IMG/VR virus record: IMGVR_UViG_3300035670_000008 | Span: 62,001-126,000 of that record | Strand: one strand, 5' to 3' | DNA length: 64,000 nt | Shown here: piece after piece, positions 1-64,000 of the stretch | Layout: each line of letters opens with the position of its first letter | Numbering within the stretch: position 1 is the first letter of the stretch | Made by a program: the position numbers and the translations under genes | The notes under the pieces: generated by a model | What the model was told of the DNA's origin: nothing | Databases searched by the model: none | Seen by the model: only the letters and a program-made list of their open reading frames with translations

Positions 1-22
1 CCTTTTTTGGTTAGTTTATACG

Positions 23-54
23 GGGCCTTACCGAAAATAAGGCCCTTGTTTTTT
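23..54 (+). terminator. Rho-independent terminator
   Basis: GGGCCTTA-ccgaaaa-TAAGGCCC hairpin followed by TTGTTTTTT. Confidence 0.6.
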
Positions 55-147
55 AGGGTTATAAGGGCCTGAGCGATGTCCGAGCTATCCGTTAGGCAAT
101 CGACTGGATAGGCAATGCTATCATTTACGCCGAAAGCCAAGAGGACT

Positions 148-1530
148 TCAGTCTCCGCCGGGTTGAGTTGGTTGAATGACTTCACTAGGGAAAAACTCTT
201 CTTTAGGCATGGTTATCTTACAAGTAGTTCTGCCAGATTGTTGCTGCATGTTGGGAGTTGCGGCCGACATCCGTGACGTAGCGGCGCCCAGCTGGTCATA
301 AGAGCAATGGATTCGCCCCGTTGCTACGTTGATATACTTCCGTAAGTCCATACCATCCTGTTTAGTGAGCTTTTTGAACTTTAAGATGGCTTTTACTACC
401 GGGGTTAGTTGTAGCAAGGCGGATTCTTCCAACTCCAGGAACTCGCTGTAGAGTTCAGCCTCTTCTACGTCGACGAATACCTCCTGAGCCGTCTGCTGTC
501 GGTTCTCGGAGGCGGCGAAGATATCTAAGAGTTCGCAGGCTCGGCGTAGACCCTCTGCCTGGGTGGAGTCAAACTTTTCAAGTTTCAACCCAACGTTAAT
601 GAGTTTTAGCAGCTCGGTGCTAGACCGAAGGGTGCTAAGCGCTCGACGTGTGGGTTGTTCTTTACCGTTACCTAAATCAATCGGCTGGTCGAGGTTGAAC
701 TCGTAGCTAAGATAGACTGCGACTTCCTCCATCTCTTGTCTAATTCCTTCCTGGAAGTAACCCATCATCTTCCGGTCGGCTGGCATACCAATGTATTCCA
801 TTTTGGCGATGACGGAGACTAGGCGCATCTCTCTATCTAAGGACTCCTGCATCCCTAGACCCCAATCGTCGCTGTGGTTACCAGTTTGATTCAGGTCGGT
901 ATGCGGCATGGGAGTAACTAACGTCTTAGTTTGTATCTCCCGGATGGGAAACAAATACTGTACGTCGTTAGCCGCGTAGGTTAACTTACCCAACCAGTAT
1001 TCGTTCTCCAGGTTTCTACCGCTTAAGTCTAGCGCCCAGCTACTGACTCGCTCTTCTTTCTTCCCGGTGATACGGACGTTGAGTAGCTCTCGACAGATGT
1101 CAGCGTAGCCGTGACCTAACTGTCTAGCGACTTTAGAACCAGTAGCATTACCGATAAGCTTACTAGCCACAACAACATCAAAGACATTCTTGAACCATAC
1201 TCCAAACTCGTTATATAAGAACTTGAGGTCGAATCTCAGGTTTGCTCCCAGGATTCGGTCGGTCTTTAGTAGTAAATCTCGTAGCGGGGCTCTATCGTAA
1301 TCTAGAGCCCGTAGCCACGCTAAGTCAAAAATAAGGGGCTGCCCTTCCGCCCGCTTGAGGATTAGAAGGCTAATCTCAGCTGTATGGGCGTCTAAAGCAG
1401 ACCCTACGGTTTTATACGTCCCGCGAACGGAAGTCTCTACGTCGAGGGCCAGTGCCGCTGTGGAGCTGCTGAGCATTTCAACAGCGGCTTGGTAGTCCTC
1501 TAGGGTGGTGATGTATTTAAAGGAACTCAT
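148..1530 (-). CDS. polA: Family A DNA polymerase, N-terminal part (3'-5' exonuclease + thumb); catalytic motifs A/B/C absent
   Basis: ExoI LDVETS, ExoII ANLRFDLKFL, ExoIII YAANDV, MEYIGM, GRIHCSYDQLGAATSRMSAATPNMQQ; ORF ends ~30 aa later. Confidence 0.85.
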   Translation of the reverse strand: MSSFKYITTLEDYQAAVEMLSSSTAALALDVETSVRGTYKTVGSALDAHTAEISLLILKRAEGQPLIFDLAWLRALDYDRAPLRDLLLKTDRILGANLRFDLKFLYNEFGVWFKNVFDVVVASKLIGNATGSKVARQLGHGYADICRELLNVRITGKKEERVSSWALDLSGRNLENEYWLGKLTYAANDVQYLFPIREIQTKTLVTPMPHTDLNQTGNHSDDWGLGMQESLDREMRLVSVIAKMEYIGMPADRKMMGYFQEGIRQEMEEVAVYLSYEFNLDQPIDLGNGKEQPTRRALSTLRSSTELLKLINVGLKLEKFDSTQAEGLRRACELLDIFAASENRQQTAQEVFVDVEEAELYSEFLELEESALLQLTPVVKAILKFKKLTKQDGMDLRKYINVATGRIHCSYDQLGAATSRMSAATPNMQQQSGRTTCKITMPKEEFFPSEVIQPTQPGGD

Positions 1531-2539
1531 CGAGCTCAGGGATAGGGTACAGTTGGGAAGAAGCCCGCCCGAGGGTTTTGTAGGGTTTCTTCTTCAGGAA
1601 TTTGTCGAGAGCCCACATAGACCGTAGATACAAATCTTGGCTGGTGGCGAACTCACGGTGATGGCGGCGGTTAAGAATATGCCCACGGAGCAGGATAGCA
1701 ACGGACTCTTCGTCTCCCGAGTATAACCCAGTATCAACGACTTCCATGAAGCGAGCTAGGACAGCTTTATCCTCTCCTAATACTAGAGCCCGAACGATAA
1801 TCGAACGGTAGGGGGCATAGGAGATATTAGACGTCCCGAAGCGCTGTGCTGCAAAAGCAATCTCTTCGCTGTATTTCTCGTAGGTCTCGATGATTTTAAC
1901 CCGGCTGACCTTCTTCATATCCCGGATGTTACTGCCGTAGGTGAAGTACAGGTACTTAGCAATGGACAGCTGGTGTTTATTGGTCTCCACCCCGATAATC
2001 TTGGCGCTTTGAGCCACGGTTCGAGCGTAACCTGAGTCAATCGTAGCCATCGCTTCTTTCTGTACACCGTTGACGAACATCAACGGAATAGAGAACCCAG
2101 GGCGCTCTTTGTCGCACTCAACGACGGCGTGAAGGCGGTGTTGCCCGTTAATCAAGTTGCCCTCCCGGTCTAAGGAGATACCCTCACCGTTCATTGGCCA
2201 CTTGTTGTCAAGCATCATTCCCTTATACAACGCTACACGATCAGGGTTTAGGCGACGGTTGTTGATGACTCCTTTGCTCTTCTCTAGAAGGTAGTTAGCA
2301 CGGCTAGCGTTGACTTCTTCTACCCAATAGCCAATCCCGAAGGTAGATGGGTCTAGGCGTTTGGGTTGAGTAGGGTCTAAGACTGCTTCGAGTTCAGCTT
2401 TAACTTTCTCAGCGGCAGGCCAGTAGCCGGTGGGTTTTACTTCTGAGGTTGTGGTAGTAGTAGGAGCTTTAATAATGTCTCGTACCTCCATTGCTTTTTT
2501 GGCGGTCGCTACTTGCATGACGCTAGGTTTGATAATCAT
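1517..2539 (-). CDS. ParB/Srx-like N-terminal domain protein
   Basis: NNRRL...Y..MM....W...GEGI......LINGQHRLHAV motif typical of phage ParB-like proteins. Confidence 0.7.
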   Translation of the reverse strand: MIIKPSVMQVATAKKAMEVRDIIKAPTTTTTSEVKPTGYWPAAEKVKAELEAVLDPTQPKRLDPSTFGIGYWVEEVNASRANYLLEKSKGVINNRRLNPDRVALYKGMMLDNKWPMNGEGISLDREGNLINGQHRLHAVVECDKERPGFSIPLMFVNGVQKEAMATIDSGYARTVAQSAKIIGVETNKHQLSIAKYLYFTYGSNIRDMKKVSRVKIIETYEKYSEEIAFAAQRFGTSNISYAPYRSIIVRALVLGEDKAVLARFMEVVDTGLYSGDEESVAILLRGHILNRRHHREFATSQDLYLRSMWALDKFLKKKPYKTLGRASSQLYPIPELDEFL

Positions 2540-2810
2540 CGAGTGGATTCTCCTGTGGTATAGGTTGATATTTCTTTTTGACGTATGATAACCAGATATC
2601 TAACGCGCTTTGATTAGCTACTAGCTCAGCTTCTACATTTCTATAGATGTCTGTAACGTGGACTAGCTTCTCTTCAGCATCCTTTATCTTTGCGTAGACG
2701 TATTTCAAGTACCTACGTTCCTCTTCGTCCATCTGTGAAATAAGCAGGTCTAGTTGTTCCACTAGCTCCTGCTTATCGTCACTGCTCGTCGGGGTCAAGG
2801 TCTGAGTCAT
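2523..2810 (-). CDS. Hypothetical coiled-coil protein
   Basis: Overlaps both neighbours in a tight operon. Confidence 0.6.
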   Translation of the reverse strand: MTQTLTPTSSDDKQELVEQLDLLISQMDEEERRYLKYVYAKIKDAEEKLVHVTDIYRNVEAELVANQSALDIWLSYVKKKYQPIPQENPLDDYQT

Positions 2811-3774
2811 CGTTATATTGTAGAACTTGGTCAGTGAAGAATTGCTTGACGGTTGGGTTATCGTCTAGAAATACTGCTACCTTCCCAGAGCCTTGTCCCA
2901 TCTGGTTAGAGCACCCGAAGGGGGCAAGGTCTATGGCTGAATTATACCAACTGCCAGCCTTTTTGATCAGGCCGAGTTCTACACAGGTAAGCACTAAGGA
3001 TTCAGTCCGCTGCACCAAGCCATTAACGATGGGAATCTCGCACTGTAAGCCTGGTGTGTAGGTCTTGTTCTTTTCTATCTTGACCTGAGCCATAATCCGA
3101 CCGGCGACATTCTGTGACCGTACCGCATGGGTTAAGCGCACCCGAATACTAGCCATGTGTTTTAGAGCATGACCGCCGGGGGTACTGACTCCACCATGCG
3201 GCGAGTTCAGATTATCCCGAATCTGATTAATGAACACCAGCACGGCTTGGTTGTGCTCGATGTGGTCAGTAATCTTATTCTTAAGCCGGTTAATCATACC
3301 AGCTGGCCCTGCTACGTCCCGTGCTTCGGAGTCGTTGTCGAACTTATCCTGGACGGACTTCGGTAACAACATAGCTACGGTGTCGATGATAATCAACTTG
3401 CAGCCTAGCTCGGCGGCTTCCACCGCTTGGTCGATAGCCATCTCCCCGTAGACAGGACGGGTGATAACAAACTGGTCGTTGTCCAGCCCATACATCGATA
3501 AGGACTCGGAGGTAACAGTCTTTTCTAAGTCTTGGTATAGGACTGAATCTCCCCGCTCGACGGCGGCTTGCGCCATTGCGAGGCAGACCGAAGACTTACC
3601 GACGGATTCAGGGCCGAATAGCTCGATAATTCTTCCTAAAGGCAGTCCCCCGCCTAGAACGCGGTCTAACGTAGCTACACCGCTACTGACCCGTTCTAGT
3701 TTGGGGATACTGTCATGGCTGTATACTCCAGTTTTGTATTTCTTCTGGAGCATTTTGAGGAGTTCTGCACTCAT
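2779..3774 (-). CDS. recA: RecA/UvsX recombinase
   Basis: LGGGLPLGRIIELFGPESVGKS Walker A, IIIDTVA, FINQIR, TPGGHALKH, KIEKNK, GSWY. Confidence 0.97.
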   Translation of the reverse strand: MSAELLKMLQKKYKTGVYSHDSIPKLERVSSGVATLDRVLGGGLPLGRIIELFGPESVGKSSVCLAMAQAAVERGDSVLYQDLEKTVTSESLSMYGLDNDQFVITRPVYGEMAIDQAVEAAELGCKLIIIDTVAMLLPKSVQDKFDNDSEARDVAGPAGMINRLKNKITDHIEHNQAVLVFINQIRDNLNSPHGGVSTPGGHALKHMASIRVRLTHAVRSQNVAGRIMAQVKIEKNKTYTPGLQCEIPIVNGLVQRTESLVLTCVELGLIKKAGSWYNSAIDLAPFGCSNQMGQGSGKVAVFLDDNPTVKQFFTDQVLQYNDDSDLDPDEQ

Positions 3775-3780
3775 AGTTGG

Positions 3781-4080
3781 TTAGTTGTAATAGTCAGTTT
3801 CTTTAATGTCGCCTAGCTTTTCAGTGTCGGCGTTGATGCAGCCTGGCTTTTTAGCAAACTGGCATACTCGAGCCCATAGCCGCTCCCTGGTGCCGGATGG
3901 TCCGCAGGAAAACACTACTTTAGCTCCGTCTTCAATCGTTACGCCGCAGGCTGGACAAACTTCTTTACTCAAGGGAAACCTCTTTTTGTGGGTATTGTAG
4001 CTTATCTTGGCTTTCTTTTTGCTTTTTTTCTGTGTTCTCGATTGCTTTTGCCGGGGTTTAGATGCCGAACCGTTCGTCAA
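3781..4080 (-). CDS. Small Cys-rich protein resembling a conserved cyanobacterial hypothetical family
   Basis: CPACGV...VVFSCGPSGTRERLWARVCQFAKKPGCIN; start uncertain. Confidence 0.65.
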   Translation of the reverse strand: MTNGSASKPRQKQSRTQKKSKKKAKISYNTHKKRFPLSKEVCPACGVTIEDGAKVVFSCGPSGTRERLWARVCQFAKKPGCINADTEKLGDIKETDYYN

Positions 4081-4126
4081 GCAATGAACTAATTGTGAAT
4101 TAGATGGCTTCTAACTCAACCCGTAT

Positions 4127-4462
4127 ATGCTTTACCCCGTTCCCTACAGCATCCAGATTATTCGGCGGAGTACCTTTGATTTAATCCTGAAGGTCGAGCT
4201 GGAGCCTAGTGTTCCTTATGATCTTACAGGTAAAACGCTCTTAGCTCAACTATGGGATCGAAAGCGAGAAGAGAAATATACTGACTTTGAGGTTACTGTG
4301 GTTAACGCACCGTTGGGTTCTTTTATGTTAAAGCTCACCTCTGCACAAACACTGCTGTTGCCTACACTCGGTGTCTATGATGTCAAGGTCATCGACGGGG
4401 CTGACGAGTTCTATCTAATCAAAGGAAGCTTTAGCGTTCAAGAGGGCTACACCGATGACTGA
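4127..4462 (+). CDS. Putative virion beta-sandwich (BppU/LtfC-like) protein
   Basis: YDLTG...AQL...LTSAQT..LP..GVYDV...LIKGSF pattern. Confidence 0.55.
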   Translation: MLYPVPYSIQIIRRSTFDLILKVELEPSVPYDLTGKTLLAQLWDRKREEKYTDFEVTVVNAPLGSFMLKLTSAQTLLLPTLGVYDVKVIDGADEFYLIKGSFSVQEGYTDD

Positions 4463-4694
4463 ACCAACGGCGGTAACTCTTAACGTTTCTACCTACGTCA
4501 AACTAGGGCTGGCTGACAAAACTGTGGAGTCTGAGCCGGTTAGCTACTATAGCGCCAACTCAGAGGCCCTTAACGACGGGCTTAGCGTCGGGGACTTTTA
4601 CCTGGACGGCGGCGGCAAACTTCAAGTGGTTCGACCTTTAAATCTATCTTTTAGTTTATCTAACCGGTATAGCCATCTCCTAAGACTTTTTTAA
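4455..4694 (+). CDS. Small hypothetical (putative virion) protein
   Basis: Translationally coupled to upstream ORF. Confidence 0.5.
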   Translation: MTEPTAVTLNVSTYVKLGLADKTVESEPVSYYSANSEALNDGLSVGDFYLDGGGKLQVVRPLNLSFSLSNRYSHLLRLF

Positions 4695-4721
4695 TATTCA
4701 ACTGTATATAGAGGTTTAGGT

Positions 4722-5258
4722 ATGTTCGGACTGATAACGGCCTTGCTCATTTTATTTACTCCTGCACCTGCCGGAGGCAATACTACTCAACAGCCCCACT
4801 GGTGGGACGAACTCTTTAAGACGGAGCTGCTGCTTGGACTAGGTATCCCTTTGGCGTCCGCGATTACGTGGCTAGCACGGGATTACATTAGTAAAGACCA
4901 AGAGGTCGGCAGAGCTAGGTTCAAGAATGAAATTATTACTTCGTTACAGAGTACTTTAGTAGAAGCTGCTAGGGAAAGAGACACTGTGCTGTCGTTAAAG
5001 CTAACGCCTATGCAGAACTCTATCGACCGGCTGGGCGCGGACTACTGCTCCAATCTAACGTTCCATCAAGGTATTGAAGAGAGTATTGACGCGCTCTTCA
5101 AAAACTTCAACGACCTTAACCTGCGGCTCACTGTTATGGAGTCTACCCTTTCCACCACTATGTCTAAGCTTAACTCGGAGCTATCAACGTTACTGACCGC
5201 ATACACTGGTGAGTCTGTCAAGGTTAGGCTCTTTATGGACGACGATAAGCCTAAATAG
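4722..5258 (+). CDS. Membrane-anchored coiled-coil protein (possible lysis accessory)
   Basis: Two N-terminal hydrophobic segments then heptads; GAGG RBS. Confidence 0.55.
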   Translation: MFGLITALLILFTPAPAGGNTTQQPHWWDELFKTELLLGLGIPLASAITWLARDYISKDQEVGRARFKNEIITSLQSTLVEAARERDTVLSLKLTPMQNSIDRLGADYCSNLTFHQGIEESIDALFKNFNDLNLRLTVMESTLSTTMSKLNSELSTLLTAYTGESVKVRLFMDDDKPK

Positions 5259-6393
5259 GTTTGACCGTCAGCCCTACTCTTAAATAATGCTTCTCAATAA
5301 TATGTACCGAGTTTCCTACCCACTGCGCGACAACCGCGGTGGGTACTCCTTTAGCAACCTGATTAGTAATGAAAGTATCCCTGCAGCAATACGGTGTCGT
5401 ACCTACTAGTTTCAACTTCCGCCAGGCTCGGCAGTAGTTGTCGTATCCTATATGCCCGCCTTCTGTGTTAGGGAACAGTAGTTCATTCTCTTTACTAAGT
5501 GAATCCAGAAATGTACTTAGCTCTTCGTAGAGGGGAAATACCCGCCGCTTGTTCGTTTTGCTAGTGTCGGACTGAAACACGTATTTCCCTTTCCGAACGT
5601 AGCTACGTCCTAGGATTAAGTGGTCTTCCTTGACGTCCTCCCAGGTAATACCGGTGGCTTCTGAGGGTCTGCAGCCCACTAGTAGATTAAAGCGGCAGAT
5701 GTTTCGGTAAGCTGAGCCTAGGTTAGCTAACACGAAAGCTACTTCAGTATCAGTTAATGGTCGCGGCTCTTTTTCTGGTTCATTATCGGCGACTTCCTTA
5801 AGCTCTTTAGCCAACTCCCGGTATGGATTGGTTCCTTCGGCTAAGACGCCTCGCTTAATAGCCCAGTCGTACATCGGGGCCATTCGGGACACAACCCGGT
5901 AGGCTTGCTTAATCGTAGTCTCTTTACTAAGTTCCTCCGCCACAACCTTAGCGTTGTAGATATTCTGTTCCTTCAGATTCCGTAGGTTGTAGCCAATGGT
6001 TTCTGTCAGGAAGTGGTAGCTGGAGTCCTTTAGTTTTCCTTTGCGGTCTTCACAATACTGCTGCCACAGTTCCTTCAGCGGAGTCTTTAGACCAACAGTA
6101 CGTTCTAGTTGTTTCCGGTACTGCTCTTTCCGATAGAGGGGGTTGTATTTCTGTAGCGTTGGGTCGAACTCTTCAAAGACGATGTCGTGGTTAATCGTAG
6201 CTACGATTTTAGTTCCTTTAGCAATACCCTCTGCTGTCGCGGCTAACCCCAATGACCAATACTTATCCCTACCTAAGCCTACACAGTCTGGTAGGCGCAC
6301 TCGAAGCATATTCCCCCGGCGGTGTAGCGTAGCCTGCCCTTTAAGCGCTGGGCTGTCAGCTACCTTTCTGCGTTTTTCGCTTGCCATACCCAC
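5251..6393 (-). CDS. int: Tyrosine recombinase/integrase, cyanobacterial type
   Basis: Arm-binding N-terminus (LRVRLP..KYWSLGL..FDPTLQKY), GCRPSEA, SKTNK, PYCCRDTF, VAQWVGNS...HY. Confidence 0.92.
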   Translation of the reverse strand: MGMASEKRRKVADSPALKGQATLHRRGNMLRVRLPDCVGLGRDKYWSLGLAATAEGIAKGTKIVATINHDIVFEEFDPTLQKYNPLYRKEQYRKQLERTVGLKTPLKELWQQYCEDRKGKLKDSSYHFLTETIGYNLRNLKEQNIYNAKVVAEELSKETTIKQAYRVVSRMAPMYDWAIKRGVLAEGTNPYRELAKELKEVADNEPEKEPRPLTDTEVAFVLANLGSAYRNICRFNLLVGCRPSEATGITWEDVKEDHLILGRSYVRKGKYVFQSDTSKTNKRRVFPLYEELSTFLDSLSKENELLFPNTEGGHIGYDNYCRAWRKLKLVGTTPYCCRDTFITNQVAKGVPTAVVAQWVGNSVHIIEKHYLRVGLTVKPI

Positions 6394-6484
6394 TCAACAT
6401 TGTCGTGACGCTCCCTATTATTGCATGACGCGCTGCAGGACACTAAGGTCTGAATTCCTTTGGCAATTCTGAACACCCAAGTAA

Positions 6485-6557
6485 GGGGGTATAGCTCAGT
6501 TGATGAAGCGCCTTCTTTGCAAGCCGGAAGCCAGCGGTTCGAGTCCGCTTACCTCCA
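6485..6557 (+). tRNA. tRNA-Ala(UGC), degenerate in D and anticodon arms; probable attP/pseudo-tRNA
   Basis: Acceptor GGGGGTA/TACCTCC, T arm AGCGG-TTCGAGT-CCGCT, loop TTTGCAA; anticodon stem CCTTC/GCCGG has 2 mismatches; D-loop GG lost; no CCA. Confidence 0.8.
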
Positions 6558-6583
6558 CTAAATTAAAAATCAATATATTGCTG

Positions 6584-7135
6584 CTAGGCGCTGCTTATAT
6601 CGTCTGGTATATGCGCCCAGTTTATATAGTTAACAATGGCATAGATGCCTCCCCTAGAGCCCCCAAATTTGGCTACAAGGTCTCTAACTGTAGCCCCGTC
6701 ATTATACAGCCGGCGCATTTCTTTGATTTGCGCTTCTGTATATCTAGCTATTGGGTTGTTAACTCCCTTTTTGGGATACTCACCTACAGTCTTGTTTCTT
6801 CCTTTCTTAAATGCGTCTCTATTATTATCCCCAACGGTGCCAAGGAATAGATGCTCCGGGTTTACGCAGGCGGGGTTGTCGCAAGTGTGGCAGACACACA
6901 TACTGCCTGGGTCTTGCCGGTATCTTAAAGCATAAGATACCCGGTGGGCTAATAGATACCGGGTTTTGCCGCTACGGTAGTAAGACAACCTGCCGTAGCC
7001 TTTTGCGTTCTTATTCCCCTGCCAAACCCAACAGTCTGTGTCAGGGTTAGGTTCTATTTGTTCCAGCAGCCTAGCCTCTATCTTTTCTACGGCTAGTTCG
7101 ACGTCTTTAATAGTTATTGTTTGAGGTGGGTTCAT
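6584..7135 (-). CDS. Free-standing HNH homing endonuclease
   Basis: CWVWQG..GYG..AHRVSY..CHTCDNPACVNPEHL..GT..DN..D plus C-terminal HTH. Confidence 0.92.
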   Translation of the reverse strand: MNPPQTITIKDVELAVEKIEARLLEQIEPNPDTDCWVWQGNKNAKGYGRLSYYRSGKTRYLLAHRVSYALRYRQDPGSMCVCHTCDNPACVNPEHLFLGTVGDNNRDAFKKGRNKTVGEYPKKGVNNPIARYTEAQIKEMRRLYNDGATVRDLVAKFGGSRGGIYAIVNYINWAHIPDDISSA

Positions 7136-7231
7136 CGTAGGTTAAAAGACGTTTGTATTAACCGATGGGGGCAGAAATATAGGAGTTTGCACGCCGGCTT
7201 GCATGACGGTTCATGAGCCGGCGCAGCTTAC

Positions 7232-8086
7232 TTAGAACAACTTCGGTCGAAGTGTGGTTATTGGGTCAGGAATGAACCCAATAAGGGTAAAATCGCTGGC
7301 TTTGAATTCAGGGGTTTTTAACAATGGGTCGAAACTGCCGCTGAAGTCATAGCGTAGCGTTGGTAATTTCGGTCTGTACCAGCTTGGGGCATTCCAAATT
7401 GCTTTGGCACACTCTATATGACTAGGGTCGTCATAGATATGAGCGTCTCCAAACGTCCAGATTAAGTCACCGACGCTGAGGTCGGCATGGTAGGCAAAAT
7501 ATAGTAACAGCGCCCAGTACTGTACCCAGTTGTGTGGCACCCCTAGGAGCATATCCGCTGACCGCTGGTAGGTATGCATGTGCAGGGTGTTATCTCTTAC
7601 AAAGAACTGAGTAATAGTCCCGTGGCAGGAAGTCGGACATGCAGGGTTCTGGTTGGTCTGAGTAATGTGGTACATGTCATCAGGGTTCCACGTCGTCATA
7701 ACCAACCGACGGCTGTTGGGGTGGCTTAACAGCGCGTCCAGGATGGCCCCGACCTGGTCGAAGTCGTTAGGCCCGTAGTGGCGCATTTGGGTAGCGTAGC
7801 CATCTAAGTAGTTGCCATTTGGGTTGAGCTGACCGTCCCACCAATCCTTCAGGTCGTCCGGGCATTTGGCTTCGCCGGACATGAACCACTCCATCTCTTT
7901 GATAGCTTTCTTCCAAGCGGTACGCCGTAACGTTACCAGTGGGAAGGAAGAGAAAGCAGCTTGTAACCCACAGGTATGGCTGATACAGCTATGGTTCCTG
8001 GTCTCTAAAATCTCCCCGTCATTAAAGACCGTTCTTAGTAGATTCTTATATGTTTGGTCGGCGTCTTCGTAGTATTTAGAGGTCAT
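7232..8086 (-). CDS. thyA: Thymidylate synthase
   Basis: SRRLVMTTWNP, catalytic PTSCH, YQRSADMLLGVPHN, GDAHIY. Confidence 0.95.
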   Translation of the reverse strand: MTSKYYEDADQTYKNLLRTVFNDGEILETRNHSCISHTCGLQAAFSSFPLVTLRRTAWKKAIKEMEWFMSGEAKCPDDLKDWWDGQLNPNGNYLDGYATQMRHYGPNDFDQVGAILDALLSHPNSRRLVMTTWNPDDMYHITQTNQNPACPTSCHGTITQFFVRDNTLHMHTYQRSADMLLGVPHNWVQYWALLLYFAYHADLSVGDLIWTFGDAHIYDDPSHIECAKAIWNAPSWYRPKLPTLRYDFSGSFDPLLKTPEFKASDFTLIGFIPDPITTLRPKLF

Positions 8087-8249
8087 TGGCAGGGCAGTAG
8101 TTTACGAGGTGGGTTTGAACGCTGCGTTGAGTTGGTTGAGCTTGTTGATTCATGTAACCAGTACCGATAGCCCAGACGAACATCAGATAGTGGCTGAAAC
8201 AGCAAGCAAGGATAATATCTTTGATGAGTACTTCGTGTTCAGGTTTCAT
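8076..8249 (-). CDS. Small membrane protein (57 aa, not in ORF track)
   Basis: ATG overlaps upstream TGA, AAGGAGG RBS, hydrophobic IILACCFSHYLMFVWAIG; stop overlaps thyA start. Confidence 0.6.
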   Translation of the reverse strand: MKPEHEVLIKDIILACCFSHYLMFVWAIGTGYMNQQAQPTQRSVQTHLVNYCPANDL

Positions 8250-9253
8250 GGGTTCCTCCTTTTGTTTCTAACGTCTATGGATTCTAACTCTGCAATTAAT
8301 TCTCGTAGAGGAATATCCCCTACATTTTCCCAAACTTGGTTGAGCGCTCGGAGGTCGTTCTTAGTCAGACCTTTTACCAACTTGCCGTCTACTTCAACAG
8401 CAGGAAGTCCTAGCGGGTTGCTAGTGCCGACAGCGCTAATGATGTCTTCCATTACGGCTTCTAAAGCCCGGTCGTCTAGGTCTTTTCGTTGACCGCTACA
8501 AGCGTAGTCTAATACTGCGTCCTGATATTGCGGAGCTACCGTGGCTTTAAACAGGTAGGCACTGAACTCATTGTCGTCTTCTTCTAGCATGGGGAACTTC
8601 TTGATAGTCCCCTCTAATAAGTACCAGAGGTAGTCAGAGGCTGATTTCCAGTCGCTAACTTCGCAGTACATATCCATGCGGTCTTTAACCACTTCAATCA
8701 TCCGGCCAAAGTAGCCAGGAACGCCGACGTTCTCTTCTATACCCGGTAGACTCCACTGCTTGGTGACGCTGGCTGCCTTTAAGAACTCGAAGGCTTCCTC
8801 TGGCATATTCTGCTCGACGACATCCATCGCTCTGTCTGATATATATACGCCTTTGTCCTCAAAACTGAAGTCCTCGCCAAGCACTAGGCCGAGTTCAGTG
8901 AAGTATTTGAAAGTGGTGTCTTTAGCTACGTCCGATAACGTCACCTCTGCACCTGACCGTTCCATCTCTTCATTAAGGGTTTCCCAGTAGAAGCAGATGT
9001 CTCCTAGGTTTAGCTCCCAACTAGTGTTGAGTTGGATACACTCTACTAGAATCTGAGCGCAACGGTCTTCTCCTAGCTGCTCGTAACCCTCAAAGATAGC
9101 AGCTATAACAGACTCTGGACGTCTTGCTTTAACAGCACTGCAGACATTAGTTTGAAAGTTCTCTTCTGTATACATGGTCATCTTGTAATTGGTACCCTGC
9201 CCTTCTTCTAGCTTAGCTAAGGAGTCGATAGACGAACTGTTCGCCAAGTGCAA
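8246..9253 (-). CDS. Acidic hypothetical protein (true start probably ~9180)
   Basis: Long ORF in operon. Confidence 0.7.
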   Translation of the reverse strand: MHLANSSSIDSLAKLEEGQGTNYKMTMYTEENFQTNVCSAVKARRPESVIAAIFEGYEQLGEDRCAQILVECIQLNTSWELNLGDICFYWETLNEEMERSGAEVTLSDVAKDTTFKYFTELGLVLGEDFSFEDKGVYISDRAMDVVEQNMPEEAFEFLKAASVTKQWSLPGIEENVGVPGYFGRMIEVVKDRMDMYCEVSDWKSASDYLWYLLEGTIKKFPMLEEDDNEFSAYLFKATVAPQYQDAVLDYACSGQRKDLDDRALEAVMEDIISAVGTSNPLGLPAVEVDGKLVKGLTKNDLRALNQVWENVGDIPLRELIAELESIDVRNKRRNP

Positions 9254-9854
9254 ACTCTTTGAGAATAGCTAGACCAGGGTTTAAAAAGTCTTCTAATGTC
9301 CCTCGGTTTTGTAGGACTACTAATTTGATGCCCTCTAGCTCCAGCAGGTCTTTATTGTAGTAGCTACGCGAGTCCCCCTTAAAGTCATAGCCTGGGCGGA
9401 CTATCTTAATTACCAAGATGTTCTCGCTACCGCAATGCTCTATAACCGGGTAGAGCTCTTCTAGTAATCCACCGTCGCTAGAGACGAAGCAGCGGACGAG
9501 GGACTTCAGCTTAATATCCTTCATCAGCTCAACAAGTCTGACTCCGAAGAAGTCATTACCGTGAGTAGGTTTGATGTAGGTCTCCGAGACTTGGATATAT
9601 GCCTCGCGGGGGCTTAAGCCGTAGAAGTATTGGTAGTTTGGTGTATCTTTGATTAATTCAAACTGGGTAACGTCCTCTGGGTTAGGTACGTTGTACAGCC
9701 GGTGAGTCATTACCTTTAGACTATGGGCAAACTTGATGTGCCAAACTAGATCCATTGAGGCCTGTTGAAAGTGGTCAGCTAGTGTGTCTTTTCCACAACC
9801 AGGAGGACCGTTAAGGATGATGATTTTGGTCATTTGTTTTATGAAGCTGAGCAA
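9213..9854 (-). CDS. Deoxynucleoside monophosphate kinase (T4 gp1-like)
   Basis: IIILNGPPGCGKDT, IKFA..LK, REAYIQVSE, SDGG. Confidence 0.85.
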   Translation of the reverse strand: MLSFIKQMTKIIILNGPPGCGKDTLADHFQQASMDLVWHIKFAHSLKVMTHRLYNVPNPEDVTQFELIKDTPNYQYFYGLSPREAYIQVSETYIKPTHGNDFFGVRLVELMKDIKLKSLVRCFVSSDGGLLEELYPVIEHCGSENILVIKIVRPGYDFKGDSRSYYNKDLLELEGIKLVVLQNRGTLEDFLNPGLAILKEFALGEQFVYRLLS

Positions 9855-10314
9855 TAAGCTCTAAGAATAAATCGTGTTGTATGCAGTCTACCACTATCGG
9901 CTTACCGGTTTCGGGGTGTTGAATCTCAATACTCCAAACTTGTATGCCTTGCTGTAGACCTTTCTCGTACTCTTTTAGGGTTAGGTTCCAGCTACTCCGA
10001 GTGCCCCGGCGTTTAACTTCCTGTCGGATTTCTCCTAACAAAAGTAGGTCTCCGTCACCGCAAGCCGCGCCGCTCCTCAAAGTTTTGGTGGCTATCGACC
10101 GTTGGAGGTGAGTCTCGGTCTGTTTAGCTCTCCTAACCACGGCTCTTTTTTCTTCTTTATCTTGCTGCCAATTCGATAACGGGTGGTTACCGATAGAAGC
10201 AATTGGCTCATAATAAAGATCCTTAGAGCCGAATCCTGCTACGCACTCCCAACATCGCCTCTGTGCGTTAGAGCAGTTAGTGTAATGAATAGGCGGACAT
10301 TTAATTTTCTTCAT
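9811..10314 (-). CDS. Putative PD-(D/E)xK nuclease, Holliday junction resolvase-like
   Basis: SGAACGDGD...QEVK motif, N-terminal Cys cluster. Confidence 0.55.
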   Translation of the reverse strand: MKKIKCPPIHYTNCSNAQRRCWECVAGFGSKDLYYEPIASIGNHPLSNWQQDKEEKRAVVRRAKQTETHLQRSIATKTLRSGAACGDGDLLLLGEIRQEVKRRGTRSSWNLTLKEYEKGLQQGIQVWSIEIQHPETGKPIVVDCIQHDLFLELIAQLHKTNDQNHHP

Positions 10315-10320
10315 AGCACT

Positions 10321-10800
10321 ATGTCTTACTCTGTTACGGTTGTATCCGAAAATATTTCTAGAAGCGTTACTAATACGATGGTAGCCGGCGTTAAGATTGT
10401 GCCGGTCACGTTTAATAAGCGAGTGGTAGCTGGTGTTACTTATAACGTTTACCCAGTGGCTGTAGCCACGCGAGTGCCAGTAGACAGCAGTGAGACTGTT
10501 GACCTACGGGCTTATCTGCCTACAGAAGACCATGTGTTGGCTACGTTAGCAGTTAAGTCAAGCCGTCCTGTAGAGGTGACTGTTTCTGGGGTATACCAGA
10601 ACATCCCGAGGGTATATAACTTACCCGCGAGTACCTACAATCAGTTCGTGTTTGACAGCTCGGAGTTTGGTAACTCCTTTGAAGTGCATACGGTAATACT
10701 GAGCAACCCGGCGGCGGCAGTGACTCAACCGAGTCCACTACCTGCCGGTTACCCTGCAGCCAACGTTGAATTGTTTGCTGCTGTGTATGACCCTAGCTAG
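10321..10800 (+). CDS. Hypothetical beta-rich protein (possible virion protein)
   Basis: ATG at 10321 avoids overlap with divergent gene; Val/Thr/Ser rich. Confidence 0.55.
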   Translation: MSYSVTVVSENISRSVTNTMVAGVKIVPVTFNKRVVAGVTYNVYPVAVATRVPVDSSETVDLRAYLPTEDHVLATLAVKSSRPVEVTVSGVYQNIPRVYNLPASTYNQFVFDSSEFGNSFEVHTVILSNPAAAVTQPSPLPAGYPAANVELFAAVYDPS

Positions 10801-10855
10801 AGACTCTTGGGTGGCCGTCGCACGCGGCTTTCACCCGACAATAAAACTTAAAATA

Positions 10856-12193
10856 TTGACGTTCTCTCCGCCCTAAAGGACGGGGATTCTTCATTCAACG
10901 TCCAACCGTAACACCGCAGGATAGCTCCAACGATACTAGAGGGTCAAACTCCTGAAGCGTAGATTCGGCCGCGCCCCGACCTATTTTTTCTAGCCCTCGC
11001 TGGAGGATGTTCTTCGCCGCATTAACGTCACGGTCTTCAACGTAGCCACAGTTAGGACAGACATGGGTTCTAACACTCAAGGACTTCTTAACTGTAGTGC
11101 CACATTGCGAACAGTTCTGGCTGGTGTGATGGGGAGGCACAGCAACAACAACCTTGCCATACTTCCTGCCAAAGTAATCCAACCACTGACAGAATGTTGC
11201 CCATCCTGCGTCACTAATCGACTTGGCTAGATGCCGATTTTTAACCATACCCTTCACATTTAAGTTTTCGTAGGCGACCAAATCGTTAGATTGGACTAAA
11301 CGCAGCGACTTCTCTTTAAGCCACTCTTTACGTTGCCGACTTACTCTTAAATGCTTCCGGGCATACCGGTTTCTAGCCTCGTAATAGTTACGAGATTGGG
11401 GTTTTGCACCTTTACGGTACTTTTTAGACTTCTTGCAGTTAGCTCTGTTAAGCTGACGTTCAGACTTACAATAGAATTTCGGAGATTCGACAGTTTCCCC
11501 ATCGCTGGTAGCAATGAAATAGTTAAGCCCTAAGTCTATGCCCACTGTTTTGTGAGCAGGCTCGGATTTGACTTCAACGTCAACCGCGATACAGAACTGG
11601 CAGTAATAGCCGTCTGCTCGTTTAACTAACCGTACCCGTTTAATTTGTGCTTGGTCGTAAAAAGCTAAATCCCAAGTCCCTACCAACTTAAGCCAACCGA
11701 TGTTGTTACCATCGGTAAACTCAATGTGTTTAGGGTCATGAAGTTTCCAACCGGACTGTTTATATTCAACAGAGCGACTATGCTTCTTAAACTTGGGGTA
11801 ACCTTTCTTTCCTTTAGCCCGCTTCTTACAGTTGTCGTAGAAGCGGGCAATAGAAGACCAAGCACGTTCAGCCGAAGCTTGTCTTGCTGTGGAGTTTAAT
11901 TTAGTAGCAAAAGGAAATTCCTTAGCCAATACAGCGCAGTATTTATTAAGGTCATACTTAGACACACCTTTGTTGTCCAACCAATAGCGTAAAGCTTTGT
12001 TGCGGACAAACTGGGCAGTTCTAATAGCCTCGTCAATCTGTCGATACTGAGCAGGTTTTCCTTTTACCTTAAACTCTAAAACAAACATAGCTTCGACCTC
12101 CAACTATATTTTTATGCTAGTCTAGCGGGCATAAAAATGTCAAGTTAAGTTAAAGCCGTGCTGGAGCACGGGGTTTTAAACCCAATTAAAATA
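10856..12193 (-). mobile_element. Non-autonomous IS200/IS605-family (TnpB-only) element
   Basis: Right-end hairpin ending ...GAACGTCAA; left-end hairpin AAAACCCCGTGCTCCAGCACGGCTTT; no tnpA in window; left boundary approximate. Confidence 0.8.
10895..12103 (-). CDS. tnpB: RNA-guided endonuclease TnpB
   Basis: RuvC GIDLG / VAYENL / DRDVNAA intact; Zn finger CSQC..CPNC. Confidence 0.95.
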   Translation of the reverse strand: MEVEAMFVLEFKVKGKPAQYRQIDEAIRTAQFVRNKALRYWLDNKGVSKYDLNKYCAVLAKEFPFATKLNSTARQASAERAWSSIARFYDNCKKRAKGKKGYPKFKKHSRSVEYKQSGWKLHDPKHIEFTDGNNIGWLKLVGTWDLAFYDQAQIKRVRLVKRADGYYCQFCIAVDVEVKSEPAHKTVGIDLGLNYFIATSDGETVESPKFYCKSERQLNRANCKKSKKYRKGAKPQSRNYYEARNRYARKHLRVSRQRKEWLKEKSLRLVQSNDLVAYENLNVKGMVKNRHLAKSISDAGWATFCQWLDYFGRKYGKVVVAVPPHHTSQNCSQCGTTVKKSLSVRTHVCPNCGYVEDRDVNAAKNILQRGLEKIGRGAAESTLQEFDPLVSLELSCGVTVGR

Positions 12194-12249
12194 ATAAGAC
12201 TCTAGGAGCGCAGTGCTCCGACAATAAATTTAAGAGTTTAAATACGTGG

Positions 12250-12894
12250 CTATTCCCACTGTCCGTACTCAAGGTCTTGTGCCATGCTGAGGAACTTAGC
12301 CTTCACCGGCGCAATCTGCTCAAGGAAGTCCTCCTTAGGCATCCGGCGCTTGAAGAGCTCCCAAGCACAGTACTGGGCCTGACCCAGCAGTTCCTGCAGG
12401 CGGGCTTCCGGGATTTGACTAGCGACCCAATAGTAGTTGACCTCCGTAGCTACGCAAGCCGCCGCCAAGATAGGAAGCGGGTAACGAAGCACCAGCCCCG
12501 TCGTCGGCGCCGGGGGTTTATCTAAGCCGTATCGTTCATACAAACAGACCTGCCCGTCCCAATTCAACCAGTCGGCTAGGATGAAGAACAACTGCTCCTT
12601 GGGGAAGCGCTTTTCATAGGAAGTGACGAGTTCACTCCGCTGCGCGGGGCTAGAAAACTGGGCAAGAACCTCCCGGCAGGTGAGTAACTTAAATTGGTAC
12701 TCGAACTGGTCAGGCGGGAGGTCAATCACATACCGGATGCTGGGAGCATAGCGGAGTATCCGGTCGAGCTCGGCAATGCAGACATTGCGATACTCGTTAG
12801 CCGGGGTGTGAGTCAAAAGAAACTCCTCGAAAGAAGTCATATAAGTCGTCATATATGTAGTCAGGTGTAATAGTCTATAAGATGTACTCTCCAA
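12250..12894 (-). CDS. Hypothetical protein
   Basis: Long ORF; start uncertain. Confidence 0.6.
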   Translation of the reverse strand: MESTSYRLLHLTTYMTTYMTSFEEFLLTHTPANEYRNVCIAELDRILRYAPSIRYVIDLPPDQFEYQFKLLTCREVLAQFSSPAQRSELVTSYEKRFPKEQLFFILADWLNWDGQVCLYERYGLDKPPAPTTGLVLRYPLPILAAACVATEVNYYWVASQIPEARLQELLGQAQYCAWELFKRRMPKEDFLEQIAPVKAKFLSMAQDLEYGQWE

Positions 12895-12949
12895 AGCGAA
12901 TAATTACATTCTTATTTCTTATGACTCTCTTAGCTCTTTTCCGTGGCTT

Positions 12950-13306
12950 CTAGGAAATGCTATTTTTACTGGCTTGCAGATTCATTAAGGCAACGGTGGC
13001 AGTGAACATCCGGTAGCAGAAACTCTTCTCCGTGTTCAGCCGGGCGAGCGTACTTTTAAGTTCGCTATGACTTTGCTTAAGTTGAGTGTACTCTGGGTTG
13101 TCAGACAAAATCAACTCAATCGCTGTCTTCCGTTTAGTTTCGTTCGAGTAGGTTTTATCATCGTATACTTCAACGGTGACAACACACTCAATCTCACCCA
13201 TTTTATGATTGAGGTCTATGAGTTCCTCATCCAGGGAGATGACCTCCAGCTCGATTTCTTTAATCTTAGCGGCGAGCTTCGTAGCTTCTTGGTATTGTAA
13301 GGACAT
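12950..13306 (-). CDS. Coiled-coil protein, possibly UvsY-like recombination mediator
   Basis: Helical, SNETKRK...D.EY pattern; RecA nearby; function weakly supported. Confidence 0.45.
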   Translation of the reverse strand: MSLQYQEATKLAAKIKEIELEVISLDEELIDLNHKMGEIECVVTVEVYDDKTYSNETKRKTAIELILSDNPEYTQLKQSHSELKSTLARLNTEKSFCYRMFTATVALMNLQASKNSIS

Positions 13307-13353
13307 AGGTTACAGTGAAAGTAGGTTGATATTTCTCTTATTGCTTATTTCTT

Positions 13354-13716
13354 ATGCCTAACTTTGCTCTTGGCACTGACCAAGGAACTCTGGAAAGCCA
13401 TCCACTATACGACTCCCCGTTTAGTTTAGAGGCTGGCGGGCCGCATAAGCTTACTTATAACGGCTTTGTCCGAGTTAACACAGGTATCTACGATAGAGAC
13501 GGTACTGGAGACTCAGCTCGGAACGCCTGGCATTATTATCTACAGAACTTAGACATCACAGTGAGCAAGTATGACTGCTCTGACGACCCAGTGGCGGGTT
13601 CTGTAGCTACGCGGGACGCCGATGGGGCCCTGCACGCGACTAACTTCCATGCGGGAGACTTCAGTTTTGGAGTGGATGGCATTAAAGGTATCTTTAGCGG
13701 TGGAGCCTTCGTCTAA
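13354..13716 (+). CDS. Hypothetical protein
   Basis: ORF coupled to next gene (TAATG). Confidence 0.6.
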   Translation: MPNFALGTDQGTLESHPLYDSPFSLEAGGPHKLTYNGFVRVNTGIYDRDGTGDSARNAWHYYLQNLDITVSKYDCSDDPVAGSVATRDADGALHATNFHAGDFSFGVDGIKGIFSGGAFV

Positions 13717-13979
13717 TGACTGAGTCTATTGCGGAGACGACTACAGCCGTCGGGCTCAAGTTGGCTATGCTAGGGGACTTTGATGACGACCCCTCAGCGG
13801 ATACGCTGCTGGAGTTTGGCGATAAGTATAATTTCAATATGAAAATGCTTGACCAAACAGTTAATCAAGCTCGTAACGCCTTTGAGAATATGGAACAGGT
13901 CGAACGCGCGGGCGTTCTTAAAGGAGTGTTATACGGTGGAAAGCTTGGGGTCTATGATATAGCTTTACCATCGGCATGA
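13716..13979 (+). CDS. Hypothetical protein
   Basis: Coupled ORF. Confidence 0.55.
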   Translation: MTESIAETTTAVGLKLAMLGDFDDDPSADTLLEFGDKYNFNMKMLDQTVNQARNAFENMEQVERAGVLKGVLYGGKLGVYDIALPSA

Positions 13980-14306
13980 GTCCATTAGTAGCTGCTTAAC
14001 CGAGTTATCCCGAGTCATGATTTGACTCATGGTTTCAAGCAGCCGGTTAATAATCTCAGCTTTGGATTCTTGTCTTAACTCCTCCTCCATCATTCGACAA
14101 CGCAGGCTCTGCTCGAGGGTTAGGTCGAACTCCTCCCCTATCAGCTTCTTGTTTTTAGCCAAGCTCAGGTAGAGATTGGTCTTGATGGACAGCTGCCTGG
14201 TGGCGTCCACCAGTAACTCTAATAGCTGCATCTTTTCTAGGTTTTCAGCAGCTTGTTTCATTTGAAGATATTGAAACTGCTGCTCCAAAGTTAACTGGGG
14301 TGACAT
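13965..14306 (-). CDS. nblA: Phycobilisome degradation protein NblA, two domains fused in tandem
   Basis: Repeat 1 LTLEQQF...RQLSIKTN; repeat 2 LTLEQSL...SQIMTRDNSVKQLL. Confidence 0.85.
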   Translation of the reverse strand: MSPQLTLEQQFQYLQMKQAAENLEKMQLLELLVDATRQLSIKTNLYLSLAKNKKLIGEEFDLTLEQSLRCRMMEEELRQESKAEIINRLLETMSQIMTRDNSVKQLLMDSCRW

Positions 14307-14417
14307 TCGGTAAAGCTCCTATTTGGTAGATACTAACAAGTTAGCTTATCCTGCCTTTTGCTTTTTTCCCCGTATTCTAGCTTACAGTGATAATAGTACT
14401 TTATTCTGCGCGTCCCA

Positions 14418-16943
14418 ATGCCTGACCAGATAACTAAGACCCAGGAGACTATACGTTATATTCATCGGTCTGACAACAACCCTCAAACCCTGCCCAGCCT
14501 GTCCACCGAGAACATAGACATCTACAAGGGTGAGGTTGTCGTCAACACCTCTAACGAGAGTCCTGCTCTTTTTATCCGTAGCGGCGAAACTGATAATGAG
14601 AGAGTTAGTGACCGGCTTGTTCGCATTGGCAACACGATTATCTCAGAGGAAGAGCCTTTTGTAGGCATAGATCAGGTAGACAAACGAGGGCTGCATTGGT
14701 ATAACCCAAGTTCTACCCTCCTACATATGTATGACGGCGCTGGTTGGGTAAGAGTAAACAGCGTGCCGGCTACTGAAGTCGTTGCTGGGGAAGCCCAGGT
14801 CGCCAAGTTTGATGATTTAATCCAAGCAACCAGCGACGCCAAGATGGTCTCTCCGCTGAAGCTGGAGCAGTGGAGAGACCACTACGGATTTGTGTCTAGG
14901 AAGAAGAATACCTTCCAGTTGTATGTTGACTTGCAGTATGGAGATGACTCTTTAGAGAACGACGGTAGCGACCCTTATCGTCCTTTTTTAACGATTGCCC
15001 GCGCAGCCATTGAAGTGGCCAGACGTAGCTACAACTATCCAGGCAGAGCTTACTACAAACAGCACACGATTTTCCTCTATCCAGGACAGCATTACGTAGA
15101 CAATCGGCGTGGGGTCAGCCGTTATATCTCTCTGCCTTCTTTGAGCGTCAATTCCACCGGCCCGGTTAACCCTCAGACGCTTAATCAGGTTGTTACGGAT
15201 GTAGACTTAACCACCCAAGTCATTACTTTAAGCGAGCGGGTAGAGTTAGACAGCCGACAAATCTGGTCGTTACGAGATGGAGAAATCGTCGGCTCCGCGA
15301 TTATCAGCAGTGATATTACTTTCGGCGACCAACTTCCGGTTCGTAATATCAAAGGTAGTTGGCTGCCGGGCGATCGAGTAGTTATCTCCGACCTTTATCT
15401 TTTGAATCCCCCAACCGGAGGGATTATTCTACCTCGGGGCTGCTCTGTGGTTGCTTTAGATCCAGATAAGACCGTTATTCGACCGAAGTATATCAGTAAC
15501 CAAGAGTCGCCCTTTGCCTCTATCTTTAAAGTTACCAATGGGTGCGCGTTGGACGGCTTGGTGTTCACAGACTCTAACTTAACTTCTACACATCAGCGCT
15601 GCTCAGCCGTAGAGTACGTTGCGAAAGAAGACTTGGTCAATCTGGACTACGGCTATTACCCTAAGCTTTACTATATCTTCGTCAACACTCAGCTGCCCGC
15701 CCTGGTTCAAAGCGGCTTGACTGCTTTGGAGTCAGAGCTAGCCAATAATGACCTAGGCTACTCAATCTCTATTGATAATTGCGTGGTGAAGTCTTACTAC
15801 GGCTTGAATGGTTTCGTGTTCGAGTACGGAGCGGTAAATGGTAATAACGAGGTTCTGCTGACCGGACTAAAGGTATACACCGAGCAGTTGGATAGCAACG
15901 CCTATGTAGACCCAGAGAAGCGAGAATACAAACCCGAAGCTAAAAACTACGCGGTTAAAGCCCAAGGTAACGTCATCGTTAAGCTGGCTAACAGTCATAT
16001 CAAAGGTGTTCCAGAAGCCCTAGTTTGTTTAGGCGGCGGGCAGCAATACATAACAGGTACTCACTTTAATGACGTGCCTACGTTAGCGGTCTGTAAAGGC
16101 TCACTACCTAGCAAGTTACTGAAAGAGAGCGGGGGTAAAGTCACTCAGATTGTCCCAGTGCTGCCCACACCTATAACTACAAAGAACGTATCTCTGGGGA
16201 CACTACGTAAGACGCTGAGCTTGAATGAGGACTACAAACTTTATCTTAATGACCTAACGTTGACCCCGGACAGCTACTCCTTAGTTAAGGATGAGTTTGT
16301 CTTTATCACCCAAGGGGGCTCTACTTATCAGGCTAAATACTCCGAGTATGGGGTAGATTACATTGACGGTGAGTATTGTGAGTACTTGCTACTTAACTCC
16401 ATTGATGTAAACACCATCACCGATAACCTCTCTGGTGTAGACGATGGCACATCCGTCTATATCAAACGGGTCGTAGACCGTCGGCAGCCCTCTAGCAAAC
16501 TTTACTGGTTCCGCATAGAGGATGTCCGGGCGACACCCCCAAGCGTGGGCATGATACTCAAATCGAGCACCAACGAAGAGCAGTTCAGGACGTATGTCGT
16601 CTCTGCTGTTACGGCTCTGGATTCGACTACCTACTTAGTGGCATTTATCTTAGGAGAGGAGCAAGACCTTCCCTTAACCGATGTGTACCCAGATATTAAT
16701 ACTTCTGTAATTAATACCAGCACCCGGAATAAGTTAGCTACGGAGTGGTTCCTGCGGCAACTAGGATACAGCGAGCAAGGAATAGTTGAGGCTCTATTAG
16801 AATCAGCTCAACCCAGAACCTTGCTTAGTCAACCAAGAGTCGAGTTCGTTGACTTCTCGTTGATTGATATTCGAGGAAGTATCATCAACAGCAGTAGCTA
16901 TGAGGTTGTATCTGCCTACGGTGGTGCAGTCAGACTAGAGTAA
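14418..16943 (+). CDS. Tail fibre/tailspike-like protein
   Basis: GEVVVN/YDGAGW fibre motifs, LYVD..GDD..G..PFLTI.RA, beta-helix-like region. Confidence 0.7.
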   Translation: MPDQITKTQETIRYIHRSDNNPQTLPSLSTENIDIYKGEVVVNTSNESPALFIRSGETDNERVSDRLVRIGNTIISEEEPFVGIDQVDKRGLHWYNPSSTLLHMYDGAGWVRVNSVPATEVVAGEAQVAKFDDLIQATSDAKMVSPLKLEQWRDHYGFVSRKKNTFQLYVDLQYGDDSLENDGSDPYRPFLTIARAAIEVARRSYNYPGRAYYKQHTIFLYPGQHYVDNRRGVSRYISLPSLSVNSTGPVNPQTLNQVVTDVDLTTQVITLSERVELDSRQIWSLRDGEIVGSAIISSDITFGDQLPVRNIKGSWLPGDRVVISDLYLLNPPTGGIILPRGCSVVALDPDKTVIRPKYISNQESPFASIFKVTNGCALDGLVFTDSNLTSTHQRCSAVEYVAKEDLVNLDYGYYPKLYYIFVNTQLPALVQSGLTALESELANNDLGYSISIDNCVVKSYYGLNGFVFEYGAVNGNNEVLLTGLKVYTEQLDSNAYVDPEKREYKPEAKNYAVKAQGNVIVKLANSHIKGVPEALVCLGGGQQYITGTHFNDVPTLAVCKGSLPSKLLKESGGKVTQIVPVLPTPITTKNVSLGTLRKTLSLNEDYKLYLNDLTLTPDSYSLVKDEFVFITQGGSTYQAKYSEYGVDYIDGEYCEYLLLNSIDVNTITDNLSGVDDGTSVYIKRVVDRRQPSSKLYWFRIEDVRATPPSVGMILKSSTNEEQFRTYVVSAVTALDSTTYLVAFILGEEQDLPLTDVYPDINTSVINTSTRNKLATEWFLRQLGYSEQGIVEALLESAQPRTLLSQPRVEFVDFSLIDIRGSIINSSSYEVVSAYGGAVRLE

Positions 16944-16969
16944 GGTTAGGTCTATAAATAACGTCAGTT

Positions 16970-18199
16970 ATGTCAACGGAAGATTCTTTAAGATTTTTAC
17001 TTAGATCGACGTCGGTACTGAACGCCGTTCCTAACAAAGGGTCTCTGTACCGGGGAGTTAACGGTCACCCTGGCGCTGAGCTAGCAGTCGTACATAAAGT
17101 TAACGAGATTGAAACTGGCGGAGCTGCTACGCTCGTAAACACTTCTGCCGGGCTGTACTTCAAAGTTGGCTACGAGAACTCCGACCATATCCAGGATAAA
17201 GTAATCCGTATTGGTAACGTCTACGTTACTGAAGACTTACGTCCAGACCAACTGCAGACCAACAACCAAGATATGGACTACACCGGTGCTTTGTGGTACC
17301 GGCTAGCCGATAGGAGTTTCAGAATTAATCTCACAGGCGGAGCGGATGATGACGCTTGGGATTATATCGACTTCCGTTACACCAACTTAGATGAAACTAC
17401 TGTTACCGTAGGTGGTATCCAAGCAGGCAGCACCTTTGATAAACTTCCGCTGGAGCAGCTACTTAATAACCTTTTCTATCCGTACAAGCAGCCTGAGATT
17501 ACCAGTTTTGTCGTTACTCCTGACCCCACGATTGTAGAGAATCTAGAGGTAGGGGAGCCAATCCCACCTCCAGGGGGCGATAACCAACGGTATATGCAGT
17601 TGGAAGTCGACAAAGATGATAACCTCCAGGAAGTTATCTTCTACGGCGGTACTGATTTAGACAACCTTGTAGAAGCTAGAAATGCCTTCGTGAACGGCTT
17701 CTATAGCGGGGTAGGTCAGAACCGGTCTTATGTTTATACTCAAGCCTACGACTTTACCTTCAACAGCCCGACGACTTATTTCTGGGGAGCTCGGGTTAAA
17801 GACACCGAGGACAACTTCACTCCTTATGCTCTGAAGAAAGTCAACTGGAAGTACCGCTCCTACGTCTGTAGTACCCCTTTAGAAGGGTTGACCGACCCAA
17901 CCATTTTATCGACTGGGATGACTTCCGCCTTAGACCGACTGACTGAGGTAGTTAAGGCCCCTTCAGAAGAAGCCGAGTATATCTATATCTTCCTGCCGGT
18001 AGGGCGCACCGCAGGTGGAATCAGAACAATAGATGGCTACAGTCCCTACGTTGACTTTGGAGCTGGTGCCGCGGGCGGTAAAGTTGCTATGCGCCCCAAA
18101 ACAGAAGTTGTGCTCACCCGCAATGGCGTTCAAGTTGTCTATGAAGTGTATAGAACAGCCTATCCGACTTACGGAGAGCTGACTATCTATATGTATTAA
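16970..18199 (+). CDS. Putative tail structural protein
   Basis: N-terminus resembles upstream fibre; TVGGI.AG...LL..LFYPY..P motif. Confidence 0.6.
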   Translation: MSTEDSLRFLLRSTSVLNAVPNKGSLYRGVNGHPGAELAVVHKVNEIETGGAATLVNTSAGLYFKVGYENSDHIQDKVIRIGNVYVTEDLRPDQLQTNNQDMDYTGALWYRLADRSFRINLTGGADDDAWDYIDFRYTNLDETTVTVGGIQAGSTFDKLPLEQLLNNLFYPYKQPEITSFVVTPDPTIVENLEVGEPIPPPGGDNQRYMQLEVDKDDNLQEVIFYGGTDLDNLVEARNAFVNGFYSGVGQNRSYVYTQAYDFTFNSPTTYFWGARVKDTEDNFTPYALKKVNWKYRSYVCSTPLEGLTDPTILSTGMTSALDRLTEVVKAPSEEAEYIYIFLPVGRTAGGIRTIDGYSPYVDFGAGAAGGKVAMRPKTEVVLTRNGVQVVYEVYRTAYPTYGELTIYMY

Positions 18200-18232
18200 T
18201 ATAAATTTATAGGACACTAAGTAGTAAAGCAG

Positions 18233-21200
18233 ATGGCTAATATCGATAACACCGTAGTAATTACTGGGCCGCTATCTCCGATAGATGATCGAGATACCTA
18301 TCCTACTCATCTCGCTAGGTATGGTAAAGGTGGTTTTTATCGAGCGGCTACGTTAGCCGAGCGAAATCTAATCCCTGATGACCGCCGAGAGCAGGGGTTA
18401 ACGGTATTAGTCACAGACGATTTGAACCCTACCTTCAACCGTGCTTATACCTTAGATGGCGGTATTAGTAATGAAGACTGGGTGGAGTGGGTTGTTACCC
18501 CTAACTACTTAGAAGACTGGAAGAAGAACGGCACCTTCCCTAACGACCTGGACATCTACTGTAATACGATTACAGCGTCCGGCGATAGCGTCTTCAATAA
18601 TATCCTGGTTTATAACTCCGTTCGGCTGGGTAAGATAGACAACCGCCTTCAAGTTGTACCGAGCGGGATTCAACTTTTTACTAATAACGTTGCCCGGCTA
18701 ACCGCTACAGAAGACGGTAAACTAGTCACATACTCTACCTACGTCCCAACCGAAGCCAAATCGTTGGTCACCAAAGACTTTGTAGAGCAGCTGATTGGCT
18801 CCGGCGGGGGCGGCGGGGGCTCAGATATTCCCAACACTCCTATTAACCTAACCCCAACCAACGGTACGAATAACCTCGGAACTGGGGATACAGCTATTAC
18901 CTTTACTGCTTCTGTCTACTTCAGCCCAATTGCCTCGGCAATGACAGCTAGCCAATGGAGATTCAGTGAATCAGCAGACTTTACCGTGCTACTTCATACC
19001 ACTGGAGACCGGGCTGGTACATCTACTAGCTATAGTTTAAGCACTCCTCTGACCGTCCTAGGCACCGGGAAGACGGTCTACTGGCAGGTACGGTACAAGG
19101 ACTCAACCAATGCTTATTCTAACTGGAGTAGCCCCACCACCTTTACAACGACGACAACTGACCCGGCTCCTAACCAACCAACAAACATCTCCCCAGTCAA
19201 CAACGCTACGGACGTAGGCGACCGGGGTAACCCAGTTACATTAACCGGCTCGACCTACTCCAGTGCCGTTAACTCTCCGATGACTGCGGCTCAGTGGCAG
19301 TTAACTACTACTACAGACGCTGGCTACGCTACTCCAGTTGTGTCTACTGGGGATATTGGCGGTACTGCTGTTAGCTATACAATTCCTAACCCCAACGCAG
19401 TACTGGGAGTTAACACCACCTACCGCTGGCGCATTCGCTACAAAGACAGCGCTGGGCAATACTCCGCTTGGTCTAGCTCCACCACCTTTACTACAGCCTC
19501 GTCCTTTACTCGCCTACCACCCTTTACCCCGATTAACGAACTGCCGGTTAATGGTTCAACGAACCAAGGGGCTAACGCGACGGCTATCACCTTAAAGGCG
19601 ACTGCCTACAATAGTCCCGAAAGCTCCCCAATGGCGGCTGGACAATGGCAGATTACTTCTACTGCTGACACCAACTTCAACAACGTCATCGTAGACACTG
19701 GGGACATTCTAGGAACTGGCATCGAACGGGTGATTAACAACCCTGCTTCAGTTCTTCAACCCAACACCGTCTATCGCTGGCGGGTACGGTACAAAGACTC
19801 TAATGGGTTGTACAGCGGCTGGAGTAGCGCCACAACCTTTACTACTGCCGGTAGCTTCGCATTGCTAGTAGCGCCCCAAACTCCTTCCAACGTCTCCCCA
19901 GCTAACCTAGCTACCAACTTAGGCTACAACCAAGCTGCTATCGTGCTGCAGGGCTCCCCCTATCAACACACTCGCAACATTGAAATGGCAGCCCGCCAAT
20001 TCCAGATTACATCGTCAGCTGACACCAGCTTTAACGATATTATCGTTAACACCAACGAAATCTCTGGGAACCAACTGACCTACGTGTTGAACGACCCCAG
20101 TCTGGTGCTAAGCACCTCCACCACTTACCGCTGGCGGGTTCGCTACAAGAGTTTGGAAGGGGTATGGTCTAACTGGAGCACCTCTACCCGGTTTACCACT
20201 GCTAACACGTTTGCTAATGACGTACCGGTTATCATTACCCAACCCACTAGTATTGAAGTTGCTGTTGGGAGTACCGCCACATTCTTTATCTCCGCGATGG
20301 GCACGAACTTAACTTATCAGTGGCGGAAGAACAACTCGAATATCACTGGGGCTACTGCTCCGTTGTATAGTTTCACTGCTCAAAGTGGCAGTCCGGGCGG
20401 CTACACCTGCGTAGTGTCCAACCCAGCTGGCAGTGTTACGTCTGACACAGCTCAACTAACCCTTCGGTTAGATGCACCTACTATCATCCAGCAGCCACAG
20501 GATTTAACCGTCCGCTCTGGCTCGACTGCAAGCTTTAGTGTTATTGCTACCGGCTCCACACCGCTGTCTTATCAATGGCGTAAGAACGGAGTCAACATCT
20601 CTGGCGCCACCAACGCTAGCTACAACATTCCCTTTGCTTCAGACGACGACGCTGGGGCTTACTCCGTTGTGATTAGCAACTCCGTCGGCTCCGTCACTAG
20701 CAGTAGCGCTACGCTAACTATCGCGGCTGTTGCTCCAACGATTACCAACCCGCCCCAAAGTCAAACGATTAACCAAGGCTCCCCGGCTACGTTCTCTGTG
20801 ACAGCCACTGGGACATCCCCCATGACTTACCAATGGCGGAAGGATGGTGTTAATATTTCCGGGGCTACTAACAACAGCTACGTTATCAGCTCAGCTGCCA
20901 CTACAAACGTAGGGGCTTACTCGGTAGTCGTGACTAACTCAGCAGGCAACGCGATTAGCTCTAGTGCCTCCTTGGTTGTTATTACTCCCCCAGTGATTGT
21001 GCAGCAACCAAGCGACACCACTTTAACCTTGGGGGCTACCGCTACGTTCTCTGTGTCTGCTACAGGAACAGGGCCATTCAGTTACCAATGGAAAAAGCGT
21101 GTTAACGGTGTCTCTACCAACATTAGCGGAGCTACAGCCAGCACCTACTCCATTGTTAACATCGGCTCCAGCGACGGGGCTCAGTACTCAGTCGATGTCT

Positions 21201-22483
21201 CTAACTCGGCAGGTACAGCGTCTAGCTCTAACGCAACGTTGACCGTTATTACTCCACTGCCGACTATTACCCAGCAGCCTCAGAGCATCTCGGTCACGAA
21301 CGGGCAGTTAGCTACGTTCTCCGTAGTTGCAGAGAGCCTAGCCCCACTAACCTACCAATGGCGTAGAAACGGCGTTAACATCAACGGCGCGACCAGCGCT
21401 AGCTACTCCACTACTGCTAACTCTTCTACAAATAACAACAGTAACTATTCCGTTGTTGTAACTAACGCTGGTGGCTCTATTACCAGTGCTGCAGCTACGT
21501 TAACTGTGAACGTTCCTCCTACAATTACTCGGCAGCCGGCCTCCACGACCTCTTATACCACTAGTCCGGTCACAATAGATGTTCAAGCAACGCCTTCTAC
21601 TTGTACCTATCAGTGGTATAAGAACGGTGCGCTTATGAGCGGCTCTACTCAATCTACCCTTAGTATGAGTGGGCAGCCAGTAGGTACTCACCAGTTCTAC
21701 TGTGAAGTAACAAACTCAGGGATTTCAGTTAACTCTAGCACTGCAACGGTTATCGTCGCTAATCCTACTCCAATTCCAGCGCCTACGATAGAACTCAACG
21801 GGCACACGGTTAATATCGATTCTTCGATTGGGATAGACATAGATACTGGTCTTCGGCTATCAAACGCTAGTTATTACGACACCCAAGCTGGGCGGACGGT
21901 AGACCCAAGGGCAGAGCATGTTACCTTCGTCTATGAAATCCGACGAAATGGTGTTTTAGTAGAAGATTCCTGGCTCGGTAAAGCGGTAGGCGACAAGCTT
22001 CTAATAAATGCTATCTTTGGGCCCGGCAGTCATACAATCCAGTTCACCGCTCGTCAAACACCTAAATACCCCTATAGCACCTTTGACGACAAGTTCGAGA
22101 TAGACCAAACCCCTGTTACTACTACTTTTACTGTGGTTAACGCAGCTGTCCCTACTCCTCAGTTATTGTTTGTACCTACATACGACGGGGTGTTTTTAGG
22201 TTACTACGTTGGTTGGACGGGCACTCAGCATTTATATATCTCACAAGCGAGTACGACAGTAACCGGGGAAAGAAACAACGTAAATCCTACTATGAGCGCT
22301 AGTGACGCGGCTATCATCGATGCAGCCACTACCTTACCAGCTGACCAGAATCCTACTGGTAAGCACTGGGTAACAGGGACTAACACCACCTATAACTTCG
22401 ACACTGGGTTGACGGACACAGAAACGCCTTCTTTACTCTATAAATCCCGTGCTGTTGCTAAAATGACTCCTAACATAGCTTAA
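18233..22483 (+). CDS. Large virion protein with 4 FN3-like and ~6 Ig-like repeats
   Basis: Repeated Y.WRVRYK.S...S.WS..T.FTT and I.QQP...ATFSV.A.G..P..YQW.K.G..I.GAT. Confidence 0.85.
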   Translation: MANIDNTVVITGPLSPIDDRDTYPTHLARYGKGGFYRAATLAERNLIPDDRREQGLTVLVTDDLNPTFNRAYTLDGGISNEDWVEWVVTPNYLEDWKKNGTFPNDLDIYCNTITASGDSVFNNILVYNSVRLGKIDNRLQVVPSGIQLFTNNVARLTATEDGKLVTYSTYVPTEAKSLVTKDFVEQLIGSGGGGGGSDIPNTPINLTPTNGTNNLGTGDTAITFTASVYFSPIASAMTASQWRFSESADFTVLLHTTGDRAGTSTSYSLSTPLTVLGTGKTVYWQVRYKDSTNAYSNWSSPTTFTTTTTDPAPNQPTNISPVNNATDVGDRGNPVTLTGSTYSSAVNSPMTAAQWQLTTTTDAGYATPVVSTGDIGGTAVSYTIPNPNAVLGVNTTYRWRIRYKDSAGQYSAWSSSTTFTTASSFTRLPPFTPINELPVNGSTNQGANATAITLKATAYNSPESSPMAAGQWQITSTADTNFNNVIVDTGDILGTGIERVINNPASVLQPNTVYRWRVRYKDSNGLYSGWSSATTFTTAGSFALLVAPQTPSNVSPANLATNLGYNQAAIVLQGSPYQHTRNIEMAARQFQITSSADTSFNDIIVNTNEISGNQLTYVLNDPSLVLSTSTTYRWRVRYKSLEGVWSNWSTSTRFTTANTFANDVPVIITQPTSIEVAVGSTATFFISAMGTNLTYQWRKNNSNITGATAPLYSFTAQSGSPGGYTCVVSNPAGSVTSDTAQLTLRLDAPTIIQQPQDLTVRSGSTASFSVIATGSTPLSYQWRKNGVNISGATNASYNIPFASDDDAGAYSVVISNSVGSVTSSSATLTIAAVAPTITNPPQSQTINQGSPATFSVTATGTSPMTYQWRKDGVNISGATNNSYVISSAATTNVGAYSVVVTNSAGNAISSSASLVVITPPVIVQQPSDTTLTLGATATFSVSATGTGPFSYQWKKRVNGVSTNISGATASTYSIVNIGSSDGAQYSVDVSNSAGTASSSNATLTVITPLPTITQQPQSISVTNGQLATFSVVAESLAPLTYQWRRNGVNINGATSASYSTTANSSTNNNSNYSVVVTNAGGSITSAAATLTVNVPPTITRQPASTTSYTTSPVTIDVQATPSTCTYQWYKNGALMSGSTQSTLSMSGQPVGTHQFYCEVTNSGISVNSSTATVIVANPTPIPAPTIELNGHTVNIDSSIGIDIDTGLRLSNASYYDTQAGRTVDPRAEHVTFVYEIRRNGVLVEDSWLGKAVGDKLLINAIFGPGSHTIQFTARQTPKYPYSTFDDKFEIDQTPVTTTFTVVNAAVPTPQLLFVPTYDGVFLGYYVGWTGTQHLYISQASTTVTGERNNVNPTMSASDAAIIDAATTLPADQNPTGKHWVTGTNTTYNFDTGLTDTETPSLLYKSRAVAKMTPNIA

Positions 22484-22490
22484 TATTACT

Positions 22491-22919
22491 ATGAAGTATT
22501 TACTACTGTCCAAGATAGACCGTGTTGTAGAAGGCTCCGTAGTTGAGAGTTCTCTACCTGAGATTGAGGGGCTTCAAGTCGAGTTTTATAACGAGAGTGA
22601 ATGGCCTACGGATAATCCGCTTGCTTACTGCACTGCGGAAACCAAGGCTAAAATCACTACTGAACAGCCCGGCGTGGTTGAAGTATTAACGAAGAAGGAG
22701 TTTCTAGATCGGAGAGACCTTGAGTTCTCTCTTCGTTACGAGAAGCTGTCGGCCACAGCTAAACATAATCGTAGTATCTGTTATCAAACAGAGGCTGACC
22801 CCCTCTTCTTCAAGTACCAACGTGGGGACGCAACTAAAGAAGAGTGGTTAGCAAAGGTAGAAGAAATTAAAGCCCGTTTTCCTCTATCTGAGGACGAGCC
22901 TACTTCAAGCAGCTTATAA
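22491..22919 (+). CDS. Tail fibre assembly chaperone-like protein
   Basis: C-terminal ADPLFFKYQRG...WLAKVEEIKARFP; directly after fibre genes. Confidence 0.7.
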   Translation: MKYLLLSKIDRVVEGSVVESSLPEIEGLQVEFYNESEWPTDNPLAYCTAETKAKITTEQPGVVEVLTKKEFLDRRDLEFSLRYEKLSATAKHNRSICYQTEADPLFFKYQRGDATKEEWLAKVEEIKARFPLSEDEPTSSSL

Positions 22920-23907
22920 TCCTTTCTGTAACTTCTGGAACTGCGGTGAACTCATCCCGCAGTTTTTTGATGGCTTCTCGTTCTATCTGCTTTACTCGTC
23001 CAGCGCATAACCCGTAACACTTAGAGACTTCCTCACAGGTCTGACGTTTGTAGCCACCTACTCCATTCAAACGCATCACAATCTCTTTATCTCGGTCGTT
23101 CAAGCAGCTTAGTAAATCGACCAGGATGGTGTCTACGTTATCCCGAACGATGTCCACTTCTAAGTCAATACTATCGTCGGGTACGTACTCGATAAACTCT
23201 AGGAGAGAGCCGCTCATACCCTCTACGGTCATATTCAGACTGGCAGGGCGCTTCAAGTAGTTAGTAATCGTTCTGATGTAATCCGAGGTCAGGCCAGTCT
23301 CTAAACAGACCTCAGCCATGGTGGCTGGACGACCTCGCTCAGCTAAGTATTGTTTATTAATCTTACGTATGAGTCTTAGCTTATCCGTAACGTGAACGGG
23401 CAATCGAATAAGCCGTCCGGTCTTGCTAATCCCTTTGTTAATAGCTTCTTTAATCCAGTAGCTGACGTAGGTAGAGAGCTTCACACCATAGACGGGGTTG
23501 TACTTCTCTATTCCTTTGATTAACCCGGTGTTTCCTTCCTGTACCAAGTCGTAGATATTAAGGTTGACGTTGTTATATTTCTTTGCAATAGACACAACCA
23601 ATCTTAGGTTGCTGTTAATCATTATTTCTTTAGCTTCTAGTCCTGTCTCGTAGGTAACGGCGACCTCTTCTGGGTCTAGCTCTTCTAGAGTGATGTAGTC
23701 TTCCAATGGGATGTTAAGCTTTCTTCGGCGCTCTTCGTAGGCCATCATCGCTTGAATCTGCCGACCGTAGAGGTTTTCTTCGTCCCTGGTTAACAGCCGA
23801 TACCGACCGATTTCACATAGATAGTAGGTAAAACTATCTTTCTTAGGGTGGAGCTTCTTCTTGTTAGCTGAGACACCGAGCTGCTGAGGTTCCGTAGAGC
23901 TATCCAT
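22900..23907 (-). CDS. Sigma70-family factor, cyanobacterial group 2/RpoD-like
   Basis: YLCEIGRYRLLT, SNLRLVVSIAKKY, DLVQEG..GL, STY..YWI, RLIRLPVH, region 4 HTH. Confidence 0.92.
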   Translation of the reverse strand: MDSSTEPQQLGVSANKKKLHPKKDSFTYYLCEIGRYRLLTRDEENLYGRQIQAMMAYEERRRKLNIPLEDYITLEELDPEEVAVTYETGLEAKEIMINSNLRLVVSIAKKYNNVNLNIYDLVQEGNTGLIKGIEKYNPVYGVKLSTYVSYWIKEAINKGISKTGRLIRLPVHVTDKLRLIRKINKQYLAERGRPATMAEVCLETGLTSDYIRTITNYLKRPASLNMTVEGMSGSLLEFIEYVPDDSIDLEVDIVRDNVDTILVDLLSCLNDRDKEIVMRLNGVGGYKRQTCEEVSKCYGLCAGRVKQIEREAIKKLRDEFTAVPEVTERIISCLK

Positions 23908-24021
23908 AGAATTAACCTAACAATGTAGAGCATTTCACCCATACTAACCGAAGTTAAGTATTTGTGAGCTATTCACTAGACAAGCTAGGCTAGAATGTAG
24001 GCACTAATTGGTTGCACGTGT

Positions 24022-24858
24022 ATGTACGAAGGGCTTAATCCACAACAAATTCGGGAAGAGATGAATAAGCGGTATGAAACTAAGACGGCCTATGAGCTGA
24101 TGCTGCTCTGGGACCAAGCAAGAATGCAAGACCTAAACGAGAAGACGATGGCTTACCTCGGCTCAGCCGGTAAGAAGAAGATTCTAGAGGTCTGCTGCGG
24201 TCAAGGAGGTACTGCTGCGTACCTACCTAAAACAGCTAACTTTACTGGAGTCGATTTATCTGACACAGCTATTGCCTTAGCAAAAGAGACCTTTAAAGAC
24301 CGCCCTAACTACCGCTTCCAACAGATGGACGCCTGTAAGTTAGACTTCGAGGATTCTATCTTTGATGTTGTAATTGCTAAAGAAGCTATCGAGCATTTAC
24401 CGGACGTCGGCGCTTGTCTGCGCGAAGCTTATCGAGTGTTAAAGCCTACTGGTAAGCTCATTGTCACTAGCCCAAACCGGGATAGTCTGCATCTGCGCAT
24501 GAACCGGCTGATGGGTAATGCTGACTTTAAATGTAGCTACGACCACTTGAATGAGCTGACCTTCGCGGAGTTCTGCGAGCTGGCTACTGCTGCTGGTTTT
24601 CAACTCGATAAATCCTGTGGGAGTTTCTTAATGCCTTACTGGGGTATCCCTGGGGTAGACAATTACGTCCGTCATTTAACCGATAAAGACCCTGCGGTCA
24701 TCGCGCTGTTCCAAGAGCTTGGCGACTTAGTTGGAGCGGAGCATGCTTTCTGTTACATCGCCTTGTTATCTAAGATTCCACCCTCACCAGAGTGTAAACT
24801 ATCCTTTGCCGAGGTCAAGGCGGAGCCTTCTAGCCCGCTAGAGCTGGCATTCGTCTAG
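24022..24858 (+). CDS. Class I SAM-dependent methyltransferase
   Basis: ILEVCCGQG, GVDLS, FDVV, IEHL, RVLKPTG. Confidence 0.9.
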   Translation: MYEGLNPQQIREEMNKRYETKTAYELMLLWDQARMQDLNEKTMAYLGSAGKKKILEVCCGQGGTAAYLPKTANFTGVDLSDTAIALAKETFKDRPNYRFQQMDACKLDFEDSIFDVVIAKEAIEHLPDVGACLREAYRVLKPTGKLIVTSPNRDSLHLRMNRLMGNADFKCSYDHLNELTFAEFCELATAAGFQLDKSCGSFLMPYWGIPGVDNYVRHLTDKDPAVIALFQELGDLVGAEHAFCYIALLSKIPPSPECKLSFAEVKAEPSSPLELAFV

Positions 24859-24863
24859 AAACG

Positions 24864-24893
24864 AAAAGACCTGAGTTATTACTCAGGTCTTTT
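24864..24893. terminator. Bidirectional terminator
   Basis: AAAAGACCTGAG-ttatta-CTCAGGTCTTTT between convergent genes. Confidence 0.85.
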
Positions 24894-24902
24894 ACTTGAA
24901 GC

Positions 24903-26171
24903 CTAATCAACTTTCAACTCAATGAACTCCCGGCAGCGCTTACTTTCCGCTATCTCATATAAGGCTTGAGTGATGTTGAAGTGGTCTTTTGACACAACTG
25001 CGTGCAGTAAGGTATCGTCTGGCTCTACTAGCGCGTCTAAGAAATGCTGGAAGCCCTTCTCTAAACCGGTATGGACTTCGTCTAACCCTACTAAAGAATC
25101 ACTTTCGGTAATAGTCTGTAGGTCAACTAGAACGCTCTTAGGAGACCGGTAAGGTGGCTTGTAAGCTAACACAGCTAACACTGAGGCACAACCGATATTC
25201 ACGCCGATAATTGTGCGGGTGTTGCCAGGCTGACGGCGTAGGCACAACACATGCAACGGACTTAGCTGACCTAAAGCGTCCCCTGCGAACATAATCCCCT
25301 TATGCCCGACTGTTATGATGGCGAAGCCACCGGGAGTTAAGACACGCTCTAGCTGATTGCTTAGATTGCGGAGTTCCAAGTCTACAAAATCAAAGCGGAG
25401 GGGTGCCTCTACAATAGCTACGTTTACTGACTCAGCTGCTAAAGACTCAAAGGAAGTGTAACTAAAGCGGCTGGTAGAGGTATAATCTACCTCAACGGTG
25501 TCAACTAGCTCGTCTTGCGCTTCAATCTGCTTAGAGCTTTTGAGGTATTGGATAGCTTCTTTGGGAGTCTCAGCTATCTTATCCGCGATTAAAGTAGCTA
25601 CTTTAACTTGGGCAGTCTTAGACAGCCGCTGCATATCTCGTAACTGTTTGGGGTCTTCCGCGACCTCTACTTTAGTTAGGAGCTTTACTGCCTCAGGAGC
25701 TAGCCCGGCGTTAGCCATCTTAATCTTGCGGTAGGTCTGAAGCACCTGGTTAGTAGAACGCCGGTTCATCTGTTGCTCCGTGGCTAACTCCAAAGCTAAT
25801 TCTTTGGCTTCGCTGTCTACTGTTGAGGGAGCAATCTTGTACAAGCTGCCTAGGTCTAACGCTTTGAAGCCGTCTCCATGGGTGGCTTCGTAGTCTTTGT
25901 ACAGTTTGTAGACGTTAATGAAGTTGTTAGCAGAGTCCCGGCTGATTTCTCCGTTGAACCGCTCTTTTATCCAGTTATCCCATTCACCATACTTTAAAAG
26001 ATTGAACCGGATGTAGGTAAAGATTTCACCCAATCGGACGATGTTTTCTAAGGTCTGTTTGACTAGACCTCGGATTTCAGCCTCTAAGGTTTCTAACTCG
26101 ACGTCTACGTTAATAGTCGCCAACGCAGGTGGTGTCGCGTCGGCGCTCGCTGGTAATTTGGTCTTAGGCAT
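24903..26171 (-). CDS. DUF3102-like protein with degenerate DNA-methyltransferase-like C-terminal domain
   Basis: I.RLGE.....L.YGEW..WI...F..S..A..FI; C-terminal SVNVAIVEAPL, RVLTPGG. Confidence 0.6.
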   Translation of the reverse strand: MPKTKLPASADATPPALATINVDVELETLEAEIRGLVKQTLENIVRLGEIFTYIRFNLLKYGEWDNWIKERFNGEISRDSANNFINVYKLYKDYEATHGDGFKALDLGSLYKIAPSTVDSEAKELALELATEQQMNRRSTNQVLQTYRKIKMANAGLAPEAVKLLTKVEVAEDPKQLRDMQRLSKTAQVKVATLIADKIAETPKEAIQYLKSSKQIEAQDELVDTVEVDYTSTSRFSYTSFESLAAESVNVAIVEAPLRFDFVDLELRNLSNQLERVLTPGGFAIITVGHKGIMFAGDALGQLSPLHVLCLRRQPGNTRTIIGVNIGCASVLAVLAYKPPYRSPKSVLVDLQTITESDSLVGLDEVHTGLEKGFQHFLDALVEPDDTLLHAVVSKDHFNITQALYEIAESKRCREFIELKVD

Positions 26172-26288
26172 TGGGTTACCCCTTTAATTGGTTAGTTATC
26201 ACTGTCTAGCAGTAGATTCTATGTTAGGCGATAACATAACCAATGGCAATAGACGGAGTGTCTAACTTAAGTGAGGCTAATGTCTAAG

Positions 26289-26492
26289 TTAGTTATGACA
26301 GGCTGGTAGAGTTACTGTGTAGCCAGCTCTTATAGCAGTGTTTAAAAGTCTTTTTTTTAGATGGAAGTCTGTTATTAAACTTAACCAAGCTACTAAATCC
26401 ACTTCGTTAAGTCCGTAAAGCTTGTCCAATCCTTCTTCTATGAGATAGATGTAGTGTTCCGTAACTTCAGCTATCTGGTCTGCGGTCGGCAT
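26289..26492 (-). CDS. Hypothetical protein
   Basis: Short ORF with GAGG RBS. Confidence 0.5.
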   Translation of the reverse strand: MPTADQIAEVTEHYIYLIEEGLDKLYGLNEVDLVAWLSLITDFHLKKRLLNTAIRAGYTVTLPACHN

Positions 26493-26660
26493 AGTTCGGA
26501 GCGCCTCTTAGGGTTAGCTTGATTAGTTTACCAGATTTGAAGGTAAATATACGAAACTTTACACAACTTCATAACTCTGTAACTAAACTAGCCAGTTGAC
26601 TAAACAACTGGCTAGGTAGGCCTACTGACGAACGGTTCGTCAACTTAACGTAAATACTGG

Positions 26661-27830
26661 TTACTTAGCCGTTAGCCAGCGCTCCATGGAACTAACGATC
26701 TCTTCCCAAGTAAACTTATCGGAGGATAAATAGGCTTTGGCTTCGCTGGCTAGCTTGGCACCTAAACTACGGTCATCATACAACTTTCCTAGTTGTTTCG
26801 CTAGATGACTGGTATCTACAGCGCCCCGCTCAATTAAACACTGCAAGTCAGTCTGCCAATCCGCCACATCGATAAGTAGCCCTCGTCCGTCTCCCCAGAT
26901 TTCTTTACAGGCGCTGTGGTTAGGCACGACCTGCGGGACATCACACATAGCGCACTCAGTATTGGTGAGCCCCCATCCTTCGCCTAAGGACGTATTAACA
27001 CAGACGTCTGCTGCGTTGTACACGTAGTTAAGCATCTCCTCCGGGACGCTCAACGGACCCATAGTCTGTTCAGTCAACACCAGCCGGTCTACACAATTGC
27101 CGCGTAGGCGCATCTCCCGCTCGAATAATGGGATGATGTCCCAGCCGATGTCTTTGCAGCCCATATGGAGGTAAAGCCAGGCATCCGGTCGGTCTACTGC
27201 AAACTCTGCGAAGGCTTTGATAGTTAAATCAATCCGCTTGCGGGGCTGGTTACGGTTAGCGTTCAACACAATAAAACCGTCTTTGAGTTTATCCAGGCCC
27301 AACTTAGCGCGCGCTTCTGCTTTAGGTACTGGGTAAAACGTCTTGGTGTCCACACCATGGGGAAAGACTTGTACGTCCCCTCTGAACTTAGCCGCCCGTA
27401 GAACCTGCACTCCGAATTCGGTATATGTAGCTACGCCGTCTATCTCGTTTAACCATTTAACTAGCCCAGGCACGTAACCGTGGGAGTCTACAGGGAAGTA
27501 AGCGAAGCACTTGAATTGTTGCTTGTGGTATAGCTTCTCAATCTGTAGGAAGTATTGTTCGCACACCCAGCAGTCATTGAATAACAGCACTGCATCGGGC
27601 TGCTCCTTGGTAACTACTGTGGGTAAGCGACGTAACCCCAACGCGTCTTGGCTGCTTACCGTAAAGGCAGGATAAATGTAGAACGGGTAGTTGTGGGGCT
27701 CAGCTAAATCATTCACCCCTAACAGAACGACCTCATGCCCCCGCTGGTGCAACCCCAAACAAATCTGCTCACACACCCTAGAGAAGCCAGTCTTCACGGT
27801 CGGGGAGTCGCCTACAACAAGAATCTTCAT
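26661..27830 (-). CDS. GT4 family glycosyltransferase
   Basis: TGFSRV, PHGVD, NRNQPRKRID, YNAADV, GEGWGL..E. Confidence 0.92.
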   Translation of the reverse strand: MKILVVGDSPTVKTGFSRVCEQICLGLHQRGHEVVLLGVNDLAEPHNYPFYIYPAFTVSSQDALGLRRLPTVVTKEQPDAVLLFNDCWVCEQYFLQIEKLYHKQQFKCFAYFPVDSHGYVPGLVKWLNEIDGVATYTEFGVQVLRAAKFRGDVQVFPHGVDTKTFYPVPKAEARAKLGLDKLKDGFIVLNANRNQPRKRIDLTIKAFAEFAVDRPDAWLYLHMGCKDIGWDIIPLFEREMRLRGNCVDRLVLTEQTMGPLSVPEEMLNYVYNAADVCVNTSLGEGWGLTNTECAMCDVPQVVPNHSACKEIWGDGRGLLIDVADWQTDLQCLIERGAVDTSHLAKQLGKLYDDRSLGAKLASEAKAYLSSDKFTWEEIVSSMERWLTAK

Positions 27831-27910
27831 ACTGTCAGCTATAAAAAAATTACTTAGCTTAATGGTACTATAAGCCGCCTAAATTTTAAGGCGGCTGTTA
27901 GTTAGCTTAC

Positions 27911-29269
27911 TTACATAATCCTGGAAGCTCGCTCCGCTAATGCTGACCGCTCGCCCTTGACTAGGGTGATATGGCCTGCCAGCGGGTCACTCTTCCAAGT
28001 GCTGATGGTATAGGCAAGACCATTGCTGTCTGCTTCTAGGTACGGGTCGTCGATTTGCTCGATGTCTCCTAGTAACACAACCTTCGTACCCTCACCAGCC
28101 CGACCGATGATAGTCTTCGCCTCTGCGGGGGTTAAATTGGCTGCTTCATCGATGATGATGAATTTGTTGTTGTAGGTGACCCCTCGAATATAAGCGAGGT
28201 GTTCGCATTGAACGTAGCCGCGCTCCACTAGATATTCGTGGGGCTTAATCGGCTCTTGCTTAGCGCCGGCCTGCTTCGTACTCAGCAACGCATCTAGGCA
28301 AGCGTAGAACGGTTTCATCCAAGGCTCGCTCTTCTCAGAAAGGTCGCCTGGTAGGAAGCCTTCCTTAACGCTGTGGTGGACGTACTTGCGGGCTATCAGA
28401 ATCTGGTCGTATAGCTTAAGGTCTAAGACCGCGTGTAATGCTCCTAGAAGCGTGATAAACGTCTTTCCCGTACCAAGAGACCCATTGATAGTTACAAGCG
28501 GGATGTCGGGGTCTAGAAGCAGCTCTAGAGCCATTTGCTGCTCTCGGTTGCGGGCTCCCTTTGAACCCAACAGCCGACTCCGGTCTGGAATTAAGCGCAC
28601 CTCCGACTCCCCATCGGCGGGGTACTTAACAATCCCCAGCGCGGCATGTTTAGAATCCTCTAAAGACTCTAGATAAAGCAACTCGTTCGGCTGCGCGTCC
28701 CCCTCAAAGTCTAGGATTTTCTCTTTGTAGAGCGTGTCCACAACAGCCCGCTCAACCTGAACCGCGCGGGTGCCTGTATATAAGTCAGTGATACTGACCT
28801 TATCACTCAAGTAATCCTCAACCCGGAGCCCCAAGACGTCTGCCTTCACCCGCAGGTTCAAATCCTTAGTCACTAGGATTACCGGCACTCCATTAGAATC
28901 TAACGACAACCACTTCGTTAATAACAGGAGCCGGTTGTCCGTCTTACTTAAATCAAGCGCGGGGGCTCCAAACCCTAACAAATCCGGCTCCAACGTACCA
29001 AAGTCCCGCGCGGTGGCTACTCTAACAGTCCCACCTTCAGAATTAACTGTAACCCCTTGAGGAGCACCCAAGTCGCCAAGCAACCGTAGCTCCTCCAAAG
29101 TACGGATAGCCTCCCGCGCGGCTACCCCAACCCCATTCCCCGACCGCTGCTTTAAAGTGTCTAACTCCTCAATGACATCCAAAGAGATGACCACCGAGTT
29201 GTCCTTGAAAGACAACACCGCGGCGGGGTCATGTATCAAAACGTTCGTGTCTAAAACAAAATGCTTCAC
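27911..29269 (-). CDS. phoH: PIN-PhoH (PhoH2/YlaK-like) protein
   Basis: VLDTNVL, EELD, DNR, VTKDLNLR; GSLGTGKT, GFLPG, RG, IIDEA, GDIEQID. Confidence 0.93.
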   Translation of the reverse strand: MKHFVLDTNVLIHDPAAVLSFKDNSVVISLDVIEELDTLKQRSGNGVGVAAREAIRTLEELRLLGDLGAPQGVTVNSEGGTVRVATARDFGTLEPDLLGFGAPALDLSKTDNRLLLLTKWLSLDSNGVPVILVTKDLNLRVKADVLGLRVEDYLSDKVSITDLYTGTRAVQVERAVVDTLYKEKILDFEGDAQPNELLYLESLEDSKHAALGIVKYPADGESEVRLIPDRSRLLGSKGARNREQQMALELLLDPDIPLVTINGSLGTGKTFITLLGALHAVLDLKLYDQILIARKYVHHSVKEGFLPGDLSEKSEPWMKPFYACLDALLSTKQAGAKQEPIKPHEYLVERGYVQCEHLAYIRGVTYNNKFIIIDEAANLTPAEAKTIIGRAGEGTKVVLLGDIEQIDDPYLEADSNGLAYTISTWKSDPLAGHITLVKGERSALAERASRIM

Positions 29270-29325
29270 TAGAGTAGTACCAAAGTTAATAAAGAGTCCA
29301 ACCTACGCGGCTACAAAGCTACAAA

Positions 29326-29640
29326 CTACTCCGTAGGCTCAGACTCCGCGGCCCCTTCCAAAGGAAGTAGCTTACTAGACGCCTTAAACACAACAGCCCG
29401 CCGCCCGGGGTGTACAACTAACTCCGCCGGACGAGTAGGAGAAGCAACCCCCCGCCGCGGGGCTCTCTTTATAACCTTAAATACACCAAAAGAATATAAA
29501 CGAACAGACTCCCCAGCTTGCAAAGCCTCCACTATTTGGTTTAGGGCGGTGTCTAACACCTGCTTACAGACAGAAGGCGCTACGCCAACCTCGGCGGCTA
29601 CCGAATCAACCAAAAGCTTACGATTTAGCATATATACCAA
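29326..29640 (-). CDS. hup: HU/IHF family DNA-binding protein
   Basis: L..GESV.L..FG.F....RAPR.G..P....FK. Confidence 0.9.
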   Translation of the reverse strand: MVYMLNRKLLVDSVAAEVGVAPSVCKQVLDTALNQIVEALQAGESVRLYSFGVFKVIKRAPRRGVASPTRPAELVVHPGRRAVVFKASSKLLPLEGAAESEPTE

Positions 29641-29812
29641 TGGAAAATAGAAGAACTAATAGCAGTATAGCTTAGTAGTCGGGGCTGGGGTATGGGTGGA
29701 AGGGGGCTTAAAAGGAGGCTAAAAAACATTAAAGTAGAAATGGATTAGTCCATTTCTACTTCAGTAGCGCAAAAGAGATTAAGTTTATAGGAATAACTGC
29801 TAGTTTTCGGTA

Positions 29813-29827
29813 GGTATAGGGGAAAAT
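29813..29827 (+). repeat. 15-bp direct repeat, copy 1 (GGTATAGGGGAAAAT)
   Basis: Identical to 60083-60097. Confidence 0.85.
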
Positions 29828-29922
29828 TAGTACAGCTCCGCGCATACCCCAAACCCGCTCTGTGAACCACCTTCAGCTATTATATATATAGCACACTATA
29901 CTACTCAACACAACATCATACA

Positions 29923-30031
<109 letters not shown>

Positions 30032-30363
30032 CAGCTCCGAGGGGATGGAGCCTGGTGTAATTTATGCGGCTGTTAGTCCCAATTTTGTCAACAACAGCCT
30101 AACATTAGCAATAGCTTGTTGACTAGTCATTCTCAATAAATAGGTCAAAAACCACTATTTGATTAAAAAAGACGGTTTGTTATTGACATTCACTCTCAAT
30201 AAGGGCATAAAAAGTACTTATTTTAGCCAGTTGGGGGAGGAAAAGGGGGTGGTTGGGGCAGGCTTTGGGGGGTTTTGCTAAAGGTCGGTGTTTTATAGGG
30301 GTCAAAAACAGACTTTGGGTAGTAAAAAGGGGGTAACTAGCGGAGCTAGCTACCTATCCTTAT

Positions 30364-31539
30364 TTATATGGCCAGGAACAGTAACAGGAGGGGTCGATTC
30401 TCTTGGTCGGGGATAACGACCGTAATAGCCAGCCCGATGAGGGCATAGATGAAAGCGACCCCACCTAGGAGTATCATCCCTTGGATGAGCATACCTACAC
30501 TACAGCAAGCCGCGGCTAGGCGCTTCTGGCGTTGGGTAGGCACGGGCAGGGGCTTCTCTGGGTTGACGAAGAGGATATGCAGCATTACGGCGCCTATGCA
30601 GACTGCAATTCCAATACAAGCGGCAGCGGCGGGGTTATTCAGGTCACTGGGTTTAGTAGTTACCCAGTTCTGCATTAATTCCCCCAGCATGGTCTTGCCG
30701 GTCATCGTTCCCCAGAGTAGGATAGCGCCTACTGACCAGCCCTCTAGGAAGGCTTCCTGGTGTCCGTAGGCTATTTGAGTCTGCTGGGCTCCGATGCACC
30801 GGCTAGCCGTAGCTACGCTTAAGCCAGGGCTACACCAGACGATGAACCACGACCAGCAAGACCACCAGATACCAGCTAACCCCGGGTCGAAGGCGTTCTC
30901 TTCGGGGTCGAAGTTGGAGCTTTTGTGGCGGGCGCCACTATTCTGAGGTCTAGCTCGAAAGCCGGAGGCGATCGCTAGCCCGAGGATGGTAGCTACGGCG
31001 GGGTTGAAGTCTCCCCCGGTTACTTGAGTAATGAGCCGGTTGACGAAGGCTAAGAGTAACCCAGTACCCCCAACGCGGGTGACTGCCTCGAAGGACGACC
31101 GGTTGGGGGACTCCCCGTTCTCTACGACCCAGGCTAGGGTCAGGAGAATGGGAATGTTCACGTACCAGGGTATCTGAAAGGGAGCCGAGGGTATCTTGTA
31201 GGCGATTAGGAAGCCGCCCAGATACATAACAAACCTAGCCAGCATGTATATCTTGGTTAGGTTCGCCCGGTTGGGTATAGGAGACTGAACGGCTGGGTCG
31301 GCAGCGATGTAACTGTATTGGAAGTCGCTGGAGATATCCTGCATCTCTAAGGCAACGGCTCCCATACCGGCGGCTAGATACATCGCAAAGCCGAGTAGAG
31401 GGTTCTCTAAGGCGGCTCCGAGTATCCCGGCGGTATATTTGTTAACTAAGCCTAGCCGACCCGCTAGGTAGGTTATAACGGTGATTACAACGCAGATAGT
31501 AACTAATACGGCGTTGAACCCAGGATACTGGTCGCTCAT
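30364..31539 (-). CDS. Polytopic membrane protein
   Basis: Roughly 10 hydrophobic segments. Confidence 0.75.
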   Translation of the reverse strand: MSDQYPGFNAVLVTICVVITVITYLAGRLGLVNKYTAGILGAALENPLLGFAMYLAAGMGAVALEMQDISSDFQYSYIAADPAVQSPIPNRANLTKIYMLARFVMYLGGFLIAYKIPSAPFQIPWYVNIPILLTLAWVVENGESPNRSSFEAVTRVGGTGLLLAFVNRLITQVTGGDFNPAVATILGLAIASGFRARPQNSGARHKSSNFDPEENAFDPGLAGIWWSCWSWFIVWCSPGLSVATASRCIGAQQTQIAYGHQEAFLEGWSVGAILLWGTMTGKTMLGELMQNWVTTKPSDLNNPAAAACIGIAVCIGAVMLHILFVNPEKPLPVPTQRQKRLAAACCSVGMLIQGMILLGGVAFIYALIGLAITVVIPDQENRPLLLLFLAI

Positions 31540-31559
31540 GGTAAGAGTCCTCTTATAAT

Positions 31560-31910
31560 TTAATGACAGCTAATGAGGTCTTCTACATCCATTGGGTTGC
31601 CTCCTGGTCTGACTAAGCAGGTGTGGGTGGAGGTCTTTAAGGTTGTAGAGCCCTCGGGGGCGACGATGTCTGCTCGGATTAATTCACCCTCAACTATCAG
31701 CGCATCTTGTACCTCTAATCCCACAGCGCCAGAGTAGCGGGCTGGGTCTTCAGAGTGATAGCGGGTTCCATTAATAGATACTGAGTCAGACGACACGCCG
31801 GTGATTGTCCCGTAGGGGATTCGTTCGTAGTTGGCGGTGCAGCTACTTAATCCGCCCGCTAAGCCGATTATTAGCAGCGGGGCGGTAATAAACCGTAAAT
31901 GTTTCTGCAT
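31560..31910 (-). CDS. Putative lipoprotein
   Basis: Signal peptide ending in lipobox-like LSSC. Confidence 0.6.
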   Translation of the reverse strand: MQKHLRFITAPLLIIGLAGGLSSCTANYERIPYGTITGVSSDSVSINGTRYHSEDPARYSGAVGLEVQDALIVEGELIRADIVAPEGSTTLKTSTHTCLVRPGGNPMDVEDLISCH

Positions 31911-32097
31911 ATTTAGGCATCCCTTCTATATCGCATGGCTTGCCTTGAATGATAAGACAGTTCTCCCCACAGCGTTCAGGATTGGTTACCTGGACGGATG
32001 TGGGGGTCATGTCATCAAAACTCCCGTAGCCACCCTTAGCTAGGCTAAAGGCGGCTAGGTTCAAGGCGACGGTTATGGAGAATAGGACTACACGCAT
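31843..32097 (-). CDS. Small secreted/membrane protein
   Basis: N-terminal signal-like segment. Confidence 0.5.
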   Translation of the reverse strand: MRVVLFSITVALNLAAFSLAKGGYGSFDDMTPTSVQVTNPERCGENCLIIQGKPCDIEGMPKYAETFTVYYRPAANNRLSGRIK

Positions 32098-32120
32098 AAG
32101 GCTCTACCATTCGGCTTGCC

Positions 32121-32717
32121 TTATGCTTTTTTCACTAGCTCCTTGCGTGCGGTGGGAGCTTCGCGGTCCATGGCGAAGTAACTGGCGAGCTCGCTAACCT
32201 CCAGGATAGGGATGCCTTGCCCACGGCATTGAATGAGCTTAGGATACTTCAGCTCATGCAACAACCGTCCACCTACGTGCGGGGGCGCATGGCGGCGGGT
32301 TGTTCCATCTTTACGACGCTTCGTGAACAAGTGTTCACAACCCCAATCCATCACCAGCTCATCCTTGTAGTGCCAGCGGCGATACTGCCCATTAATCCAC
32401 AGGTTAGCTTCGTCGAGTATCTTGTAGTTCGACTCCACGCGTCGGCTGGGGGTGCTAATGTTAGCTACCCGCCGGGGCTGTCCTGGGATAAGCACATCAA
32501 TCATCAGAGTGTCGAAGCGCTTACCCAACTCGTCATCTACCTCGAAGACGTCCTGGATGATGTCAGGCTCGTTGAGTAAGTAGAACGAGCTTGCCTCTAC
32601 CAACAGACTCACCGGAGTGAAGTCCCAGGCGGTGGGATAGTGACGCTGTAGCACCTGCCGACAGACGTCGGAATCTAAGGCACGAGCTTTGAGTACTTTG
32701 CCGATGTAAACTTCCAT
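32121..32717 (-). CDS. Hypothetical protein
   Basis: AAGGAGG RBS; class II motif upstream. Confidence 0.75.
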   Translation of the reverse strand: MEVYIGKVLKARALDSDVCRQVLQRHYPTAWDFTPVSLLVEASSFYLLNEPDIIQDVFEVDDELGKRFDTLMIDVLIPGQPRRVANISTPSRRVESNYKILDEANLWINGQYRRWHYKDELVMDWGCEHLFTKRRKDGTTRRHAPPHVGGRLLHELKYPKLIQCRGQGIPILEVSELASYFAMDREAPTARKELVKKA

Positions 32718-33214
32718 CTGGAAGCCTCCTTATTTATTGATTAGTTCTTCTTTCTCTCTGCTTTTTTCCCCGTATTATCGGAGCTACGCCCATCAAGTCT
32801 CGGAGCTACTGCCTGGTCGCATCTACGTTGGCGTTGTATGCAGTGGGGCTAGCCGACTTATCCTCCAGTAGACTTCCGCTTCGCTTCAATCTACTGCCTA
32901 AGCTTCGTCAGTCGGCTCCTCCGCTTCGCTCCGGCACCTCCTTCCTCCAATAAGTTGTACACCCGACTGCCAACGAGGCGGCGCCTCATTAACAGTCTGA
33001 ACACCTAGGGCGGAGCCCGTGTAAAGCAACCACCTATGTTCAGTAGACTTCCGCTTCGCTTCAGCCTACTAAACCCTACTTTTCAGCAGTCGGTACCTCC
33101 GGTACCAACTCCTACTTAAGAAAGGTTAATATTATTCATACATTTATTATGATAATACTATTACTCCGGTCCCTATATATTAGGTTTTGATGGGAGACTG
33201 AGGTTTAAGTTCCG

Positions 33215-33260
33215 GGTTTCACATGAAACCGGGTTTAAGTTCCGGGTTTCATGTGAAACC
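33215..33260. promoter_or_regulatory. Two parS-like palindromes in a 30-bp tandem repeat
   Basis: GGTTTCACATGAAACC and GGTTTCATGTGAAACC vs canonical TGTTTCACGTGAAACA. Confidence 0.6.
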
Positions 33261-33385
33261 CGAGTCTCATACGTGACACCGACGTTAAAGGTTAAACATA
33301 TATTACTTTATTTTACTCATTAATATAGCACGATTAGTCCAACCGTGCTATATTAATATTAAATCTTCGTTACTTTAATCATAGC

Positions 33386-34033
33386 ATGAATAACCCTGAG
33401 TTGTTTGACCAAATGCTGCCTCATGTCATAGAGATGGCTAAAGGACATCGTATTATTATTGTTGCGCAACGCCAGGTATTAGAGCGCCAACGGGCGTTAG
33501 GCGGGCTCTTTATTCAATATAAGGAACAGTGGAACCTTACTAAGGGTACTAGCACCAGAACTTGGAAAAAGGATGAATTACCTAGTTTATGTAAGCAGCT
33601 AGCTGAAGCTGCCGGTGTTAGTCCTGGTGCGTCAGGAGCTTTGTTGTCTGTGTCGTCTGTATATCGATATGAAGACATTTATAAATATTGGCAGGTAATA
33701 GTCGACCGTCAGTGGACAGGATTATCTTGTACCCGAATTGCTTTCAACTTGAGTAAACTTAAGAAGGGGCAGCATATACCTGATGACTATATATCTGAGT
33801 CTGAGGTAGAGAACAAACTAAAACAGCAAAGGAACATGAGATCAAATCAACTCGTTGAAGCTACTATGGATTACGCTAGAGACCTACAAAATCAGCTAGA
33901 CGAGCTCCAATCTAAGTATGACGAAGCTCAAGTCCGGCTTACTGAAATAGCTAAGCTAAAAGCTGAGCTGGCACTCAGAGACTCTCTACTAAGAAAGAAC
34001 AACATCCCTGTGCCTGTCTATACCCCTGAGTGA
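33386..34033 (+). CDS. Putative DNA-binding coiled-coil protein
   Basis: HTH-like LSVSSVYRY, C-terminal heptads; preceded by inverted repeat TAATATAGCACG/CGTGCTATATTA. Confidence 0.6.
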   Translation: MNNPELFDQMLPHVIEMAKGHRIIIVAQRQVLERQRALGGLFIQYKEQWNLTKGTSTRTWKKDELPSLCKQLAEAAGVSPGASGALLSVSSVYRYEDIYKYWQVIVDRQWTGLSCTRIAFNLSKLKKGQHIPDDYISESEVENKLKQQRNMRSNQLVEATMDYARDLQNQLDELQSKYDEAQVRLTEIAKLKAELALRDSLLRKNNIPVPVYTPE

Positions 34034-34050
34034 GAATCTTCCAGTTAGCT

Positions 34051-34083
34051 AAAAAGTTGTCCAGAGTTGCGGACAACTTTTTT
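34051..34083. terminator. Bidirectional terminator
   Basis: AAAAAGTTGTCC...GGACAACTTTTT. Confidence 0.85.
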
Positions 34084-34175
34084 AACGTATCCTAATCATT
34101 CGTGTAGTAAAAAGGGGGCGCCAGCCGAAGCTAGAACCTAGACTAGGAGTCTAGAATCTAACTTCGAGCTAGTGC

Positions 34176-34931
34176 CTACACGCGGGGACGACCAGCAGCT
34201 AGCGGCTCCACAGAGGGAGCTGCAACGGCGCGGCTACGGTCAAGACCGGTGTCACCAGAAGCGATGATGTCCACGGCGTCGGCGATACGCTCTACGATGC
34301 CACCAGTGGTGGTACCGATGAGGTGCATGCCAACCCATCCAATCTCCTGAATGCCGATGGTTTCCTCACCCGTTTTGGGGTTTGTCCGCACCGTGTAGAA
34401 GAATTGGAATTTTGAGCTGGTATCCTTGGCGGTCAAGTACAACCGCTTTTTGGAATTCGGTTTTGCGCCAGGTGAGGCTACGGCAGTGTCGTACTGCTGC
34501 GTACCCATACTTTTCCAAAGCGCTTCGTAGCGAATTAACGCTTCGAGCTCCTCTGGAGTAATGTAACCAGCGCGAACCAATGCCAAGTCAAAGCGTAGCT
34601 CCGGCGAGTAGTGCCCTTTCAACCACGACTGTCCGGGTGCTAAGTCAACTCGTCCGGTTTGCATGGGGACAAGTTGAAACTTGTCGTCCATAATGCCCCG
34701 GACTTTTAACTTAGCTGCGACATACTCTTCTCCCGTCGAGATATCCTTGCGGATGGACGGGGCAGTAAGTTCCACGGACACTGACCGGTTGAGGAACAGT
34801 TCACCTCCGATTTGGTGTTTCTGCCAGCCCGTGCGGGCTTGGTCTACAAAGATCTCGGGTACCTGACGGTACACGGAATCACTGCAGGAACGGAGGAACA
34901 GGGTGGTTTGGGGGGCGGTAGGTTGGTTCAT
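34176..34931 (-). CDS. Hypothetical protein
   Basis: AGGAGG RBS; class II motif at 34971-34986. Confidence 0.8.
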   Translation of the reverse strand: MNQPTAPQTTLFLRSCSDSVYRQVPEIFVDQARTGWQKHQIGGELFLNRSVSVELTAPSIRKDISTGEEYVAAKLKVRGIMDDKFQLVPMQTGRVDLAPGQSWLKGHYSPELRFDLALVRAGYITPEELEALIRYEALWKSMGTQQYDTAVASPGAKPNSKKRLYLTAKDTSSKFQFFYTVRTNPKTGEETIGIQEIGWVGMHLIGTTTGGIVERIADAVDIIASGDTGLDRSRAVAAPSVEPLAAGRPRV

Positions 34932-35250
34932 GGTGTAATAAGCCTCCTAGGGCTAAATTTATTCACTCCTTCCGCTCTTTTCCCCGTTTTATTGGGGCTA
35001 ACCAGCCTACACTCGATAGCACCTCAGGAACTCCTCGGGCTGTACCTGGAGCCAGATGTGGAAATGGCTGTGTCTAACATAAATGGCACCTCCGGCTTTA
35101 TACCAGTTGACGCGGCGACCGGAGGCTCTGTCCGTAGCAGTCTGCAAAGGGAGTTCTAACATGGAAACCTCTATAAGTACGTGTAGCAAAAAACCCCCAG
35201 AACCTAGATTTGAACCTAGATTCCGGGGGCGTTAGTCAAGTAGGAAACTT

Positions 35251-35619
35251 CTAGCGGCGGCTGGCTAGCTCGGTAATCTGCAGCTGCAGCTCACCGATTT
35301 TGGCTTCAGCTTCGCGGGCTAGCCGAGCATACTCACCAGCAAGGCGCTGCTGCTCATAACGCTCTTTGAGGAGCTGCTGCAGCTTGCCGTCGTCGGTAAG
35401 CGCCTCGAACTGGTTGAGGATTTCAGCAGACGGAATGAACCGCTTCTTCAAATCCTCTTCGATTGCCTCCACGAACTCGTAGGTATCTTTCAACCCCGAG
35501 TGGAGGGTCTGCCGAAGCAGTTTGGTTGCGCCGAGCTTTTCGCCCTTCGCAACCAGCTCGATGGCTTGAGCAAGTAAATCGTTAGACATACAGTTCTCTC
35601 CTGGTTTGGGTAAGGGCAT
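35251..35619 (-). CDS. Protein with ribosomal L7/L12 C-terminal-like motif (start probably 35589)
   Basis: KLGATKLLRQTLHSGLKDTYEFVE resembles KI.AIK.VR..TGLGLKEAK..VE. Confidence 0.55.
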   Translation of the reverse strand: MPLPKPGENCMSNDLLAQAIELVAKGEKLGATKLLRQTLHSGLKDTYEFVEAIEEDLKKRFIPSAEILNQFEALTDDGKLQQLLKERYEQQRLAGEYARLAREAEAKIGELQLQITELASRR

Positions 35620-36394
35620 ACTCGATTAACTCAACTAGCCGAGGGATATCGTCCGCATCCACCCAAGCAACGTCGTCGTTATGCGGGTAGACCTCCCAGC
35701 AGGCGGTTCCACTGTCGTGGAGCTCGCCAAAGGGGTCATACAACACGGACGCCTCCCCGCCTGTCCCATCTGTGATGAGAAGGCGGACTTCGGCAGTGCG
35801 GTGTGATAACACACTGACCGACCAGCCCGCTTTCATCGGTATAGGTGGGGAGGGAGGACACCGCCGCTCAGGCTCGCGGACGTTGAGGTAGACCTTGGGA
35901 GTCTCCTCCTCTTCTAGGTTGGAGAGGTAGATGTCGAGGTTGGCCTGGTCAGCCTGCCGTTGGAGCTCCTTTTCCAAGGCATCCCAATTGGCTTTCTTGG
36001 CTGCCTCGGCGAGCTGCTCCTCGTAAGCTTCGCGGTCGAGCTCCGCCAGGTATTCCCACTCGGAGAGTTGCTCCTCGTCTTGCAGAAGCCCCTCCTTCCG
36101 CAGCGATTGCTCCTCCTCGAGGTGAGCAGCCCACTCGGGGTCCCAGTAGGGACTGTCCTCACCGTACTCGGTCGGTAGCTCTTCCTCCTCGCAGGAGTAA
36201 TCCCACTCGGGAGGCTGCCCGTAGTTTTCAGCCCAGCCTGTCTCACCAAGCATCAACTGCCCGGCAATGAACTGAGCTAATAACTGAGGAAAGCTAAACG
36301 CCTCCGAACGGTCGTCCGACCAAATGTGCTCAGCACAATTAGTCAGATATTGACAGTCAGGGCCATTACCGTTGTGGTGGCGGATTATAAACAT
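35582..36394 (-). CDS. Highly acidic hypothetical protein
   Basis: AAGGAG RBS; Glu/Asp-rich core. Confidence 0.7.
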   Translation of the reverse strand: MFIIRHHNGNGPDCQYLTNCAEHIWSDDRSEAFSFPQLLAQFIAGQLMLGETGWAENYGQPPEWDYSCEEEELPTEYGEDSPYWDPEWAAHLEEEQSLRKEGLLQDEEQLSEWEYLAELDREAYEEQLAEAAKKANWDALEKELQRQADQANLDIYLSNLEEEETPKVYLNVREPERRCPPSPPIPMKAGWSVSVLSHRTAEVRLLITDGTGGEASVLYDPFGELHDSGTACWEVYPHNDDVAWVDADDIPRLVELIEYALTQTRRELYV

Positions 36395-36427
36395 TACTGT
36401 TCTCCTTTATTTTGGTTAGTGGGTAAA

Positions 36428-36613
36428 AGGTGTAGGTGGGCTTGAACCACCAAGACTCACGGATGACTAGTCCGCTAACAGCTTATTGCAATCTAGTTTC
36501 CACGCCTGCCGATCTGTACGTGGCGCCGGGAATTACCCTCTTACTACGGGAGTCACTCCGCAGCTAGGACAACTAGATTACTCACCGTCCTTACCAATTG
36601 GACGTATGCACCA
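36428..36613 (-). ncRNA. tRNA-like structured RNA with ~115-nt insert in place of the anticodon arm
   Basis: D arm GTCC-AATTGGTAA-GGAC, T arm GGTGG-TTCAAGC-CCACC, imperfect acceptor GGTGCA/TACACC, internal TAATCTAGTT/AACTAGATTG stem. Confidence 0.55.
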
Positions 36614-36742
36614 TCTGCATAACGCGGCACTATCCCCTATGCAGTCTCGGGGCGCCGAATGATACCAGTTTTAAGTCATGAGTGTCATGGACTATAACCC
36701 AGGAGCCATTGCCGAAGCAAGAGGACTATCCTGGGGCGGAGT

Positions 36743-37003
36743 TTAATTGTCCCAGATGTGTTTGGTTTCACCAAGGGCGGCGATAGGGTCGTCATCGCGG
36801 TGGTTAGCGATGTAACGACCGCGGTCGCGGTTGCGTAGGTGAACACCATACTCAGCCATCAACTCTTCGTTGAGGTCATCGACCTCAGCTCGAGCTCGTA
36901 GCTGCGAGTACGTCTGGGGACGTTGTAGAGACCCACCCGGATGTGCCTGCTGGGCGCGGCGGGTCTCCATAATTGAAGGGTAGCTTCGGCGTGTGCGTGC
37001 CAT
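36743..37003 (-). CDS. Small basic hypothetical protein
   Basis: AAGGAGG RBS. Confidence 0.7.
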   Translation of the reverse strand: MARTRRSYPSIMETRRAQQAHPGGSLQRPQTYSQLRARAEVDDLNEELMAEYGVHLRNRDRGRYIANHRDDDPIAALGETKHIWDN

Positions 37004-37222
37004 AGGCTAGTTACCCTCCTTGAACATAAGGTCTATCACCTCGGCGGTGCATAAACCAAAACAGACGAGTAAGAAGAAGAATATTAACATATCCATACCT
37101 TCATTCAACGCTCCTTCCGCTCTTTTGTACTTAATATATAAGCTAGCTGTCGGAGCAAATGGAATACCCCCAAAACAGAAGCTCTGGGGGTATAATGGTA
37201 GTGCCGTCTACCAAATACACAT

Positions 37223-38032
37223 ATGACGTTTGACTCCATTGTAACAGAGATTCAAGCTTTTATCACCGAGCTCGGTGTTGAGCCTGATGGCACATCATAT
37301 ATGGGTGCCTCACCTTTATCTACTATGTGCGGCGTGTCTCGCCAAGCTCTTTTAGATAAACGCTCATCCTCTCTAGGAATTTTTGCTCGTATCTTGTCAG
37401 GGAAAAACCTTCCAGAATGCTTGGAACCCTTTGCTGGCTTCAATTATTGGTTGTCAGGGAAGGTACCAGACAGTTTAGCCTCTGCCGTTATTTATTACTA
37501 CGCTGTAGAAGCTCGTAAGCCGTCACGTAAAGCTAAACAGGTTCTTCAAGCTCTGATCGGGAAGACTGTTAAGGATTTTATTACAGCTGCCTGCGTTGGC
37601 GTGGTATCTGATAACTCTCCAAAAACTCTTCCAGCTCGTATAACGCACGAGAGCTTTAAGAACTATATCTATAGCTTTGACCGTCCTTTGTTAGGCGCGG
37701 AGTTAGCTAACTATTTTAACGTTACGGTTTCTACCGCCCGTGACTGGGCCAATAAGCTTGAGGCTCAAGGCTTGATTACTAAAATCAAGATTAAGTCTAC
37801 AGGTCAGGTAGTCTTTGGTTACTGCAAACCTGGTATAGACCCTGACAGCGCGATCGACACATACTTTCCGGCTACCATAGTTGAGGTTAATGATTTAACT
37901 TCTCAGACTACGCCAGATGTAGCTACACCACCTAGCACCTTTTATAAAGACTTTCTTGAGTTCATCAACCGCTACGAAATATCCAGTAGCACTAAGCTGA
38001 AACTCTTGGAAGTTGCTATCACAGGCGCTTAG
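37223..38032 (+). CDS. Putative DNA-binding regulator (N-domain shared with 60393-61226, plus winged HTH)
   Basis: GAELANYFNVTVSTARDWANKLEAQGLI; TATAAT upstream. Confidence 0.65.
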   Translation: MTFDSIVTEIQAFITELGVEPDGTSYMGASPLSTMCGVSRQALLDKRSSSLGIFARILSGKNLPECLEPFAGFNYWLSGKVPDSLASAVIYYYAVEARKPSRKAKQVLQALIGKTVKDFITAACVGVVSDNSPKTLPARITHESFKNYIYSFDRPLLGAELANYFNVTVSTARDWANKLEAQGLITKIKIKSTGQVVFGYCKPGIDPDSAIDTYFPATIVEVNDLTSQTTPDVATPPSTFYKDFLEFINRYEISSSTKLKLLEVAITGA

Positions 38033-38040
38033 ACGGAGGA

Positions 38041-38071
38041 AAAAGGGGTTAGCCGAAGCTAACCTCTTTTT
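38041..38071. terminator. Bidirectional terminator
   Basis: AAAAGGGGTTAGC-cgaa-GCTAACCTCTTTTT. Confidence 0.85.
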
Positions 38072-38072
38072 A

Positions 38073-38438
38073 TTACAGAACGATGGCGCCTTGGCGGTGC
38101 TGAGCCCGCGCTACATCGTTTCTGAACGCCTGCAGGTCATCCGCAGGTAATGGGGCAAAGGACCCGTCTTCTTGGCGGAGTAAGTCCACCTCGAAGGGGA
38201 ACTGCCCCGTTAGACCGTGCAGAATTACCAGGATTCTGGATGCCAAGGGCGCCAGTCCAGGTAGCACGACCTCCACGGAGTCTCCGCTGGAGACACCTAA
38301 ACCCACTACAAAGGTGATGAGTTTAGTTTTGAGCTCGGGGTCTGCCAAGTTGACATGCAGGGCGCCTGGGAAGACGAATCCTTCGGCATTTAGGTGCGGG
38401 TTATCATGCCCGCTCAAGTTGAGTTTTAAGTGAGCCAT
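38073..38438 (-). CDS. csx15: Csx15-like protein (type III CRISPR cA4 ring nuclease/binder family)
   Basis: LNLSGH, VLPGLAP...L..LHGLTGQFP, LQAFR...AR; AGGAGG RBS. Confidence 0.7.
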   Translation of the reverse strand: MAHLKLNLSGHDNPHLNAEGFVFPGALHVNLADPELKTKLITFVVGLGVSSGDSVEVVLPGLAPLASRILVILHGLTGQFPFEVDLLRQEDGSFAPLPADDLQAFRNDVARAQHRQGAIVL

Positions 38439-38581
38439 TGGCTCGTTCCTCCTATTTATTAATTCTTCCTTCCTTCTGCTCTTTTCCCCGTGTTATCTGG
38501 CTTATTAGCTTTTTTGTAGCCAACCTACCATACTCCGGGGGCTGTCCGCAAGTAGTAAAAAAGGGGCATAGCCCCAGTGGA

Positions 38582-39466
38582 TTAAACCTCCACAACATTG
38601 AAGGTAGCCACTTCCTCTTCACAGAGAATGACTTCCCAATTCATATCGAAGTCGGTGCGCTCACCTTCCTCAGCGCCACAACCGCACCAACAGTAGTTAG
38701 TGTAGTTAGACATGGTTATCCGGTGCTTAGCCGGATCGAAGGGGCCCCATTTGGCGTGTACGCGATCTTTGGCGTACTTCACCCTAAAACTATGGTCACC
38801 GGTGACCAAAGTATTGGTGTCCTGGAACGGCAGCGCGTAGGCGTGCTGGTACTTGGTTGTATCGACCTCATACCAAATCAGTCCACTTCCGTTCCACTCC
38901 CTGAAAATGGAGAGGTAACGTCGGAGGACAGGGAAGGTGTAGGTCACCTTAACGCTTTCTCCTTCTGCGTTAAGAAAGACGAGTTTGCGTAGGGTTTGAG
39001 CTTTCGCCATGTACCCTTCGGCACGAATCAACACCACCTCGTCAGAGGTATTGATGTGTTGAAGGTACCGCTCATCAGAGCTCCCCTCCGGGTTAATATG
39101 CAGCTCTACGGCGTGCTCGAATCCCAGCGCCTCCATCTGAGCAGCGTGGGCCTTGTTTCGTGGGAATATCACATAAAGACCAGCTAACCAACCATCCTCT
39201 TCGTCCTCCGTATAGGAGTACTCAGAGAAGACTTGTACCCCGCGGTACTTCGTCCAAGCTGGCGCATCCCGGAACACCCGATACATCCACAACGCCTGGT
39301 AGCGCTGGCGGATGTATTCCACCTGGGCATAAAGCCCTAGGAGTACCTGTTCAATTTGACCTAAGAGCTCGCACTCTTGGTCTTGAACATACTCTGCATG
39401 TTGGGCGGCGATGTCACAGACCATCTTCTTATTCTCCAAATTACTACTCCATCCGCTCTTTACCAC
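38582..39466 (-). CDS. Hypothetical protein (true start probably ~39424)
   Basis: Long ORF; class II motif overlaps the annotated start. Confidence 0.7.
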   Translation of the reverse strand: MVKSGWSSNLENKKMVCDIAAQHAEYVQDQECELLGQIEQVLLGLYAQVEYIRQRYQALWMYRVFRDAPAWTKYRGVQVFSEYSYTEDEEDGWLAGLYVIFPRNKAHAAQMEALGFEHAVELHINPEGSSDERYLQHINTSDEVVLIRAEGYMAKAQTLRKLVFLNAEGESVKVTYTFPVLRRYLSIFREWNGSGLIWYEVDTTKYQHAYALPFQDTNTLVTGDHSFRVKYAKDRVHAKWGPFDPAKHRITMSNYTNYCWCGCGAEEGERTDFDMNWEVILCEEEVATFNVVEV

Positions 39467-39516
39467 CTAAGTATCGAGCTGTCGGTAGTAAAAAGGGGGT
39501 TTATCCCCCGACCACG

Positions 39517-39744
39517 CTAATATATTGGGAAGAAATTAGCGTGAAACTGCTCCTCAGGGGAGCTATAAGTGTCTTCGTGGCTTTCGCCCCACGCGGCGAT
39601 CTCCCCATCGGCGGGAGAGTAGAAGATTATGTTTGGTTTCCCGACCACGCGCCAGGCGTGGTATCGGAAGTAGTCCCCGGCTTGAAACAAGCCGAGGTCT
39701 ATCTTGGTCCCTGGTTTAGGGGGATAGTAGCTAAAAGTCGTCAT
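39517..39744 (-). CDS. Small hypothetical protein
   Basis: Flanked by class II motif and terminator. Confidence 0.65.
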   Translation of the reverse strand: MTTFSYYPPKPGTKIDLGLFQAGDYFRYHAWRVVGKPNIIFYSPADGEIAAWGESHEDTYSSPEEQFHANFFPIY

Positions 39745-39841
39745 TTCTAATTAATTGAATTCTTACACGCCTTCTGCTCTTTAATACCTGAGCATCGAGC
39801 TGTTAGCGTGTAGCAAAAAAGGGGCAGAGCCCCTAATCTAT

Positions 39842-40021
39842 CTAATTGCCCGTGGTCAGCCGCTGGAAGCGGATTGGTGCCATCCGATTAATTTCAGGTG
39901 CGTCCACCCGTGGCAAGTGTTGCACCCGGCACGCTGGCACGATCAAGATACTTCCGTCTTTTAAACGGAGAGTACCTTTATCGAGAGCTGAACCAGGACG
40001 GGCGGTAGCTAGAGTGGTCAC
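39842..40021 (-). CDS. Small hypothetical protein (59 aa, GTG start, not in track)
   Basis: Fills the unit between the class II motif at 40051 and the terminator at ~39815. Confidence 0.5.
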   Translation of the reverse strand: MTTLATARPGSALDKGTLRLKDGSILIVPACRVQHLPRVDAPEINRMAPIRFQRLTTGN

Positions 40022-40170
40022 AATAAACCTGCCTTATATTTCAAATTTCCACTCCATCCGCTCTTTTGCACCTAGCACCGAACTAAGCCAGTAGCAAAAA
40101 TAAAACCAGCTGTGCCCGAGAAAAAAGTCTGGTCTAGATAGCCTCGGGGGAGACTATCTAGACCTAGAGC

Positions 40171-40869
40171 TTAGAAGATGGAACCGTATTTAACGGCGGA
40201 ATCCATCATGGCGCTGGTGACCGTGGCATAATTGCCAGAGCCGACGAGCTTTAACCCACGGTACGCAAGGGCGACCATTTCGAGAACATCCATGGGGACT
40301 TTGACAAATTCCCCGTTGGACTTCAACCAAGTCTTGCCGCTCGGGTCATTCTGGTCTTTTACCTTGCAGGGGACTCCTTTCTTGAGTGCTAGCAAGAACA
40401 CTACCCGGGAGCCTGCGGGTACGTTCTCGGTATCCAACCATACCGATGGGGTTTTAACCATCCATTCACGAAGGCGGGTGCCCTCGACGATATTGCGAGC
40501 TTGCCCCGCTTCAGCAGCGGAGTAGAACGTAACTAGCCCATTGAGCTGGAAGTTCCAAGAGCCTTGACCCTTGACGATAGGCTGGAGAGCACCACCGATG
40601 GTCGAGCCACTCAGACCGCACCGAAGTGCTAACTTGTCTGGGTTGCCGCTGGCGTCGGTTTTGGTGTACTTGACGACCGGGTCGCCAAAGAAGCCGATGC
40701 GCACCATACGGAGAAGAGACTCCTCGATGATAATGGTTCCATCCTCATTGCCAATCTGGCGCCGGAGTTCGGCTGGCCAATTGGCAGTCAATGCAGTCAA
40801 CGTCTCGACATGGTCTTGGGCGTTGCTAGCGTTGATATAGATGGAAGCGACTTTGGTAGAATTCGACAT
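40171..40869 (-). CDS. Hypothetical protein
   Basis: GAGGA RBS; class II motif upstream. Confidence 0.8.
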   Translation of the reverse strand: MSNSTKVASIYINASNAQDHVETLTALTANWPAELRRQIGNEDGTIIIEESLLRMVRIGFFGDPVVKYTKTDASGNPDKLALRCGLSGSTIGGALQPIVKGQGSWNFQLNGLVTFYSAAEAGQARNIVEGTRLREWMVKTPSVWLDTENVPAGSRVVFLLALKKGVPCKVKDQNDPSGKTWLKSNGEFVKVPMDVLEMVALAYRGLKLVGSGNYATVTSAMMDSAVKYGSIF

Positions 40870-41065
40870 GAGATGGTCCTCTAGTAGAAAAATGAACTAC
40901 CCACTCTGCTCTTTTTGAACGCCTTTACTCCCCACCCACACCTTTTTGTTAGGCGAAAGGGTAGGACTAACTGCCAACCCTTTCAGGTTGGCTCTTACGC
41001 CGCGATTGGGTGGAGGTGGGTGTATCTAGAGAAGTTCAACTAGATACAGAGGTGGGGGAGATAGC

Positions 41066-44000
41066 CTATTTGCGGTTGGCTTTCAGCCACGCGAAGTAGT
41101 CGTGGTCTACGAAGCCTTGGCACCCGGTCAGCCAGTTAATTACCCGAGGGTCAGAGCAATCTAAGAAGACGTCCTCGATGCGCTCGAAACGAGACAGCAT
41201 CACATAGAGGGCGGCTACTCGCTGTAACGCCTGCTCTTCGCCTAAGCGGTCTTCGCTAATCGAAATGATGCCAGGGCCTTTAATGGTTAACCCTTGGCAG
41301 CTATTAATCGTAGTCGCGAAATCTGCGTGGAGGGGTAGCTGGATGAACTTACCGCTCAGCGTGCCATCGGAAAAGTGCTTGCCCTCGAACTCATGGCTTT
41401 CAATACGAACGAGCCGATGTCCGAAGTCAACGATGACGTGGTCGTTGCCTAGTGACTTAATCTTGCCCCGACTACCATTAGCGGCCAGCAAGGTCTTGTT
41501 ACCACTTACAAGCTCGTATTTATTGTTACGTAGCTTGACAGGCATGTCAATGGCCAACGTCAAATTGGCAGGGATGGGTCGGAAGTCCCGGAGCCAATTA
41601 TCGTTGGTAGCGCCTTTCCGAATGACTAGACCGTTGTAGGTCTTCTTGGTGGTGACCATCGCCTGGGTATAACGCTCGTTCACTTCAATAACGCGACGGT
41701 TATTGTAGAAGATATGAACAGCGTTCTCAGGCGGGGTGACTACGCCGTTGATGCAGTCAGCAAAACGCTGTGCAATAACCCCAGTAATCATCCCAGTCTC
41801 ACGTAGGATGTCCAGGGCTTCCTGGTAAGCAGGGTCACCTTTCTGACGCACGCCGGTGTTTAGCTCAACGATGCTGAACGGACGGGTGGTTCCGTTGAAA
41901 CCATTGATTAGGCTGCCTTGGTTAGCTTTACAGCCGTTGATGAAGACATCTTGGTAGAACTTCACGGCTTTGTTATCGCTAACCGGCAGCTGACCACCGT
42001 CACCTACGAGCAGGATTTGGGCGAGTGGGTTCAGGCGTTTGATAATGTTGAAGACAACAAACAACACCCGTCCATCCACCATGGATACCTCGTCGATAAC
42101 TACGCGCAAGCGCTGACCGGTCTTGCAGGTCAAGCTTTGCTTAACGTAGTTATTCGTCAGAGACTTCATCACCATCGACTGAGCCCACTGCCAATCGGTG
42201 GTGCCAGGGGTGCGCTTCTCGCTGAAGTCAATACCCAAACCGAAACCACTGTTAAGCGTTCCTAGCGCACCGTAAGCGCCTTCCTGTAGGCTACCGCCGA
42301 GGTTCATCACGGAGATACCCGTAGAACCAAAGACGACGACCTTGTCACCAGCGGCTGCCCAACGGTGGATGGTTTCGGCAGTGATGAAGGTCTTGCCGGT
42401 ACCAGCCTTACCGGTCAAGAAGATGTTGTCACCCTGCTCCACCAGGGCTAAGAACTTTTTTTGACAGCTGGTTAGGTTGTCGATTTCGGCTAGCTCGATA
42501 GGTAAACCGCAGGTGGGTTCAGCGGCAGGAGCTTCGGAGATAGTAGGGATAGAAGGGAGAGTTTGCATAGTAGCCTCAGGGTTAGGAGTTTCTATGCTAT
42601 CTGCTTTTTTCCCTGCTTTCTCTTTACTTTCTTGTAGGTCAGTAATAACCGTTGTGTCAGCTACGCGAGCAATGTTTGCTTTGGAGCCTTTGGAGTGCCC
42701 GTCCCAAATGACGATACTCTTATGGCAACCATCGTGCATGACAGCATCACGTTGCGTATAGCTACCATTTACGCAGATAGTAGGGTAGCCTACGTTATTA
42801 CGACAACGATTTGCGTAGTAAACGGTTACTTCGCAGCCACGTCCTAGCAGATACTGCTGTACAGCAAGGTCAATACCTGTAGCATCACCAACTCGGAATG
42901 TAGCACCGGCTTGGATGTAAGCATCGATCTCTACCTTTGCTTTATCAGGTAGTTCTTTGATCGAACGGCTGCCGGAGACAACTACAACCGCACGCTTTGG
43001 CTCAACTGCTCCATCTATTTCCATTAGTTCGCCAAATATCCAGCAGTCTTTCTCTTCAGACCAATCGTAGAAAAGCTTGGTTACTTCGCCAGTGCTAGCT
43101 AGATAAAGCCAAGAAGCTTCAAACAAATTTACGATGTGCTGGCTGGGGCGGTAGCTAGGTAGTGAGTAATTAACTGCATAGACTACATCCCGAATGGCGT
43201 TCAAGAAGTCGCAGGCCTGTACGTTGTACAACCAAGGATGTTCTATGAAGGCACCTTTAGCTCCATGCTCAATGACGAAGCAGTAAGTGTCAGGGAACAG
43301 GTCGAAGTCTCCAGACCACGGCTGGCTCTGTTTACCGTCATACCAATCCTTGGCTTCTTGTAGTGCCTCGTTGAAACTATCAACAGCCCCTGTATTGCTG
43401 ATATCTGGGTAGCCGTAAAAGTAATCTACTAACCCAGTTTCCCAAAGGTAGACTAGATAATCTTCCTTAGTTAGGCTACATTCGCGGCTGGAGTTGCCAT
43501 AGGAGAATACCAATGTGTTAGCGAAGATATTATCCAGCTCGTCCATTGAGATAATGCCGTTGTGTAGCAGGTCGCCCATGGTACGTTTACCTTCAACGAA
43601 ACTATTAATATACAGCTCGTCGATATAAGGTTTGATACTTTCAACAAAAGCATCAGCAACCTTAATCCGGTTGGCGGTGGGCTTAACCTCTGTAGCTACC
43701 ACATCAATGGTAGCCCCGGAGGGCTCTACAGAAGCAGGGGCCTCTGTAGATTCAGCGGTGGGTTCGGCGTCTACAACGGCAGCGAAGCCGCCATCAGACG
43801 GAGGAGTTGGCTCCTTGGGAGTAGCAGGTACAGACCCACTACCAGAGTCGTCAGAGCCTTCGTCTTCAGGCTTCTCGTCGTTAGATGCCGAACCGTTCGT
43901 CGGCTCAACTCCCAACTGTACAGCCAGAGCAGCTAGCACACGCTCGGCAGCAGCGTCGCCAAACTCAGCCCGCACTTCATCAACGATGGAGCGGACTTTC

Positions 44001-47000
44001 TGTTGGCGAGCGGTGCGTTCGGCTTTAGCGCGCTCTTCTGCTTTAACTTGCTCAGCGATGGCAACCAGCATAGCTACCGTGGCGTCACTCTCAGCGGCGG
44101 CTTCGAGGACATCGACGATAGGCACAGCAGTTACTTCTGCTTCCTCAGCGACCTGGGTAACCACAGGCGTAGGAGCCACGATGGGTGCAGGTGCAGGTGC
44201 AGGTGCAGGTGCAGGTGCAACGGGAGCTGGGGCGGTAGGAGCTGGGTCGATGACCTGCGTAGGGACAGGCGCGCTGCTAGGCTCGAACTTATCAGAAGAC
44301 AGCACTATATCAGGGTCTTCATAGTCGTCGAAGGCGGCTGAGCCTGCAAGGTCTAGCTCTTCTTCATCCCAGCGTCCATCATCCATGCCCTCGAATGGGT
44401 CTTCGTGAGTCAACCCATTGTCGATGACCAACTCGGCTGCTGGTTCATCGTTAGCGGTTGGGGCGGAGGCTTCCGCAGTATTCCAAGAGAGTGCATTGGC
44501 AATCTCCTGAGCAGTCTGGGTAGTCGGGCCGACCTCCATGATTGGTTTAATTTCCATTTCTCCTTCGACCTCTGGAGTAGAATGACGGAGCTCTAGTTTA
44601 TAGCGGAAGTAATCCATGGCGGGACGAGCTCCTGTGTCATCCATGAATTCATAACCGGTGCCAGGTAGGTATTTACATACGTCGCCCAGAACAGATTTCT
44701 GGAACATACGACGTAGTACCCATAGTACATGGGACTCGGTATAGACTTCCTCAGGGATTGTTACACCCGCAACTGGATTACCCAAGGCATACCAGTGGAA
44801 CAACTGACGAGTAACCTGTAGGTGACAGATTACTTTGTTTTCGTCCCAGTCGTTCTCGCCATTGAGGTAGCCTTTGAAGTAACCCACCCATTTGCCGCGG
44901 GTCATTTCAAACTGAGCGAAGGAATTATATTTGATAAATCCTTCTAACCCAACGCTGGCGTCAGCTTCGGTACCGTAGAGCATACCTTTCTCCCATGCTT
45001 TAACTTCGGCTAACAGGTTAAAGCACTCGGCAATCTCCATACCGGCAGTACCGTTACAGCCCATCGCTTCAACAGCCGCGATGAACTCTTCGATGCTCTT
45101 CACATCGTTGTAGCGGAACATCGTGACGTAGTTAGGGCGGGGTACTTTAACACCCAGACCTGTATCTACGAATTCAGGACGGCTGACGGCTTGGACGTAG
45201 TCTACCCACATACGCCAGGTCGGTTTGGTGTAGGCACCGAGAATGGTTTCATAAATCTCAGCTACGATAGCCACGATTTGAAACGCATTATCACTGGCGG
45301 CCCACTTGAGGGAGTCGGGAATCTCAACACCACACTTCTTGAGAGCAGTGACGATGTTGATTACACCTTCGCCGAGCTGATAGATACCGTAGGACACACC
45401 CACCATGGTGGTGAACACTTCGCGGGCGCGAATGTTGGTGTCCGCGTAGCTATCAACCTCAACCTCTTTACCTTTGATGGTGACCTTAATAGGATTGATA
45501 GCACCTTGTAAAGCACCATCTTTCGGGTCAACTTTCACGAAGGAGGAGAGGTTCTCGACGATGCGTAGGCGACTCCAGCCGTTCTTGGGCATCATGTAGT
45601 CACCCCAGTAGCATTCCTTGCGGATGAGGGTAGCCCAAGGAGATTCTCCAGGACGTTGACCCACAGCACCGGCACGGAAGGCAACAGCAGACTCAGCCGT
45701 GGTAACTAGACTGAGTAGCATTTGCAGGGTGTGCCCACATGTCCAGGGCAGGATAACGCCGTAGGTGCCGTCGCCGTCATTATCCCCAGCGGTCATCAAG
45801 TTGTGAGCCAAGGGGCTCATCAACCGGGTAGCGCCGTAGATAACGTCGAGCTGTACGACGGGCTGATTGTTCTCATCCAGCAGAGGCTTACGGTCTTTGT
45901 AGACAATGTAAGTCGGGTCGCTGGGCGCGTAGTAGAACGATTCGATAGCCTTACGGGTGTAGGGCAGAATCGTCACCAAACCAATCGAGCCGTCGGGCAT
46001 AGGCGAACGAGTCTCATGGTTGATGATGGGGGTCGGATACGCAGCTAACCCAAGACGAAGAGCAGTCTCGAACGTGGGGCAGTCCCGGTCAAGGCTATAC
46101 TTAGTCATTTCAGAGGTGAACTGACCAGTAGTAGCATCGAACACAGGGCGCTCGTAGCCACGCACGTACTGTTTCATCAAGTCGTACTGCATACCACCCT
46201 CTACTACTAAGAACATCCAGGTGGGGATGTTGGGTAGCGACAGTGCTTTACCACCAATCATCCGGTCACCACCGATATTCTTGGCGTTGCTGGAAGATTC
46301 GGTGAGGGCACGTAGTTTACCGCGCAGACGGTTGACATCGATGGCGCTCGGTAACTGACCAGCTAGGAGCGTAATCAGATACTGGTAGAAGAAGATGCCA
46401 GATGCTGTCTCTAGGCACTCCTCACCACTCTTCAACGAGTTGAGGTTGAAGAGCATAGGAGTGTAGATATCGATGTGGCGCACGATGTTGGAATCATCGT
46501 ACTCGTCTTCCCACTCATCGTAGTCACAGTCGTAGCTATCGTAGTCCCACTCATAATCCTCGTAGTCGGGAGCCTTCGTTTTGATATGGTCGAAGGTTAA
46601 CTTACGAGGAGTAGAGGTTACAACACGAATCACTACGTTCCGTAGGGCGTGGCAGACCTTACCAAACAGGGCGTCGTCGTCTGGATTGCTGAGGTCTACA
46701 TCAACTAGCAACTCACGGACGCGAGCCATACCTTCTTCATTAGGCACAGCTTCCCAAGATTTAACACCACGGCTAGTAACCTCTTGCCAGTTGGCGAGGG
46801 TGATGGTTTCTAGCAAGGTGGAGTCGTAGTCCATCGAGCCGTCGTACATGGCGCAGAGCAGCTTCGCACGGTAGGGAGATTCCAACGCGCGCACGGCTTG
46901 TCCTTCCATCACTTCACGGATAGCCTTGTTAGGCATCAAGCGATAGTTAGAACGAAGCGCAGCGCCTAGCTGATGAGAATCACCAGCGGCTTCTTCTACA

Positions 47001-50000
47001 GTGCTGCTTTCAAACAACACGACGTCGTAGATGGGGCAGTCGCAATCAGCACGACCAGCCAGCACCCAACCACGCTGCTGCATGACGGAGACGTTTCCGT
47101 CTCCGTTCAGGTGGAACCAGAAGATGTTGGCACGTTCTTCCGCGCGGCTACCTTTGTGGTTTGCAGGGTCGAGGAGGTCTACATCACTCAACACTACGGT
47201 ACGAGTGAAGACTTTGTCTCCCACGATGACCTTGCGGTCGACCACTGGGCCGATGTTGGCAGAGGTGACGTCATACATTAGCCCTTTGGGTTTGCCGTTG
47301 TCGTCCTTGGCATCCACAGCTGCTAGGTACAGTTCGAGTAGTTTGTTACCATACTCGCCGTACTCTAGGTCTGCCCAGGTCACAGTCAGCTGCTGCCCGA
47401 AGAACTCAGCAAACGCCTTCTGTAGCGCATCGTAAGCACCTGAGTTGATACCCACCGGGTCTTCAATGAGATAGTCTAAGTGGCGGCGGCCATCATACTT
47501 CTCATTTAGGTCCATACCCATCTCCCGCAGCGCCAAGAACCGGGGGTCTTGACAGTCTTTGTTGAAGACCAACGTATGGGAGATATAGGGGATATTACAG
47601 TGGGTCGTATCCATCTTCAGAACGTCCTGAGGTAACAACAGCTCAGCAACGCGCGGGCTGATGTTTGGATTATCGTTGTTGAAGATAGACTCGGCGTGCA
47701 TAGACGCGACCATACCTTTGACGACGGAGCTACGAAGCTTACCCCAGTCTTCGGCTTTGGTTACAGCCCACTCGACCACGAACTCAACTGCTTTCGTGCC
47801 AGTCTCTAGCGTGCGGGTGGTATAGGTACGCACCCACTCTAGGTAGCCAGTGAAGTCACGGGTCTGCTTGGCAGCACGAAGGTAGGGCTGATTATCCTTG
47901 AGCTTGGCACCGGTGTTGATTTGAGCCAACACATCGCCCTTGCGGACCAACTGCAGCTCGGTCGGGCGGTAGTAGGTATAGGTGATACCATACTCAACCT
48001 CTGTGGTCTTGGTGTGTTCACACCCCATGAGCACGGTGCCCATGTCAATTACCAGAGGATTTGCCCGATCGAACTTGCTGGAGCGGTAGGACATCTTCTT
48101 GGTAACGAAGCCCCGAGGACGGGAGTATTTGCTACCCAAATGCCACGCCTGACCTGCAATGCCTGTCATGGTCATACCGAGGATGACCTTCTGTAAGGTA
48201 CCTTCCAAGGGTAGGACTTGACCGACTGCCATTGAGCCACCTTTAACCTGATAGAAATCAGGCGGCATGGTACTCATAGCGATGGTGTTAGGCTCGTTGC
48301 CGTAGCCACCCTCTTTGATGAGTCGCTCCAACTCGGGCCGACCCTCGAAGTCAATCACGCAGCCGGAGGGCACAGAGGTAGGAGCTCGTAGGTCAAGACG
48401 CTTCGAGCCCTTCGCCGTCTTGGTGTTCAAGTTGGCGAACATCCAAGCGAGGTCACCACCAAAGCCGTTAGCCTCAGCAACAGCGCGAAGTTCTTCATAC
48501 CACGTGGGCGCCAGGTTTTTCAGGCGACCAAGGTCAACGTGGCAGATGTTGCCGCTACGCGCGGTGCCTTTGTTGAAGGAGAACCCCATGCTGAGCTCAC
48601 CGGTAATCCGGGTGATGAGCATCTGCATGATTTCGGAATCCTTCACCTGACCACGCAGACGGAAGGAGTGATACTCCTTGGTCAGACGGCCAGCGCCAGC
48701 ACCAGCGAAGTCTTTGAATTTGACCTTGCCGTTCTCTACTACCAAGGGCTCAGGATAGTAGACCACCATGTTGTTGTCTTTATCCCGATTCACCATCACA
48801 CCCACGATGCTATAGCTATTAGCTTCAGCATGTAGGGTGGGGCCAGACATGTTCATCGTCCCATCGCTAGTGACAGGGAAGAACTTGTCAGTTTTGGTGT
48901 GGAATGCAGCCAAGTTCGCAGACACGTTCCGTGTGGTAGCAGAGGCAACCAACTGACCGCTGAGTAGGGCGACGTAGCCGTAGTAGAACAGCCGCATGAA
49001 GCCACCGAAGGAATCACAACCCCGGATGGAGTGGATAAGCTTCTGGGACTTCTTGGTCTCAGGGTCACGGTAGTTTTCCCAAACTACTTCGATGACGCCC
49101 TTGAACATACGGTCACGGCGGCCATCAACAACACCCAGTTCAGTCATGCGAAAGTCGAGGCTCTCCTCTAGAACAATCGCATTGTTCTCCCACTTGATGA
49201 ACTGATCAGCGTAGTCCTCACCGATGTAGCTACGAATGATTCGGACCAGTGCCTCAAAATGCACGGGCTTCCATTCGTAACCGGATAAGGAACCAAGGTT
49301 GCCAGCCGGGTCTTTGCCCATACAGGCAGCCAAATACGCATGACACGCGTAGGCCGCAGGACGTAGCCCGTGATTCAACAACGTAGTACCATCTTGCAGG
49401 ACGGTGTTGTTGTTAATCCAGGTGTGGAAGTTGTCCTTGGTATAGGCCTTCCAATCTACGGCTACCAACTCGTCAGTCGTGATTTTCTGAATCGAGTTAT
49501 AGTAGGCGCGCAGTTCAGCCACGCGATCAAGGATGGCTTCTTTGGGGGTGCGGGCGTCAATTGTTACCTCAGGCTCGGTAGCCACAGGTGGGATGACTTC
49601 GATAGGCGCAGGCGCGGGAGCGGCAGGGGGTGGTGTGGTTTCCTGTTCCATAGGCACGGGTTTGCCGGGTAACAAACCACCATGCTCCTCGAAGTACTTG
49701 CAGGTGCGAGTACGTTCAAGGTCGCTCATATCCAGGCGAGGGTCGCCATGGTCCATACGCGGGCTGAATGCGTTGACCGGATACATACCTGTGTAAGGCT
49801 TCTTGTACCGGAGGATGCGCTCACCGTAGACGGTCTCAACCACGGCTTCCAGAGCGGTGGTATCAAAATGGTTGATACCCTTCTGGTCAAACACCCAATC
49901 AGCGGCCTGTAGCAGCGTGATGTTGTTGCAATACATCCGCTGAGAGGTGTGCTGTTGGTCAACACCAGGGGTAAGGTCACCGACCACAGTGTTGTCCTTA

Positions 50001-53000
50001 GCTACAGTCATGCGGCGGAGTTTGCCGCCGAAGACATAGCCAGAGTCCCCTTTGTCCCGGTATTCCCCAAAGCCATGAATAGCGTGAACCTCAGCGATAG
50101 CCACGAACCAGTAGCGTTTGCCTGCCTCTGGCATAGAGGCGATAATACCTTTGGAGTTGATGGTGTTGTAGTCACCAACTGCTTTGGCTCCATTGGTACC
50201 ATTTAGCAACAACTCCTTGAGCGTGCCACGTTGCAAAGTCGCTTCGGTGGAGGCAGCACTATCCACAAAGGAGGTACAACGTACCTTACCTTCCTCTTTG
50301 TTCAGCTGGGCATACACCAACTGAACTTGAACGTTGCGGATGTGCTGGTTACGATACCAGCCGCTGGTACCATAGAAGCCGCCAGCGCAGGTGGGAGCAC
50401 CTTTCTGGTAGCTACGAGCCGCAAAGAACAAGACGGGCTCGACCTCACCCATCATATTACCGAGGGAGCCGAAGTTCAGCTTAGCTTCTTCAGGTGCTAA
50501 GTCTGGGGCTCCCAATTTCAAGAAGGAGTTCTCGTTAGTAAACTGTTCCCGCACAGGCAGGTTCAGATTACTTTCTATTATTTCCCCGTCTGCGTTACGT
50601 CGCATACCAACGAGGTAGACAGCGTAACCCAGGGTGTACTCGTTCATACCGGCGGCAGCATTAGCCAGCTCGGCCACAAACTCGCAACCGGGGAAGCATT
50701 CGATTAAAGAGTTGAGCATATTCCCTCCTTTACTATGCTCTCCGTTTGCTTTTTTCCCCGTATTCGTGGAACACGGTGGGGAAGCAGGTGTGGTACCTGC
50801 CGCAACACCCGATTGTTCGGGAACCCCATGGCTGAAGGCCACGTAGTCGGCCACTATACCAGATTTGGTCTTGCCGAGCGTAGCTTTAGCTTCAAGCAGA
50901 TACTGCTTAAAGCCGGCGTTGATAGCCCGGTCAGCCTCCAAATCCATGGCCCAACGAGCGAAGGACTCAACTACTACCTCTTCTTCTCGTTTTTCCTGTT
51001 TGTAGCTTGCAATCCAAGCTTTAGGAATATTACGGAAGTACTTGCGGGCGAAGCCATTCCCTTTAAGGCTGAGGTAGCCATGGAAGTGGAGGTAGTGACC
51101 AAACTCATGAAAGAGAGTCTTGGTCATCTCACGGGCGTTTCCTTCACCCCGCTTCACGATATAAATCGTGTTGGGCGCGGCAAACGAACCGTTGACCTCT
51201 TCGTGGCCGGTGTAGCGGCGGGCCATGGCGTAATCCATTTCATCGTCACGGTCAGCGACGATGATATTAACGCTAAAGCTGTCTTCTAACCAGTTACGCC
51301 ACTGGTAGAAGCGTTCCATACCAGCGGGGTTGTTATCAATCTTAGCTACGTCAATCTTATGGACAGCACAAATGCCAGGCTCTTTAGTTGTGGGGGCCTC
51401 GAACTCTTTAGCCATCTTGTAGATAACAGCTTCATCTACTTGACGAATCCGTTGCTTTTGACGTGCGCAGGCGAGTTCTGGTGTTCCTTGCAGCCAATGA
51501 ACCTCCCAATGACCTTTGCCTGCTTCGGTAATACGTCGGCGCCATTTAGAGTTAGAGTTACAGCCGTCGTAAACGATTTGCATTCCTAGCTTATTAGCGG
51601 CGGCAAACTGCTCTTGGATGTAAGTCCAAACTACTTCGATATCACCCTCTACTAAATCGGTGCCATAGATTTCTTTCTTGGCTGTGTCCCAATCGATGTA
51701 GTAGTAATCTTTGAAGTTTTCTTTAGCGTAGGTAGACTTACCTAACCCAGGCAACCCAACTAACATTATGTGGGTCTTAGGTTTAATACCTTGGCATAAA
51801 ACAATAGCTTCATCATGTGCAGCTACGTTAGCTAAATGCTCAGGCAGCGCCTTGCCTTTACCAATAGTACGCACATGCCGTGCCACATAATCATTAACCC
51901 GGCCAGCCTTAGGAGACACACGCACCGGAAAAGCTTTCATTTTGAAAGCCAACCCAGCATACATCTTGTCGCACTGCATCGTGTAGCGCATCCAATTGTA
52001 TGTTGTAAACTTATCCCGGTCGGTTTCATACTTGAAGGTATGGCTTAAGCAGAATGCCCGCACACCACCAGGGGTTTCATACACCTTAAACAAGTAGTCT
52101 GGGTTGTTCTTACACCAGTCGTGTAGTAAAGCATAGGCCTGACAGCGGTGGTTAATGGTAATACACTCCTCGGTATAGTGCCCATCGTCAGGGATATCCC
52201 AATCAAGCATCATTGTGTTTGATTCCCAGAAATAAATCTGCTTCTCTAGAGACAAGTCTTCAAGACGAAGAGCCATCTCTAGTTCACCAGCAGCACCGTA
52301 CTCGCTACGGGCGGCGGTGAGTACTTCTTGGGTAGAGCTGGCGATGTATGGGAGCTCGAATCCCGTGGCGCCCAACTGCCACGCAAACAGCTCGTCCATA
52401 ACCTCAGCCGCCTGTTCGTAGGCAGCCTGGGCCAGCATCAGCTGGTGATAATCCTCCTTCCACTCTTCGAGTGGGTCATACTTGGACTCATCAAAGTCCT
52501 CCTCGTATTCGTCGTCATACTCTTTTTCTTCCTCGTCGTCATACCCGTACAGGGTATCGTCGTAGAAGGCCAGCTTGGGCTCCTGGCGTTTGATGCCACC
52601 ATAGAGGTGGTTGAGGGCGCTGTGGCCATCAGCGCGCCGGTTGTATTTACCCTCCGCGATTAAGCGGCGGTAGTGAATAGACAAAGGCAGCTCTTCCTCA
52701 GTCCGCTGGGTGCGGAACTTGCCAGCTTTGGCTACGGGTGCCTCTGCCCCGGTAGCTAACTGGAACCGGGAGTTTCCTCGCCGGGTAGCGATTGACTTCA
52801 TCGCCCGCGTAACAGGCATAACGGGCAGCTGCCGGGATTTGGGTGGGGTCACCACTTTATAAGTGGTAATTTTGACTACCTGACCACCGCGATGCGCGTA
52901 GATGCGCAACCACTCGGAGTAGCCAAGCCGGTCGGCTTTCCAGACCGATTTAATTTTGCGCTGCTTACGTGCAGCAGCGCGTTGTTGGGTTGTCAGAGGA

Positions 53001-53785
53001 CAACGAAGTTTCCGAGAAGAATGTTTCTGCCGGCGCTTACGGGCAGCGCGGGCTAATTGTTGATTGATTTTGCGGGAATTTTGCATGACAATAGCACGAA
53101 CGGTTCGTGCGATAGGTGTAACGCTTGAGCCTTGGCGGAAGCGTTTTTGATAACCATTACGACGGGCACGCCGTAGCGCTGTGGTGTTTAACCCACGCCC
53201 GCCTGTGGAGGCGTTAAACGCCGCGCGGTTCATGATTTGACGAACCCGCTTGTGAGCGGCGCGGGCGGTGGCGACGTCACCAGTGCAATCGTCGGGAGTG
53301 AAGGCAGCAACAGTCAGGGTTGGGGCAGAGGCACGGACTTGCTTAGCAAGTTGTTCCGCCCATTCCCGACGGAGCTTAATATTGGCAACCGGTTGGATAC
53401 CAGCACCGGCAGGCAAAGTATTAAACTCTACCGGCAAGGCCAGTAGAAGTTGCATTACCAACAACCCATTCCAGCGGGTAATCCGAGCTGGTGGTAGGGC
53501 CAGCTGAGGGCGAACAGCTGCGTCAATAGCAGCATTGAAGTCAGTCAGGGCCTGCTGACGACGGGCTTCAGCATCAGCTGCCACCGGAGGTAGCAGCAGT
53601 TGAGCGGTAGCGGTGGTGGTGATAACAGCGGTTGGCTCATCCCATGGTCCGAAATCACACAACGGTATATCCCATGGGTCGGCGATATGAGTTTGCAATA
53701 CACCACCCATCAGAAAGGCAACATGGGCGGGGCTGACTGCAGCGGAAATAACATTAGCAGCAACGGAAAATTGTTTGAAAGACAT
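41066..53785 (-). CDS. 4239-aa multidomain protein: P-loop kinase, zincin, putative single-chain two-barrel RNA polymerase, SLOG domain, Pif1/RecD-like helicase
   Basis: GLPGLGKS; HEFGH; GKLRSSVVKG, RSP, AGDNDGD; SGSR..GDATGID..RD..WDG.SKG; GKAGTGKT, DEVSM, GDGGQLP, RQ, SCQGLT, YVMLSR. Confidence 0.8.
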   Translation of the reverse strand: MSFKQFSVAANVISAAVSPAHVAFLMGGVLQTHIADPWDIPLCDFGPWDEPTAVITTTATAQLLLPPVAADAEARRQQALTDFNAAIDAAVRPQLALPPARITRWNGLLVMQLLLALPVEFNTLPAGAGIQPVANIKLRREWAEQLAKQVRASAPTLTVAAFTPDDCTGDVATARAAHKRVRQIMNRAAFNASTGGRGLNTTALRRARRNGYQKRFRQGSSVTPIARTVRAIVMQNSRKINQQLARAARKRRQKHSSRKLRCPLTTQQRAAARKQRKIKSVWKADRLGYSEWLRIYAHRGGQVVKITTYKVVTPPKSRQLPVMPVTRAMKSIATRRGNSRFQLATGAEAPVAKAGKFRTQRTEEELPLSIHYRRLIAEGKYNRRADGHSALNHLYGGIKRQEPKLAFYDDTLYGYDDEEEKEYDDEYEEDFDESKYDPLEEWKEDYHQLMLAQAAYEQAAEVMDELFAWQLGATGFELPYIASSTQEVLTAARSEYGAAGELEMALRLEDLSLEKQIYFWESNTMMLDWDIPDDGHYTEECITINHRCQAYALLHDWCKNNPDYLFKVYETPGGVRAFCLSHTFKYETDRDKFTTYNWMRYTMQCDKMYAGLAFKMKAFPVRVSPKAGRVNDYVARHVRTIGKGKALPEHLANVAAHDEAIVLCQGIKPKTHIMLVGLPGLGKSTYAKENFKDYYYIDWDTAKKEIYGTDLVEGDIEVVWTYIQEQFAAANKLGMQIVYDGCNSNSKWRRRITEAGKGHWEVHWLQGTPELACARQKQRIRQVDEAVIYKMAKEFEAPTTKEPGICAVHKIDVAKIDNNPAGMERFYQWRNWLEDSFSVNIIVADRDDEMDYAMARRYTGHEEVNGSFAAPNTIYIVKRGEGNAREMTKTLFHEFGHYLHFHGYLSLKGNGFARKYFRNIPKAWIASYKQEKREEEVVVESFARWAMDLEADRAINAGFKQYLLEAKATLGKTKSGIVADYVAFSHGVPEQSGVAAGTTPASPPCSTNTGKKANGEHSKGGNMLNSLIECFPGCEFVAELANAAAGMNEYTLGYAVYLVGMRRNADGEIIESNLNLPVREQFTNENSFLKLGAPDLAPEEAKLNFGSLGNMMGEVEPVLFFAARSYQKGAPTCAGGFYGTSGWYRNQHIRNVQVQLVYAQLNKEEGKVRCTSFVDSAASTEATLQRGTLKELLLNGTNGAKAVGDYNTINSKGIIASMPEAGKRYWFVAIAEVHAIHGFGEYRDKGDSGYVFGGKLRRMTVAKDNTVVGDLTPGVDQQHTSQRMYCNNITLLQAADWVFDQKGINHFDTTALEAVVETVYGERILRYKKPYTGMYPVNAFSPRMDHGDPRLDMSDLERTRTCKYFEEHGGLLPGKPVPMEQETTPPPAAPAPAPIEVIPPVATEPEVTIDARTPKEAILDRVAELRAYYNSIQKITTDELVAVDWKAYTKDNFHTWINNNTVLQDGTTLLNHGLRPAAYACHAYLAACMGKDPAGNLGSLSGYEWKPVHFEALVRIIRSYIGEDYADQFIKWENNAIVLEESLDFRMTELGVVDGRRDRMFKGVIEVVWENYRDPETKKSQKLIHSIRGCDSFGGFMRLFYYGYVALLSGQLVASATTRNVSANLAAFHTKTDKFFPVTSDGTMNMSGPTLHAEANSYSIVGVMVNRDKDNNMVVYYPEPLVVENGKVKFKDFAGAGAGRLTKEYHSFRLRGQVKDSEIMQMLITRITGELSMGFSFNKGTARSGNICHVDLGRLKNLAPTWYEELRAVAEANGFGGDLAWMFANLNTKTAKGSKRLDLRAPTSVPSGCVIDFEGRPELERLIKEGGYGNEPNTIAMSTMPPDFYQVKGGSMAVGQVLPLEGTLQKVILGMTMTGIAGQAWHLGSKYSRPRGFVTKKMSYRSSKFDRANPLVIDMGTVLMGCEHTKTTEVEYGITYTYYRPTELQLVRKGDVLAQINTGAKLKDNQPYLRAAKQTRDFTGYLEWVRTYTTRTLETGTKAVEFVVEWAVTKAEDWGKLRSSVVKGMVASMHAESIFNNDNPNISPRVAELLLPQDVLKMDTTHCNIPYISHTLVFNKDCQDPRFLALREMGMDLNEKYDGRRHLDYLIEDPVGINSGAYDALQKAFAEFFGQQLTVTWADLEYGEYGNKLLELYLAAVDAKDDNGKPKGLMYDVTSANIGPVVDRKVIVGDKVFTRTVVLSDVDLLDPANHKGSRAEERANIFWFHLNGDGNVSVMQQRGWVLAGRADCDCPIYDVVLFESSTVEEAAGDSHQLGAALRSNYRLMPNKAIREVMEGQAVRALESPYRAKLLCAMYDGSMDYDSTLLETITLANWQEVTSRGVKSWEAVPNEEGMARVRELLVDVDLSNPDDDALFGKVCHALRNVVIRVVTSTPRKLTFDHIKTKAPDYEDYEWDYDSYDCDYDEWEDEYDDSNIVRHIDIYTPMLFNLNSLKSGEECLETASGIFFYQYLITLLAGQLPSAIDVNRLRGKLRALTESSSNAKNIGGDRMIGGKALSLPNIPTWMFLVVEGGMQYDLMKQYVRGYERPVFDATTGQFTSEMTKYSLDRDCPTFETALRLGLAAYPTPIINHETRSPMPDGSIGLVTILPYTRKAIESFYYAPSDPTYIVYKDRKPLLDENNQPVVQLDVIYGATRLMSPLAHNLMTAGDNDGDGTYGVILPWTCGHTLQMLLSLVTTAESAVAFRAGAVGQRPGESPWATLIRKECYWGDYMMPKNGWSRLRIVENLSSFVKVDPKDGALQGAINPIKVTIKGKEVEVDSYADTNIRAREVFTTMVGVSYGIYQLGEGVINIVTALKKCGVEIPDSLKWAASDNAFQIVAIVAEIYETILGAYTKPTWRMWVDYVQAVSRPEFVDTGLGVKVPRPNYVTMFRYNDVKSIEEFIAAVEAMGCNGTAGMEIAECFNLLAEVKAWEKGMLYGTEADASVGLEGFIKYNSFAQFEMTRGKWVGYFKGYLNGENDWDENKVICHLQVTRQLFHWYALGNPVAGVTIPEEVYTESHVLWVLRRMFQKSVLGDVCKYLPGTGYEFMDDTGARPAMDYFRYKLELRHSTPEVEGEMEIKPIMEVGPTTQTAQEIANALSWNTAEASAPTANDEPAAELVIDNGLTHEDPFEGMDDGRWDEEELDLAGSAAFDDYEDPDIVLSSDKFEPSSAPVPTQVIDPAPTAPAPVAPAPAPAPAPAPIVAPTPVVTQVAEEAEVTAVPIVDVLEAAAESDATVAMLVAIAEQVKAEERAKAERTARQQKVRSIVDEVRAEFGDAAAERVLAALAVQLGVEPTNGSASNDEKPEDEGSDDSGSGSVPATPKEPTPPSDGGFAAVVDAEPTAESTEAPASVEPSGATIDVVATEVKPTANRIKVADAFVESIKPYIDELYINSFVEGKRTMGDLLHNGIISMDELDNIFANTLVFSYGNSSRECSLTKEDYLVYLWETGLVDYFYGYPDISNTGAVDSFNEALQEAKDWYDGKQSQPWSGDFDLFPDTYCFVIEHGAKGAFIEHPWLYNVQACDFLNAIRDVVYAVNYSLPSYRPSQHIVNLFEASWLYLASTGEVTKLFYDWSEEKDCWIFGELMEIDGAVEPKRAVVVVSGSRSIKELPDKAKVEIDAYIQAGATFRVGDATGIDLAVQQYLLGRGCEVTVYYANRCRNNVGYPTICVNGSYTQRDAVMHDGCHKSIVIWDGHSKGSKANIARVADTTVITDLQESKEKAGKKADSIETPNPEATMQTLPSIPTISEAPAAEPTCGLPIELAEIDNLTSCQKKFLALVEQGDNIFLTGKAGTGKTFITAETIHRWAAAGDKVVVFGSTGISVMNLGGSLQEGAYGALGTLNSGFGLGIDFSEKRTPGTTDWQWAQSMVMKSLTNNYVKQSLTCKTGQRLRVVIDEVSMVDGRVLFVVFNIIKRLNPLAQILLVGDGGQLPVSDNKAVKFYQDVFINGCKANQGSLINGFNGTTRPFSIVELNTGVRQKGDPAYQEALDILRETGMITGVIAQRFADCINGVVTPPENAVHIFYNNRRVIEVNERYTQAMVTTKKTYNGLVIRKGATNDNWLRDFRPIPANLTLAIDMPVKLRNNKYELVSGNKTLLAANGSRGKIKSLGNDHVIVDFGHRLVRIESHEFEGKHFSDGTLSGKFIQLPLHADFATTINSCQGLTIKGPGIISISEDRLGEEQALQRVAALYVMLSRFERIEDVFLDCSDPRVINWLTGCQGFVDHDYFAWLKANRK
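50717..50764 (-). promoter_or_regulatory. Putative internal promoter motif + RBS + in-frame ATG inside giant ORF
   Basis: AATACGGGGAAAAAAGCA identical to motifs at 14360 and 32760; AAAGGAGGGAAT-ATG (Met1023). Confidence 0.7.
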
Positions 53786-54085
53786 AGGTTTAATCTCCTA
53801 CTTGACTGAGTTTGGTTTGGATTGAAACAACGTCCATGCTTTTAAGCGGAGCTAAGGACTGAACCGATTGGATTTATTTAATGTCTTGTCCAACTCAGAC
53901 CTGCCCAAGCAAAAACCAACGCGGCTGTGCGCCTTAGCAGACATCAGGTCGGCTTGCGCCGCGCCATTGGTATCTACGTATCGGTTGTCTTGGGTAATAA
54001 AAAAACCCCAGGTATAAAACCTGGGGCGGAGCTAACAGAACCAACTCTTGTTAGGAGTGGGTCTGCTAGCTCCAAAGAAGTGAAA

Positions 54086-55036
54086 TTAGACTTGGGTTAG
54101 GTCGTAACCCGGGTCGTTGTCCACCGGGCGGTCCGGGATGTTGAATACCGTATCCCCCGAAGGGGCGGCATCCACAACACCGCCGACACCAGAAGTGGTG
54201 GTAGTAACCGTAGTGACCGGAGGAGCGGTGGGCGCCACAGGTTTAATATTCCATACCTCCGGGCGGTACCCGATTTCGACCAACACTTCCCGTATCCGCG
54301 TGAAGTCCTCGGGCTTGACATCCGTTGGAAGGTTGCAAGCCTTCTTGATAATCACCAACTTATCCACGACAGATGCGTTGATGTCCGGGTAGCGCTCCAA
54401 CACTTTCGTGCGGGCGTTCCATTCCGGGGTAGCTTGCATACCTTTGTCCTTGGTAGACTTCGTCGACTTCGTCGACTTCGTCGACTGGGTATTGGAGGAG
54501 GTATTGGAGGAGGTATTGGAGGAGGTATTGGAGGAGGTATTGGAGGAGGTGGTCTTCTTAGGTGGGGCTTGACTTGGTTCTAACACCAAGTTGAACTTAC
54601 CTTGTTGGTAAGCCTCCATAATTTCCTTAGTGGATTTACCATCCAGGAAGGTTTCCCATACTACGTCCATCTGCTCCCGCAATGCTTTGGCCTCTTTGGC
54701 CTCAGCTTCCAGCTTTTCACACTGGATGGCGAAACCCGCCGACCGCTCGATCGCGGTCTTGGTCCGCTGCTTCCACGCAACTTCATTGTCGCGTTCCTCC
54801 TTATTTACCTCTGTCAAGGTTTCCAAGTTTTTCGCTATTGCCTCCGCTGTCACTACCTTTTCAGGTGTGTTATCTGTGGCTACGGTTGGGGCCACCTTAC
54901 AATACTGCGAAGGCAAGCCCCGCTTGCAAGAAGGACAACCGCAGCCACCCACCGGAGCCGCCTTGGGAGCAGCAGGGGCAGCGGGGGCAGCTTTAGGGGC
55001 GCGAGAGATTTGAAGACCTAAGAAATTGAAAGGCAT
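54086..55036 (-). CDS. Hypothetical protein with SSNT and STK tandem repeats
   Basis: ATG at 55036 follows a leader motif shared with the 59973 gene; CGCPSC; 12-bp and 9-bp repeats at ~54455-54550. Confidence 0.75.
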   Translation of the reverse strand: MPFNFLGLQISRAPKAAPAAPAAPKAAPVGGCGCPSCKRGLPSQYCKVAPTVATDNTPEKVVTAEAIAKNLETLTEVNKEERDNEVAWKQRTKTAIERSAGFAIQCEKLEAEAKEAKALREQMDVVWETFLDGKSTKEIMEAYQQGKFNLVLEPSQAPPKKTTSSNTSSNTSSNTSSNTSSNTQSTKSTKSTKSTKDKGMQATPEWNARTKVLERYPDINASVVDKLVIIKKACNLPTDVKPEDFTRIREVLVEIGYRPEVWNIKPVAPTAPPVTTVTTTTSGVGGVVDAAPSGDTVFNIPDRPVDNDPGYDLTQV

Positions 55037-55655
55037 AGTGTATCCTGGCACTTAATGGCAGTTCCCGCCTAGTGTTAATAAACCACCTTCTTTAAACGTC
55101 TTACAGGTGGCAAAAGACGAGCATGACCTGTTATTTTGAGTCGTTGTGCTTCCCGACTACTTACGCCAGTTCAGATACAGTACTGGGAACTCTCCACAAA
55201 TGTTCTACGTGTTGTGTCTACACGTTCCTATTCATTCGATGAGCTAGGTCGACTCATCCCCTTTCATACAGCCGGGTCTGGCTTACGTTTCATCCCACAC
55301 ATGCCCGCAGCAAAGCGGTTGTCTAGGGCAATAAAAAACCCACAGAACAACTTAAAAGTATTAATATAAGCAAACCTAAGTGCGGCTGTTCGCGGCTGTT
55401 GATTCGTGTCTTATCAATCCCCACCGCGGCTGTTAGACTCTGCCTAAGCAAAATCCAACGCGGCTGTTAGCTAGGGATGACCGTAGCTCAGCCGAAGACA
55501 CAGCCACGCTGCGCTACGTCCTTTACTCTCTATCCATGGTCCTGTGGACCCCGATCTTGCGAACGGTTTTATAGATGGAGGTTAAAGAAGCGCAGCGTAA
55601 CGCGGCTATCCCTATTAAATAAAAAACCCCTCCGAAGAGGGGAAGTTTATTTATA

Positions 55656-56099
55656 TTAGAAGCCGAATTCAGCCTCAATATCGAACATAAAATCCTCTAC
55701 ATTGGATTCGATGACAGCTCCGAATTGGAGCGTGGCTGCTAGCTGGTTTAGTTTGTCTTCAGACCGAGCTTTGGCAACTCGTAATGCCTCAGCGGCAGCT
55801 TGAACAGCTGCTTTCTTTTCGATTAAAGACTCAGCTCGTAATACTTCTGCTTTTTGTAAAGCAGAGTATTCACGCGCTTGCTCATTAGTATTTGCGGTTT
55901 CTTTGGTTAGACGACCATGCAGGGCATCCAACTTTTCCTCCACTGTTAGGGTAGGAGCCGCCGCGGGAGCGGTGACTTCCTCTACCGGGGCTACCGGTAG
56001 ATTAGCAGAAGAAGAAGAAGAAGAAGAAGAAGAAGAAGAAGAAGAAGAAGAAGAAGAAGAAGAAGAAGAAACAACGTAGCCAAAGTTGAAAACTGTCAT
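55656..56099 (-). CDS. Coiled-coil protein, paralog B, with Ser21 tract
   Basis: Highly similar to 56560-56970. Confidence 0.85.
   Translation of the reverse strand: MTVFNFGYVVSSSSSSSSSSSSSSSSSSSSSANLPVAPVEEVTAPAAAPTLTVEEKLDALHGRLTKETANTNEQAREYSALQKAEVLRAESLIEKKAAVQAAAEALRVAKARSEDKLNQLAATLQFGAVIESNVEDFMFDIEAEFGF
56007..56069. repeat. (AGA)21 in-frame trinucleotide tract
   Basis: Encodes 21 Ser (TCT). Confidence 0.95.
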
Positions 56100-56174
56100 A
56101 GTAAACCCTAGTCCGGGGAAAAGAAGAACCGGCTGTCTAGGGTATAAAAATACCCTCCGAAGAGGGTATTATAG

Positions 56175-56447
56175 TTATGTTTTAGCCACTCCGCCTTTAT
56201 TGGCTTGGTGGCACAGGGTTCGTACCCTGTTAACTAGCTCAAGATTGTCGTCTTGAGCGGCGGCTACCATTACATAGCCGAGTAGACCGATATACATCAG
56301 CTTCCTCTTCTCGAGGAGATCAGGGGACACCTGCTCCTCGGGTCTGAAGTTGATGGTATACCGGTAGTCGGTATACCCTGCGTCGGCGGCGGCGCCTAAC
56401 AGGGAATAAGCAAGTTTGAAGAACCGACGATAGTCTTTTGCGCGCAT
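56175..56447 (-). CDS. Hypothetical protein
   Basis: GGAGGT RBS before ATG 56447. Confidence 0.65.
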   Translation of the reverse strand: MRAKDYRRFFKLAYSLLGAAADAGYTDYRYTINFRPEEQVSPDLLEKRKLMYIGLLGYVMVAAAQDDNLELVNRVRTLCHQANKGGVAKT

Positions 56448-56559
56448 AGGTACCTCCGTAGCGGTTGTTAAAGACATTAAAATACCCCCTTGCGGGGAGT
56501 ACTTTAATACCTTGGTTAGACGACCATGTGGGCGCTAACCAAGGTAGAAAGTGGGTGAC

Positions 56560-56970
56560 CTAGAAACCAAACTCTTCCTCGATGGAGGACATAAAGTCCT
56601 CCACGTTGGATTCGATGACAGCTCCATATTGGAGCGTTTGGGACAATTGGGTCAGTTTAGCTTCAGACCGGGCTTTGGCAACCCGTAGTGCCTCGGCGGC
56701 GAGCTGAATTTGGGCTTTCTTCTCAATCAACGCTTCAGCACGAAGCAGCTCTGCTTTTTGTAAGGCAGAGTATTCACGGGCTACTTCATTCGCGTCTGAA
56801 GTTTCTTTAACAAGCCGCTGGTGCAGCCCGTCTAGTTTTTCCTCCACTGTTTGGGTCACCACCGGGGCGGTGACTTCCTCTACCGTTTCCACCTCCATAG
56901 GGGTAGGTACCTCTTTGTAGGTAAATAAGTTAGAAAAGTAGCCGACGGAAGTAGATTGTTGAATTGTCAT
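56560..56970 (-). CDS. Coiled-coil protein, paralog A
   Basis: TVEEKLD...AREYSALQKAE...IESNVEDFM...EFGF shared with paralog B. Confidence 0.85.
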   Translation of the reverse strand: MTIQQSTSVGYFSNLFTYKEVPTPMEVETVEEVTAPVVTQTVEEKLDGLHQRLVKETSDANEVAREYSALQKAELLRAEALIEKKAQIQLAAEALRVAKARSEAKLTQLSQTLQYGAVIESNVEDFMSSIEEEFGF

Positions 56971-57188
56971 GATAAATCCCTAGGCCGGGGAAAAAGTGAA
57001 CCGGCTGTCTAGGGTATAAAAAACCCCTTTTTATAGGAAGTTCCCTAGTCCTAACTGGCGCCCTCGCGGGCTATCCAGGTTTGATAAGGTACTTTTCCTA
57101 TAAAAGAAGGCAACCCTCTTCTGCTACTACTTCGGTCGCACCCCAAGCGTAGCTAGCTTCCACTGTCACTGGAAGCGAAGAGAGTTAT

Positions 57189-58508
57189 TTAGTAGAACAA
57201 CCATTCGGATGTTGGCAGGTTATCCTCGTCACCATCCATATCTCCGTAGTCGTCCGCCCCTGGTTCGGAGTCAGGGTCATAGTCGTCAAATGCCTCCCAT
57301 CCTTGTGGGGAATGTAGCTCTATTTCTAGAGCATTCTCCCACCCAAAGAGGGATTCTTCTATCCGCCCCGCCCGGATATTACTCCGGTGGTTATGGGTTT
57401 CGACGATCAAGGCCCCGTCCTCCATATAATACGGAAGACGAACCGGAGCCGCCCATTCACCGACGTTGCGTCCCACAACCATGTGCCGACGAGGCCGCCC
57501 ATGCGACCGTTGCATGAAGTACGGTATAGGCTCCGCCACACCGTACCCAGCTTCTGGCGCGTCGCCTACAACGGTTATTTCGTAGCCGTTGTATTCGACC
57601 AGATGGCCGTAGCTTGGTGGTAGAGTTTGGGCGTGGTCAACCCAAGCCTTGACCGTAGCCAAGTTCCGCAGCACCCCATCCGCGTCATGCGGGGATAGGA
57701 ACATGCGGAATTCCACAGTTTGGGAGTTGCACATATTGACCGCTACGTAGCGGTCGTTGGATGCACCATATTTGTAGGCACACCAACGGTTGCCTTTACG
57801 GCCAGCCAATGCTTCTACTAACTTACGGTGCTCACATATCCATTCCACCAGACTTACCCACACGTTGTCGGGCAGGGAACGACGGCTGACATGAACGTGC
57901 ATTCCTACACCCGACGTTTCCGTCAAGGTATTATTGGCGGATAGCAGTTTGTTAAAGGAGTCTGCTAGCTCCTTGATTTTTGTAACCATTTGGTCGTATG
58001 TGTAGGGGAGGGTCACATACTCCCCATCGACAGTGGAATCGGACTTAAAGATCCCCATACCCAATAGAGGATATAGGTCCATCAAACTGTGATTGGAGTG
58101 GTTAAACTCCAACTCAATCCCGTATAGGGTGTCCGTGGAGTTAGTTACCTCCTCCCGTTTTTTGTCTTTGGCTAAAGTCAGGATATTACGACTGTAATTC
58201 CAAACCTTGGCTTCTGGTTTTTCGATATCCCCCGTAGCCGCGACCATCTCTACAGGGGACTTCTTGATAGGGTAGGCGTTGGGAAGTAACCCCAAAACGC
58301 TGTCACCAGCATCTATCAACTCAACTAGAGCTGATAGGACAGGAGAATGACCTCCCTCTAACCAATCCGCATGGGTTAGGGTGTCAAACCCTGCGGACAT
58401 ATATCCGCTCTCTGTTACCTCAATTCGGAAGGTCCCGAACTGATTCTGCCCGAGGCAGATAACGATGGTGGGAGCAGACACGGAAGTGGTGGAGATAAAA
58501 TTAGACAT
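57189..58508 (-). CDS. Putative amidoligase (COOH-NH2 ligase type 2)
   Basis: YGIELEF, DST, EYVT, GMHVHVSR, RY.AVN, TVEFRMF. Confidence 0.8.
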   Translation of the reverse strand: MSNFISTTSVSAPTIVICLGQNQFGTFRIEVTESGYMSAGFDTLTHADWLEGGHSPVLSALVELIDAGDSVLGLLPNAYPIKKSPVEMVAATGDIEKPEAKVWNYSRNILTLAKDKKREEVTNSTDTLYGIELEFNHSNHSLMDLYPLLGMGIFKSDSTVDGEYVTLPYTYDQMVTKIKELADSFNKLLSANNTLTETSGVGMHVHVSRRSLPDNVWVSLVEWICEHRKLVEALAGRKGNRWCAYKYGASNDRYVAVNMCNSQTVEFRMFLSPHDADGVLRNLATVKAWVDHAQTLPPSYGHLVEYNGYEITVVGDAPEAGYGVAEPIPYFMQRSHGRPRRHMVVGRNVGEWAAPVRLPYYMEDGALIVETHNHRSNIRAGRIEESLFGWENALEIELHSPQGWEAFDDYDPDSEPGADDYGDMDGDEDNLPTSEWLFY

Positions 58509-58609
58509 GGTATTTAACTGGGGGTGAAAAACAATAAACCCCAGTCTTGTGTCCGTGCTCTAAGCACCTGTGTCACGCTGCAGACCAATCAACTGCAACA
58601 TGAGGACAA

Positions 58610-58657
58610 TGCCGGTAAAAGGGACTCGAACCCTTACTTGCGTACCTACGTACCGGC
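58610..58657 (-). ncRNA. tRNA minihelix-like element (acceptor stem + T arm)
   Basis: GCCGGTA...AAGGG-TTCGAGT-CCCTT-T-TACCGGC-A. Confidence 0.5.
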
Positions 58658-58755
58658 TGTTTAGCACATAAAAATAACCCTCCTAAGGAGGAGGGTCAAA
58701 GAGTGTAGGTATTTATACAAACAAGTGCCCGCCCCTACACAGGCGGGCAAGGGCC

Positions 58756-58956
58756 TTACTTGGACTGCTCTTGGTTAGCAGTCCACACCAGGTAAACCCC
58801 GGTGATGACTGCGCCATTGACGGCAATCCCAGAGAGTACAAGTAAGGCCCAAAGAATGAGTCCACGCCAATCGAAGGGCGTAAACCCTTCGAGTTGGCGG
58901 TACTCAGACTTGGATAACTTTTTCATAGTTCTCCGTGGGTTTAACAATACAGGCAC
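58756..58956 (-). CDS. Small membrane protein (start probably 58926)
   Basis: Hydrophobic segment; GGAG RBS. Confidence 0.6.
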   Translation of the reverse strand: MPVLLNPRRTMKKLSKSEYRQLEGFTPFDWRGLILWALLVLSGIAVNGAVITGVYLVWTANQEQSK

Positions 58957-59115
58957 CCCTGCCTGGAGCTTATATAGACACCTCGACCTACTACGCTTCG
59001 TAGCGCACGTAGCGGTTGTCTAGCTCAATAAAAAACCCACCCCCGTAAGGGAGTGGGTGGTACGTAGCTTGTTTATACTCCCCTACGTTAGGAGTGTGGG
59101 TAAGGCCTTAGTCTA

Positions 59116-59430
59116 CTAAGGCTTTACCCAACCATCACTTTGCCAGAATCGGAGTTCCGATTCTGTGTCCTTTTTAATGCAGTACCCATGGGCGAATGGG
59201 TCCTCCCCCAGAGCAAGCAAAAATGAAATGTGCGCGCCTTCGCGCACATTTTCCTCTTTGTGGGTTTCGATGTAGACCTCGCGGTCTATGTTTGACACCC
59301 ACTGTTCGGGGCTAACCCCCGCACACTCAGCCGCCAGGAGGACGTTTGCCCCCAACGACAGACGATATAAATCCACTTCTTTTTCCACCTCTTGCGAGGT
59401 GGAGAACATGTTTATTTTGGGTTGGTACAT
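59116..59430 (-). CDS. Hypothetical protein
   Basis: AAGGA RBS; upstream part of the track ORF overlaps a terminator. Confidence 0.6.
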   Translation of the reverse strand: MYQPKINMFSTSQEVEKEVDLYRLSLGANVLLAAECAGVSPEQWVSNIDREVYIETHKEENVREGAHISFLLALGEDPFAHGYCIKKDTESELRFWQSDGWVKP

Positions 59431-59566
59431 GATGATCTTTTCCTTTTGACTAACGGTGAATGGGTTGTTAGACCCAATAAAAAACCCACCCCTTGCGGAG
59501 TGGGTAGGTAGTGCAGGTATTATTAACGTCCCCCTGCATAGGGACGAGCAAGAGCTTAGAGGGGGT

Positions 59567-59707
59567 TCAGCACCCACCCCCTAGCTGCTTGCAGATGCTG
59601 TCTACTCGCTGAGCAGGATTAACCTGCTCTTGGAGCTTCGGAGCCATGGCCCCGAAAGATGAGAGAAGAATAGCAGCAAACACTACGAGAATAGAGAAAC
59701 GTACCAT
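59567..59707 (-). CDS. Small secreted/membrane peptide (46 aa, not in track)
   Basis: MVRFSILVVFAAILLSSFGAMA signal-like start; own motif and terminator unit. Confidence 0.55.
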   Translation of the reverse strand: MVRFSILVVFAAILLSSFGAMAPKLQEQVNPAQRVDSICKQLGGGC

Positions 59708-59814
59708 GATAGAAACACAGCGGTGTGAAAGGTATTGCCGCTGTCCTCACTAAATAAAAAACCCCTCTTGCGAGGGGTCTGTAGAGGTCATCATCTACAA
59801 GAGGGGTCTTTTAC

Positions 59815-59973
59815 TTAGAAGCGGGAAGGTAAGGTCACCCTTACCATCCCGATGAGCGAGTCCGCCTTATCGAATGCGCGCGCCCGTAGGCGCACGCAAA
59901 CCAAACAATCCGCCAGCTGGGCTTGGAGCCCAGCCTGGCGGGTGAGCTTGCGGGCGGTACGAATCTTAGACAT
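59815..59973 (-). CDS. Small basic peptide (52 aa, not in track)
   Basis: AGGA RBS; leader motif shared with the 55036 gene. Confidence 0.5.
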   Translation of the reverse strand: MSKIRTARKLTRQAGLQAQLADCLVCVRLRARAFDKADSLIGMVRVTLPSRF

Positions 59974-60082
59974 AATTGTCCTGGCACTCACGTAGTTCCC
60001 ACGAAGCCGTTAGTTCTGATAAGCCCGGTCTAGCTTATGACTTAGCCGTTACCAAACCCGGAATTTCTCAATTCCGAGGCGG

Positions 60083-60097
60083 GGTATAGGGGAAAAT
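60083..60097 (+). repeat. 15-bp direct repeat, copy 2
   Basis: Identical to 29813-29827; part of inverted repeat GGGGTATAGG/CCTATACCCC (60081-60158). Confidence 0.85.
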
Positions 60098-60392
60098 CAC
60101 ATAATTGGTCTCATTTAGAACCGCGAGTAATTTTTGTTGGAGCTCCGTCCTATACCCCCTGGTTATTACTGGAGGGGAGGTTCGTCTAGAATTATTCGTC
60201 AAATGCTGAAAGTCTTATGCTGCAATCGTTCTAGCGATTTCGTTAGCTCCCCACCTAGGCGAACACTCCGCGTAAACAAAAGAAAACCCCGCTGGCGTTC
60301 ATACATCAGCGGGGTTTTCCTAAGACCTACTAGTAAGCTCTTTGTAGGGTTTGTTATAGTAGGTATATTGTTAACCTTCTCTATCGTACAAT

Positions 60393-61226
60393 ATGTCTTC
60401 TTTCGTTCACCAGCCCGTAGCTCCGTTTGATTTCAATGAATTAGCTGACTTAATTAAGAGTGAGTTAAAGCAGAATCCTGATAGCGATGGGTTCATTTGT
60501 GGTATCCGAGCTGTTGCCCGCCTTATTGGGATTAATCATACGTCTCTTATTGATAGCAATAAACAGAAGAATGGAGTACCTAAAGGCTTACTGCCGCGGC
60601 TTACCTACTGGTCGCCTGAGGAAGCGCCCGAATCTCTGAAACCCGTACTGGGCTTTGATTATAAGATTCAGCCGTATAACGCCGCGCACACCACCCAGCA
60701 TAAATACTTACCGGAACTGGTCGTTCAGTGCATCATTAACTACTATGCCAATGATGCTCGTCAGACGCTACCGCGCGCGAAGCAGTTATCCGTCTTATTC
60801 GGGACGTTAGGAGTCCGAGCTGTGTTTTCTAAGGTGCTAGGTGTAGAGGAGGTACCAGCTGCCCAATCTTTACCGGCGGCGCTGCCGGCGTTACCTACTA
60901 ACACAGCAATTGCTATCCCTGAAGTGCTAGTTAATGAAACGCCAGTTCAAGAAGCCCTACGGTTGATCGGTAAGCTGGAGTCTTATCGACTAACCCGGCA
61001 GGAGATTATTGCTTTCCTACATAACATCGGTCTGTTGGATTTGGATGAGGAGCACAATACTACTTACCGTGGTGTAGTCAAACACAAGTCATCCTGGCGG
61101 GCTCAAATCAGTGTTAACGGAGTGACCCGAGCTATAGGAATCTATCCTAGTCCTGAAGACGCTGCCCATGCGTATGACGCTTATGCCAAGGTTATCTACG
61201 GTGACAAAGCTAAATTAAACTTCTAG
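60393..61226 (+). CDS. AP2-domain DNA-binding protein
   Basis: YRGV...WRAQI......IG.Y...EDAA.AYD.....YG..AKLNF; no HNH motif. Confidence 0.85.
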   Translation: MSSFVHQPVAPFDFNELADLIKSELKQNPDSDGFICGIRAVARLIGINHTSLIDSNKQKNGVPKGLLPRLTYWSPEEAPESLKPVLGFDYKIQPYNAAHTTQHKYLPELVVQCIINYYANDARQTLPRAKQLSVLFGTLGVRAVFSKVLGVEEVPAAQSLPAALPALPTNTAIAIPEVLVNETPVQEALRLIGKLESYRLTRQEIIAFLHNIGLLDLDEEHNTTYRGVVKHKSSWRAQISVNGVTRAIGIYPSPEDAAHAYDAYAKVIYGDKAKLNF

Positions 61227-61291
61227 TTTGGACTTAACCTAGGGTTGATAGTCAATCCTAGGTAGCTACCTAGGGAGGAAGTAGGAAAAAG

Positions 61292-61552
61292 ATGGCGAAG
61301 CAGACTACTACGGTACGAATTAATGCTGAGTTGGTGCCCGCGTTAAAAAAGGGGGCCCTGGCTCGTACCGGCGGGCGGGTGGGGGATTATATTACCTATT
61401 TGCAGGAGTTCTACGAGCTCCGGCATTTGGATGATTTGGCGGATCAACTCAAGTGGGCGGCTCGCGTAGGTTTGGATCTCCGCCAGATTACTCACCTGAG
61501 TGTGTTAAACACAGTACTGTCGGCTATCCTTACCCGGACGGGTATGCGGTGA
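61292..61552 (+). CDS. Small putative ribbon-helix-helix regulator
   Basis: TTTVRINAEL beta-strand then helices. Confidence 0.5.
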   Translation: MAKQTTTVRINAELVPALKKGALARTGGRVGDYITYLQEFYELRHLDDLADQLKWAARVGLDLRQITHLSVLNTVLSAILTRTGMR

Positions 61553-62489
61553 AGCAGTTGATGCGCAGCCGGTCGTTTCGTAAGAAGTTAGTTCGGATGG
61601 GTGTGCCCAGCGCGCCGGAGATTCGAGAGATGGGTGCGCTGCTGGCTGCGGGGCCGGCGTTGATGAATAGTACCGAGTTGTTTTGAGACTCGATTATCTT
61701 ATGCCGCCAGCTATCTAACCCGGTGATTTCGTCTATCTTCAGCGGGATTGGATTTGGGTTGGCTGGGTCTAATGCTTGGATACACAACCAAGTATGGGCT
61801 TTAGGTTTTATGAATACAGATTTAGCCCCCGCGGGGTGGTCGGTCTGGATAGTTAGGGGGTTATTAATTAAATCTGTGTAGCTACGCACCGACTCATAGG
61901 GACTAGACAGACTATATATCCTGACCCCGCCGGTAGGGGGTAAGTCTTTGGGGAAATAGATGAAGACTTCGTTATAGTTGGAGGCCTGCTCGACGGCGAC
62001 CTCGCTTTCTAAGTTACTTAGGAACCGTTCGGTGTACTCCAGCCCTAGGGTGTTAGCTACGAGGAATTGGGCTAATACCGGGCCGTCGGGGGTGCGGAAG
62101 TTTAGGTAATATTGGCTAGCGTGGCTACTGGCTCGGATTAAAGCTCGCTCAGCTGGAGCAGTCCCCCAGTAAAACCCCCGCTCGCCTCGAACTTCGGTCT
62201 CTGGGCATACCCCAGTAAACAACAGCTCCCAGCGGCTATTAAGGACGTTGTAGGTGGTGTTCTTCCGGTAGCCGATGGTGCTGAGATCGAATAGATAATA
62301 AGGCAGTTGGGTATCGGAGTCCTGGGGTTTGAACTCGAACGGGGTCACGGTAAACGTCGGCCCATTAAAGTTAGCAATGTCTAGGATTTGCTCTTCTTCC
62401 AGGAAATATTTGATGAAGTCCAATCCCCCGAACTGCTGAAAGACGAGGTCTATCTTGGGTTTGAAAATCTGTAGGGCTTGGGTCACCAT
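61530..62489 (-). CDS. Hypothetical, putative virion protein
   Basis: Long ORF in tight operon. Confidence 0.65.
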   Translation of the reverse strand: MVTQALQIFKPKIDLVFQQFGGLDFIKYFLEEEQILDIANFNGPTFTVTPFEFKPQDSDTQLPYYLFDLSTIGYRKNTTYNVLNSRWELLFTGVCPETEVRGERGFYWGTAPAERALIRASSHASQYYLNFRTPDGPVLAQFLVANTLGLEYTERFLSNLESEVAVEQASNYNEVFIYFPKDLPPTGGVRIYSLSSPYESVRSYTDLINNPLTIQTDHPAGAKSVFIKPKAHTWLCIQALDPANPNPIPLKIDEITGLDSWRHKIIESQNNSVLFINAGPAASSAPISRISGALGTPIRTNFLRNDRLRINCFTAYPSG

Positions 62490-62492
62490 AGC

Positions 62493-63662
62493 TTATATAT
62501 ATTTAGTTACTAATAAATCTATCGTATAAAAGGCTTTATTCTTCCGAACGCCGTAGAACTTGTAGCTAATAATTACCCCGGTGTATTTAATTTCCTCCGG
62601 GCCCTCTTTGGCAGTGGGAGCGGAGGCGCCGTTGTTGGAGCTAGACACATAGACTTCAACTTCCGTGCCTGGAAGCACCACCTCATCCATGAACTGCTTG
62701 GCCTGTTTGTTGGCGCTGACGTGTTTGTCGAACTGGTCGGTAATTTCGTAGCTACTTAAAAGTACATCCGAGGAGCTCTTTTCGTCTGCAGATTTCCCCT
62801 GTCCAATTACCTCCTCCCCAGTCATCGCGCCGATTAGATTTAACATCGCGTTGTTAATTCCAATGGTCTGGACTACTGGGGTAGAGCCGGGGATGACGAT
62901 GTTCTTATGTTTTGTATCAATCCGTTGGAGTATCCCTGGCTTCACCTCCGGGACTTCGATGTTCCCAAACTTGGAGCCGCCCCGGTTTTCCATCGCTGGC
63001 AGTAGGTCGAAGGTAAACCGCTTCGGCGTGCCACTCCTACGGTCTTTATAAAGGATATAGAATTTGTCGTCGGCGTTCATCCGAAACGCGGCGTTACTAG
63101 GGATATTAAAGCCCTTATTCGGGTCGATTTTGTTGCCGTTGATTTCGTTCTTGCTCAGTAAGGTAAAGCCACCGTCTTTAATGGGTTGAACCGCCTGGGT
63201 CTTAGGATTTACGTTCTTCTTAGCTAACTCCTCAGTAGTGAGCACTTTATCGTCGGCGCTAGCGTTCCCACCTCCGCCACCTCCGCCTGGGCTATACGTA
63301 TGCTCTGGGAAGTTAGGGTTGTAGCCTGGGATAGCCTTATCTAAAGTGCCTTGTCCAATTGGAATGATTGTGTCTGTGTTCCCTAGATTTAACTCAACGT
63401 TGGCACTATCCGTCGCGTAGGTTTTAACGAGCTTATCAATAGCTAGCTTATTTAAAGCAGCGACACCTGAGGCGACATAATCGTCATAGACTAAGGGGCC
63501 AACCTCCCAAAGTGGTTCGTTATAAACAAACAGCTCTGGATACTCTAACGGGCCTACGACGTACTGGGTCTCTGAGCCGCCCCATAACGGTTCGTTGCCG
63601 TCGACGGTTAAGTCTCCTAAGACTTGGGTAATCGTTTTATCTAGTTGGTTAAGAACAGCCAC
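62493..63662 (-). CDS. Putative tail/baseplate protein (GpU-like C-terminus)
   Basis: IPGSTPVVQTIG...LNLIG pattern; function weakly supported. Confidence 0.5.
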   Translation of the reverse strand: MAVLNQLDKTITQVLGDLTVDGNEPLWGGSETQYVVGPLEYPELFVYNEPLWEVGPLVYDDYVASGVAALNKLAIDKLVKTYATDSANVELNLGNTDTIIPIGQGTLDKAIPGYNPNFPEHTYSPGGGGGGGNASADDKVLTTEELAKKNVNPKTQAVQPIKDGGFTLLSKNEINGNKIDPNKGFNIPSNAAFRMNADDKFYILYKDRRSGTPKRFTFDLLPAMENRGGSKFGNIEVPEVKPGILQRIDTKHKNIVIPGSTPVVQTIGINNAMLNLIGAMTGEEVIGQGKSADEKSSSDVLLSSYEITDQFDKHVSANKQAKQFMDEVVLPGTEVEVYVSSSNNGASAPTAKEGPEEIKYTGVIISYKFYGVRKNKAFYTIDLLVTKYI

Positions 63663-63666
63663 TGGG

Positions 63667-63930
63667 TTATACCTCTACGACTTCTTTAATAAACTCGATG
63701 GCGTTGGGTGTGATTGTTACTGGGGTGGAGTGTCTTAGGTAGAATAAATCTGCTCGCTCCACTTGAGCCACCGGAATAAATGAGGAGGTGTCGGTGCCGT
63801 GTTTAAACACTGCGTTCTTATATAACCCAATGCTTCGATAGCTTCTAGGAATCCCATCGATTACATCGTTGTGGGTAAGCTGTCCTTCAATTAATACAAA
63901 CCGGCAACGCTGCTTCGTCAACAACTCCAA
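63667..63930 (-). CDS. Hypothetical protein (may extend beyond annotated start)
   Basis: In operon at window edge. Confidence 0.5.
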   Translation of the reverse strand: MELLTKQRCRFVLIEGQLTHNDVIDGIPRSYRSIGLYKNAVFKHGTDTSSFIPVAQVERADLFYLRHSTPVTITPNAIEFIKEVVEV

Positions 63931-64000
63931 ATCAGGTTCGACTGGCAGGATGATGTAGCCACCGATTGTTAGAGTCGAGCCGGGTACTTCCCGGTCTGTT

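What the first reader, a model, noticed from the sequence alone, without database searches (positions are those of the whole stretch)
38073..38490. Stand-alone phage Csx15-like gene: candidate anti-type III CRISPR
Seen: a 121-aa protein with Csx15-like motifs, its own class II motif, a strong RBS and a terminator, with no cas genes or array in the window. Known: Csx15 accompanies type III systems and is linked to cA4 binding/turnover; viral ring nucleases (AcrIII-1) neutralise type III immunity; type III is common in cyanobacteria. Inference: a captured ring nuclease or sponge used as an anti-CRISPR.
Basis: partly seen in the sequence, partly recalled or inferred. Interest (0 to 1): 0.8.

Follow-up and report, generated by a model that had tools for sequence, protein, structure and literature searches.

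The report
Phage-borne Csx15 cyclic-nucleotide ring nuclease homologue
A 216-kb phage genome carries a stand-alone copy of Csx15, a protein that bacteria use to bind or destroy the cyclic-oligoadenylate alarm signal of type III CRISPR immunity, so the phage most likely uses it to silence that alarm; the idea has been proposed in the literature but has not been tested.

Summary
Window 38073-38438 (-) is a 121-aa ORF with an AGGAGG ribosome-binding site. It lies between two terminator hairpins, in an almost complete 216.6-kb phage genome that has no Cas10 gene and no CRISPR array.

The protein is a divergent but genuine Csx15:
- It scores below the curated cut-off of NCBIfam CAS_Csx15 (27.9 against 35 bits).
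- A profile of its close homologues finds solved Csx15 structures (E 1e-6; 2e-15 with a broader profile).
- hhalign to canonical-like Csx15 gives 99.9% probability.
- The AlphaFold model (pLDDT 91) matches Csx15 clusters at TM 0.74.
- Every residue shown by mutagenesis to matter in Csx15 is invariant in its close homologues: S9/H11, H74, F94, R106, R111, R115.

The gene belongs to a clade of about 140 protein clusters. Nearly all are metagenomic. Every context I could read is phage-like and lacks cas genes, with one exception: a cyanobacterial MAG where the gene sits in a type III-like locus. A pair of phage copies shows dN/dS of 0.03.

The best explanation is a phage ring nuclease or sponge for cA4 that blunts type III CRISPR signalling and possibly CBASS. 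A preprint of October 2026 tentatively named viral Csx15 "AcrIII-3", so this is a new member of a known kind. The activity is untested and the host is only inferred.

The parts
38073..38438 (-). Csx15-like gene, 121 aa. Motifs: N-terminal KLNLSGH (S9, G10, H11), PG (60-61), LHGLTGQFP (H74), F94, and the C-terminal arginines R106, R111 and R115.
   Evidence: ORF. Csx15 HMM hits. Profile against PDB Csx15. hhalign 99.9%. Model with pLDDT 91 and TM 0.74 to Csx15 clusters. Conserved columns.
38448..38453 (-). Ribosome-binding site AGGAGG, 9 nt upstream of the ATG.
   Evidence: Read directly from the sequence.
38439..38562 (-). A 124-nt leader between the upstream terminator and the ATG. It begins with the ACTAC part of the TTTTTACTAC box (38552-38561). 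The consensus scan finds no sigma-70-type promoter here.
38556..38575 (-). Intrinsic-terminator-like hairpin GGGGC-TAT-GCCCC plus a T run. It closes the upstream 294-aa gene and isolates the Csx15-like gene as its own unit.
38040..38071 (.). Bidirectional terminator hairpin (AAAAAG-GGGTTAGC-CGAA-GCTAACC-TCTTTTT). It is shared by the Csx15-like gene (- strand) and the converging 269-aa HTH gene (+ strand, ends at 38032).
   Evidence: -15.1 kcal/mol, z = -3.1.

Best explanation
The gene encodes a small Rossmann-like protein of the Csx15 family that the phage makes during infection.

Proposed mechanism, by analogy with solved and assayed Csx15 proteins:
1. The protein forms dimers.
2. When the host's type III CRISPR complex (Cas10) makes cyclic tetra-adenylate (cA4), the dimers stack head to tail into filaments.
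3. Each cA4 is clamped between the 'head' of one dimer (S9, H11) and the 'tail' of the next (H74, F94, R106, R111, R115).
4. The signal is then either cut to linear A2 products (ring nuclease) or simply held (sponge).
5. Either way the cA4-dependent effector nucleases stay off and the phage escapes type III immunity.

Some Csx15 enzymes also cut cA3, cA5, cA6 and the CBASS signals cAAG and cAAA, so the same protein may also blunt CBASS.

Shown here: family membership, conservation of the functional residues, phage context without cas genes, and purifying selection.
Inferred: ligand, filament formation, cleavage versus sequestration, and the effect on immunity.
For: Homology:
- NF040560 CAS_Csx15, E 2.2e-6. 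All 29 close homologues hit it, best E 1e-13.
- The profile of the close homologues finds PDB 9tet_A 'CRISPR-associated Csx15' at E 1.2e-6, and the only other hits with E below 1 are Csx15 (9teu) and the Csx15 domain of Cash (9ylu).
- The broader profile gives 2.1e-15 and 2e-13 over nearly the full length.
- hhalign of the phage clade against a canonical-like group that includes a CRISPR-linked member: probability 99.9%, E 2.4e-31.

Fold:
- AF2 model pLDDT 91, pTM 0.81.
- TM 0.74/0.72 to ESM Atlas clusters named Csx15. TM 0.75 to a 125-aa AFDB cluster.
- PDB matches are enriched in SAVED and CARF cyclic-nucleotide sensors, including the viral SAVED ring nuclease 9r8s. This is what was reported for Csx15 itself.

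Residues:
- H11 aligns with Pf H11, Cli H13 and Ha H8 (catalytic or binding). H74 aligns with Pf H82 and Cli H90. F94 aligns with Cli Y113. R106/R111/R115 align with Pf R116/R120/R123.
- All of these residues are invariant in the 29 close homologues.

Context:
- Virus record, CheckV 96% complete. It has tail fibre, terminase, RNR, helicases and PhoH.
- No Cas10, no array, no AcrIII-1.
- Relatives lie in other phage-like contigs without cas genes.

Selection: dN/dS 0.028 between two phage copies.

Precedent:
- CliCsx15 neutralises cA4-dependent immunity in vivo.
- Viral ring nucleases AcrIII-1 and AcrIII-2 exist, and viral Csx15 has been proposed as AcrIII-3.
Against: - No biochemical or genetic test exists for this protein or for any viral Csx15.
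- The protein itself scores below the curated NCBIfam cut-off (27.9 against 35 bits).
- The arginine triad has a different spacing (R-x4-R-x3-R here, R-x4-R-x2-R in most of the clade, R-x3-R-x2-R in canonical Csx15). It lies in the least confident part of the model (pLDDT 52-61 for the last 20 residues).
- Published authors argue that Csx15 is poorly suited to viruses, because turnover is slow and type III systems make too much cOA for a sponge to absorb.
- The host is unknown, so it is not shown that the host has a cA4-signalling type III system.
- No RNA data were found to show expression.
Confidence: 0.6

Rival explanations
1. The protein is a general cyclic-oligonucleotide eraser aimed mainly at CBASS or other cA3/cAAG-type signalling, rather than at type III CRISPR. 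The chemistry and fold are the same but the target pathway differs.
For: - CsCsx15 and HaCsx15 cut cA3-cA6 and the CBASS signals 3'3'3'-cAAG and 2'3'3'-cAAA, and the authors raise this possibility for viral homologues.
- The closest solved folds are CBASS SAVED domains: Cap5 Z 6.9, and also Cap14 and Cap4.
- The altered arginine spacing could reflect a different ligand.
Against: - PfCsx15 and CliCsx15 are specific for cA4.
- Csx15 is strongly linked to Cas10 in genomes and only weakly to CBASS.
- The only cellular members of this branch whose context I could read sit beside CRISPR components: RAMP-like and CARF-like genes in one case, RT-Cas1 in the other.
Confidence: 0.2
2. The protein is a sensor or regulator for the phage's own benefit. 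It binds the host's cOA alarm and, by forming filaments, changes the phage programme or recruits another phage protein, without lowering cOA enough to matter.
For: - The Csx15 domain serves as the cA4 sensor in Cash (Schlafen-Csx15) and in other fusions.
- Its neighbours are all of unknown function.
Against: - The protein is a bare 121-aa domain with no fused effector.
- No partner gene is conserved across the contexts.
- The catalytic histidine is invariant.
Confidence: 0.08
3. It is not a phage weapon but host CRISPR-accessory DNA. Either it is a passenger gene recently picked up and without a role in infection, or it is a 'dampener' that protects a lysogen from type III autoimmunity.
For: - Klimavicius et al. 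found that viral Csx15 lies mostly in prophage regions of IMG/VR.
- One clade member is in a cyanobacterial type III-like locus.
Against: - The clade occurs in many unrelated phage backgrounds, with GC from 26% to 52%.
- dN/dS is 0.03.
- It has a syntenic position in a distant relative of this phage.
- Only 1 of 401 sampled genomes of the MAG's phylum has a match.
- The family and domain searches I ran on parts of this genome named no integrase. I did not search for one specifically.
Confidence: 0.06
4. It is not a functional Csx15 at all. On this view it is a generic small Rossmann-like phage protein, for example of the Pam3 gp32-like kind, whose similarity to Csx15 has no bearing on function.
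For: - The score is below the NCBIfam cut-off.
- The ESM Atlas language-model feature neighbours and one structural neighbour (TM 0.62) are Pam3_gp32 (PF23992) phage clusters.
- Foldseek E-values against the PDB are all at or above 0.03.
Against: - No member of the family hits PF23992 or any other Pfam family.
- Profile and profile-profile statistics against Csx15 are strong.
- The Csx15 functional residues are invariant, which a drifting fold would not keep.
Confidence: 0.04

Closest known systems
Csx15 ring nucleases and sponges of type III CRISPR loci: PfCsx15 and CliCsx15 (PDB 9TET and 9TEU; I assigned the entries from residue numbering), HaCsx15 and CsCsx15
   Same: - Size (118-139 aa) and Rossmannoid fold.
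- N-terminal NxSGH motif, PG and HGxxGxFP motifs, the aromatic residue before the last helix, and the C-terminal arginine cluster.
- Profile E 2e-15 and 2e-13; TM 0.74 to Csx15 clusters.
   Different: - Encoded by a phage and not next to cas genes.
- Below the curated HMM cut-off.
- About 30-36% identity to canonical members.
- One or two extra residues between the arginines.
- Shorter middle region than PfCsx15 and CliCsx15.
- Activity unknown.
Viral Csx15 homologues, tentatively 'AcrIII-3' (vCsx15 of Lokiarchaeota virus Skoll and more than 20 metagenomic sequences; bioRxiv 10.64898/2026.10.26.761840)
   Same: A stand-alone Csx15 homologue in a viral genome, known only from metagenomes and proposed to be an anti-CRISPR ring nuclease. 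This IMG/VR record may even be one of their sequences, which I could not check.
   Different: - They describe viral Csx15 as rare and mostly in prophage regions.
- Here it lies in a 96%-complete 216-kb jumbo phage genome. It belongs to a clade of about 140 clusters at 90% identity, and every context I could read but one is phage-like.
AcrIII-1 (DUF1874, viral counterpart of Crn2)
   Same: A small stand-alone viral protein proposed or shown to remove cA4 and defeat type III CRISPR. It is more common in viruses than in cells.
   Different: An unrelated fold and family. There is no PF08960 match anywhere in this genome and no Pfam hit for this protein. AcrIII-1 acts as a dimer that encloses cA4 and is fast. 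Csx15 acts through filaments.
AcrIII-2, the viral SAVED ring nuclease (PDB 9R8S)
   Same: - Fold-level relative: Foldseek probability 0.75, VIA Z 4.8.
- Head-to-tail assembly with a composite active site that uses a histidine and arginines.
   Different: SAVED is a fused pseudo-dimer of about 235 aa. This protein is a single half-unit of 121 aa that would have to dimerise.
Phage cyclic-nucleotide sponges (Acb2, Tad1, Tad2)
   Same: If the protein is catalytically inactive like PfCsx15, it would work the same way, by sequestering the signal.
   Different: No sequence or fold relation was found. Those sponges target CBASS and Thoeris signals.

Membership tests
Csx15 (CRISPR-associated Rossmann-like cOA-binding protein or ring nuclease) | Significant sequence homology to experimentally characterised or solved Csx15 proteins | tested here: met
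   Profile A1 against PDB 9tet_A: E 1.2e-6. Profile A2: 2.1e-15 and 2e-13, residues 4-115. hhalign A1 against A5: 99.9%, E 2.4e-31.
Csx15 (CRISPR-associated Rossmann-like cOA-binding protein or ring nuclease) | Score at or above the curated cut-off of NCBIfam NF040560 (an operational criterion for naming) | tested here: not met
   27.9 bits against a cut-off of 35. Other clade members do pass: P0045 scores 39.8 bits, and the best of the 29 homologues reaches E 1e-13. I therefore call this protein a divergent family member, not an equivalog.
Csx15 (CRISPR-associated Rossmann-like cOA-binding protein or ring nuclease) | Rossmannoid fold with a central beta-sheet flanked by helices, like Csx15 and a SAVED half-domain | tested here: met
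   Model pLDDT 91. TM 0.74/0.72 over 109 residues to clusters named Csx15. TM 0.75 to an AFDB cluster. SAVED and CARF are the top PDB folds. The solved Csx15 entries themselves did not appear among the structural matches.
Csx15 (CRISPR-associated Rossmann-like cOA-binding protein or ring nuclease) | 'Head' residues: an N-terminal serine and the catalytic or binding histidine (Pf S9/H11, Cli H13, Ha H8) | tested here: met
   S9-G10-H11 align with NFSGH of 9tet and 9teu. They are invariant in the 29 homologues, and H11 is invariant across all 36 diverse members.
Csx15 (CRISPR-associated Rossmann-like cOA-binding protein or ring nuclease) | Central histidine of the HGxxGxFP motif (Pf H82, Cli H90) and the base-stacking aromatic (Cli Y113) | tested here: met
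   H74 and F94 align with them and are invariant in the clade. Their roles are described.
Csx15 (CRISPR-associated Rossmann-like cOA-binding protein or ring nuclease) | 'Tail' arginine triad on the C-terminal helix (Pf R116/R120/R123, Ha R118/R122/R125) | tested here: inconclusive
   Three invariant arginines, R106, R111 and R115, align with the triad. The alignment needs 1-2 inserted residues, and the region has low model confidence. The geometry was not tested.
Csx15 (CRISPR-associated Rossmann-like cOA-binding protein or ring nuclease) | Genomic association with a type III CRISPR locus or Cas10 | tested here: not met
   There is no Cas10, no array and no other cas hit in the 216.6-kb genome. 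This is expected for a viral copy, and 25% of cellular Csx15 also lie in genomes without type III.
Csx15 (CRISPR-associated Rossmann-like cOA-binding protein or ring nuclease) | cA4-induced head-to-tail filament formation, and cA4 binding or cleavage | not testable with these tools
   This needs DLS or SEC-MALS, HPLC-MS, or multimer modelling with a ligand. The structure tool folds single chains only.
Viral Csx15, 'AcrIII-3' (tentative) | A Csx15 homologue encoded in a virus genome | tested here: met
   Virus record, CheckV 96% complete. Terminase, tail and replication genes are present.
Viral Csx15, 'AcrIII-3' (tentative) | Inhibits type III CRISPR immunity | not testable with these tools
   This has not been shown for any viral Csx15.
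AcrIII-1 / Crn2 (DUF1874) | DUF1874 (PF08960) domain | tested here: not met
   The protein has no Pfam hit and the genome has no PF08960 match.
SAVED domain (including AcrIII-2 vSAVED) | Two fused CARF-like halves in one chain of about 230 aa or more | tested here: not met
   The protein has 121 aa and a single domain. It aligns to one half of Cap5 or vSAVED at Z 4.8-6.9. No Pfam SAVED hit.
Pam3_gp32 (PF23992) phage protein family | Sequence match to PF23992 | tested here: not met
   None of 36 family members hits it at E <= 0.1. The resemblance is at fold level only, TM 0.62.

The most novel reading that the evidence does not exclude
Viral Csx15 may not be a rarity. On this reading the gene represents a large, predominantly phage-borne Csx15 clade of about 140 clusters at 90% identity. 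The clade is found in jumbo cyanophage-like genomes and in unrelated AT-rich phages, is under strong purifying selection, and has its own arginine spacing. It would then be a widespread anti-cyclic-oligoadenylate weapon. The rare cyanobacterial CRISPR-linked copy (P0045) would have been taken back from phages, as has been argued for AcrIII-1 and Crn2. This would overturn the published view that Csx15 kinetics make it unsuitable for viruses.
Probability: 0.35. Interest if true: 0.7.

Novelty: new member of a known kind. Interest (0 to 1): 0.5.

Why it matters
Type III CRISPR systems defend through cyclic-oligoadenylate signalling, and few viral counter-measures are known: AcrIII-1, the viral SAVED protein AcrIII-2, and 2H phosphodiesterases.

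Csx15 was characterised only in 2026. One group reported none in cultured phage genomes. Another found about 20 metagenomic viral homologues and left them untested.

This locus adds three things:
- a concrete, almost complete phage genome with an intact Csx15 gene flanked by its own terminators;
- a set of about 140 related clusters to choose test proteins from;
- one cellular relative in a type III-like locus for comparison.

Testing the protein would settle whether filament-forming Csx15 can work as an anti-CRISPR. It would also show whether phage versions are faster enzymes or sponges, and whether they also disarm CBASS.

Tried and rejected
Searches that gave nothing:
- DNA similarity of window 36000-41000 to 50,697 phage and 72,556 plasmid records: no match.
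- tblastn of the protein against the phage collection: no match at E <= 0.01.
- Pfam and PHROGs for the protein: no hit. Pfam on 36 family members: only chance-level hits.
- Foldseek and VIA against the PDB listed no solved Csx15 entry. Only SAVED and CARF folds appeared, at weak scores. I do not know whether 9TET and 9TEU were in that copy, which holds entries released up to April 2026.
- BFVD viral structures: nothing convincing.

- Genome contigs with the pattern KLNLSGHxN found no relative.
- Relatives cannot be drawn for a virus record.

False positives discarded: P0036 and P0075 are long repeat proteins. P0061 is a tandem double-Csx15 protein.

Host clues that failed:
- HIP1 is not enriched.
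- The over-represented palindrome GTAGCTAC is not iterated in any of 401 sampled cyanobacterial genomes.
- The phage DNA has no match in the cyanobacterial MAG G001.
- No RNA run was listed for the gene.

Other negatives:
- No partner gene is conserved beside the Csx15-like gene across contexts.
- The neighbours (294 aa and 269 aa) stayed unexplained.
- The tree is too poorly resolved to give a direction of transfer.

Full report
**1. The observation**

Window 38073-38438 on the minus strand is an ATG-initiated ORF of 121 codons. An AGGAGG box lies at 38448-38453, 9 nt before the ATG.

Two nucleotides after the stop codon comes a hairpin with A/T-run arms at 38040-38071. Its energy is -15.1 kcal/mol, z = -3.1, and none of 200 shuffles folds as well. 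It faces both ways and also ends the converging 269-aa HTH gene. A second terminator-like hairpin (38563-38575 plus a T run) closes the upstream 294-aa gene. The ORF therefore lies between two terminators, with a 124-nt leader.

The consensus scan finds no sigma-70-type promoter in that leader. The only recurrent element I found is the box TTTTTACTAC directly after the upstream terminator. It occurs four times in the window, always on the minus strand and always after a terminator, against 0.37 expected.

**2. The genome**

The window is bases 62001-126000 of a single 216,563-bp virus record. It is classed as linear, and CheckV rates it 96% complete.

It encodes:
- a tail-fibre protein, an Ig-rich tail protein, a PIN-PhoH protein and a glycosyltransferase;
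- ribonucleotide reductase, helicases and a large terminase;
- three giant ORFs of 4239, 5112 and 6943 codons.

The terminase is closest to the Microcystis Ma-LMM01 group and to a Microcoleus phage (31-32% identity, E 1e-58 to 6e-68). The next best hits are at E 1e-12 to 1e-16. A cyanobacterial host is therefore plausible but not shown. The runs that hold the sequence are labelled subsurface or soil metagenomes.

The genome has no Cas10 by two models, no CRISPR-like array, no DUF1874, and a single Csx15-like gene.

**3. Is it Csx15?**

Taken alone, the protein hits NCBIfam CAS_Csx15 at E 2.2e-6, which is below the curated cut-off (27.9 against 35 bits), and PADLOC Csx15 at 3.4e-5. Pfam and PHROGs have nothing.

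The sequence evidence from its relatives:
- Twenty-nine homologues of 48-63% identity exist, all metagenomic. Every one hits CAS_Csx15, best E 1e-13.
- A profile of these finds PDB 9tet_A 'CRISPR-associated Csx15' at E 1.2e-6. The only other hits with E below 1 are 9teu 'csx15' and the Csx15 domain of the Schlafen fusion Cash.
- With more distant relatives added, the profile aligns residues 4-115 to 9tet and 9teu at E 2.1e-15 and 2e-13.
- hhalign between the phage clade and a canonical-like group gives 99.9% probability, E 2.4e-31.

The structural evidence:
- The AlphaFold2 model is confident (pLDDT 91, pTM 0.81; only the last ~20 residues are weak).
- It superposes on ESM Atlas clusters named Csx15 at TM 0.74/0.72 over 109 residues, and on a 125-aa AFDB cluster at TM 0.75.
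- No solved Csx15 entry appeared among the structural matches against the PDB copy. The best folds there are SAVED domains (Cap5 Z 6.9, Cap14, Cap4, the viral SAVED ring nuclease 9r8s) and CARF domains (Can2, Cad1, Crn1-type, Csm6). This is the same pattern that was reported for Csx15 itself.

**4. Functional residues**

Two 2026 preprints define the mechanism. Csx15 dimers stack head to tail on binding cA4, and the ligand sits between the dimers.
- The head contributes a serine and a histidine (Pf S9/H11, Cli H13, Ha H8). H8A and H13A abolish cleavage, and H11A abolishes binding.
- The tail contributes a central histidine (Pf H82, Cli H90), an aromatic residue (Cli Y113) and three arginines (Pf R116/R120/R123, Ha R118/R122/R125).

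The numbering in the HMMER alignments fits 9tet = PfCsx15 and 9teu = CliCsx15, each with a 7-residue tag. That assignment is my inference. On it, S9, H11, H74, F94, R106, R111 and R115 of the phage protein are the equivalents.

All seven are invariant in the 29 close homologues. H11 and R106 are invariant, and H74, R111 and R115 nearly so, across the 36 diverse members.

The one structural difference lies between the arginines. The phage clade has one extra residue, and this protein has two (R-x4-R-x3-R against R-x3-R-x2-R).

Residue conservation cannot tell a nuclease from a sponge, because the inactive PfCsx15 has the same residues.

**5. The family and its contexts**

An exhaustive HMMER scan of 1.84 billion representatives found only 46 clusters at 50% identity. 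Two are false (repeat proteins) and one is a tandem double-Csx15. A profile search of 5.8 billion proteins gave 179 clusters at 90% identity.

A quick tree puts 144 of 154 rows, including the query, on one side of a branch with SH-aLRT 91. Ten canonical-like rows fall on the other side. Resolution inside the large clade is poor.

The contexts I could read:
- L001 is a 32-kb contig that shares four genes with the window, among them the giant helicase-bearing ORF. The Csx15-like gene lies two genes downstream of that giant ORF, as it does, more loosely, here.
- L005 and L006 are IMG/VR contigs of 91 and 136 kb with 26-28% GC. They share nothing with this phage except the gene.
- L029 is a 129-kb contig with homing endonucleases, a phage lysozyme and ThyX.
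- L030, L004, L021 and L022 are arrays of small genes without Pfam hits and without cas genes.
- No neighbour is conserved across these contexts.
- The L005 and L006 copies differ by 18 synonymous and 2 non-synonymous changes, giving dN/dS 0.028.
- None of 50,697 deposited phage genomes has the gene. This agrees with the report that Csx15 is absent from the Millard phage set.

**6. Cellular relatives**

One clade member, P0045 (45% identical to the query), is annotated by NCBI as Csx15 in 'Cyanobacteria bacterium P01_E01_bin.42'.
- Its 7-kb contig also carries a 559-aa protein with weak RAMP matches, a 303-aa protein with a weak TIGR02710 CARF match, and ordinary cellular genes.
- The 7.2-Mb MAG has at least two full-length Cas10/Cmr2 ORFs.
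- Only this genome, out of 401 sampled from its phylum, matches the family profile.
- About a fifth of 101 sampled genomes of that phylum, all of 3.5 Mb or more, carry a Cmr2-type Cas10.

A canonical-like member, P0060 (36% identical), lies in a Hydrogenedentes MAG next to an RT-Cas1 fusion and another TIGR02710-like protein.

The branch is thus tied to type III loci where it is cellular. Most of its members with readable context are in phages. P0045 sits inside the large clade on a long branch, so the direction of transfer is open.

**7. Interpretation**

The best-supported reading is a phage-encoded Csx15 that binds cA4 between stacked dimers and cleaves or sequesters it, which turns off cA4-dependent type III effectors.

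CliCsx15 does this in vivo when over-expressed. Viral Csx15 has been tentatively named AcrIII-3, without any test. Because some Csx15 enzymes also cut cA3 and CBASS trinucleotides, a broader anti-signalling role is the main rival.

Arguments against the reading:
- published doubts that a slow, filament-dependent enzyme or a sponge can cope with the amounts of cOA that type III systems make;
- the altered arginine spacing;
- the unknown host;
- the lack of expression data.

I put 0.9 on 'Csx15-family cOA-binding protein' and 0.6 on 'acts as an anti-type III CRISPR'.

**8. Novelty**

Csx15 as a ring nuclease or sponge, viral ring nucleases as anti-CRISPRs, and the existence of viral Csx15 homologues have all been described. 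This is therefore a new member of a known kind.

What may be new is the size and mostly phage-borne nature of the clade. That is at odds with the description of viral Csx15 as rare and mostly in prophages. I checked too few contexts to claim it.

Noticed in passing
Whole genome G000; 19 copies in the window (e.g. 3671, 5599, 37919, 43692, 61262): The palindrome GTAGCTAC occurs 51 times in 216.6 kb against about 3 expected. The copies are scattered, mostly inside genes, and have no conserved flanks, like a highly iterated palindrome. HIP1 (GCGATCGC) is not enriched (2 copies). None of 401 sampled cyanobacterial genomes has more than 138 copies.
   Followed up: partly
window 30319-30328, 34104-34113, 38552-38561, 39485-39494 (all - strand): A GC-rich terminator hairpin is followed directly by the box TTTTTACTAC: four copies against 0.37 expected. 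The stretches after the 39485 site and a variant site at about 39820 share further similarity (CTCGAT..AGGT..TAAAGAGC). This may be a phage-specific terminator-promoter junction.
   Followed up: partly
window 41066-53785 (-); also G000 126233-141571 (-) and 178373-199204 (+): Three giant ORFs of 4239, 5112 and 6943 codons. The first has an AAA_33 kinase-like domain (residues 673-798) and a C-terminal SF1/PIF1-like helicase (3775-3934). The first 5000 residues of the second have no Pfam hit. A related giant protein in L001 carries 2OG-Fe(II) oxygenase and NADAR domains.
   Followed up: partly
L005:9907-10850 and L006:9910-10850: A 944-bp cassette is 92.7% identical between two otherwise different AT-rich IMG/VR phage contigs. 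It holds the Csx15-like gene and a 129-aa cysteine-rich gene, which suggests that the pair moves between phages.
   Followed up: partly
L001:12808-13434 and L001:14364-15536: In the related phage contig, a 208-aa tRNA_lig_CPD (2H-phosphoesterase-type) gene and an IS605 TnpB lie a few genes from the Csx15-like gene. Viral 2H phosphodiesterases are known to degrade cyclic oligonucleotides, so this may be an anti-defence island. PF08302 has no match in the window's own genome, but that search also found nothing in any control genome.
   Followed up: partly
L024:2350-3261 and L018:5996-6772: In both cellular loci, Csx15 is next to a 258-303-aa protein with a weak match to the TIGR02710 CRISPR-associated CARF family (E about 1e-5). 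This is a possible recurrent Csx15 partner or effector.
   Followed up: no
window 38073-38438 (the protein's fold): The model resembles clusters of the Pam3_gp32 family (PF23992, from a Pseudanabaena cyanophage) at TM 0.62, and the MJ1673 family at TM 0.53, without sequence similarity. These small phage protein families might be further Csx15-like or CARF-like folds.
   Followed up: partly
window 29924-30029 and 56008-56070: A (CA)53 microsatellite of 106 bp and a (GAA)21 tract of 63 bp, both unusual in a phage genome.
   Followed up: no
window 27911-29269 (-): A PIN-PhoH fusion protein of 452 aa: PIN_4 E 5e-26, PhoH E 8e-37, phrog_2765 E 4e-86.
   Followed up: no
window 6485-6558 (+): tRNA-Ala(TGC), the only tRNA and the only Rfam hit in the window.
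   Followed up: no
P0061 (327 aa, metagenomic): A protein made of two tandem Csx15-like domains. It matches the published 'duplicated Csx15' group, which has been proposed as the route to SAVED domains.
   Followed up: no

Follow-up and report, generated by a model that had tools for sequence, protein, structure and literature searches.

The window analysed here, a 64,000-nt stretch of the genome of an uncultured jumbo phage, probably of freshwater cyanobacteria, contains at positions 41066..53785 on the minus strand a single uninterrupted ORF that encodes a protein of 4,239 aa, with no internal stop. A copy of a conserved CCTAGACARCCG element lies ~190 nt upstream of its start (53982..53993, minus strand); seven copies of this element were found in the window against 0.66 expected, and the same element lies ~170 nt upstream of the giant gene in another of the related loci (L005). 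Immediately downstream there is a conserved partner gene of ~230 aa (40171..40869, minus strand), which is present in all six loci compared at 21-28% identity, but gave no Pfam or PHROG hit and has no detectable similarity to Ma-LMM01 gp063/MaMV-DC ORF64L. The window also carries a sigma-70 gene, whereas no recognisable structural genes were found adjacent to the giant gene. A scan of 185,579 reference genomes found no prophage copy and therefore gave no host assignment, and megablast and tblastn searches of the gene and its core against 50,697 GenBank phages found no match, as did searches with two divergent family members.

The observation made in the sequence-only reading is confirmed, since each of the motifs it listed was found where it had been placed: YETPGG at aa 569, the P-loop GLPGLGKS at 677, HEFGH at 893, GKLRSSVVKG at 2015-2024, ELLLPQD at 2048-2054, ETRSP at 2591-2595, AGDNDGD at 2666-2672 (DNDGD, nt 45770-45784), an Arg/Lys-rich tract at aa 201-280 (26 K/R in 80 residues), Pro/Ala linkers near 1383-1405 and 3161-3215, and a helicase Walker A at 3792. 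The Arg/Lys-rich tract is part of a conserved basic N-terminal region of no assigned function (aa ~150-400; 52586..53338, minus strand) shared with nine family members.

Among the N-terminal domains, only the P-loop kinase is solidly assigned (aa ~668-815; 51341..51784, minus strand). It is polynucleotide-kinase-like, given that it matches Pfam AAA_33 (E 3e-10, 41-43 bits against a cut-off of 27), phrog_505 polynucleotide kinase (5e-10) and the C. thermocellum Pnkp kinase in the PDB (4gp6, E 1e-4). The preceding domain (aa ~515-660; 51806..52243, minus strand), with conserved MMLDWD, TPGGVRAF, CDxxY and RVSPK motifs, had been proposed to be AEP-like, which rests on motif resemblance only: LDWD and CDxxY are conserved in five sequences, but the position of motif II reads GGVR, with no His. 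This domain is unique to this protein within the family, has four stand-alone homologues of 158-191 aa, none with a Pfam domain, and gave no Pfam or PDB sequence hit. The block that follows the kinase (50786..51337, minus strand) contains HEFGH at aa 893-897 and is a candidate zincin-like metallopeptidase; it is 63% identical to residues 846-1068 of the family member P0002, with which the HExxH and a Glu-rich helix about 40 aa downstream are conserved, but no Pfam or PDB hit was obtained. An AlphaFold2 model of aa 505-1040 reached a pLDDT of only 49, being below 50 in the AEP-like region and of moderate local confidence for a helix-strand-helix(HExxH)-helix arrangement, and its Foldseek matches were meaningless. 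Because HExxH occurs in only 2 of about 58 family members, we rejected a polyprotein processed by its own zincin as a property of the family, and the term polyprotein is not supported. Next to this block lies a conserved domain of no assigned function (aa ~1040-1380; 49646..50668, minus strand) shared with eight close family members.

At the C-terminal side, an acidic and Pro/Ala-rich linker region (aa ~3085-3390; 43616..44533, minus strand) is followed by a variable cargo slot (42611..43603, minus strand) consisting of an unidentified domain (aa 3395-3595) and a SLOG-like segment (aa 3595-3725), shared with the family members P0010, P0013, P0024 and P0003, whereas relatives carry NADAR or DUF4326 in the same slot. 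The SLOG assignment rests on a single PHROG hit (phrog_289, E 3e-8, labelled "GTP-binding domain", the label carried by the YpsA-like YoqJ of SPbeta). No Pfam hit was found, even in the homologue P0024, no PDB hit was obtained, a search for word-sharing homologues of the segment found none, and BLAST against SPbeta YoqJ was negative. In contrast, the C-terminal SF1B helicase (aa ~3765-4239; 41069..42493, minus strand) is solid. This Pif1/RecD/Dda-like module scores above the Pfam cut-offs for AAA_19 (47.1 bits, cut-off 25.1), AAA_30 (42.7, cut-off 27) and PIF1 (29.8, cut-off 25.9), matches the Dda-like phrog_325 (E 1e-36) and Pif1 in the PDB (2e-7), and retains Walker A, Walker B, motif V and motif VI (GKAGTGKT, VVIDEVSM, TINSCQG and LYVMLSR).

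The conserved centre of the protein (aa ~1405-3060) matches no Pfam, PHROG, NCBIfam or PDB sequence profile; scans of aa 800-3000 against Pfam, PHROG and NCBIfam, PDB sequence searches with the core alone and with two profiles (A1 and A2), and a Pfam scan of the 25 most distant members, which detected helicase families only, all failed to identify it. It defines a family of only 56 representatives among 1.84 billion proteins, almost all of which keep K-x-R-S-x3-K, then R-[AS]-P-[ML], then G-D-x-D-G-D, in that order, the last often as GDFDGD or GDYDGD and present in essentially every full-length member. K2016, R2018, K2023, R2593, P2595 and G2667-D2668-x-D2670-G2671-D2672 are invariant in the six closest relatives and at least 90% conserved across 45-57 family members that share only 16-30% identity, which is far more than chance. 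The first of these motifs (K2016-L-R2018-S-S-V-V-K2023; 47717..47740, minus strand) is the basic motif of the putative beta-like barrel; R2593-S-P2595 (46001..46009, minus strand) would be the counterpart of beta' NRxPxLH and of YonO RSPH; and G2667-D-N-D-G-D2672 (45770..45787, minus strand) is a putative Mg2+-binding triad. The N-terminal part of the module (aa ~1405-1879; 48149..49573, minus strand) is conserved in 15 or more family members and carries the K-x-x-K-x-x-K-R motif seen in the family consensus.

Structure prediction, which had been suggested beforehand as a test for two double-psi barrels, was carried out for aa 1880-3040 (44666..48148, minus strand), leaving out this N-terminal part, and gave a confident AlphaFold2 model (pLDDT 87.2, pTM 0.86). 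In the model the K2016-K2023 motif lies in a beta-hairpin, the Asp triad sits in a loop between a helix and a strand, and a continuous helix of 41 residues (aa 2777-2817; 45335..45457, minus strand) with a near-invariant Gly2796 (G917 in core numbering) is bridge-helix-like, by inference. Foldseek searches found RNA polymerase second-largest subunits from bacteria, archaea, Pol I, II and III and plastids as 46 of the top 50 PDB matches, with probabilities up to 0.97 but weak E-values (0.02-0.2, none reaching 1e-3) and local alignments with TM 0.05-0.14, and no beta'/Rpb1, QDE-1, gp66 or P23-45 chain appeared in these top 50. Of the top 50 BFVD matches, 16 were RNAPs of giant viruses, poxviruses or nudiviruses. 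The two double-psi barrels of this core and its active-site geometry are putative, and the equivalence of K2016, R2018 and K2023 to the beta-subunit lysines is inferred from motif order and from the RNAP-beta structural matches rather than from a superposition.

Profile comparison of the family with a seven-member YonO-family profile using hhalign gave E 0.012 over 112 columns, placing RAPM on RSPH and GDxDGD on DxDGD, although with a probability of only 3.7%. A sub-HMM placed the GDxDGD motif on residues 447-470 of E. coli beta', whereas the beta-block sub-HMM gave no meaningful alignment to E. coli RpoB, and hhalign against the single sequences of gp66 and YonO was uninformative. YonO of the Bacillus prophage SPbeta (PMC5467207) is also a single polypeptide, in which a basic motif (R-x-P-W-x-K-G, against K-L-R-S-S-V-V-K-G here) is followed by R-S-P-[HM] and then G-x-D-x-D-G-D, and it even has the same DNDGD. 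However, it is an 839-aa stand-alone enzyme confined to Firmicutes phages and not fused to a helicase, without detectable pairwise or HMM similarity to the present protein, and its spacing between R-S-P and the Asp triad is 43 aa against 75 aa here.

Other systems are comparable in different respects. The virion RNAP gp66 of the crAss-like phage phi14:2 (2,180 aa; bioRxiv 10.1101/2020.03.07.982082) is a giant phage protein with a cryptic two-barrel RNAP undetectable by ordinary sequence search, which prefers ssDNA templates and is virion-delivered for early genes, as proposed for the present protein, but it has DFDID rather than DxDGD and no helicase, kinase or other cargo. Gp96 of Thermus phage P23-45 (PMC10770324) is a precedent for a two-barrel RNAP fused to a large protein with another function and delivered from the virion to transcribe pre-early genes; there the partner is the tail tape measure and the polymerase is N-terminal, while here the putative polymerase is central and the C-terminal partner is an SF1B helicase. 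The coliphage N4 vRNAP, described with the polyvalent proteins (PMC5512222), is a giant injected protein (~3,500 aa) combining an RNAP with zincin-type and other enzymatic modules, with modular and variable cargo, but the N4 polymerase is T7-like, with a right-hand fold, and no helicase fusion is described there. Neurospora QDE-1 acts on ssDNA and depends on a helicase and on ssDNA-binding proteins (bioRxiv 10.1101/2020.03.07.982082), but it is eukaryotic, its helicase, QDE-3, is a separate RecQ-type protein, and its function is RNA silencing.

By far the best structural match was MaMV-DC ORF65L (E 9e-17, probability 1.00, TM 0.57 over the target), the ortholog of Ma-LMM01 gp064, a protein of cultured Fukuivirus cyanophages infecting Microcystis that is annotated as hypothetical and whose function has never been studied. 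It contains the same three motifs in the same order and is followed on the same strand by small genes, but has about 1,675 aa, no helicase and no cargo domains, shares 12% identity and gives no BLAST signal. The gp064 gene lies directly upstream of the experimentally defined early-gene cluster gp054-gp063, and is itself nearly silent at 1 h and co-expressed with replication genes (class B5). Ma-LMM01-type phages are described as having no RNA polymerase (PMC9927357), and how they run three temporal gene classes without changing host transcription is an open question (PMC5780444), on which this finding bears. The second-best viral structural match, Acinetobacter phage ME3, did not provide a transitive link to YonO, as it is not among the sequence homologues of YonO.

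Taken together, we consider it most likely, with a probability of roughly 0.55, that the centre of this protein is a highly diverged single-chain two-barrel polymerase of the superfamily of cellular RNAP beta/beta', QDE-1, YonO, crAss-like gp66 and P23-45 gp96/gp64, fused in cis to an intact 5'-3' SF1B helicase, and that it works as a phage DNA-dependent RNA polymerase that transcribes phage DNA independently of the host enzyme. In this view a beta-like barrel supplies K2016, R2018 and K2023, a beta'-like barrel supplies R2593-x-P and the triad D2668/D2670/D2672, and, since gp66 and QDE-1 prefer single-stranded templates and QDE-1 needs a separate helicase, the fused helicase, found in at least 29 of 58 family members, probably unwinds duplex DNA to feed the polymerase. 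The giant size, the basic N-terminus and the interchangeable cargo (kinase, HExxH module, SLOG-like segment; NADAR or DUF4326 in relatives), varying within fixed slots as described for injected polyvalent proteins (Iyer et al. 2017; N4-like vRNAPs are likewise fused to zincins, PMC5512222), suggest delivery with the virion to start early transcription, after which the sigma-70 factor of the phage would redirect host RNAP. Our analysis establishes the ORF, the family, the conservation of its motifs, a confident model with RNAP-beta-like structural matches and the helicase and kinase assignments, whereas catalytic activity, RNA rather than another product, the template-feeding role of the helicase and virion packaging are inferred, the last from circumstantial evidence only, including the position of gp064 next to the early-gene cluster and its near silence at 1 h; no virion proteome exists even for the Ma-LMM01 group. 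Against this reading stand the weak E-values of the PDB matches, the low hhalign probability, the lack of adjacent recognisable structural genes, the co-expression of gp064 with replication genes and the sigma-70-like promoters found in front of the Ma-LMM01 early genes. The interpretation given in the sequence-only reading is thus partly supported: the single-chain polymerase core in beta-then-beta' order, the kinase and the helicase are backed by the evidence, while the polyprotein, zincin, SLOG and AEP-like proposals are unsupported or unverified, the accessory domains are variable cargo rather than part of a conserved machine, and the statement that no cyanophage example was known needs revision in view of the Microcystis phages.

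Other explanations cannot be excluded, although we regard them as less likely. The same polymerase-helicase could be made after infection, without being packaged, to transcribe middle or late genes, as YonO does in SPbeta and gp64 in P23-45; the middle-class (B5) expression of gp064, these two precedents for non-virion enzymes, the absence of a recognisable structural module around the giant gene and the CCTAGACARCCG element upstream of it, which suggests regulated expression, speak for this possibility. On the other hand, the giant size, the basic N-terminus and the swappable counter-defence-type cargo fit injected polyvalent proteins better, the phage already encodes a sigma factor for redirecting host RNAP, and middle or late synthesis is also what a packaged protein requires; we find this alternative doubtful.

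It is also possible, but unlikely, that the protein is a replicative helicase-primase, in which the two-barrel polymerase would make RNA primers on the single strand exposed by the 5'-3' helicase, analogous to T7 gp4 or AEP-helicase fusions, with the kinase and the DxD/TPGGVR domain assisting in the processing of nucleic-acid ends; if so, it would be a third, previously unknown class of helicase-primase alongside the DnaG-type and AEP-type enzymes, used to start replication of a jumbo phage genome. The polymerase-then-helicase order mirrors primase-helicase fusions, two-barrel enzymes initiate de novo on ssDNA, gp064 is co-expressed with replication genes, and no DnaG or AEP primase and no DnaB-type helicase was recognised in the 64-kb window, although this is only part of a 217-kb genome and a conventional primase may lie elsewhere. 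However, Ma-LMM01 has a separate primase (gp134) and separate helicases, half of the family, including gp064, lacks the helicase, and a module of about 1,650 aa is oversized for a primase. Least likely is a structural or ejection protein that retains a relic barrel fold and an acidic metal-binding loop, with the helicase as a DNA-translocation motor, as could be supposed from the weak structural matches, the lack of recognition by any sequence profile and the fact that giant phage proteins are often structural; the near-invariance of exactly the catalytic-type residues of both putative barrels across members only 16-20% identical argues for catalysis, and no tape-measure-like or fibre-like repeat composition was observed.

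Single-chain two-barrel RNA polymerases are rare, the experimentally characterised ones cited here being YonO, crAss-like gp66, P23-45 gp96/gp64 and QDE-1, and they are central to ideas about how RNA polymerases and RNA-silencing enzymes arose. The present family would add to them one so diverged that no sequence profile recognises it, with polymerase and helicase in one chain, an architecture that we did not find described in the literature examined and that would solve in cis the ssDNA-template requirement that QDE-1 meets with a separate helicase. Met1023 (50717..50719, minus strand) is preceded by AAGGAGG-N5 and by a copy of the 5'-leader motif found before neighbouring genes, and could be an internal start or a relic of gene fusion.

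Window 41066-53785 on the minus strand is a single uninterrupted ORF of 4,239 codons, and the observation made by the sequence-only reading was confirmed, since every motif that it had listed was recovered in place: GKLRSSVVKG at aa 2015-2024, ELLLPQD at aa 2048-2054, ETRSP at aa 2591-2595, AGDNDGD at aa 2666-2672 (DNDGD at nt 45770-45784), the P-loop at aa 677, HEFGH at aa 893, YETPGG at aa 569, the Arg/Lys-rich tract at aa 201-280, the Pro/Ala linkers and the helicase Walker A at aa 3792. Its interpretation, a giant polyprotein built around a divergent single-chain two-barrel RNA polymerase with fused kinase, protease, SLOG and helicase, was supported only in part, as detailed below.

The window is 100% identical to part of IMG/VR contig UViG_3300035670_000008, which is 216,563 bp and therefore jumbo-phage sized. 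Its other genes are phage-like, and among these there are a family-A polymerase exonuclease fragment, RecA, integrase, ThyA, TnpB, tail-fibre and Ig-rich proteins, a sigma-70 factor and PIN-PhoH. The polymerase-exonuclease has phage relatives only among freshwater cyanophages of Microcystis, Pseudanabaena and Microcoleus, at about 27% identity. The sigma factor (22900-23907, minus strand) is a full sigma-70 family protein with regions 1.2, 2, 3 and 4, and its top-ranked listed phage hit is the group-2 sigma of Synechococcus phage S-CBS3, at 33% identity. A cyanophage origin is therefore plausible but not proven, and a scan of reference genomes revealed no prophage copy.

Two domains of the giant protein exceed curated thresholds. 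A P-loop kinase at aa ~668-815 scores 41 bits with Pfam AAA_33, against a cut-off of 27, and also hits the PHROG polynucleotide kinase family and the C. thermocellum Pnkp kinase domain, the latter at E 1e-4. At the C-terminus, aa ~3765-4239 form an SF1B helicase, for which AAA_19, AAA_30 and PIF1 are all above their cut-offs, the PHROG Dda-like helicase family hits at E 1e-36 and Pif1 structures at 2e-7, with Walker A, Walker B and motifs V and VI intact.

In contrast, residues ~800-3000 gave no hit in Pfam, PHROGs, NCBIfam or PDB sequences, even when family profiles were used, nor in 50,697 GenBank phages. A word-indexed search of 5.8 billion proteins identified five relatives of 3,402-4,346 aa, all ending in the same helicase, and an exhaustive HMMER profile search of 1.84 billion representatives identified only 56 proteins at E <= 1e-3, of which 28 were at E <= 1e-30. 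Although identity across this family falls to 16-20%, three short motifs are conserved in at least 90% of sequences and always occur in the same order: K-x-R-[SN]-x(2-3)-K (here K2016, R2018 and K2023), [NS]-R-[AS]-P-[ML] (here R2593 and P2595) and G-D-x-D-G-D (here aa 2667-2672, and often GDFDGD or GDYDGD in other members). This is the grammar of two-barrel RNA polymerases, in which basic residues from the beta-type barrel are followed by the NRxPxLH and NADFDGD elements of the beta'-type barrel. A YonO-family alignment that we built from seven Firmicutes-phage sequences has the same invariants, namely R-x-P-W-x-K-G, then R-S-P-H, then G-x-D-x-D-G-D. Profile-profile comparison of the two families aligned 112 columns at E 0.012, placing RAPM on RSPH and GDxDGD on DxDGD; the register is right, but the HH probability is only 3.7%, and we take this result as supporting evidence and not as proof. 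Likewise, a sub-profile landed on E. coli beta' residues 447-470 and on the DNDGD of YonO, at non-significant scores.

AlphaFold2 modeling of aa 1880-3040 with a 45-sequence family alignment gave a confident model, with mean pLDDT 87.2, pTM 0.86 and 712 residues at pLDDT 90 or above. A Foldseek search of PDB with this model returned no match at E <= 1e-3 and no beta'/Rpb1, QDE-1 or gp66 chain among the top 50; however, 46 of the top 50 matches are the second-largest RNAP subunit, with probabilities up to 0.97, including bacterial and cyanobacterial beta, plastid beta, archaeal Rpo2, and subunit 2 of Pol I, II and III. These are local alignments of 140-530 columns inside a 1,161-residue query, which is why the TM-scores are low. 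Against predicted viral structures, 16 of the top 50 matches are giant-virus, poxvirus or nudivirus RNAPs. In the model, the K-x-R...K motif lies in a beta-hairpin, R-S-P lies between two strands, and the Asp loop lies between a short helix and a strand, as in beta'. About 105 residues later there is a 41-residue unbroken helix carrying a near-invariant glycine, which we infer to be bridge-helix-like. Between the two putative barrels there is a Tyr/Asp/Glu-rich acidic insert (aa 2406-2431; window 46493-46570, minus strand) that is disordered in the model (pLDDT below 50), and a similar acidic tract occurs at aa 405-440; these may be nucleic-acid mimics or autoinhibitory elements.

By far the best structural match is part 2 of an uncharacterised protein of the cultured phage MaMV-DC, at E 9e-17, probability 1.00, TM 0.57 over the target and 12% identity. 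We identify this protein as ORF65L, of 1,677 aa (838 + 839 when split in two), which carries K-L-R-x4-K at 933, Q-R-T-P-M near 1305 and G-D-A-D-G-D at 1351. The family HMMs align the latter two motifs in register at about 18 bits, whereas BLAST detected no similarity. The second-best viral match is an uncharacterised 798-aa protein of Acinetobacter phage vB_AbaM_ME3 (BFVD entry A0A172Q0S6; E 3e-3, probability 0.96), which is not a sequence homologue of YonO and so may be another cryptic two-barrel polymerase in a jumbo phage.

The 98%-identical ortholog of ORF65L is Ma-LMM01 gp064. In the published transcriptome of Ma-LMM01 the early genes are defined as a single 5.8-kb cluster, gp054-gp063 (PMC5780444), which begins immediately downstream of gp064 on the same strand, after a 6.7-copy array of 42-bp tandem repeats that separates the polymerase-like gene from gp063, the first gene of the experimentally defined cluster (array and polymerase-like gene at 5272-5552 and 5812-10833 of NC_008562); this array is an obvious place to look for an unusual promoter. 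gp064 itself is a class-B5 middle gene and is almost silent at 1 h, at log2 1.6 against 7.9 for gp063. The authors assumed host sigma-70 transcription throughout and left open how the temporal classes are achieved, and a later paper states that this phage group lacks any RNA polymerase and that virion mass spectrometry is still needed (PMC9927357). So, if gp064 transcribes the early cluster, it must arrive in the virion; otherwise it acts later.

Across the family, the constant parts are the polymerase module and, in at least 29 of 58 members, the C-terminal helicase, while the closer subfamily also shares a basic N-terminal region and a domain of unknown function at aa 1040-1380 (domain X). 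The rest is variable cargo in two slots. The N-terminal slot (aa ~420-1022) holds here the kinase, an HExxH block shared only with the family member P0002, and a domain with conserved MMLDWD, TPGGVRAF, CDxxY and RVSPK motifs (51806-52243, minus strand). The latter also exists as four stand-alone proteins of 158-191 aa in other metagenomes (P0059-P0062) with no Pfam label or family assignment, and looks like an uncharacterised small enzyme family. The pre-helicase slot holds an unknown domain plus a SLOG-like segment here, NADAR in P0002, DUF4326 in the family member P0003 and both kinds in another, P0024 (window 42611-43603, minus strand; 11221-11796 in L005 and 18344-19555 in L003, two loci of related phages; P0024 residues 632-1134). 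SLOG, NADAR and DUF4326 have been linked to NAD+/ADP-ribose conflict systems of jumbo phages (PMC7824862), and this swap of NAD+/ADP-ribose-linked modules is suggestive of counter-defence cargo. Modular cargo with zincin hubs is the hallmark of injected polyvalent proteins, among which N4-type vRNAPs are counted (PMC5512222).

However, the three cargo assignments proposed by the sequence-only reading are individually weak. The SLOG assignment rests on one PHROG hit at E 3e-8, the zincin assignment on the motif and on conservation with one relative, and the AEP-like idea on a DxD...GG pattern in which the expected His is an Arg, while the structure prediction meant to test the zincin and AEP-like assignments reached a pLDDT of only 49. 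The term polyprotein is therefore not supported as a family property.

Our best reading, with a probability of about 0.55, is that of a phage two-barrel DNA-dependent RNA polymerase whose fused 5'-3' helicase would open duplex DNA to supply the single-stranded template. Its characterised relatives prefer such templates, given that gp66 transcribes ssDNA and denatured DNA but hardly any dsDNA, and QDE-1 needs RPA and the QDE-3 helicase. In this view, the enzyme is probably delivered with the virion together with counter-defence cargo, and the phage sigma factor would then take over host RNAP later. The ORF, the kinase and helicase assignments, the family with its conserved motifs and the RNAP-like structural matches of the model come directly from the analysis, whereas the psi-loop topology and active-site geometry, polymerase activity, the template-feeding role of the helicase and delivery with the virion are inferred, in the absence of any functional data.

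Alternatively, the same enzyme could be made after infection and serve middle or late genes, which we consider possible but unlikely. A new kind of helicase-primase is somewhat less likely still; the domain order and the co-expression of gp064 with replication genes favour it, but a separate primase in Ma-LMM01 and the helicase-less family members disfavour it. An inactive structural relic is the least probable alternative, being disfavoured by conservation of exactly the catalytic-type residues. Phage single-chain two-barrel RNAPs and giant virion RNAP fusions are already known (YonO, gp66, P23-45 gp96 and, by analogy, N4). What is new here is a deeply diverged family and its architecture, the fusion of the predicted polymerase to an SF1B helicase, although the statistical strength of the structural and profile links is modest; no description of this fusion or of any cyanophage YonO-like enzyme was found in the literature that could be searched.

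A gene of ~220-233 aa and unknown function immediately follows the giant gene in all six loci (window 40171-40869, minus strand; and, in the loci of related phages, L001 22570-23238, L005 13403-14065, L003 21267-21962, L006 14707-15408 and L004 20414-21115), at 21-28% identity, with 13 invariant residues and no Pfam or PHROG hit, and it could encode a cofactor or specificity subunit. In Ma-LMM01 and MaMV-DC a 219-aa gene sits at the same position but shows no detectable similarity. Upstream of the giant gene, Amidoligase_2-like genes are found in two related phages (window 57189-58508, minus strand; L003 3786-4676 and 5810-6832), which may indicate a conserved neighbourhood.

The element CCTAGACARCCG, which follows an intrinsic-terminator-like hairpin and T-run, occurs 7 times in the window (allowing 1 mismatch) against 0.66 expected, always in the direction of the genes, with minus-strand copies at 53982-53993, 55316-55327, 56130-56141, 57002-57013 and 59013-59024, and further copies at L001 7684 and 8414 and at L005 467-478. 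It lies ~170-190 nt upstream of the giant gene's start in two phages, and is a candidate phage-specific promoter or regulatory site. In addition, a conserved 5' leader (ACGGGGAAAAGAGCGGAAGGAG-like, including the Shine-Dalgarno sequence) precedes several small minus-strand genes downstream of the giant gene (34966-34987, 37111-37132, 38470-38491, 39447-39468 and 40052-40073), and a degenerate copy (50740-50761) plus AAGGAGG-N5-ATG lies inside the giant ORF at Met1023, exactly where the variable N-terminal cargo ends, which may be an internal start or the scar of a gene fusion.

Elsewhere in the window, a tyrosine integrase gene (5251-6393, minus strand) sits next to a tRNA-Ala(TGC) gene (6485-6558, plus strand), and a TnpB/OrfB_IS605 gene (10895-12103, minus strand) lies inside the phage contig. 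Two paralogous small ORFs (55656-56099 and 56560-56970, minus strand) share a 296-nt repeat at 73% identity, and there are also a long AGA trinucleotide run (55995-56081) and a 12-nt tandem repeat (GGTATTGGAGGA, 4 perfect copies; 54476-54550) inside ORF 54086-55051.

Follow-up and report, generated by a model that had tools for sequence, protein, structure and literature searches.

Introduction

Some phages produce more than one protein from a single reading frame through internal translation starts that give co-terminal isoforms. The primase-helicase 4A/4B encoded by T7 gene 4, the A/A* proteins of phiX174 and the C/Nu3 proteins of lambda are examples. Further cases have been described for phage endolysin isoforms (PMC9430671, PMC12203907) and for the 'gene-in-gene' Fha (PMC13389060). 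In these systems, as in the locus studied here, a Shine-Dalgarno sequence (SD) and an in-frame ATG lie inside a longer ORF at a domain boundary, and the shorter product shares the C-terminus. As in T7 4A/4B, one of the products of our locus would be a helicase-containing form lacking an N-terminal module. In contrast to these examples, the scale is far larger (4239, 3217 and 500 aa), there are two nested starts, each is preceded by a copy of the phage's own gene-start (promoter-like) motif, and the gene is a polymerase. Our evidence is comparative only, and no proteins have been seen.

Virion RNA polymerases have been described for the crAss-like phage phi14:2 (gp66; bioRxiv 10.1101/2020.03.07.982082) and for P23-45, with gp96 fused to the tape measure together with the separate non-virion gp64 (PMC10770324). 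Phage N4 carries such an enzyme as gp50. Like these, the protein studied here is a giant single polypeptide with a two-barrel active site (DxDxD) embedded among other domains, the phage has its own promoter-like motifs, and there is a possible need for both a delivered and an intracellular polymerase. However, its best structural matches are beta and beta' of cellular-type polymerases, in beta-then-beta' order, there is no sequence match to T7/N4-type polymerases, and it is fused to a Dda/Pif1 helicase rather than to a tape measure. Virion packaging was not examined. P23-45 uses two genes, where this phage may use one nested gene.

Polyvalent proteins of phages and conjugative elements (Iyer et al. 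2017, as cited in PMC7824862) are likewise very large proteins in which lineage-variable enzymatic domains are strung on a conserved scaffold, and the proposed release of modules is also shared. Here the variable domains are a kinase, NADAR, amidoligase, RNase H, DUF4326 and a domain matching phrog_289. The scaffold is an RNA polymerase-helicase, the defining peptidase domain is not confirmed, and module separation is suggested to occur by nested initiation rather than, or as well as, by peptidase cleavage. Finally, the programmed -1 frameshift of dnaX (tau/gamma) also gives two products from one gene, by means of an A-run heptamer followed by an early out-of-frame stop at a domain boundary. 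In our gene the heptamer phase is not canonical, the motif also occurs outside coding sequence, and the products of a frameshift would share the N-terminus, not the C-terminus.

Results

The giant ORF and its internal start signals

We analysed a window of 64,000 nucleotides of an uncultivated jumbo phage (positions 62,001 to 126,000 of IMG/VR record IMGVR_UViG_3300035670_000008). An earlier note had pointed out that promoter, ribosome-binding site and ATG are embedded in frame at domain boundaries of a giant ORF, in linker-like sequence and without an interrupting stop codon. This observation is confirmed. The gene (W) is one uninterrupted ORF of 4239 codons, and the phage's own start motif (core ACGGGGAAAAAAGCA) lies inside it twice, each time 27-33 nt before an in-frame ATG (Table 1). 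We refer to the site at Met1023 as junction 1 (J1) and to that at Met3740 as junction 2 (J2). Both lie in poorly conserved, gap-rich stretches of the orthologue alignment. Reads showing stop codons at the junctions had been named in advance as evidence against the idea. Contigs from four DNA metagenome runs of one study, possibly the source samples, cover 47900-53850 with zero differences, a comparison that includes J1 but did not cover J2. The leader upstream of the giant ORF shows high nucleotide conservation with the relatives L001 and L002 (relatives are given L numbers and family proteins P numbers throughout).

Table 1. Features of the giant gene and of related motif copies (window coordinates, all on the minus strand).
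Position	Strand	Feature	Details
41066..53785	-	Giant ORF, 4239 aa	N-terminal extension, single-chain beta/beta'-like RNA polymerase, variable domains, Dda/Pif1-type helicase
53786..54004	-	Leader upstream of the giant ORF	SD TAGGAGA precedes the first ATG
54005..54027	-	Terminator-like hairpin plus T-run	Closes the upstream transcription unit
50720..53785	-	N-terminal extension, residues 1-1022	Conserved N1 domain (1-500, Arg/Lys-rich stretch at about 150-400), then swappable cassettes
51386..51772	-	P-loop polynucleotide-kinase-like domain, residues 672-800	Within the variable cassette
50735..50768	-	J1 copy of the class II start motif	CACGAATACGGGGAAAAAAGCAAACGGAGAGCAT; core ACGGGGAAAAAAGCA at 50761-50747
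50724..50731	-	J1 Shine-Dalgarno	AAAGGAGG, 4 nt before the ATG
50717..50719	-	ATG of Met1023	Start of the proposed 3217-aa isoform
47186..50719	-	Beta (Rpb2)-like polymerase module	Residues 1023-2200
44486..47188	-	Beta' (Rpb1)-like polymerase module	Residues 2200-3100
45770..45784	-	DNDGD metal-binding motif	Residues 2668-2672
42569..44485	-	Variable acidic/Pro-rich linker and accessory domains	Residues 3101-3739; best match phrog_289 ('GTP-binding domain') at about residues 3595-3727
42590..42623	-	J2 variant copy of the class II motif	Core GCAGGGAAAAAAGCAGAT; GCAGGGAAAAAAGCA at 42616-42602
42574..42577	-	J2 weak Shine-Dalgarno	GAGG, 5 nt before the ATG
42566..42568	-	ATG of Met3740	Start of the proposed 500-aa helicase product
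41069..42568	-	SF1B Dda/Pif1-type helicase, residues 3740-4239	Walker A GTGKT at 3795, DEVS at 3898
14359..14373	-	Intergenic class II motif	Upstream of ORF 13965..14306; shares 21 nt with the J1 copy
32759..32773	-	Intergenic class II motif	Upstream of ORF 32121..32717
34973..34987	-	Intergenic class II motif	Upstream of ORF 34176..34931
38477..38491	-	Intergenic class II motif	Upstream of ORF 38073..38438; preceded by a terminator at 38575-38563

The motif is more frequent than expected by chance. GGGAAAAAAGCA, allowing up to 1 mismatch, occurs 6 times in the window, all on the minus strand, against 0.42 expected. A 34-nt matrix built only from 7 intergenic copies gives 16 genome hits scoring at least 15, against 0.2 in shuffles. 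J1 scores 39.3, where the training sites score 42-47, and is the best non-training hit, while J2 scores 21.8 and is the 12th best hit. These two are the only hits deep inside an ORF, and 14 of the other 23 hits of at least 8 are followed within 80 nt by the start of an ORF of 50 aa or more. The orientation of the motif is fixed, and the copies lie 29-52 nt from start codons. One copy follows an intrinsic terminator and one lies in a divergent intergenic region.

Domain composition and family

The RNA polymerase region proposed in the earlier note is real, by fold and by its catalytic motif. It comprises a beta-like module and a beta'-like module with a GDxDGD motif, whose aspartates are invariant or nearly so in 25 family members, and the C-terminus is a Dda/Pif1-type helicase. 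No second polymerase was found in the genome. The polymerase-helicase fusion is present in 21 of the 27 other family proteins found, including members with only 21-25% core identity. The N1 domain is N-terminal in eight other members (P0001, P0002, P0004, P0006, P0007, P0008, P0020 and P0022). This giant polymerase-helicase family is apparently undescribed.

Conservation at junction 1

J1 is strongly supported. All 10 orthologues read at the DNA level (25-50% identity) keep an SD 4-8 nt before an in-frame ATG at the homologous boundary. The SD is AAGGAGG, CAGGAGG or AGGAGG, whereas P0008 has only GGAG, and in P0010 the ATG lies 6 codons upstream. The SD is encoded as KGG, KEV, KEE, SGG, KED, EGG, QEG or QGE and sits in different codon phases, so selection acts on the nucleotides, although related sequences are not fully independent observations. 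This is the only strong-SD plus in-frame ATG site shared by the orthologues, each 10-13 kb gene having 0-4 such sites in any frame. The N-part varies from 173 to 1530 aa, while the sequence from this Met onward is conserved. It had been proposed beforehand that relatives be inspected for stops at the junctions, and at J1 the frame is open in 10 of 10 orthologues.

Relatives carry their own genome's version of the motif at the same place. L001 and L002 have GGGCGTGAAAAAAGTAGAGGGA, and L005 has CGAATAAAGCAAAGGGCACG, which recurs at 4 intergenic sites. In contrast, P0004, P0007, P0008 and P0009 have the SD-ATG but no clear motif within 60 nt. Local mRNA folding around the J1 ATG is not consistently weak; it is weak in 3 of 10 orthologues and very strong in P0007.

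Conservation at junction 2

J2 is moderately supported. Its SD is weak or absent, P0004 and P0010 have no ATG there, and P0001 has only GTG. However, W, P0002 and P0005-P0008 keep an A6G core 31-36 nt before an in-frame ATG, and the L006, L007 and L008 sites match their local intergenic AGCAAAAAAGTAGAATAA motif. In L009 a stop does separate the modules, and the helicase is a separate 523-aa gene, 10 nt after the stop of the polymerase gene, which starts at a position equivalent to Met3740.

Taking both junctions together, AAAAAAG is rare in these genes, with 19 occurrences in 10 genes. Of these, 15 fall in the 3.9% of codons next to J1 or J2 (binomial P = 2e-18). Lys-Lys is encoded with AAA as the first codon in 18 of 23 cases at the junctions, against 14 of 98 elsewhere. 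Eight A6G sites are followed 27-36 nt later by an in-frame ATG.

Discussion

Overall, our data suggest that the giant gene is a conserved in-frame nested gene, which probably also makes shorter versions of its protein. We regard this reading as more likely than not, with a probability of about 0.65. In-frame nested starts as such are already known; the unusually large polymerase-helicase setting is apparently undescribed, and the motif copy before each start differs from the known cases. The sequence analysis itself demonstrates the long fusion protein with its four parts, the strong ribosome-binding site and in-frame ATG kept by selection on the nucleotides at the boundary between N-terminal extension and polymerase, and the purine-rich motif, otherwise marking the starts of this phage's genes, just upstream of that ATG and in a weaker copy before the helicase. 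From this we infer that ribosomes also start at Met1023 and make a 3217-aa polymerase-helicase that lacks the N-terminal extension. There is no RNA, ribosome-profiling or protein evidence for this; no RNA run was listed. We further infer that the motif gives the short form its own mRNA 5' end, through an internal promoter or, less likely, a processing site, whose effect would be to uncouple its amount and timing from the full-length form. The same arrangement, with a weak ribosome-binding site, would yield a ~500-aa free helicase from Met3740. It is speculation that the full-length form is the virion-delivered enzyme with its cargo domains and the short form the intracellular polymerase.

The interpretation given in the earlier note, namely three co-terminal products with possible positive feedback if the polymerase reads the motif, is partly supported. 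The polymerase, the helicase and a junction before the polymerase that behaves as a conserved internal gene start, implying the 3217-aa product, are supported, and the ~500-aa helicase product moderately so. That the motif is a promoter rather than a transcript-leader or processing element, and that this polymerase reads it, was not tested. Its alternative of a recent fusion of three genes is not supported.

It is possible that separate products arise mainly by proteolytic processing of one polyprotein, as proposed for injected polyvalent phage proteins (PMC7824862), with the internal start signals being minor or auxiliary. The architecture of variable enzymatic cassettes around a conserved core fits this view. 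Moreover, a repeated peptide A(K/R)xxYGAGDLQM flanks cassettes and lies 30-85 aa before the J1 Met in five orthologues, W having a variant at residues 493-506, and W and P0001 carry an HEFGH zincin-like motif 130 aa before J1. However, the HExxH region has no significant family match, the best being Peptidase_M3 at E = 0.068. Proteolysis does not explain the nucleotide-level conservation of the SD in different codon phases or the A-run codon bias at the junctions, but it is not mutually exclusive with nested initiation.

A somewhat more doubtful reading is that the class II motif is not a promoter but an RNA-level element, such as a leader, an RNase processing site or a translational enhancer, at the 5' side of ribosome-binding sites. 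The short isoforms would then be made from the full-length or a processed mRNA. The motif is purine-rich and lies at a fixed 27-52 nt before start codons. At 14373 a sigma70-like -35/-10 pair ends about 10 nt upstream of the motif, which would place the motif at the start of the transcript, and the bases just 5' of ACGGGG resemble a -10 hexamer (TAGAAT, GATAAT, GATAAC). The available data do not separate the two readings. On the other hand, the copy at 38491 follows an intrinsic terminator by about 65 nt, with no sigma70-like match between them, and motif versions differ between phage lineages along with the polymerase, as is expected of a phage-polymerase promoter.

It appears unlikely that the A-run is a dnaX-type -1 frameshift site, at which a fraction of ribosomes would slip, stop within a few codons to give the upstream module alone, and perhaps reinitiate at the nearby ATG. 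In P0005, P0006, P0007 and P0008 the J2 heptamer is in the canonical A_AAA_AAG phase, with a -1-frame TAA 2-3 codons later, and in W the -1 frame stops after 6 codons at J1 and 3 codons at J2. A-runs are avoided elsewhere in the genes, and the helicase gene start of L009 looks translationally coupled (TAAATG). However, in W and P0002 the phase is AAA_AAA_G at both junctions, which is not a canonical slippery heptamer. The -1 TAA in L006-L008 is part of the local intergenic motif AAAAAAGTAGAATAA, which also occurs outside coding sequence, no stimulatory hairpin is evident, and the identity of W J1 with the intergenic site at 14359 extends far beyond the A-run.

That the signals are non-functional relics or chance matches, and that only the 4239-aa protein is made, is very unlikely. 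SD-like sequences and ATG codons do occur inside genes by chance and no expression data exist, but the SD-ATG is retained in 10 of 10 orthologues with changed codons and phases, the motif scores far above shuffles, and A6G is strongly clustered at the junctions. Least likely is a recent fusion in this phage, to which the start-like signals at both junctions and the separate helicase gene of L009 might point, since the fusion is family-wide and the L009 split shows a 9-nt tandem duplication that creates the stop, which looks secondary.

Genomic setting

The window is part of a 216,563-bp virus record with a G+C content of 49% and a CheckV completeness of 96%. The finding is surrounded by phage genes, namely those for a DNA polymerase, an integrase, a tail fibre, an Ig-domain tail protein and PhoH. 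Using megablast and tblastn with the giant gene, we found no similar phage in the 50,697 deposited phage records, and a pattern scan of IMG/VR with the alignment of the protein core found no relative. The DNA occurs in subsurface and soil metagenomes.

Start signals inside the giant ORF

The earlier note had described promoter-like motifs, ribosome-binding sites and in-frame ATG codons at two domain boundaries of a single giant ORF, and we found that this observation holds. The ORF is 4239 codons long without a stop, and both Met1023 (junction 1, J1) and Met3740 (junction 2, J2) are in frame. The ribosome-binding site is strong at J1, where AAAGGAGG is separated from the ATG by 4 nt, but weak at J2, where only GAGG is present with a 5-nt spacer (see table). 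Stop codons at the junctions in sequencing reads had been named in advance as evidence that would count against nested starts, and a check for such stops in relatives had been suggested. Contigs from four DNA runs of one study, possibly the source samples, cover positions 47900-53850 without a difference, so that the open frame across J1 is not an assembly slip. J2 was not covered by this comparison. The frame across J1 is also open in all relatives read at the DNA level, as described below.

Positions of features in the window
Feature	Position	Strand	Residues	Sequence or remark
Giant ORF	41066..53785	-	1-4239	no stop codon
Untranslated leader of the giant gene	53786-54004	-		~220 nt
J1 start motif	50761-50747	-		ACGGGGAAAAAAGCA
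J1 Shine-Dalgarno (SD) sequence	50731-50724	-		AAAGGAGG
J1 ATG		-	1023	4 nt after the SD
J2 start motif	42616-42602	-		GCAGGGAAAAAAGCA
J2 SD	42577-42574	-		GAGG
J2 ATG		-	3740	5 nt after the SD
Variant of the repeated peptide	~52268-52309		493-506	SEYGAAGELEMALRLE
Degenerate second copy of the peptide	~50831-50890		~966-985	
P-loop polynucleotide-kinase-like domain			672-800	
HEFGH (HExxH, zincin-like) motif	51095-51109	-	893-897	
Beta-like module (predicted)			1023-2200	
Beta'-like module (predicted)			2200-3100	
DNDGD metal-binding motif			2668-2672	
Dda/Pif1-type helicase			3740-4239	
Protein following the giant gene	40171-40869	-		preceded by CAAAAAGAGCAGAGTGGG
Start motif, second sub-family	37132, 39468, 40073	-		GTNCAAAAGAGCGGA(A/T)GGAG(C/T)G
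Intrinsic terminator	38575-38563			upstream of the 38491 motif copy
Palindrome with core CGAACNGTTCG	43889, 53097 (both inside the giant ORF), 4066, 9233, 26629			9 copies in the genome
Palindrome CGTAGCTACG	e.g. 5598, 6196, 12445, 30808			12 copies in the genome
(AAG)n microsatellite	~56021-56080	+		inside ORF 55656..56099 (-)
Tyrosine-integrase-like gene and IS-type transposase	5251-6393 and 10895-12103	-		transposase: phrog_506, E = 1.7e-93

Within two mismatches the 15-mer of the start motif (class II) occurs nine times in the genome, always on the minus strand. Seven of these copies, each preceding an ORF start, were used as intergenic training sites. A 34-nt matrix built from these seven copies alone finds 25 hits of at least 8 bits, 24 of them on the minus strand, against 2.85 in shuffles, and 16 hits of at least 15 bits, against 0.2 in shuffles. 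J1 scores 39.3, where the training sites score 42-47, and J2 scores 21.8. These two are the only hits with a long open frame upstream, while 14 of the other 23 are followed within 80 nt by the start of an ORF of 50 aa or more. The copies lie 29-52 nt before start codons, and J1 shares 21 identical bases with the copy at 14359. A second sub-family of the motif lies upstream of further minus-strand ORFs and shares the AAAAGAGC core with class II.

One copy, at 38491, follows an intrinsic terminator and one lies between divergent genes, which is what a transcription-unit start signal would show. However, a sigma70-like -35/-10 pair ends just upstream of the copy at 14373, and the bases just 5' of ACGGGG look like a -10 hexamer. 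The motif may therefore be the promoter, part of it, or the first bases of the transcript; transcription starts were not mapped, as no RNA run was listed for this phage, which is known only from metagenomes. PHROG annotation of the genes downstream of the class II motifs gave no functions, so that no timing class was assigned to this regulon. A candidate second motif upstream of the giant gene, TTAGCTCCGC, proved not to be a repeated signal.

The leader of the giant gene, compared with L001:400-648 and L002:9755-10003 (L001 to L010 denote DNA of the relatives), is 71% identical at the nucleotide level among these three phages, whose proteins are only ~48% identical. It has long invariant blocks, four compensatory pairs in a predicted fold and a terminator-like GCCGAC...GTCGGTTTTTGC element. 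It may be a structured regulatory RNA or an attenuator controlling the full-length form, although Rfam found nothing above threshold in 40800-54200.

Identity of the giant protein

Residues 672-800 are a P-loop polynucleotide-kinase-like domain. The C-terminal part is a Dda/Pif1-type helicase of the SF1B group, with matches to AAA_30 (1.9e-12), PIF1 (1.8e-7) and phrog_325 'Dda-like helicase' (7.8e-38). Its Walker A (GTGKT) and DEVS motifs are invariant in the three sequences compared, W (the protein of the window) and the orthologues P0001 and P0002. In contrast, Pfam, PHROG and PDB sequence searches do not recognise residues 1023-3594, there is no Pfam hit on residues 1023-3739, and the ESM Atlas gave no lead for the N-terminal N1 domain.

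A profile search of 1.84 billion proteins found 29 proteins, 27 of them relatives other than the two orthologues already in the query. The aligned family sequences keep a G-D-x-D-G-D motif (W residues 2667-2672); in 25 sequences D469 is invariant and D471 and D473 are at least 90% conserved. An AlphaFold model of residues 2200-3100 (pLDDT 77.7) has only largest polymerase subunits (beta', Rpb1, vaccinia Rpo147) among its best 39 Foldseek matches. All 50 rows listed in a second alignment are also largest subunits, with Z of 7.0-7.9, which itself lies within the background range of the aligner. A model of residues 1023-2200 (pLDDT 74.1) matches second-largest subunits (A135, Rpb2, beta) at E = 2e-4 and probability 1.0, and Lys and Arg residues are invariant in the family alignment. 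Met1023 therefore opens a beta-like module, followed by a beta'-like module, variable domains and the helicase.

The assignment to the two-barrel (DPBB), cellular beta/beta' type rests on fold and motif only, since the Pfam profiles RNA_pol_Rpb1_2 and RNA_pol_Rpb2_6 have no matches in the genome, and RNA synthesis was not assayed. No other polymerase was found in the genome. For the T7/N4 single-subunit type, PF00940 had no match in the genome and there was no PDB sequence match; as the control search also returned nothing in its reference genomes, the absence of a PF00940 match does not settle the matter, but the fold matches point to the two-barrel type instead.

Junction 1 in the relatives

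Ten orthologues at 25-50% identity were read at the DNA level, namely W, P0001, P0002 and P0004-P0010; the family members P0013-P0030 were not read. In all ten the frame is open across the boundary and an in-frame ATG sits at the first residues of the conserved core. This ATG is preceded at 4-8 nt by AAGGAGG, CAGGAGG or AGGAGG, except that P0008 has only GGAG; in P0010 the ATG lies six codons upstream. The encoded residues differ (KGG, KEV, KEE, SGG, KED, EGG, QEG, QGE) and the SD occupies different codon phases, so the conserved object is the nucleotide string. Each gene has only 0-4 sites with a strong SD plus ATG in any frame, and this is the only one shared. The N-terminal part varies from 173 to 1530 residues, whereas the sequence from the Met onward is conserved. 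Reduced mRNA structure around the internal ATG was examined as a hallmark of true starts, but the result was inconsistent across the orthologues and is not used here. The data provide strong comparative evidence for a functional internal translation start, and because the frame also stays open in every lineage, both the long and the short form appear to be needed.

The motif at the junctions in the relatives

L001 and L002 carry GGGCGTG(G/A)AAAAAGTAGAGGGA 30 nt before the J1 ATG, a version of the GGGCYTGAAAATAGAAGAGAGA motif found directly upstream of several of their genes. L005 carries CGAATAAAGCAAAGGGCACG 33 nt before the J1 ATG and again at four intergenic sites. In L006, L007 and L008 the J2 site (AGTAAAAAAGCAGAATAA and its like) matches the local intergenic motif AGCAAAAAAGTAGAATAA that precedes neighbouring genes. 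Moreover, the heptamer AAAAAAG is rare in the ten genes, with 19 occurrences, of which 15 lie in the 3.9% of codons next to J1 or J2 (P = 2e-18). Lys-Lys is written with AAA as the first codon in 18 of 23 cases at the junctions, but in only 14 of 98 elsewhere. Eight A6G sites are followed 27-36 nt later by an in-frame ATG, these being both junctions in W and P0002 and J2 in P0005-P0008.

A 218-240-aa protein of unknown function, without a PHROG match, always follows the giant gene in W and in L001-L010. It is preceded by a version of the same A-rich start motif and is probably a functional partner.

Junction 2 and the history of the fusion

At J2 an A6G core plus ATG is kept in 6 of the 10 orthologues, whereas P0001 has GTG, P0004 and P0010 have no ATG in the linker, and in one the helicase is a separate gene. 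The SD is weak (GAGG in W, AAGGA in P0006) or absent (P0005, P0007). In P0005 and P0007 the ATG lies before a DUF4326 domain plus the helicase, so the product would be about 640 aa. In L009 (11340-11380) the helicase is a separate 523-aa gene that starts 10 nt after the stop of a 2785-aa polymerase gene, where a 9-nt tandem duplication (GAAATAAAT) creates the TAA and the next ATG. There is no SD, so translation is probably coupled (TAAATG). The start is equivalent to Met3740, lying 41 versus 34 residues before the CQxxF motif. A free helicase is therefore viable in this family, and we consider a helicase-only product in W somewhat more likely than not.

The helicase is at the C-terminus of 21 of the 27 other family proteins found, including members with 21-25% core identity, and the N1 domain is N-terminal in eight other members. 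The fusion is thus old.

Interpretation and alternative explanations

The interpretation given in the earlier note was partly supported: the 'RNAP region' is correct, while the alternative that three genes fused recently is rejected. What our analysis establishes is the anatomy of the gene, its conservation and the identities of the polymerase and the helicase. From these we infer initiation at Met1023, probably on an mRNA whose 5' end is created at the internal motif, and weaker initiation at Met3740; there is no protein evidence for the separate polypeptides. That the long form is the packaged enzyme and the short form the intracellular one, and that the polymerase reads its own internal motif, is speculative.

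Proteolytic processing is a plausible alternative that does not exclude internal initiation. The architecture resembles polyvalent proteins (PMC7824862), with lineage-variable enzymatic cassettes on one giant polypeptide: W has a kinase, P0001 and P0007 have NADAR, P0004 has a faint amidoligase hit, P0008 a weak RNase H hit, and P0005 (weak) and P0007 have DUF4326. A peptide A(K/R)xxYGAGDLQM(C/S)L recurs at the edges of the variable cassettes, twice in P0004 and P0006 and once in P0002, P0007 and P0010, and the copy nearest the junction lies 30-85 residues before the J1 Met. W has a variant and a degenerate second copy. The peptide may be a protease or docking site. The HEFGH motif of W lies in a domain shared with P0001, about 130 residues before Met1023, but the region has no significant family match (Peptidase_M3, E = 0.068), which leaves the presence of a dedicated processing peptidase undecided. 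Processing cannot explain the nucleotide-level signals. An RNA-level role for the motif is likewise not excluded by our data. A dnaX-like -1 frameshift was suggested by A_AAA_AAG with early -1 stops at J2 of P0005-P0008. We downgraded this idea, because the phase is AAA_AAA_G at both junctions of W and is also non-canonical in P0002, and because the early -1 stops in the P0006-P0008 lineage are part of a motif that also occurs in intergenic DNA.

In-frame internal starts are well known, for example T7 4A/4B. Others, including endolysin isoforms, have been described in the literature (PMC9430671, PMC12203907, PMC13389060). Giant virion polymerases are also known, for example crAss-like gp66 and P23-45 gp96, the latter paired with a separate non-virion gp64 (10.1101/2020.03.07.982082, PMC10770324). 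In the literature searched we found no description of a polymerase-helicase fusion family or of nested starts in a phage polymerase gene, which does not prove that none exists. Our data expose an apparently undescribed family of giant single-chain beta/beta'-like polymerase-helicase fusion proteins with swappable enzymatic cassettes in environmental phages.

Phages that bring their own polymerase usually need two enzymes, one delivered with the DNA and one made later, and known cases use separate genes. The present gene offers a concrete, testable case, with exact coordinates, in which isoforms of a single giant gene could do both jobs. A far-reaching and, in our view, unlikely reading is that one gene supplies the whole transcription programme of the phage. 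The full-length protein would be the virion-delivered polymerase carrying cargo enzymes, the Met1023 isoform, made from its own internal promoter, would be the intracellular (non-virion) polymerase, and the Met3740 product would be a free helicase. Virions were not examined, and the hints at packaging are only indirect, namely the giant size, a basic N-terminal region and a single polymerase gene in the genome. If the polymerase itself recognises the A-rich class II motif, which co-varies between phage lineages, the internal promoter would form a self-amplifying loop, a regulatory logic not described for any phage polymerase. Moreover, nucleotide-level comparison (SD phase shifts, A-run codon bias) can reveal nested genes that gene callers merge into one ORF.

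Other sequence features

A palindrome with core CGAACNGTTCG, up to 17 bp in its longest form (TGACGAACSGTTCGTCA), is repeated across the genome, and a related CGAAC(A/T)GTTCG palindrome lies 25-45 nt before the J1 ATG in P0006-P0009. Its function is unknown; it could be an operator, a methylation site or a nuclease site. A further palindrome, CGTAGCTACG, is found mostly inside coding sequence and is unexplained. The long (AAG)n microsatellite, and (CA)n runs elsewhere in the genome, may be contingency or slippage-prone tracts. The 216-kb phage genome also contains a tyrosine-integrase-like gene and an IS-type transposase.
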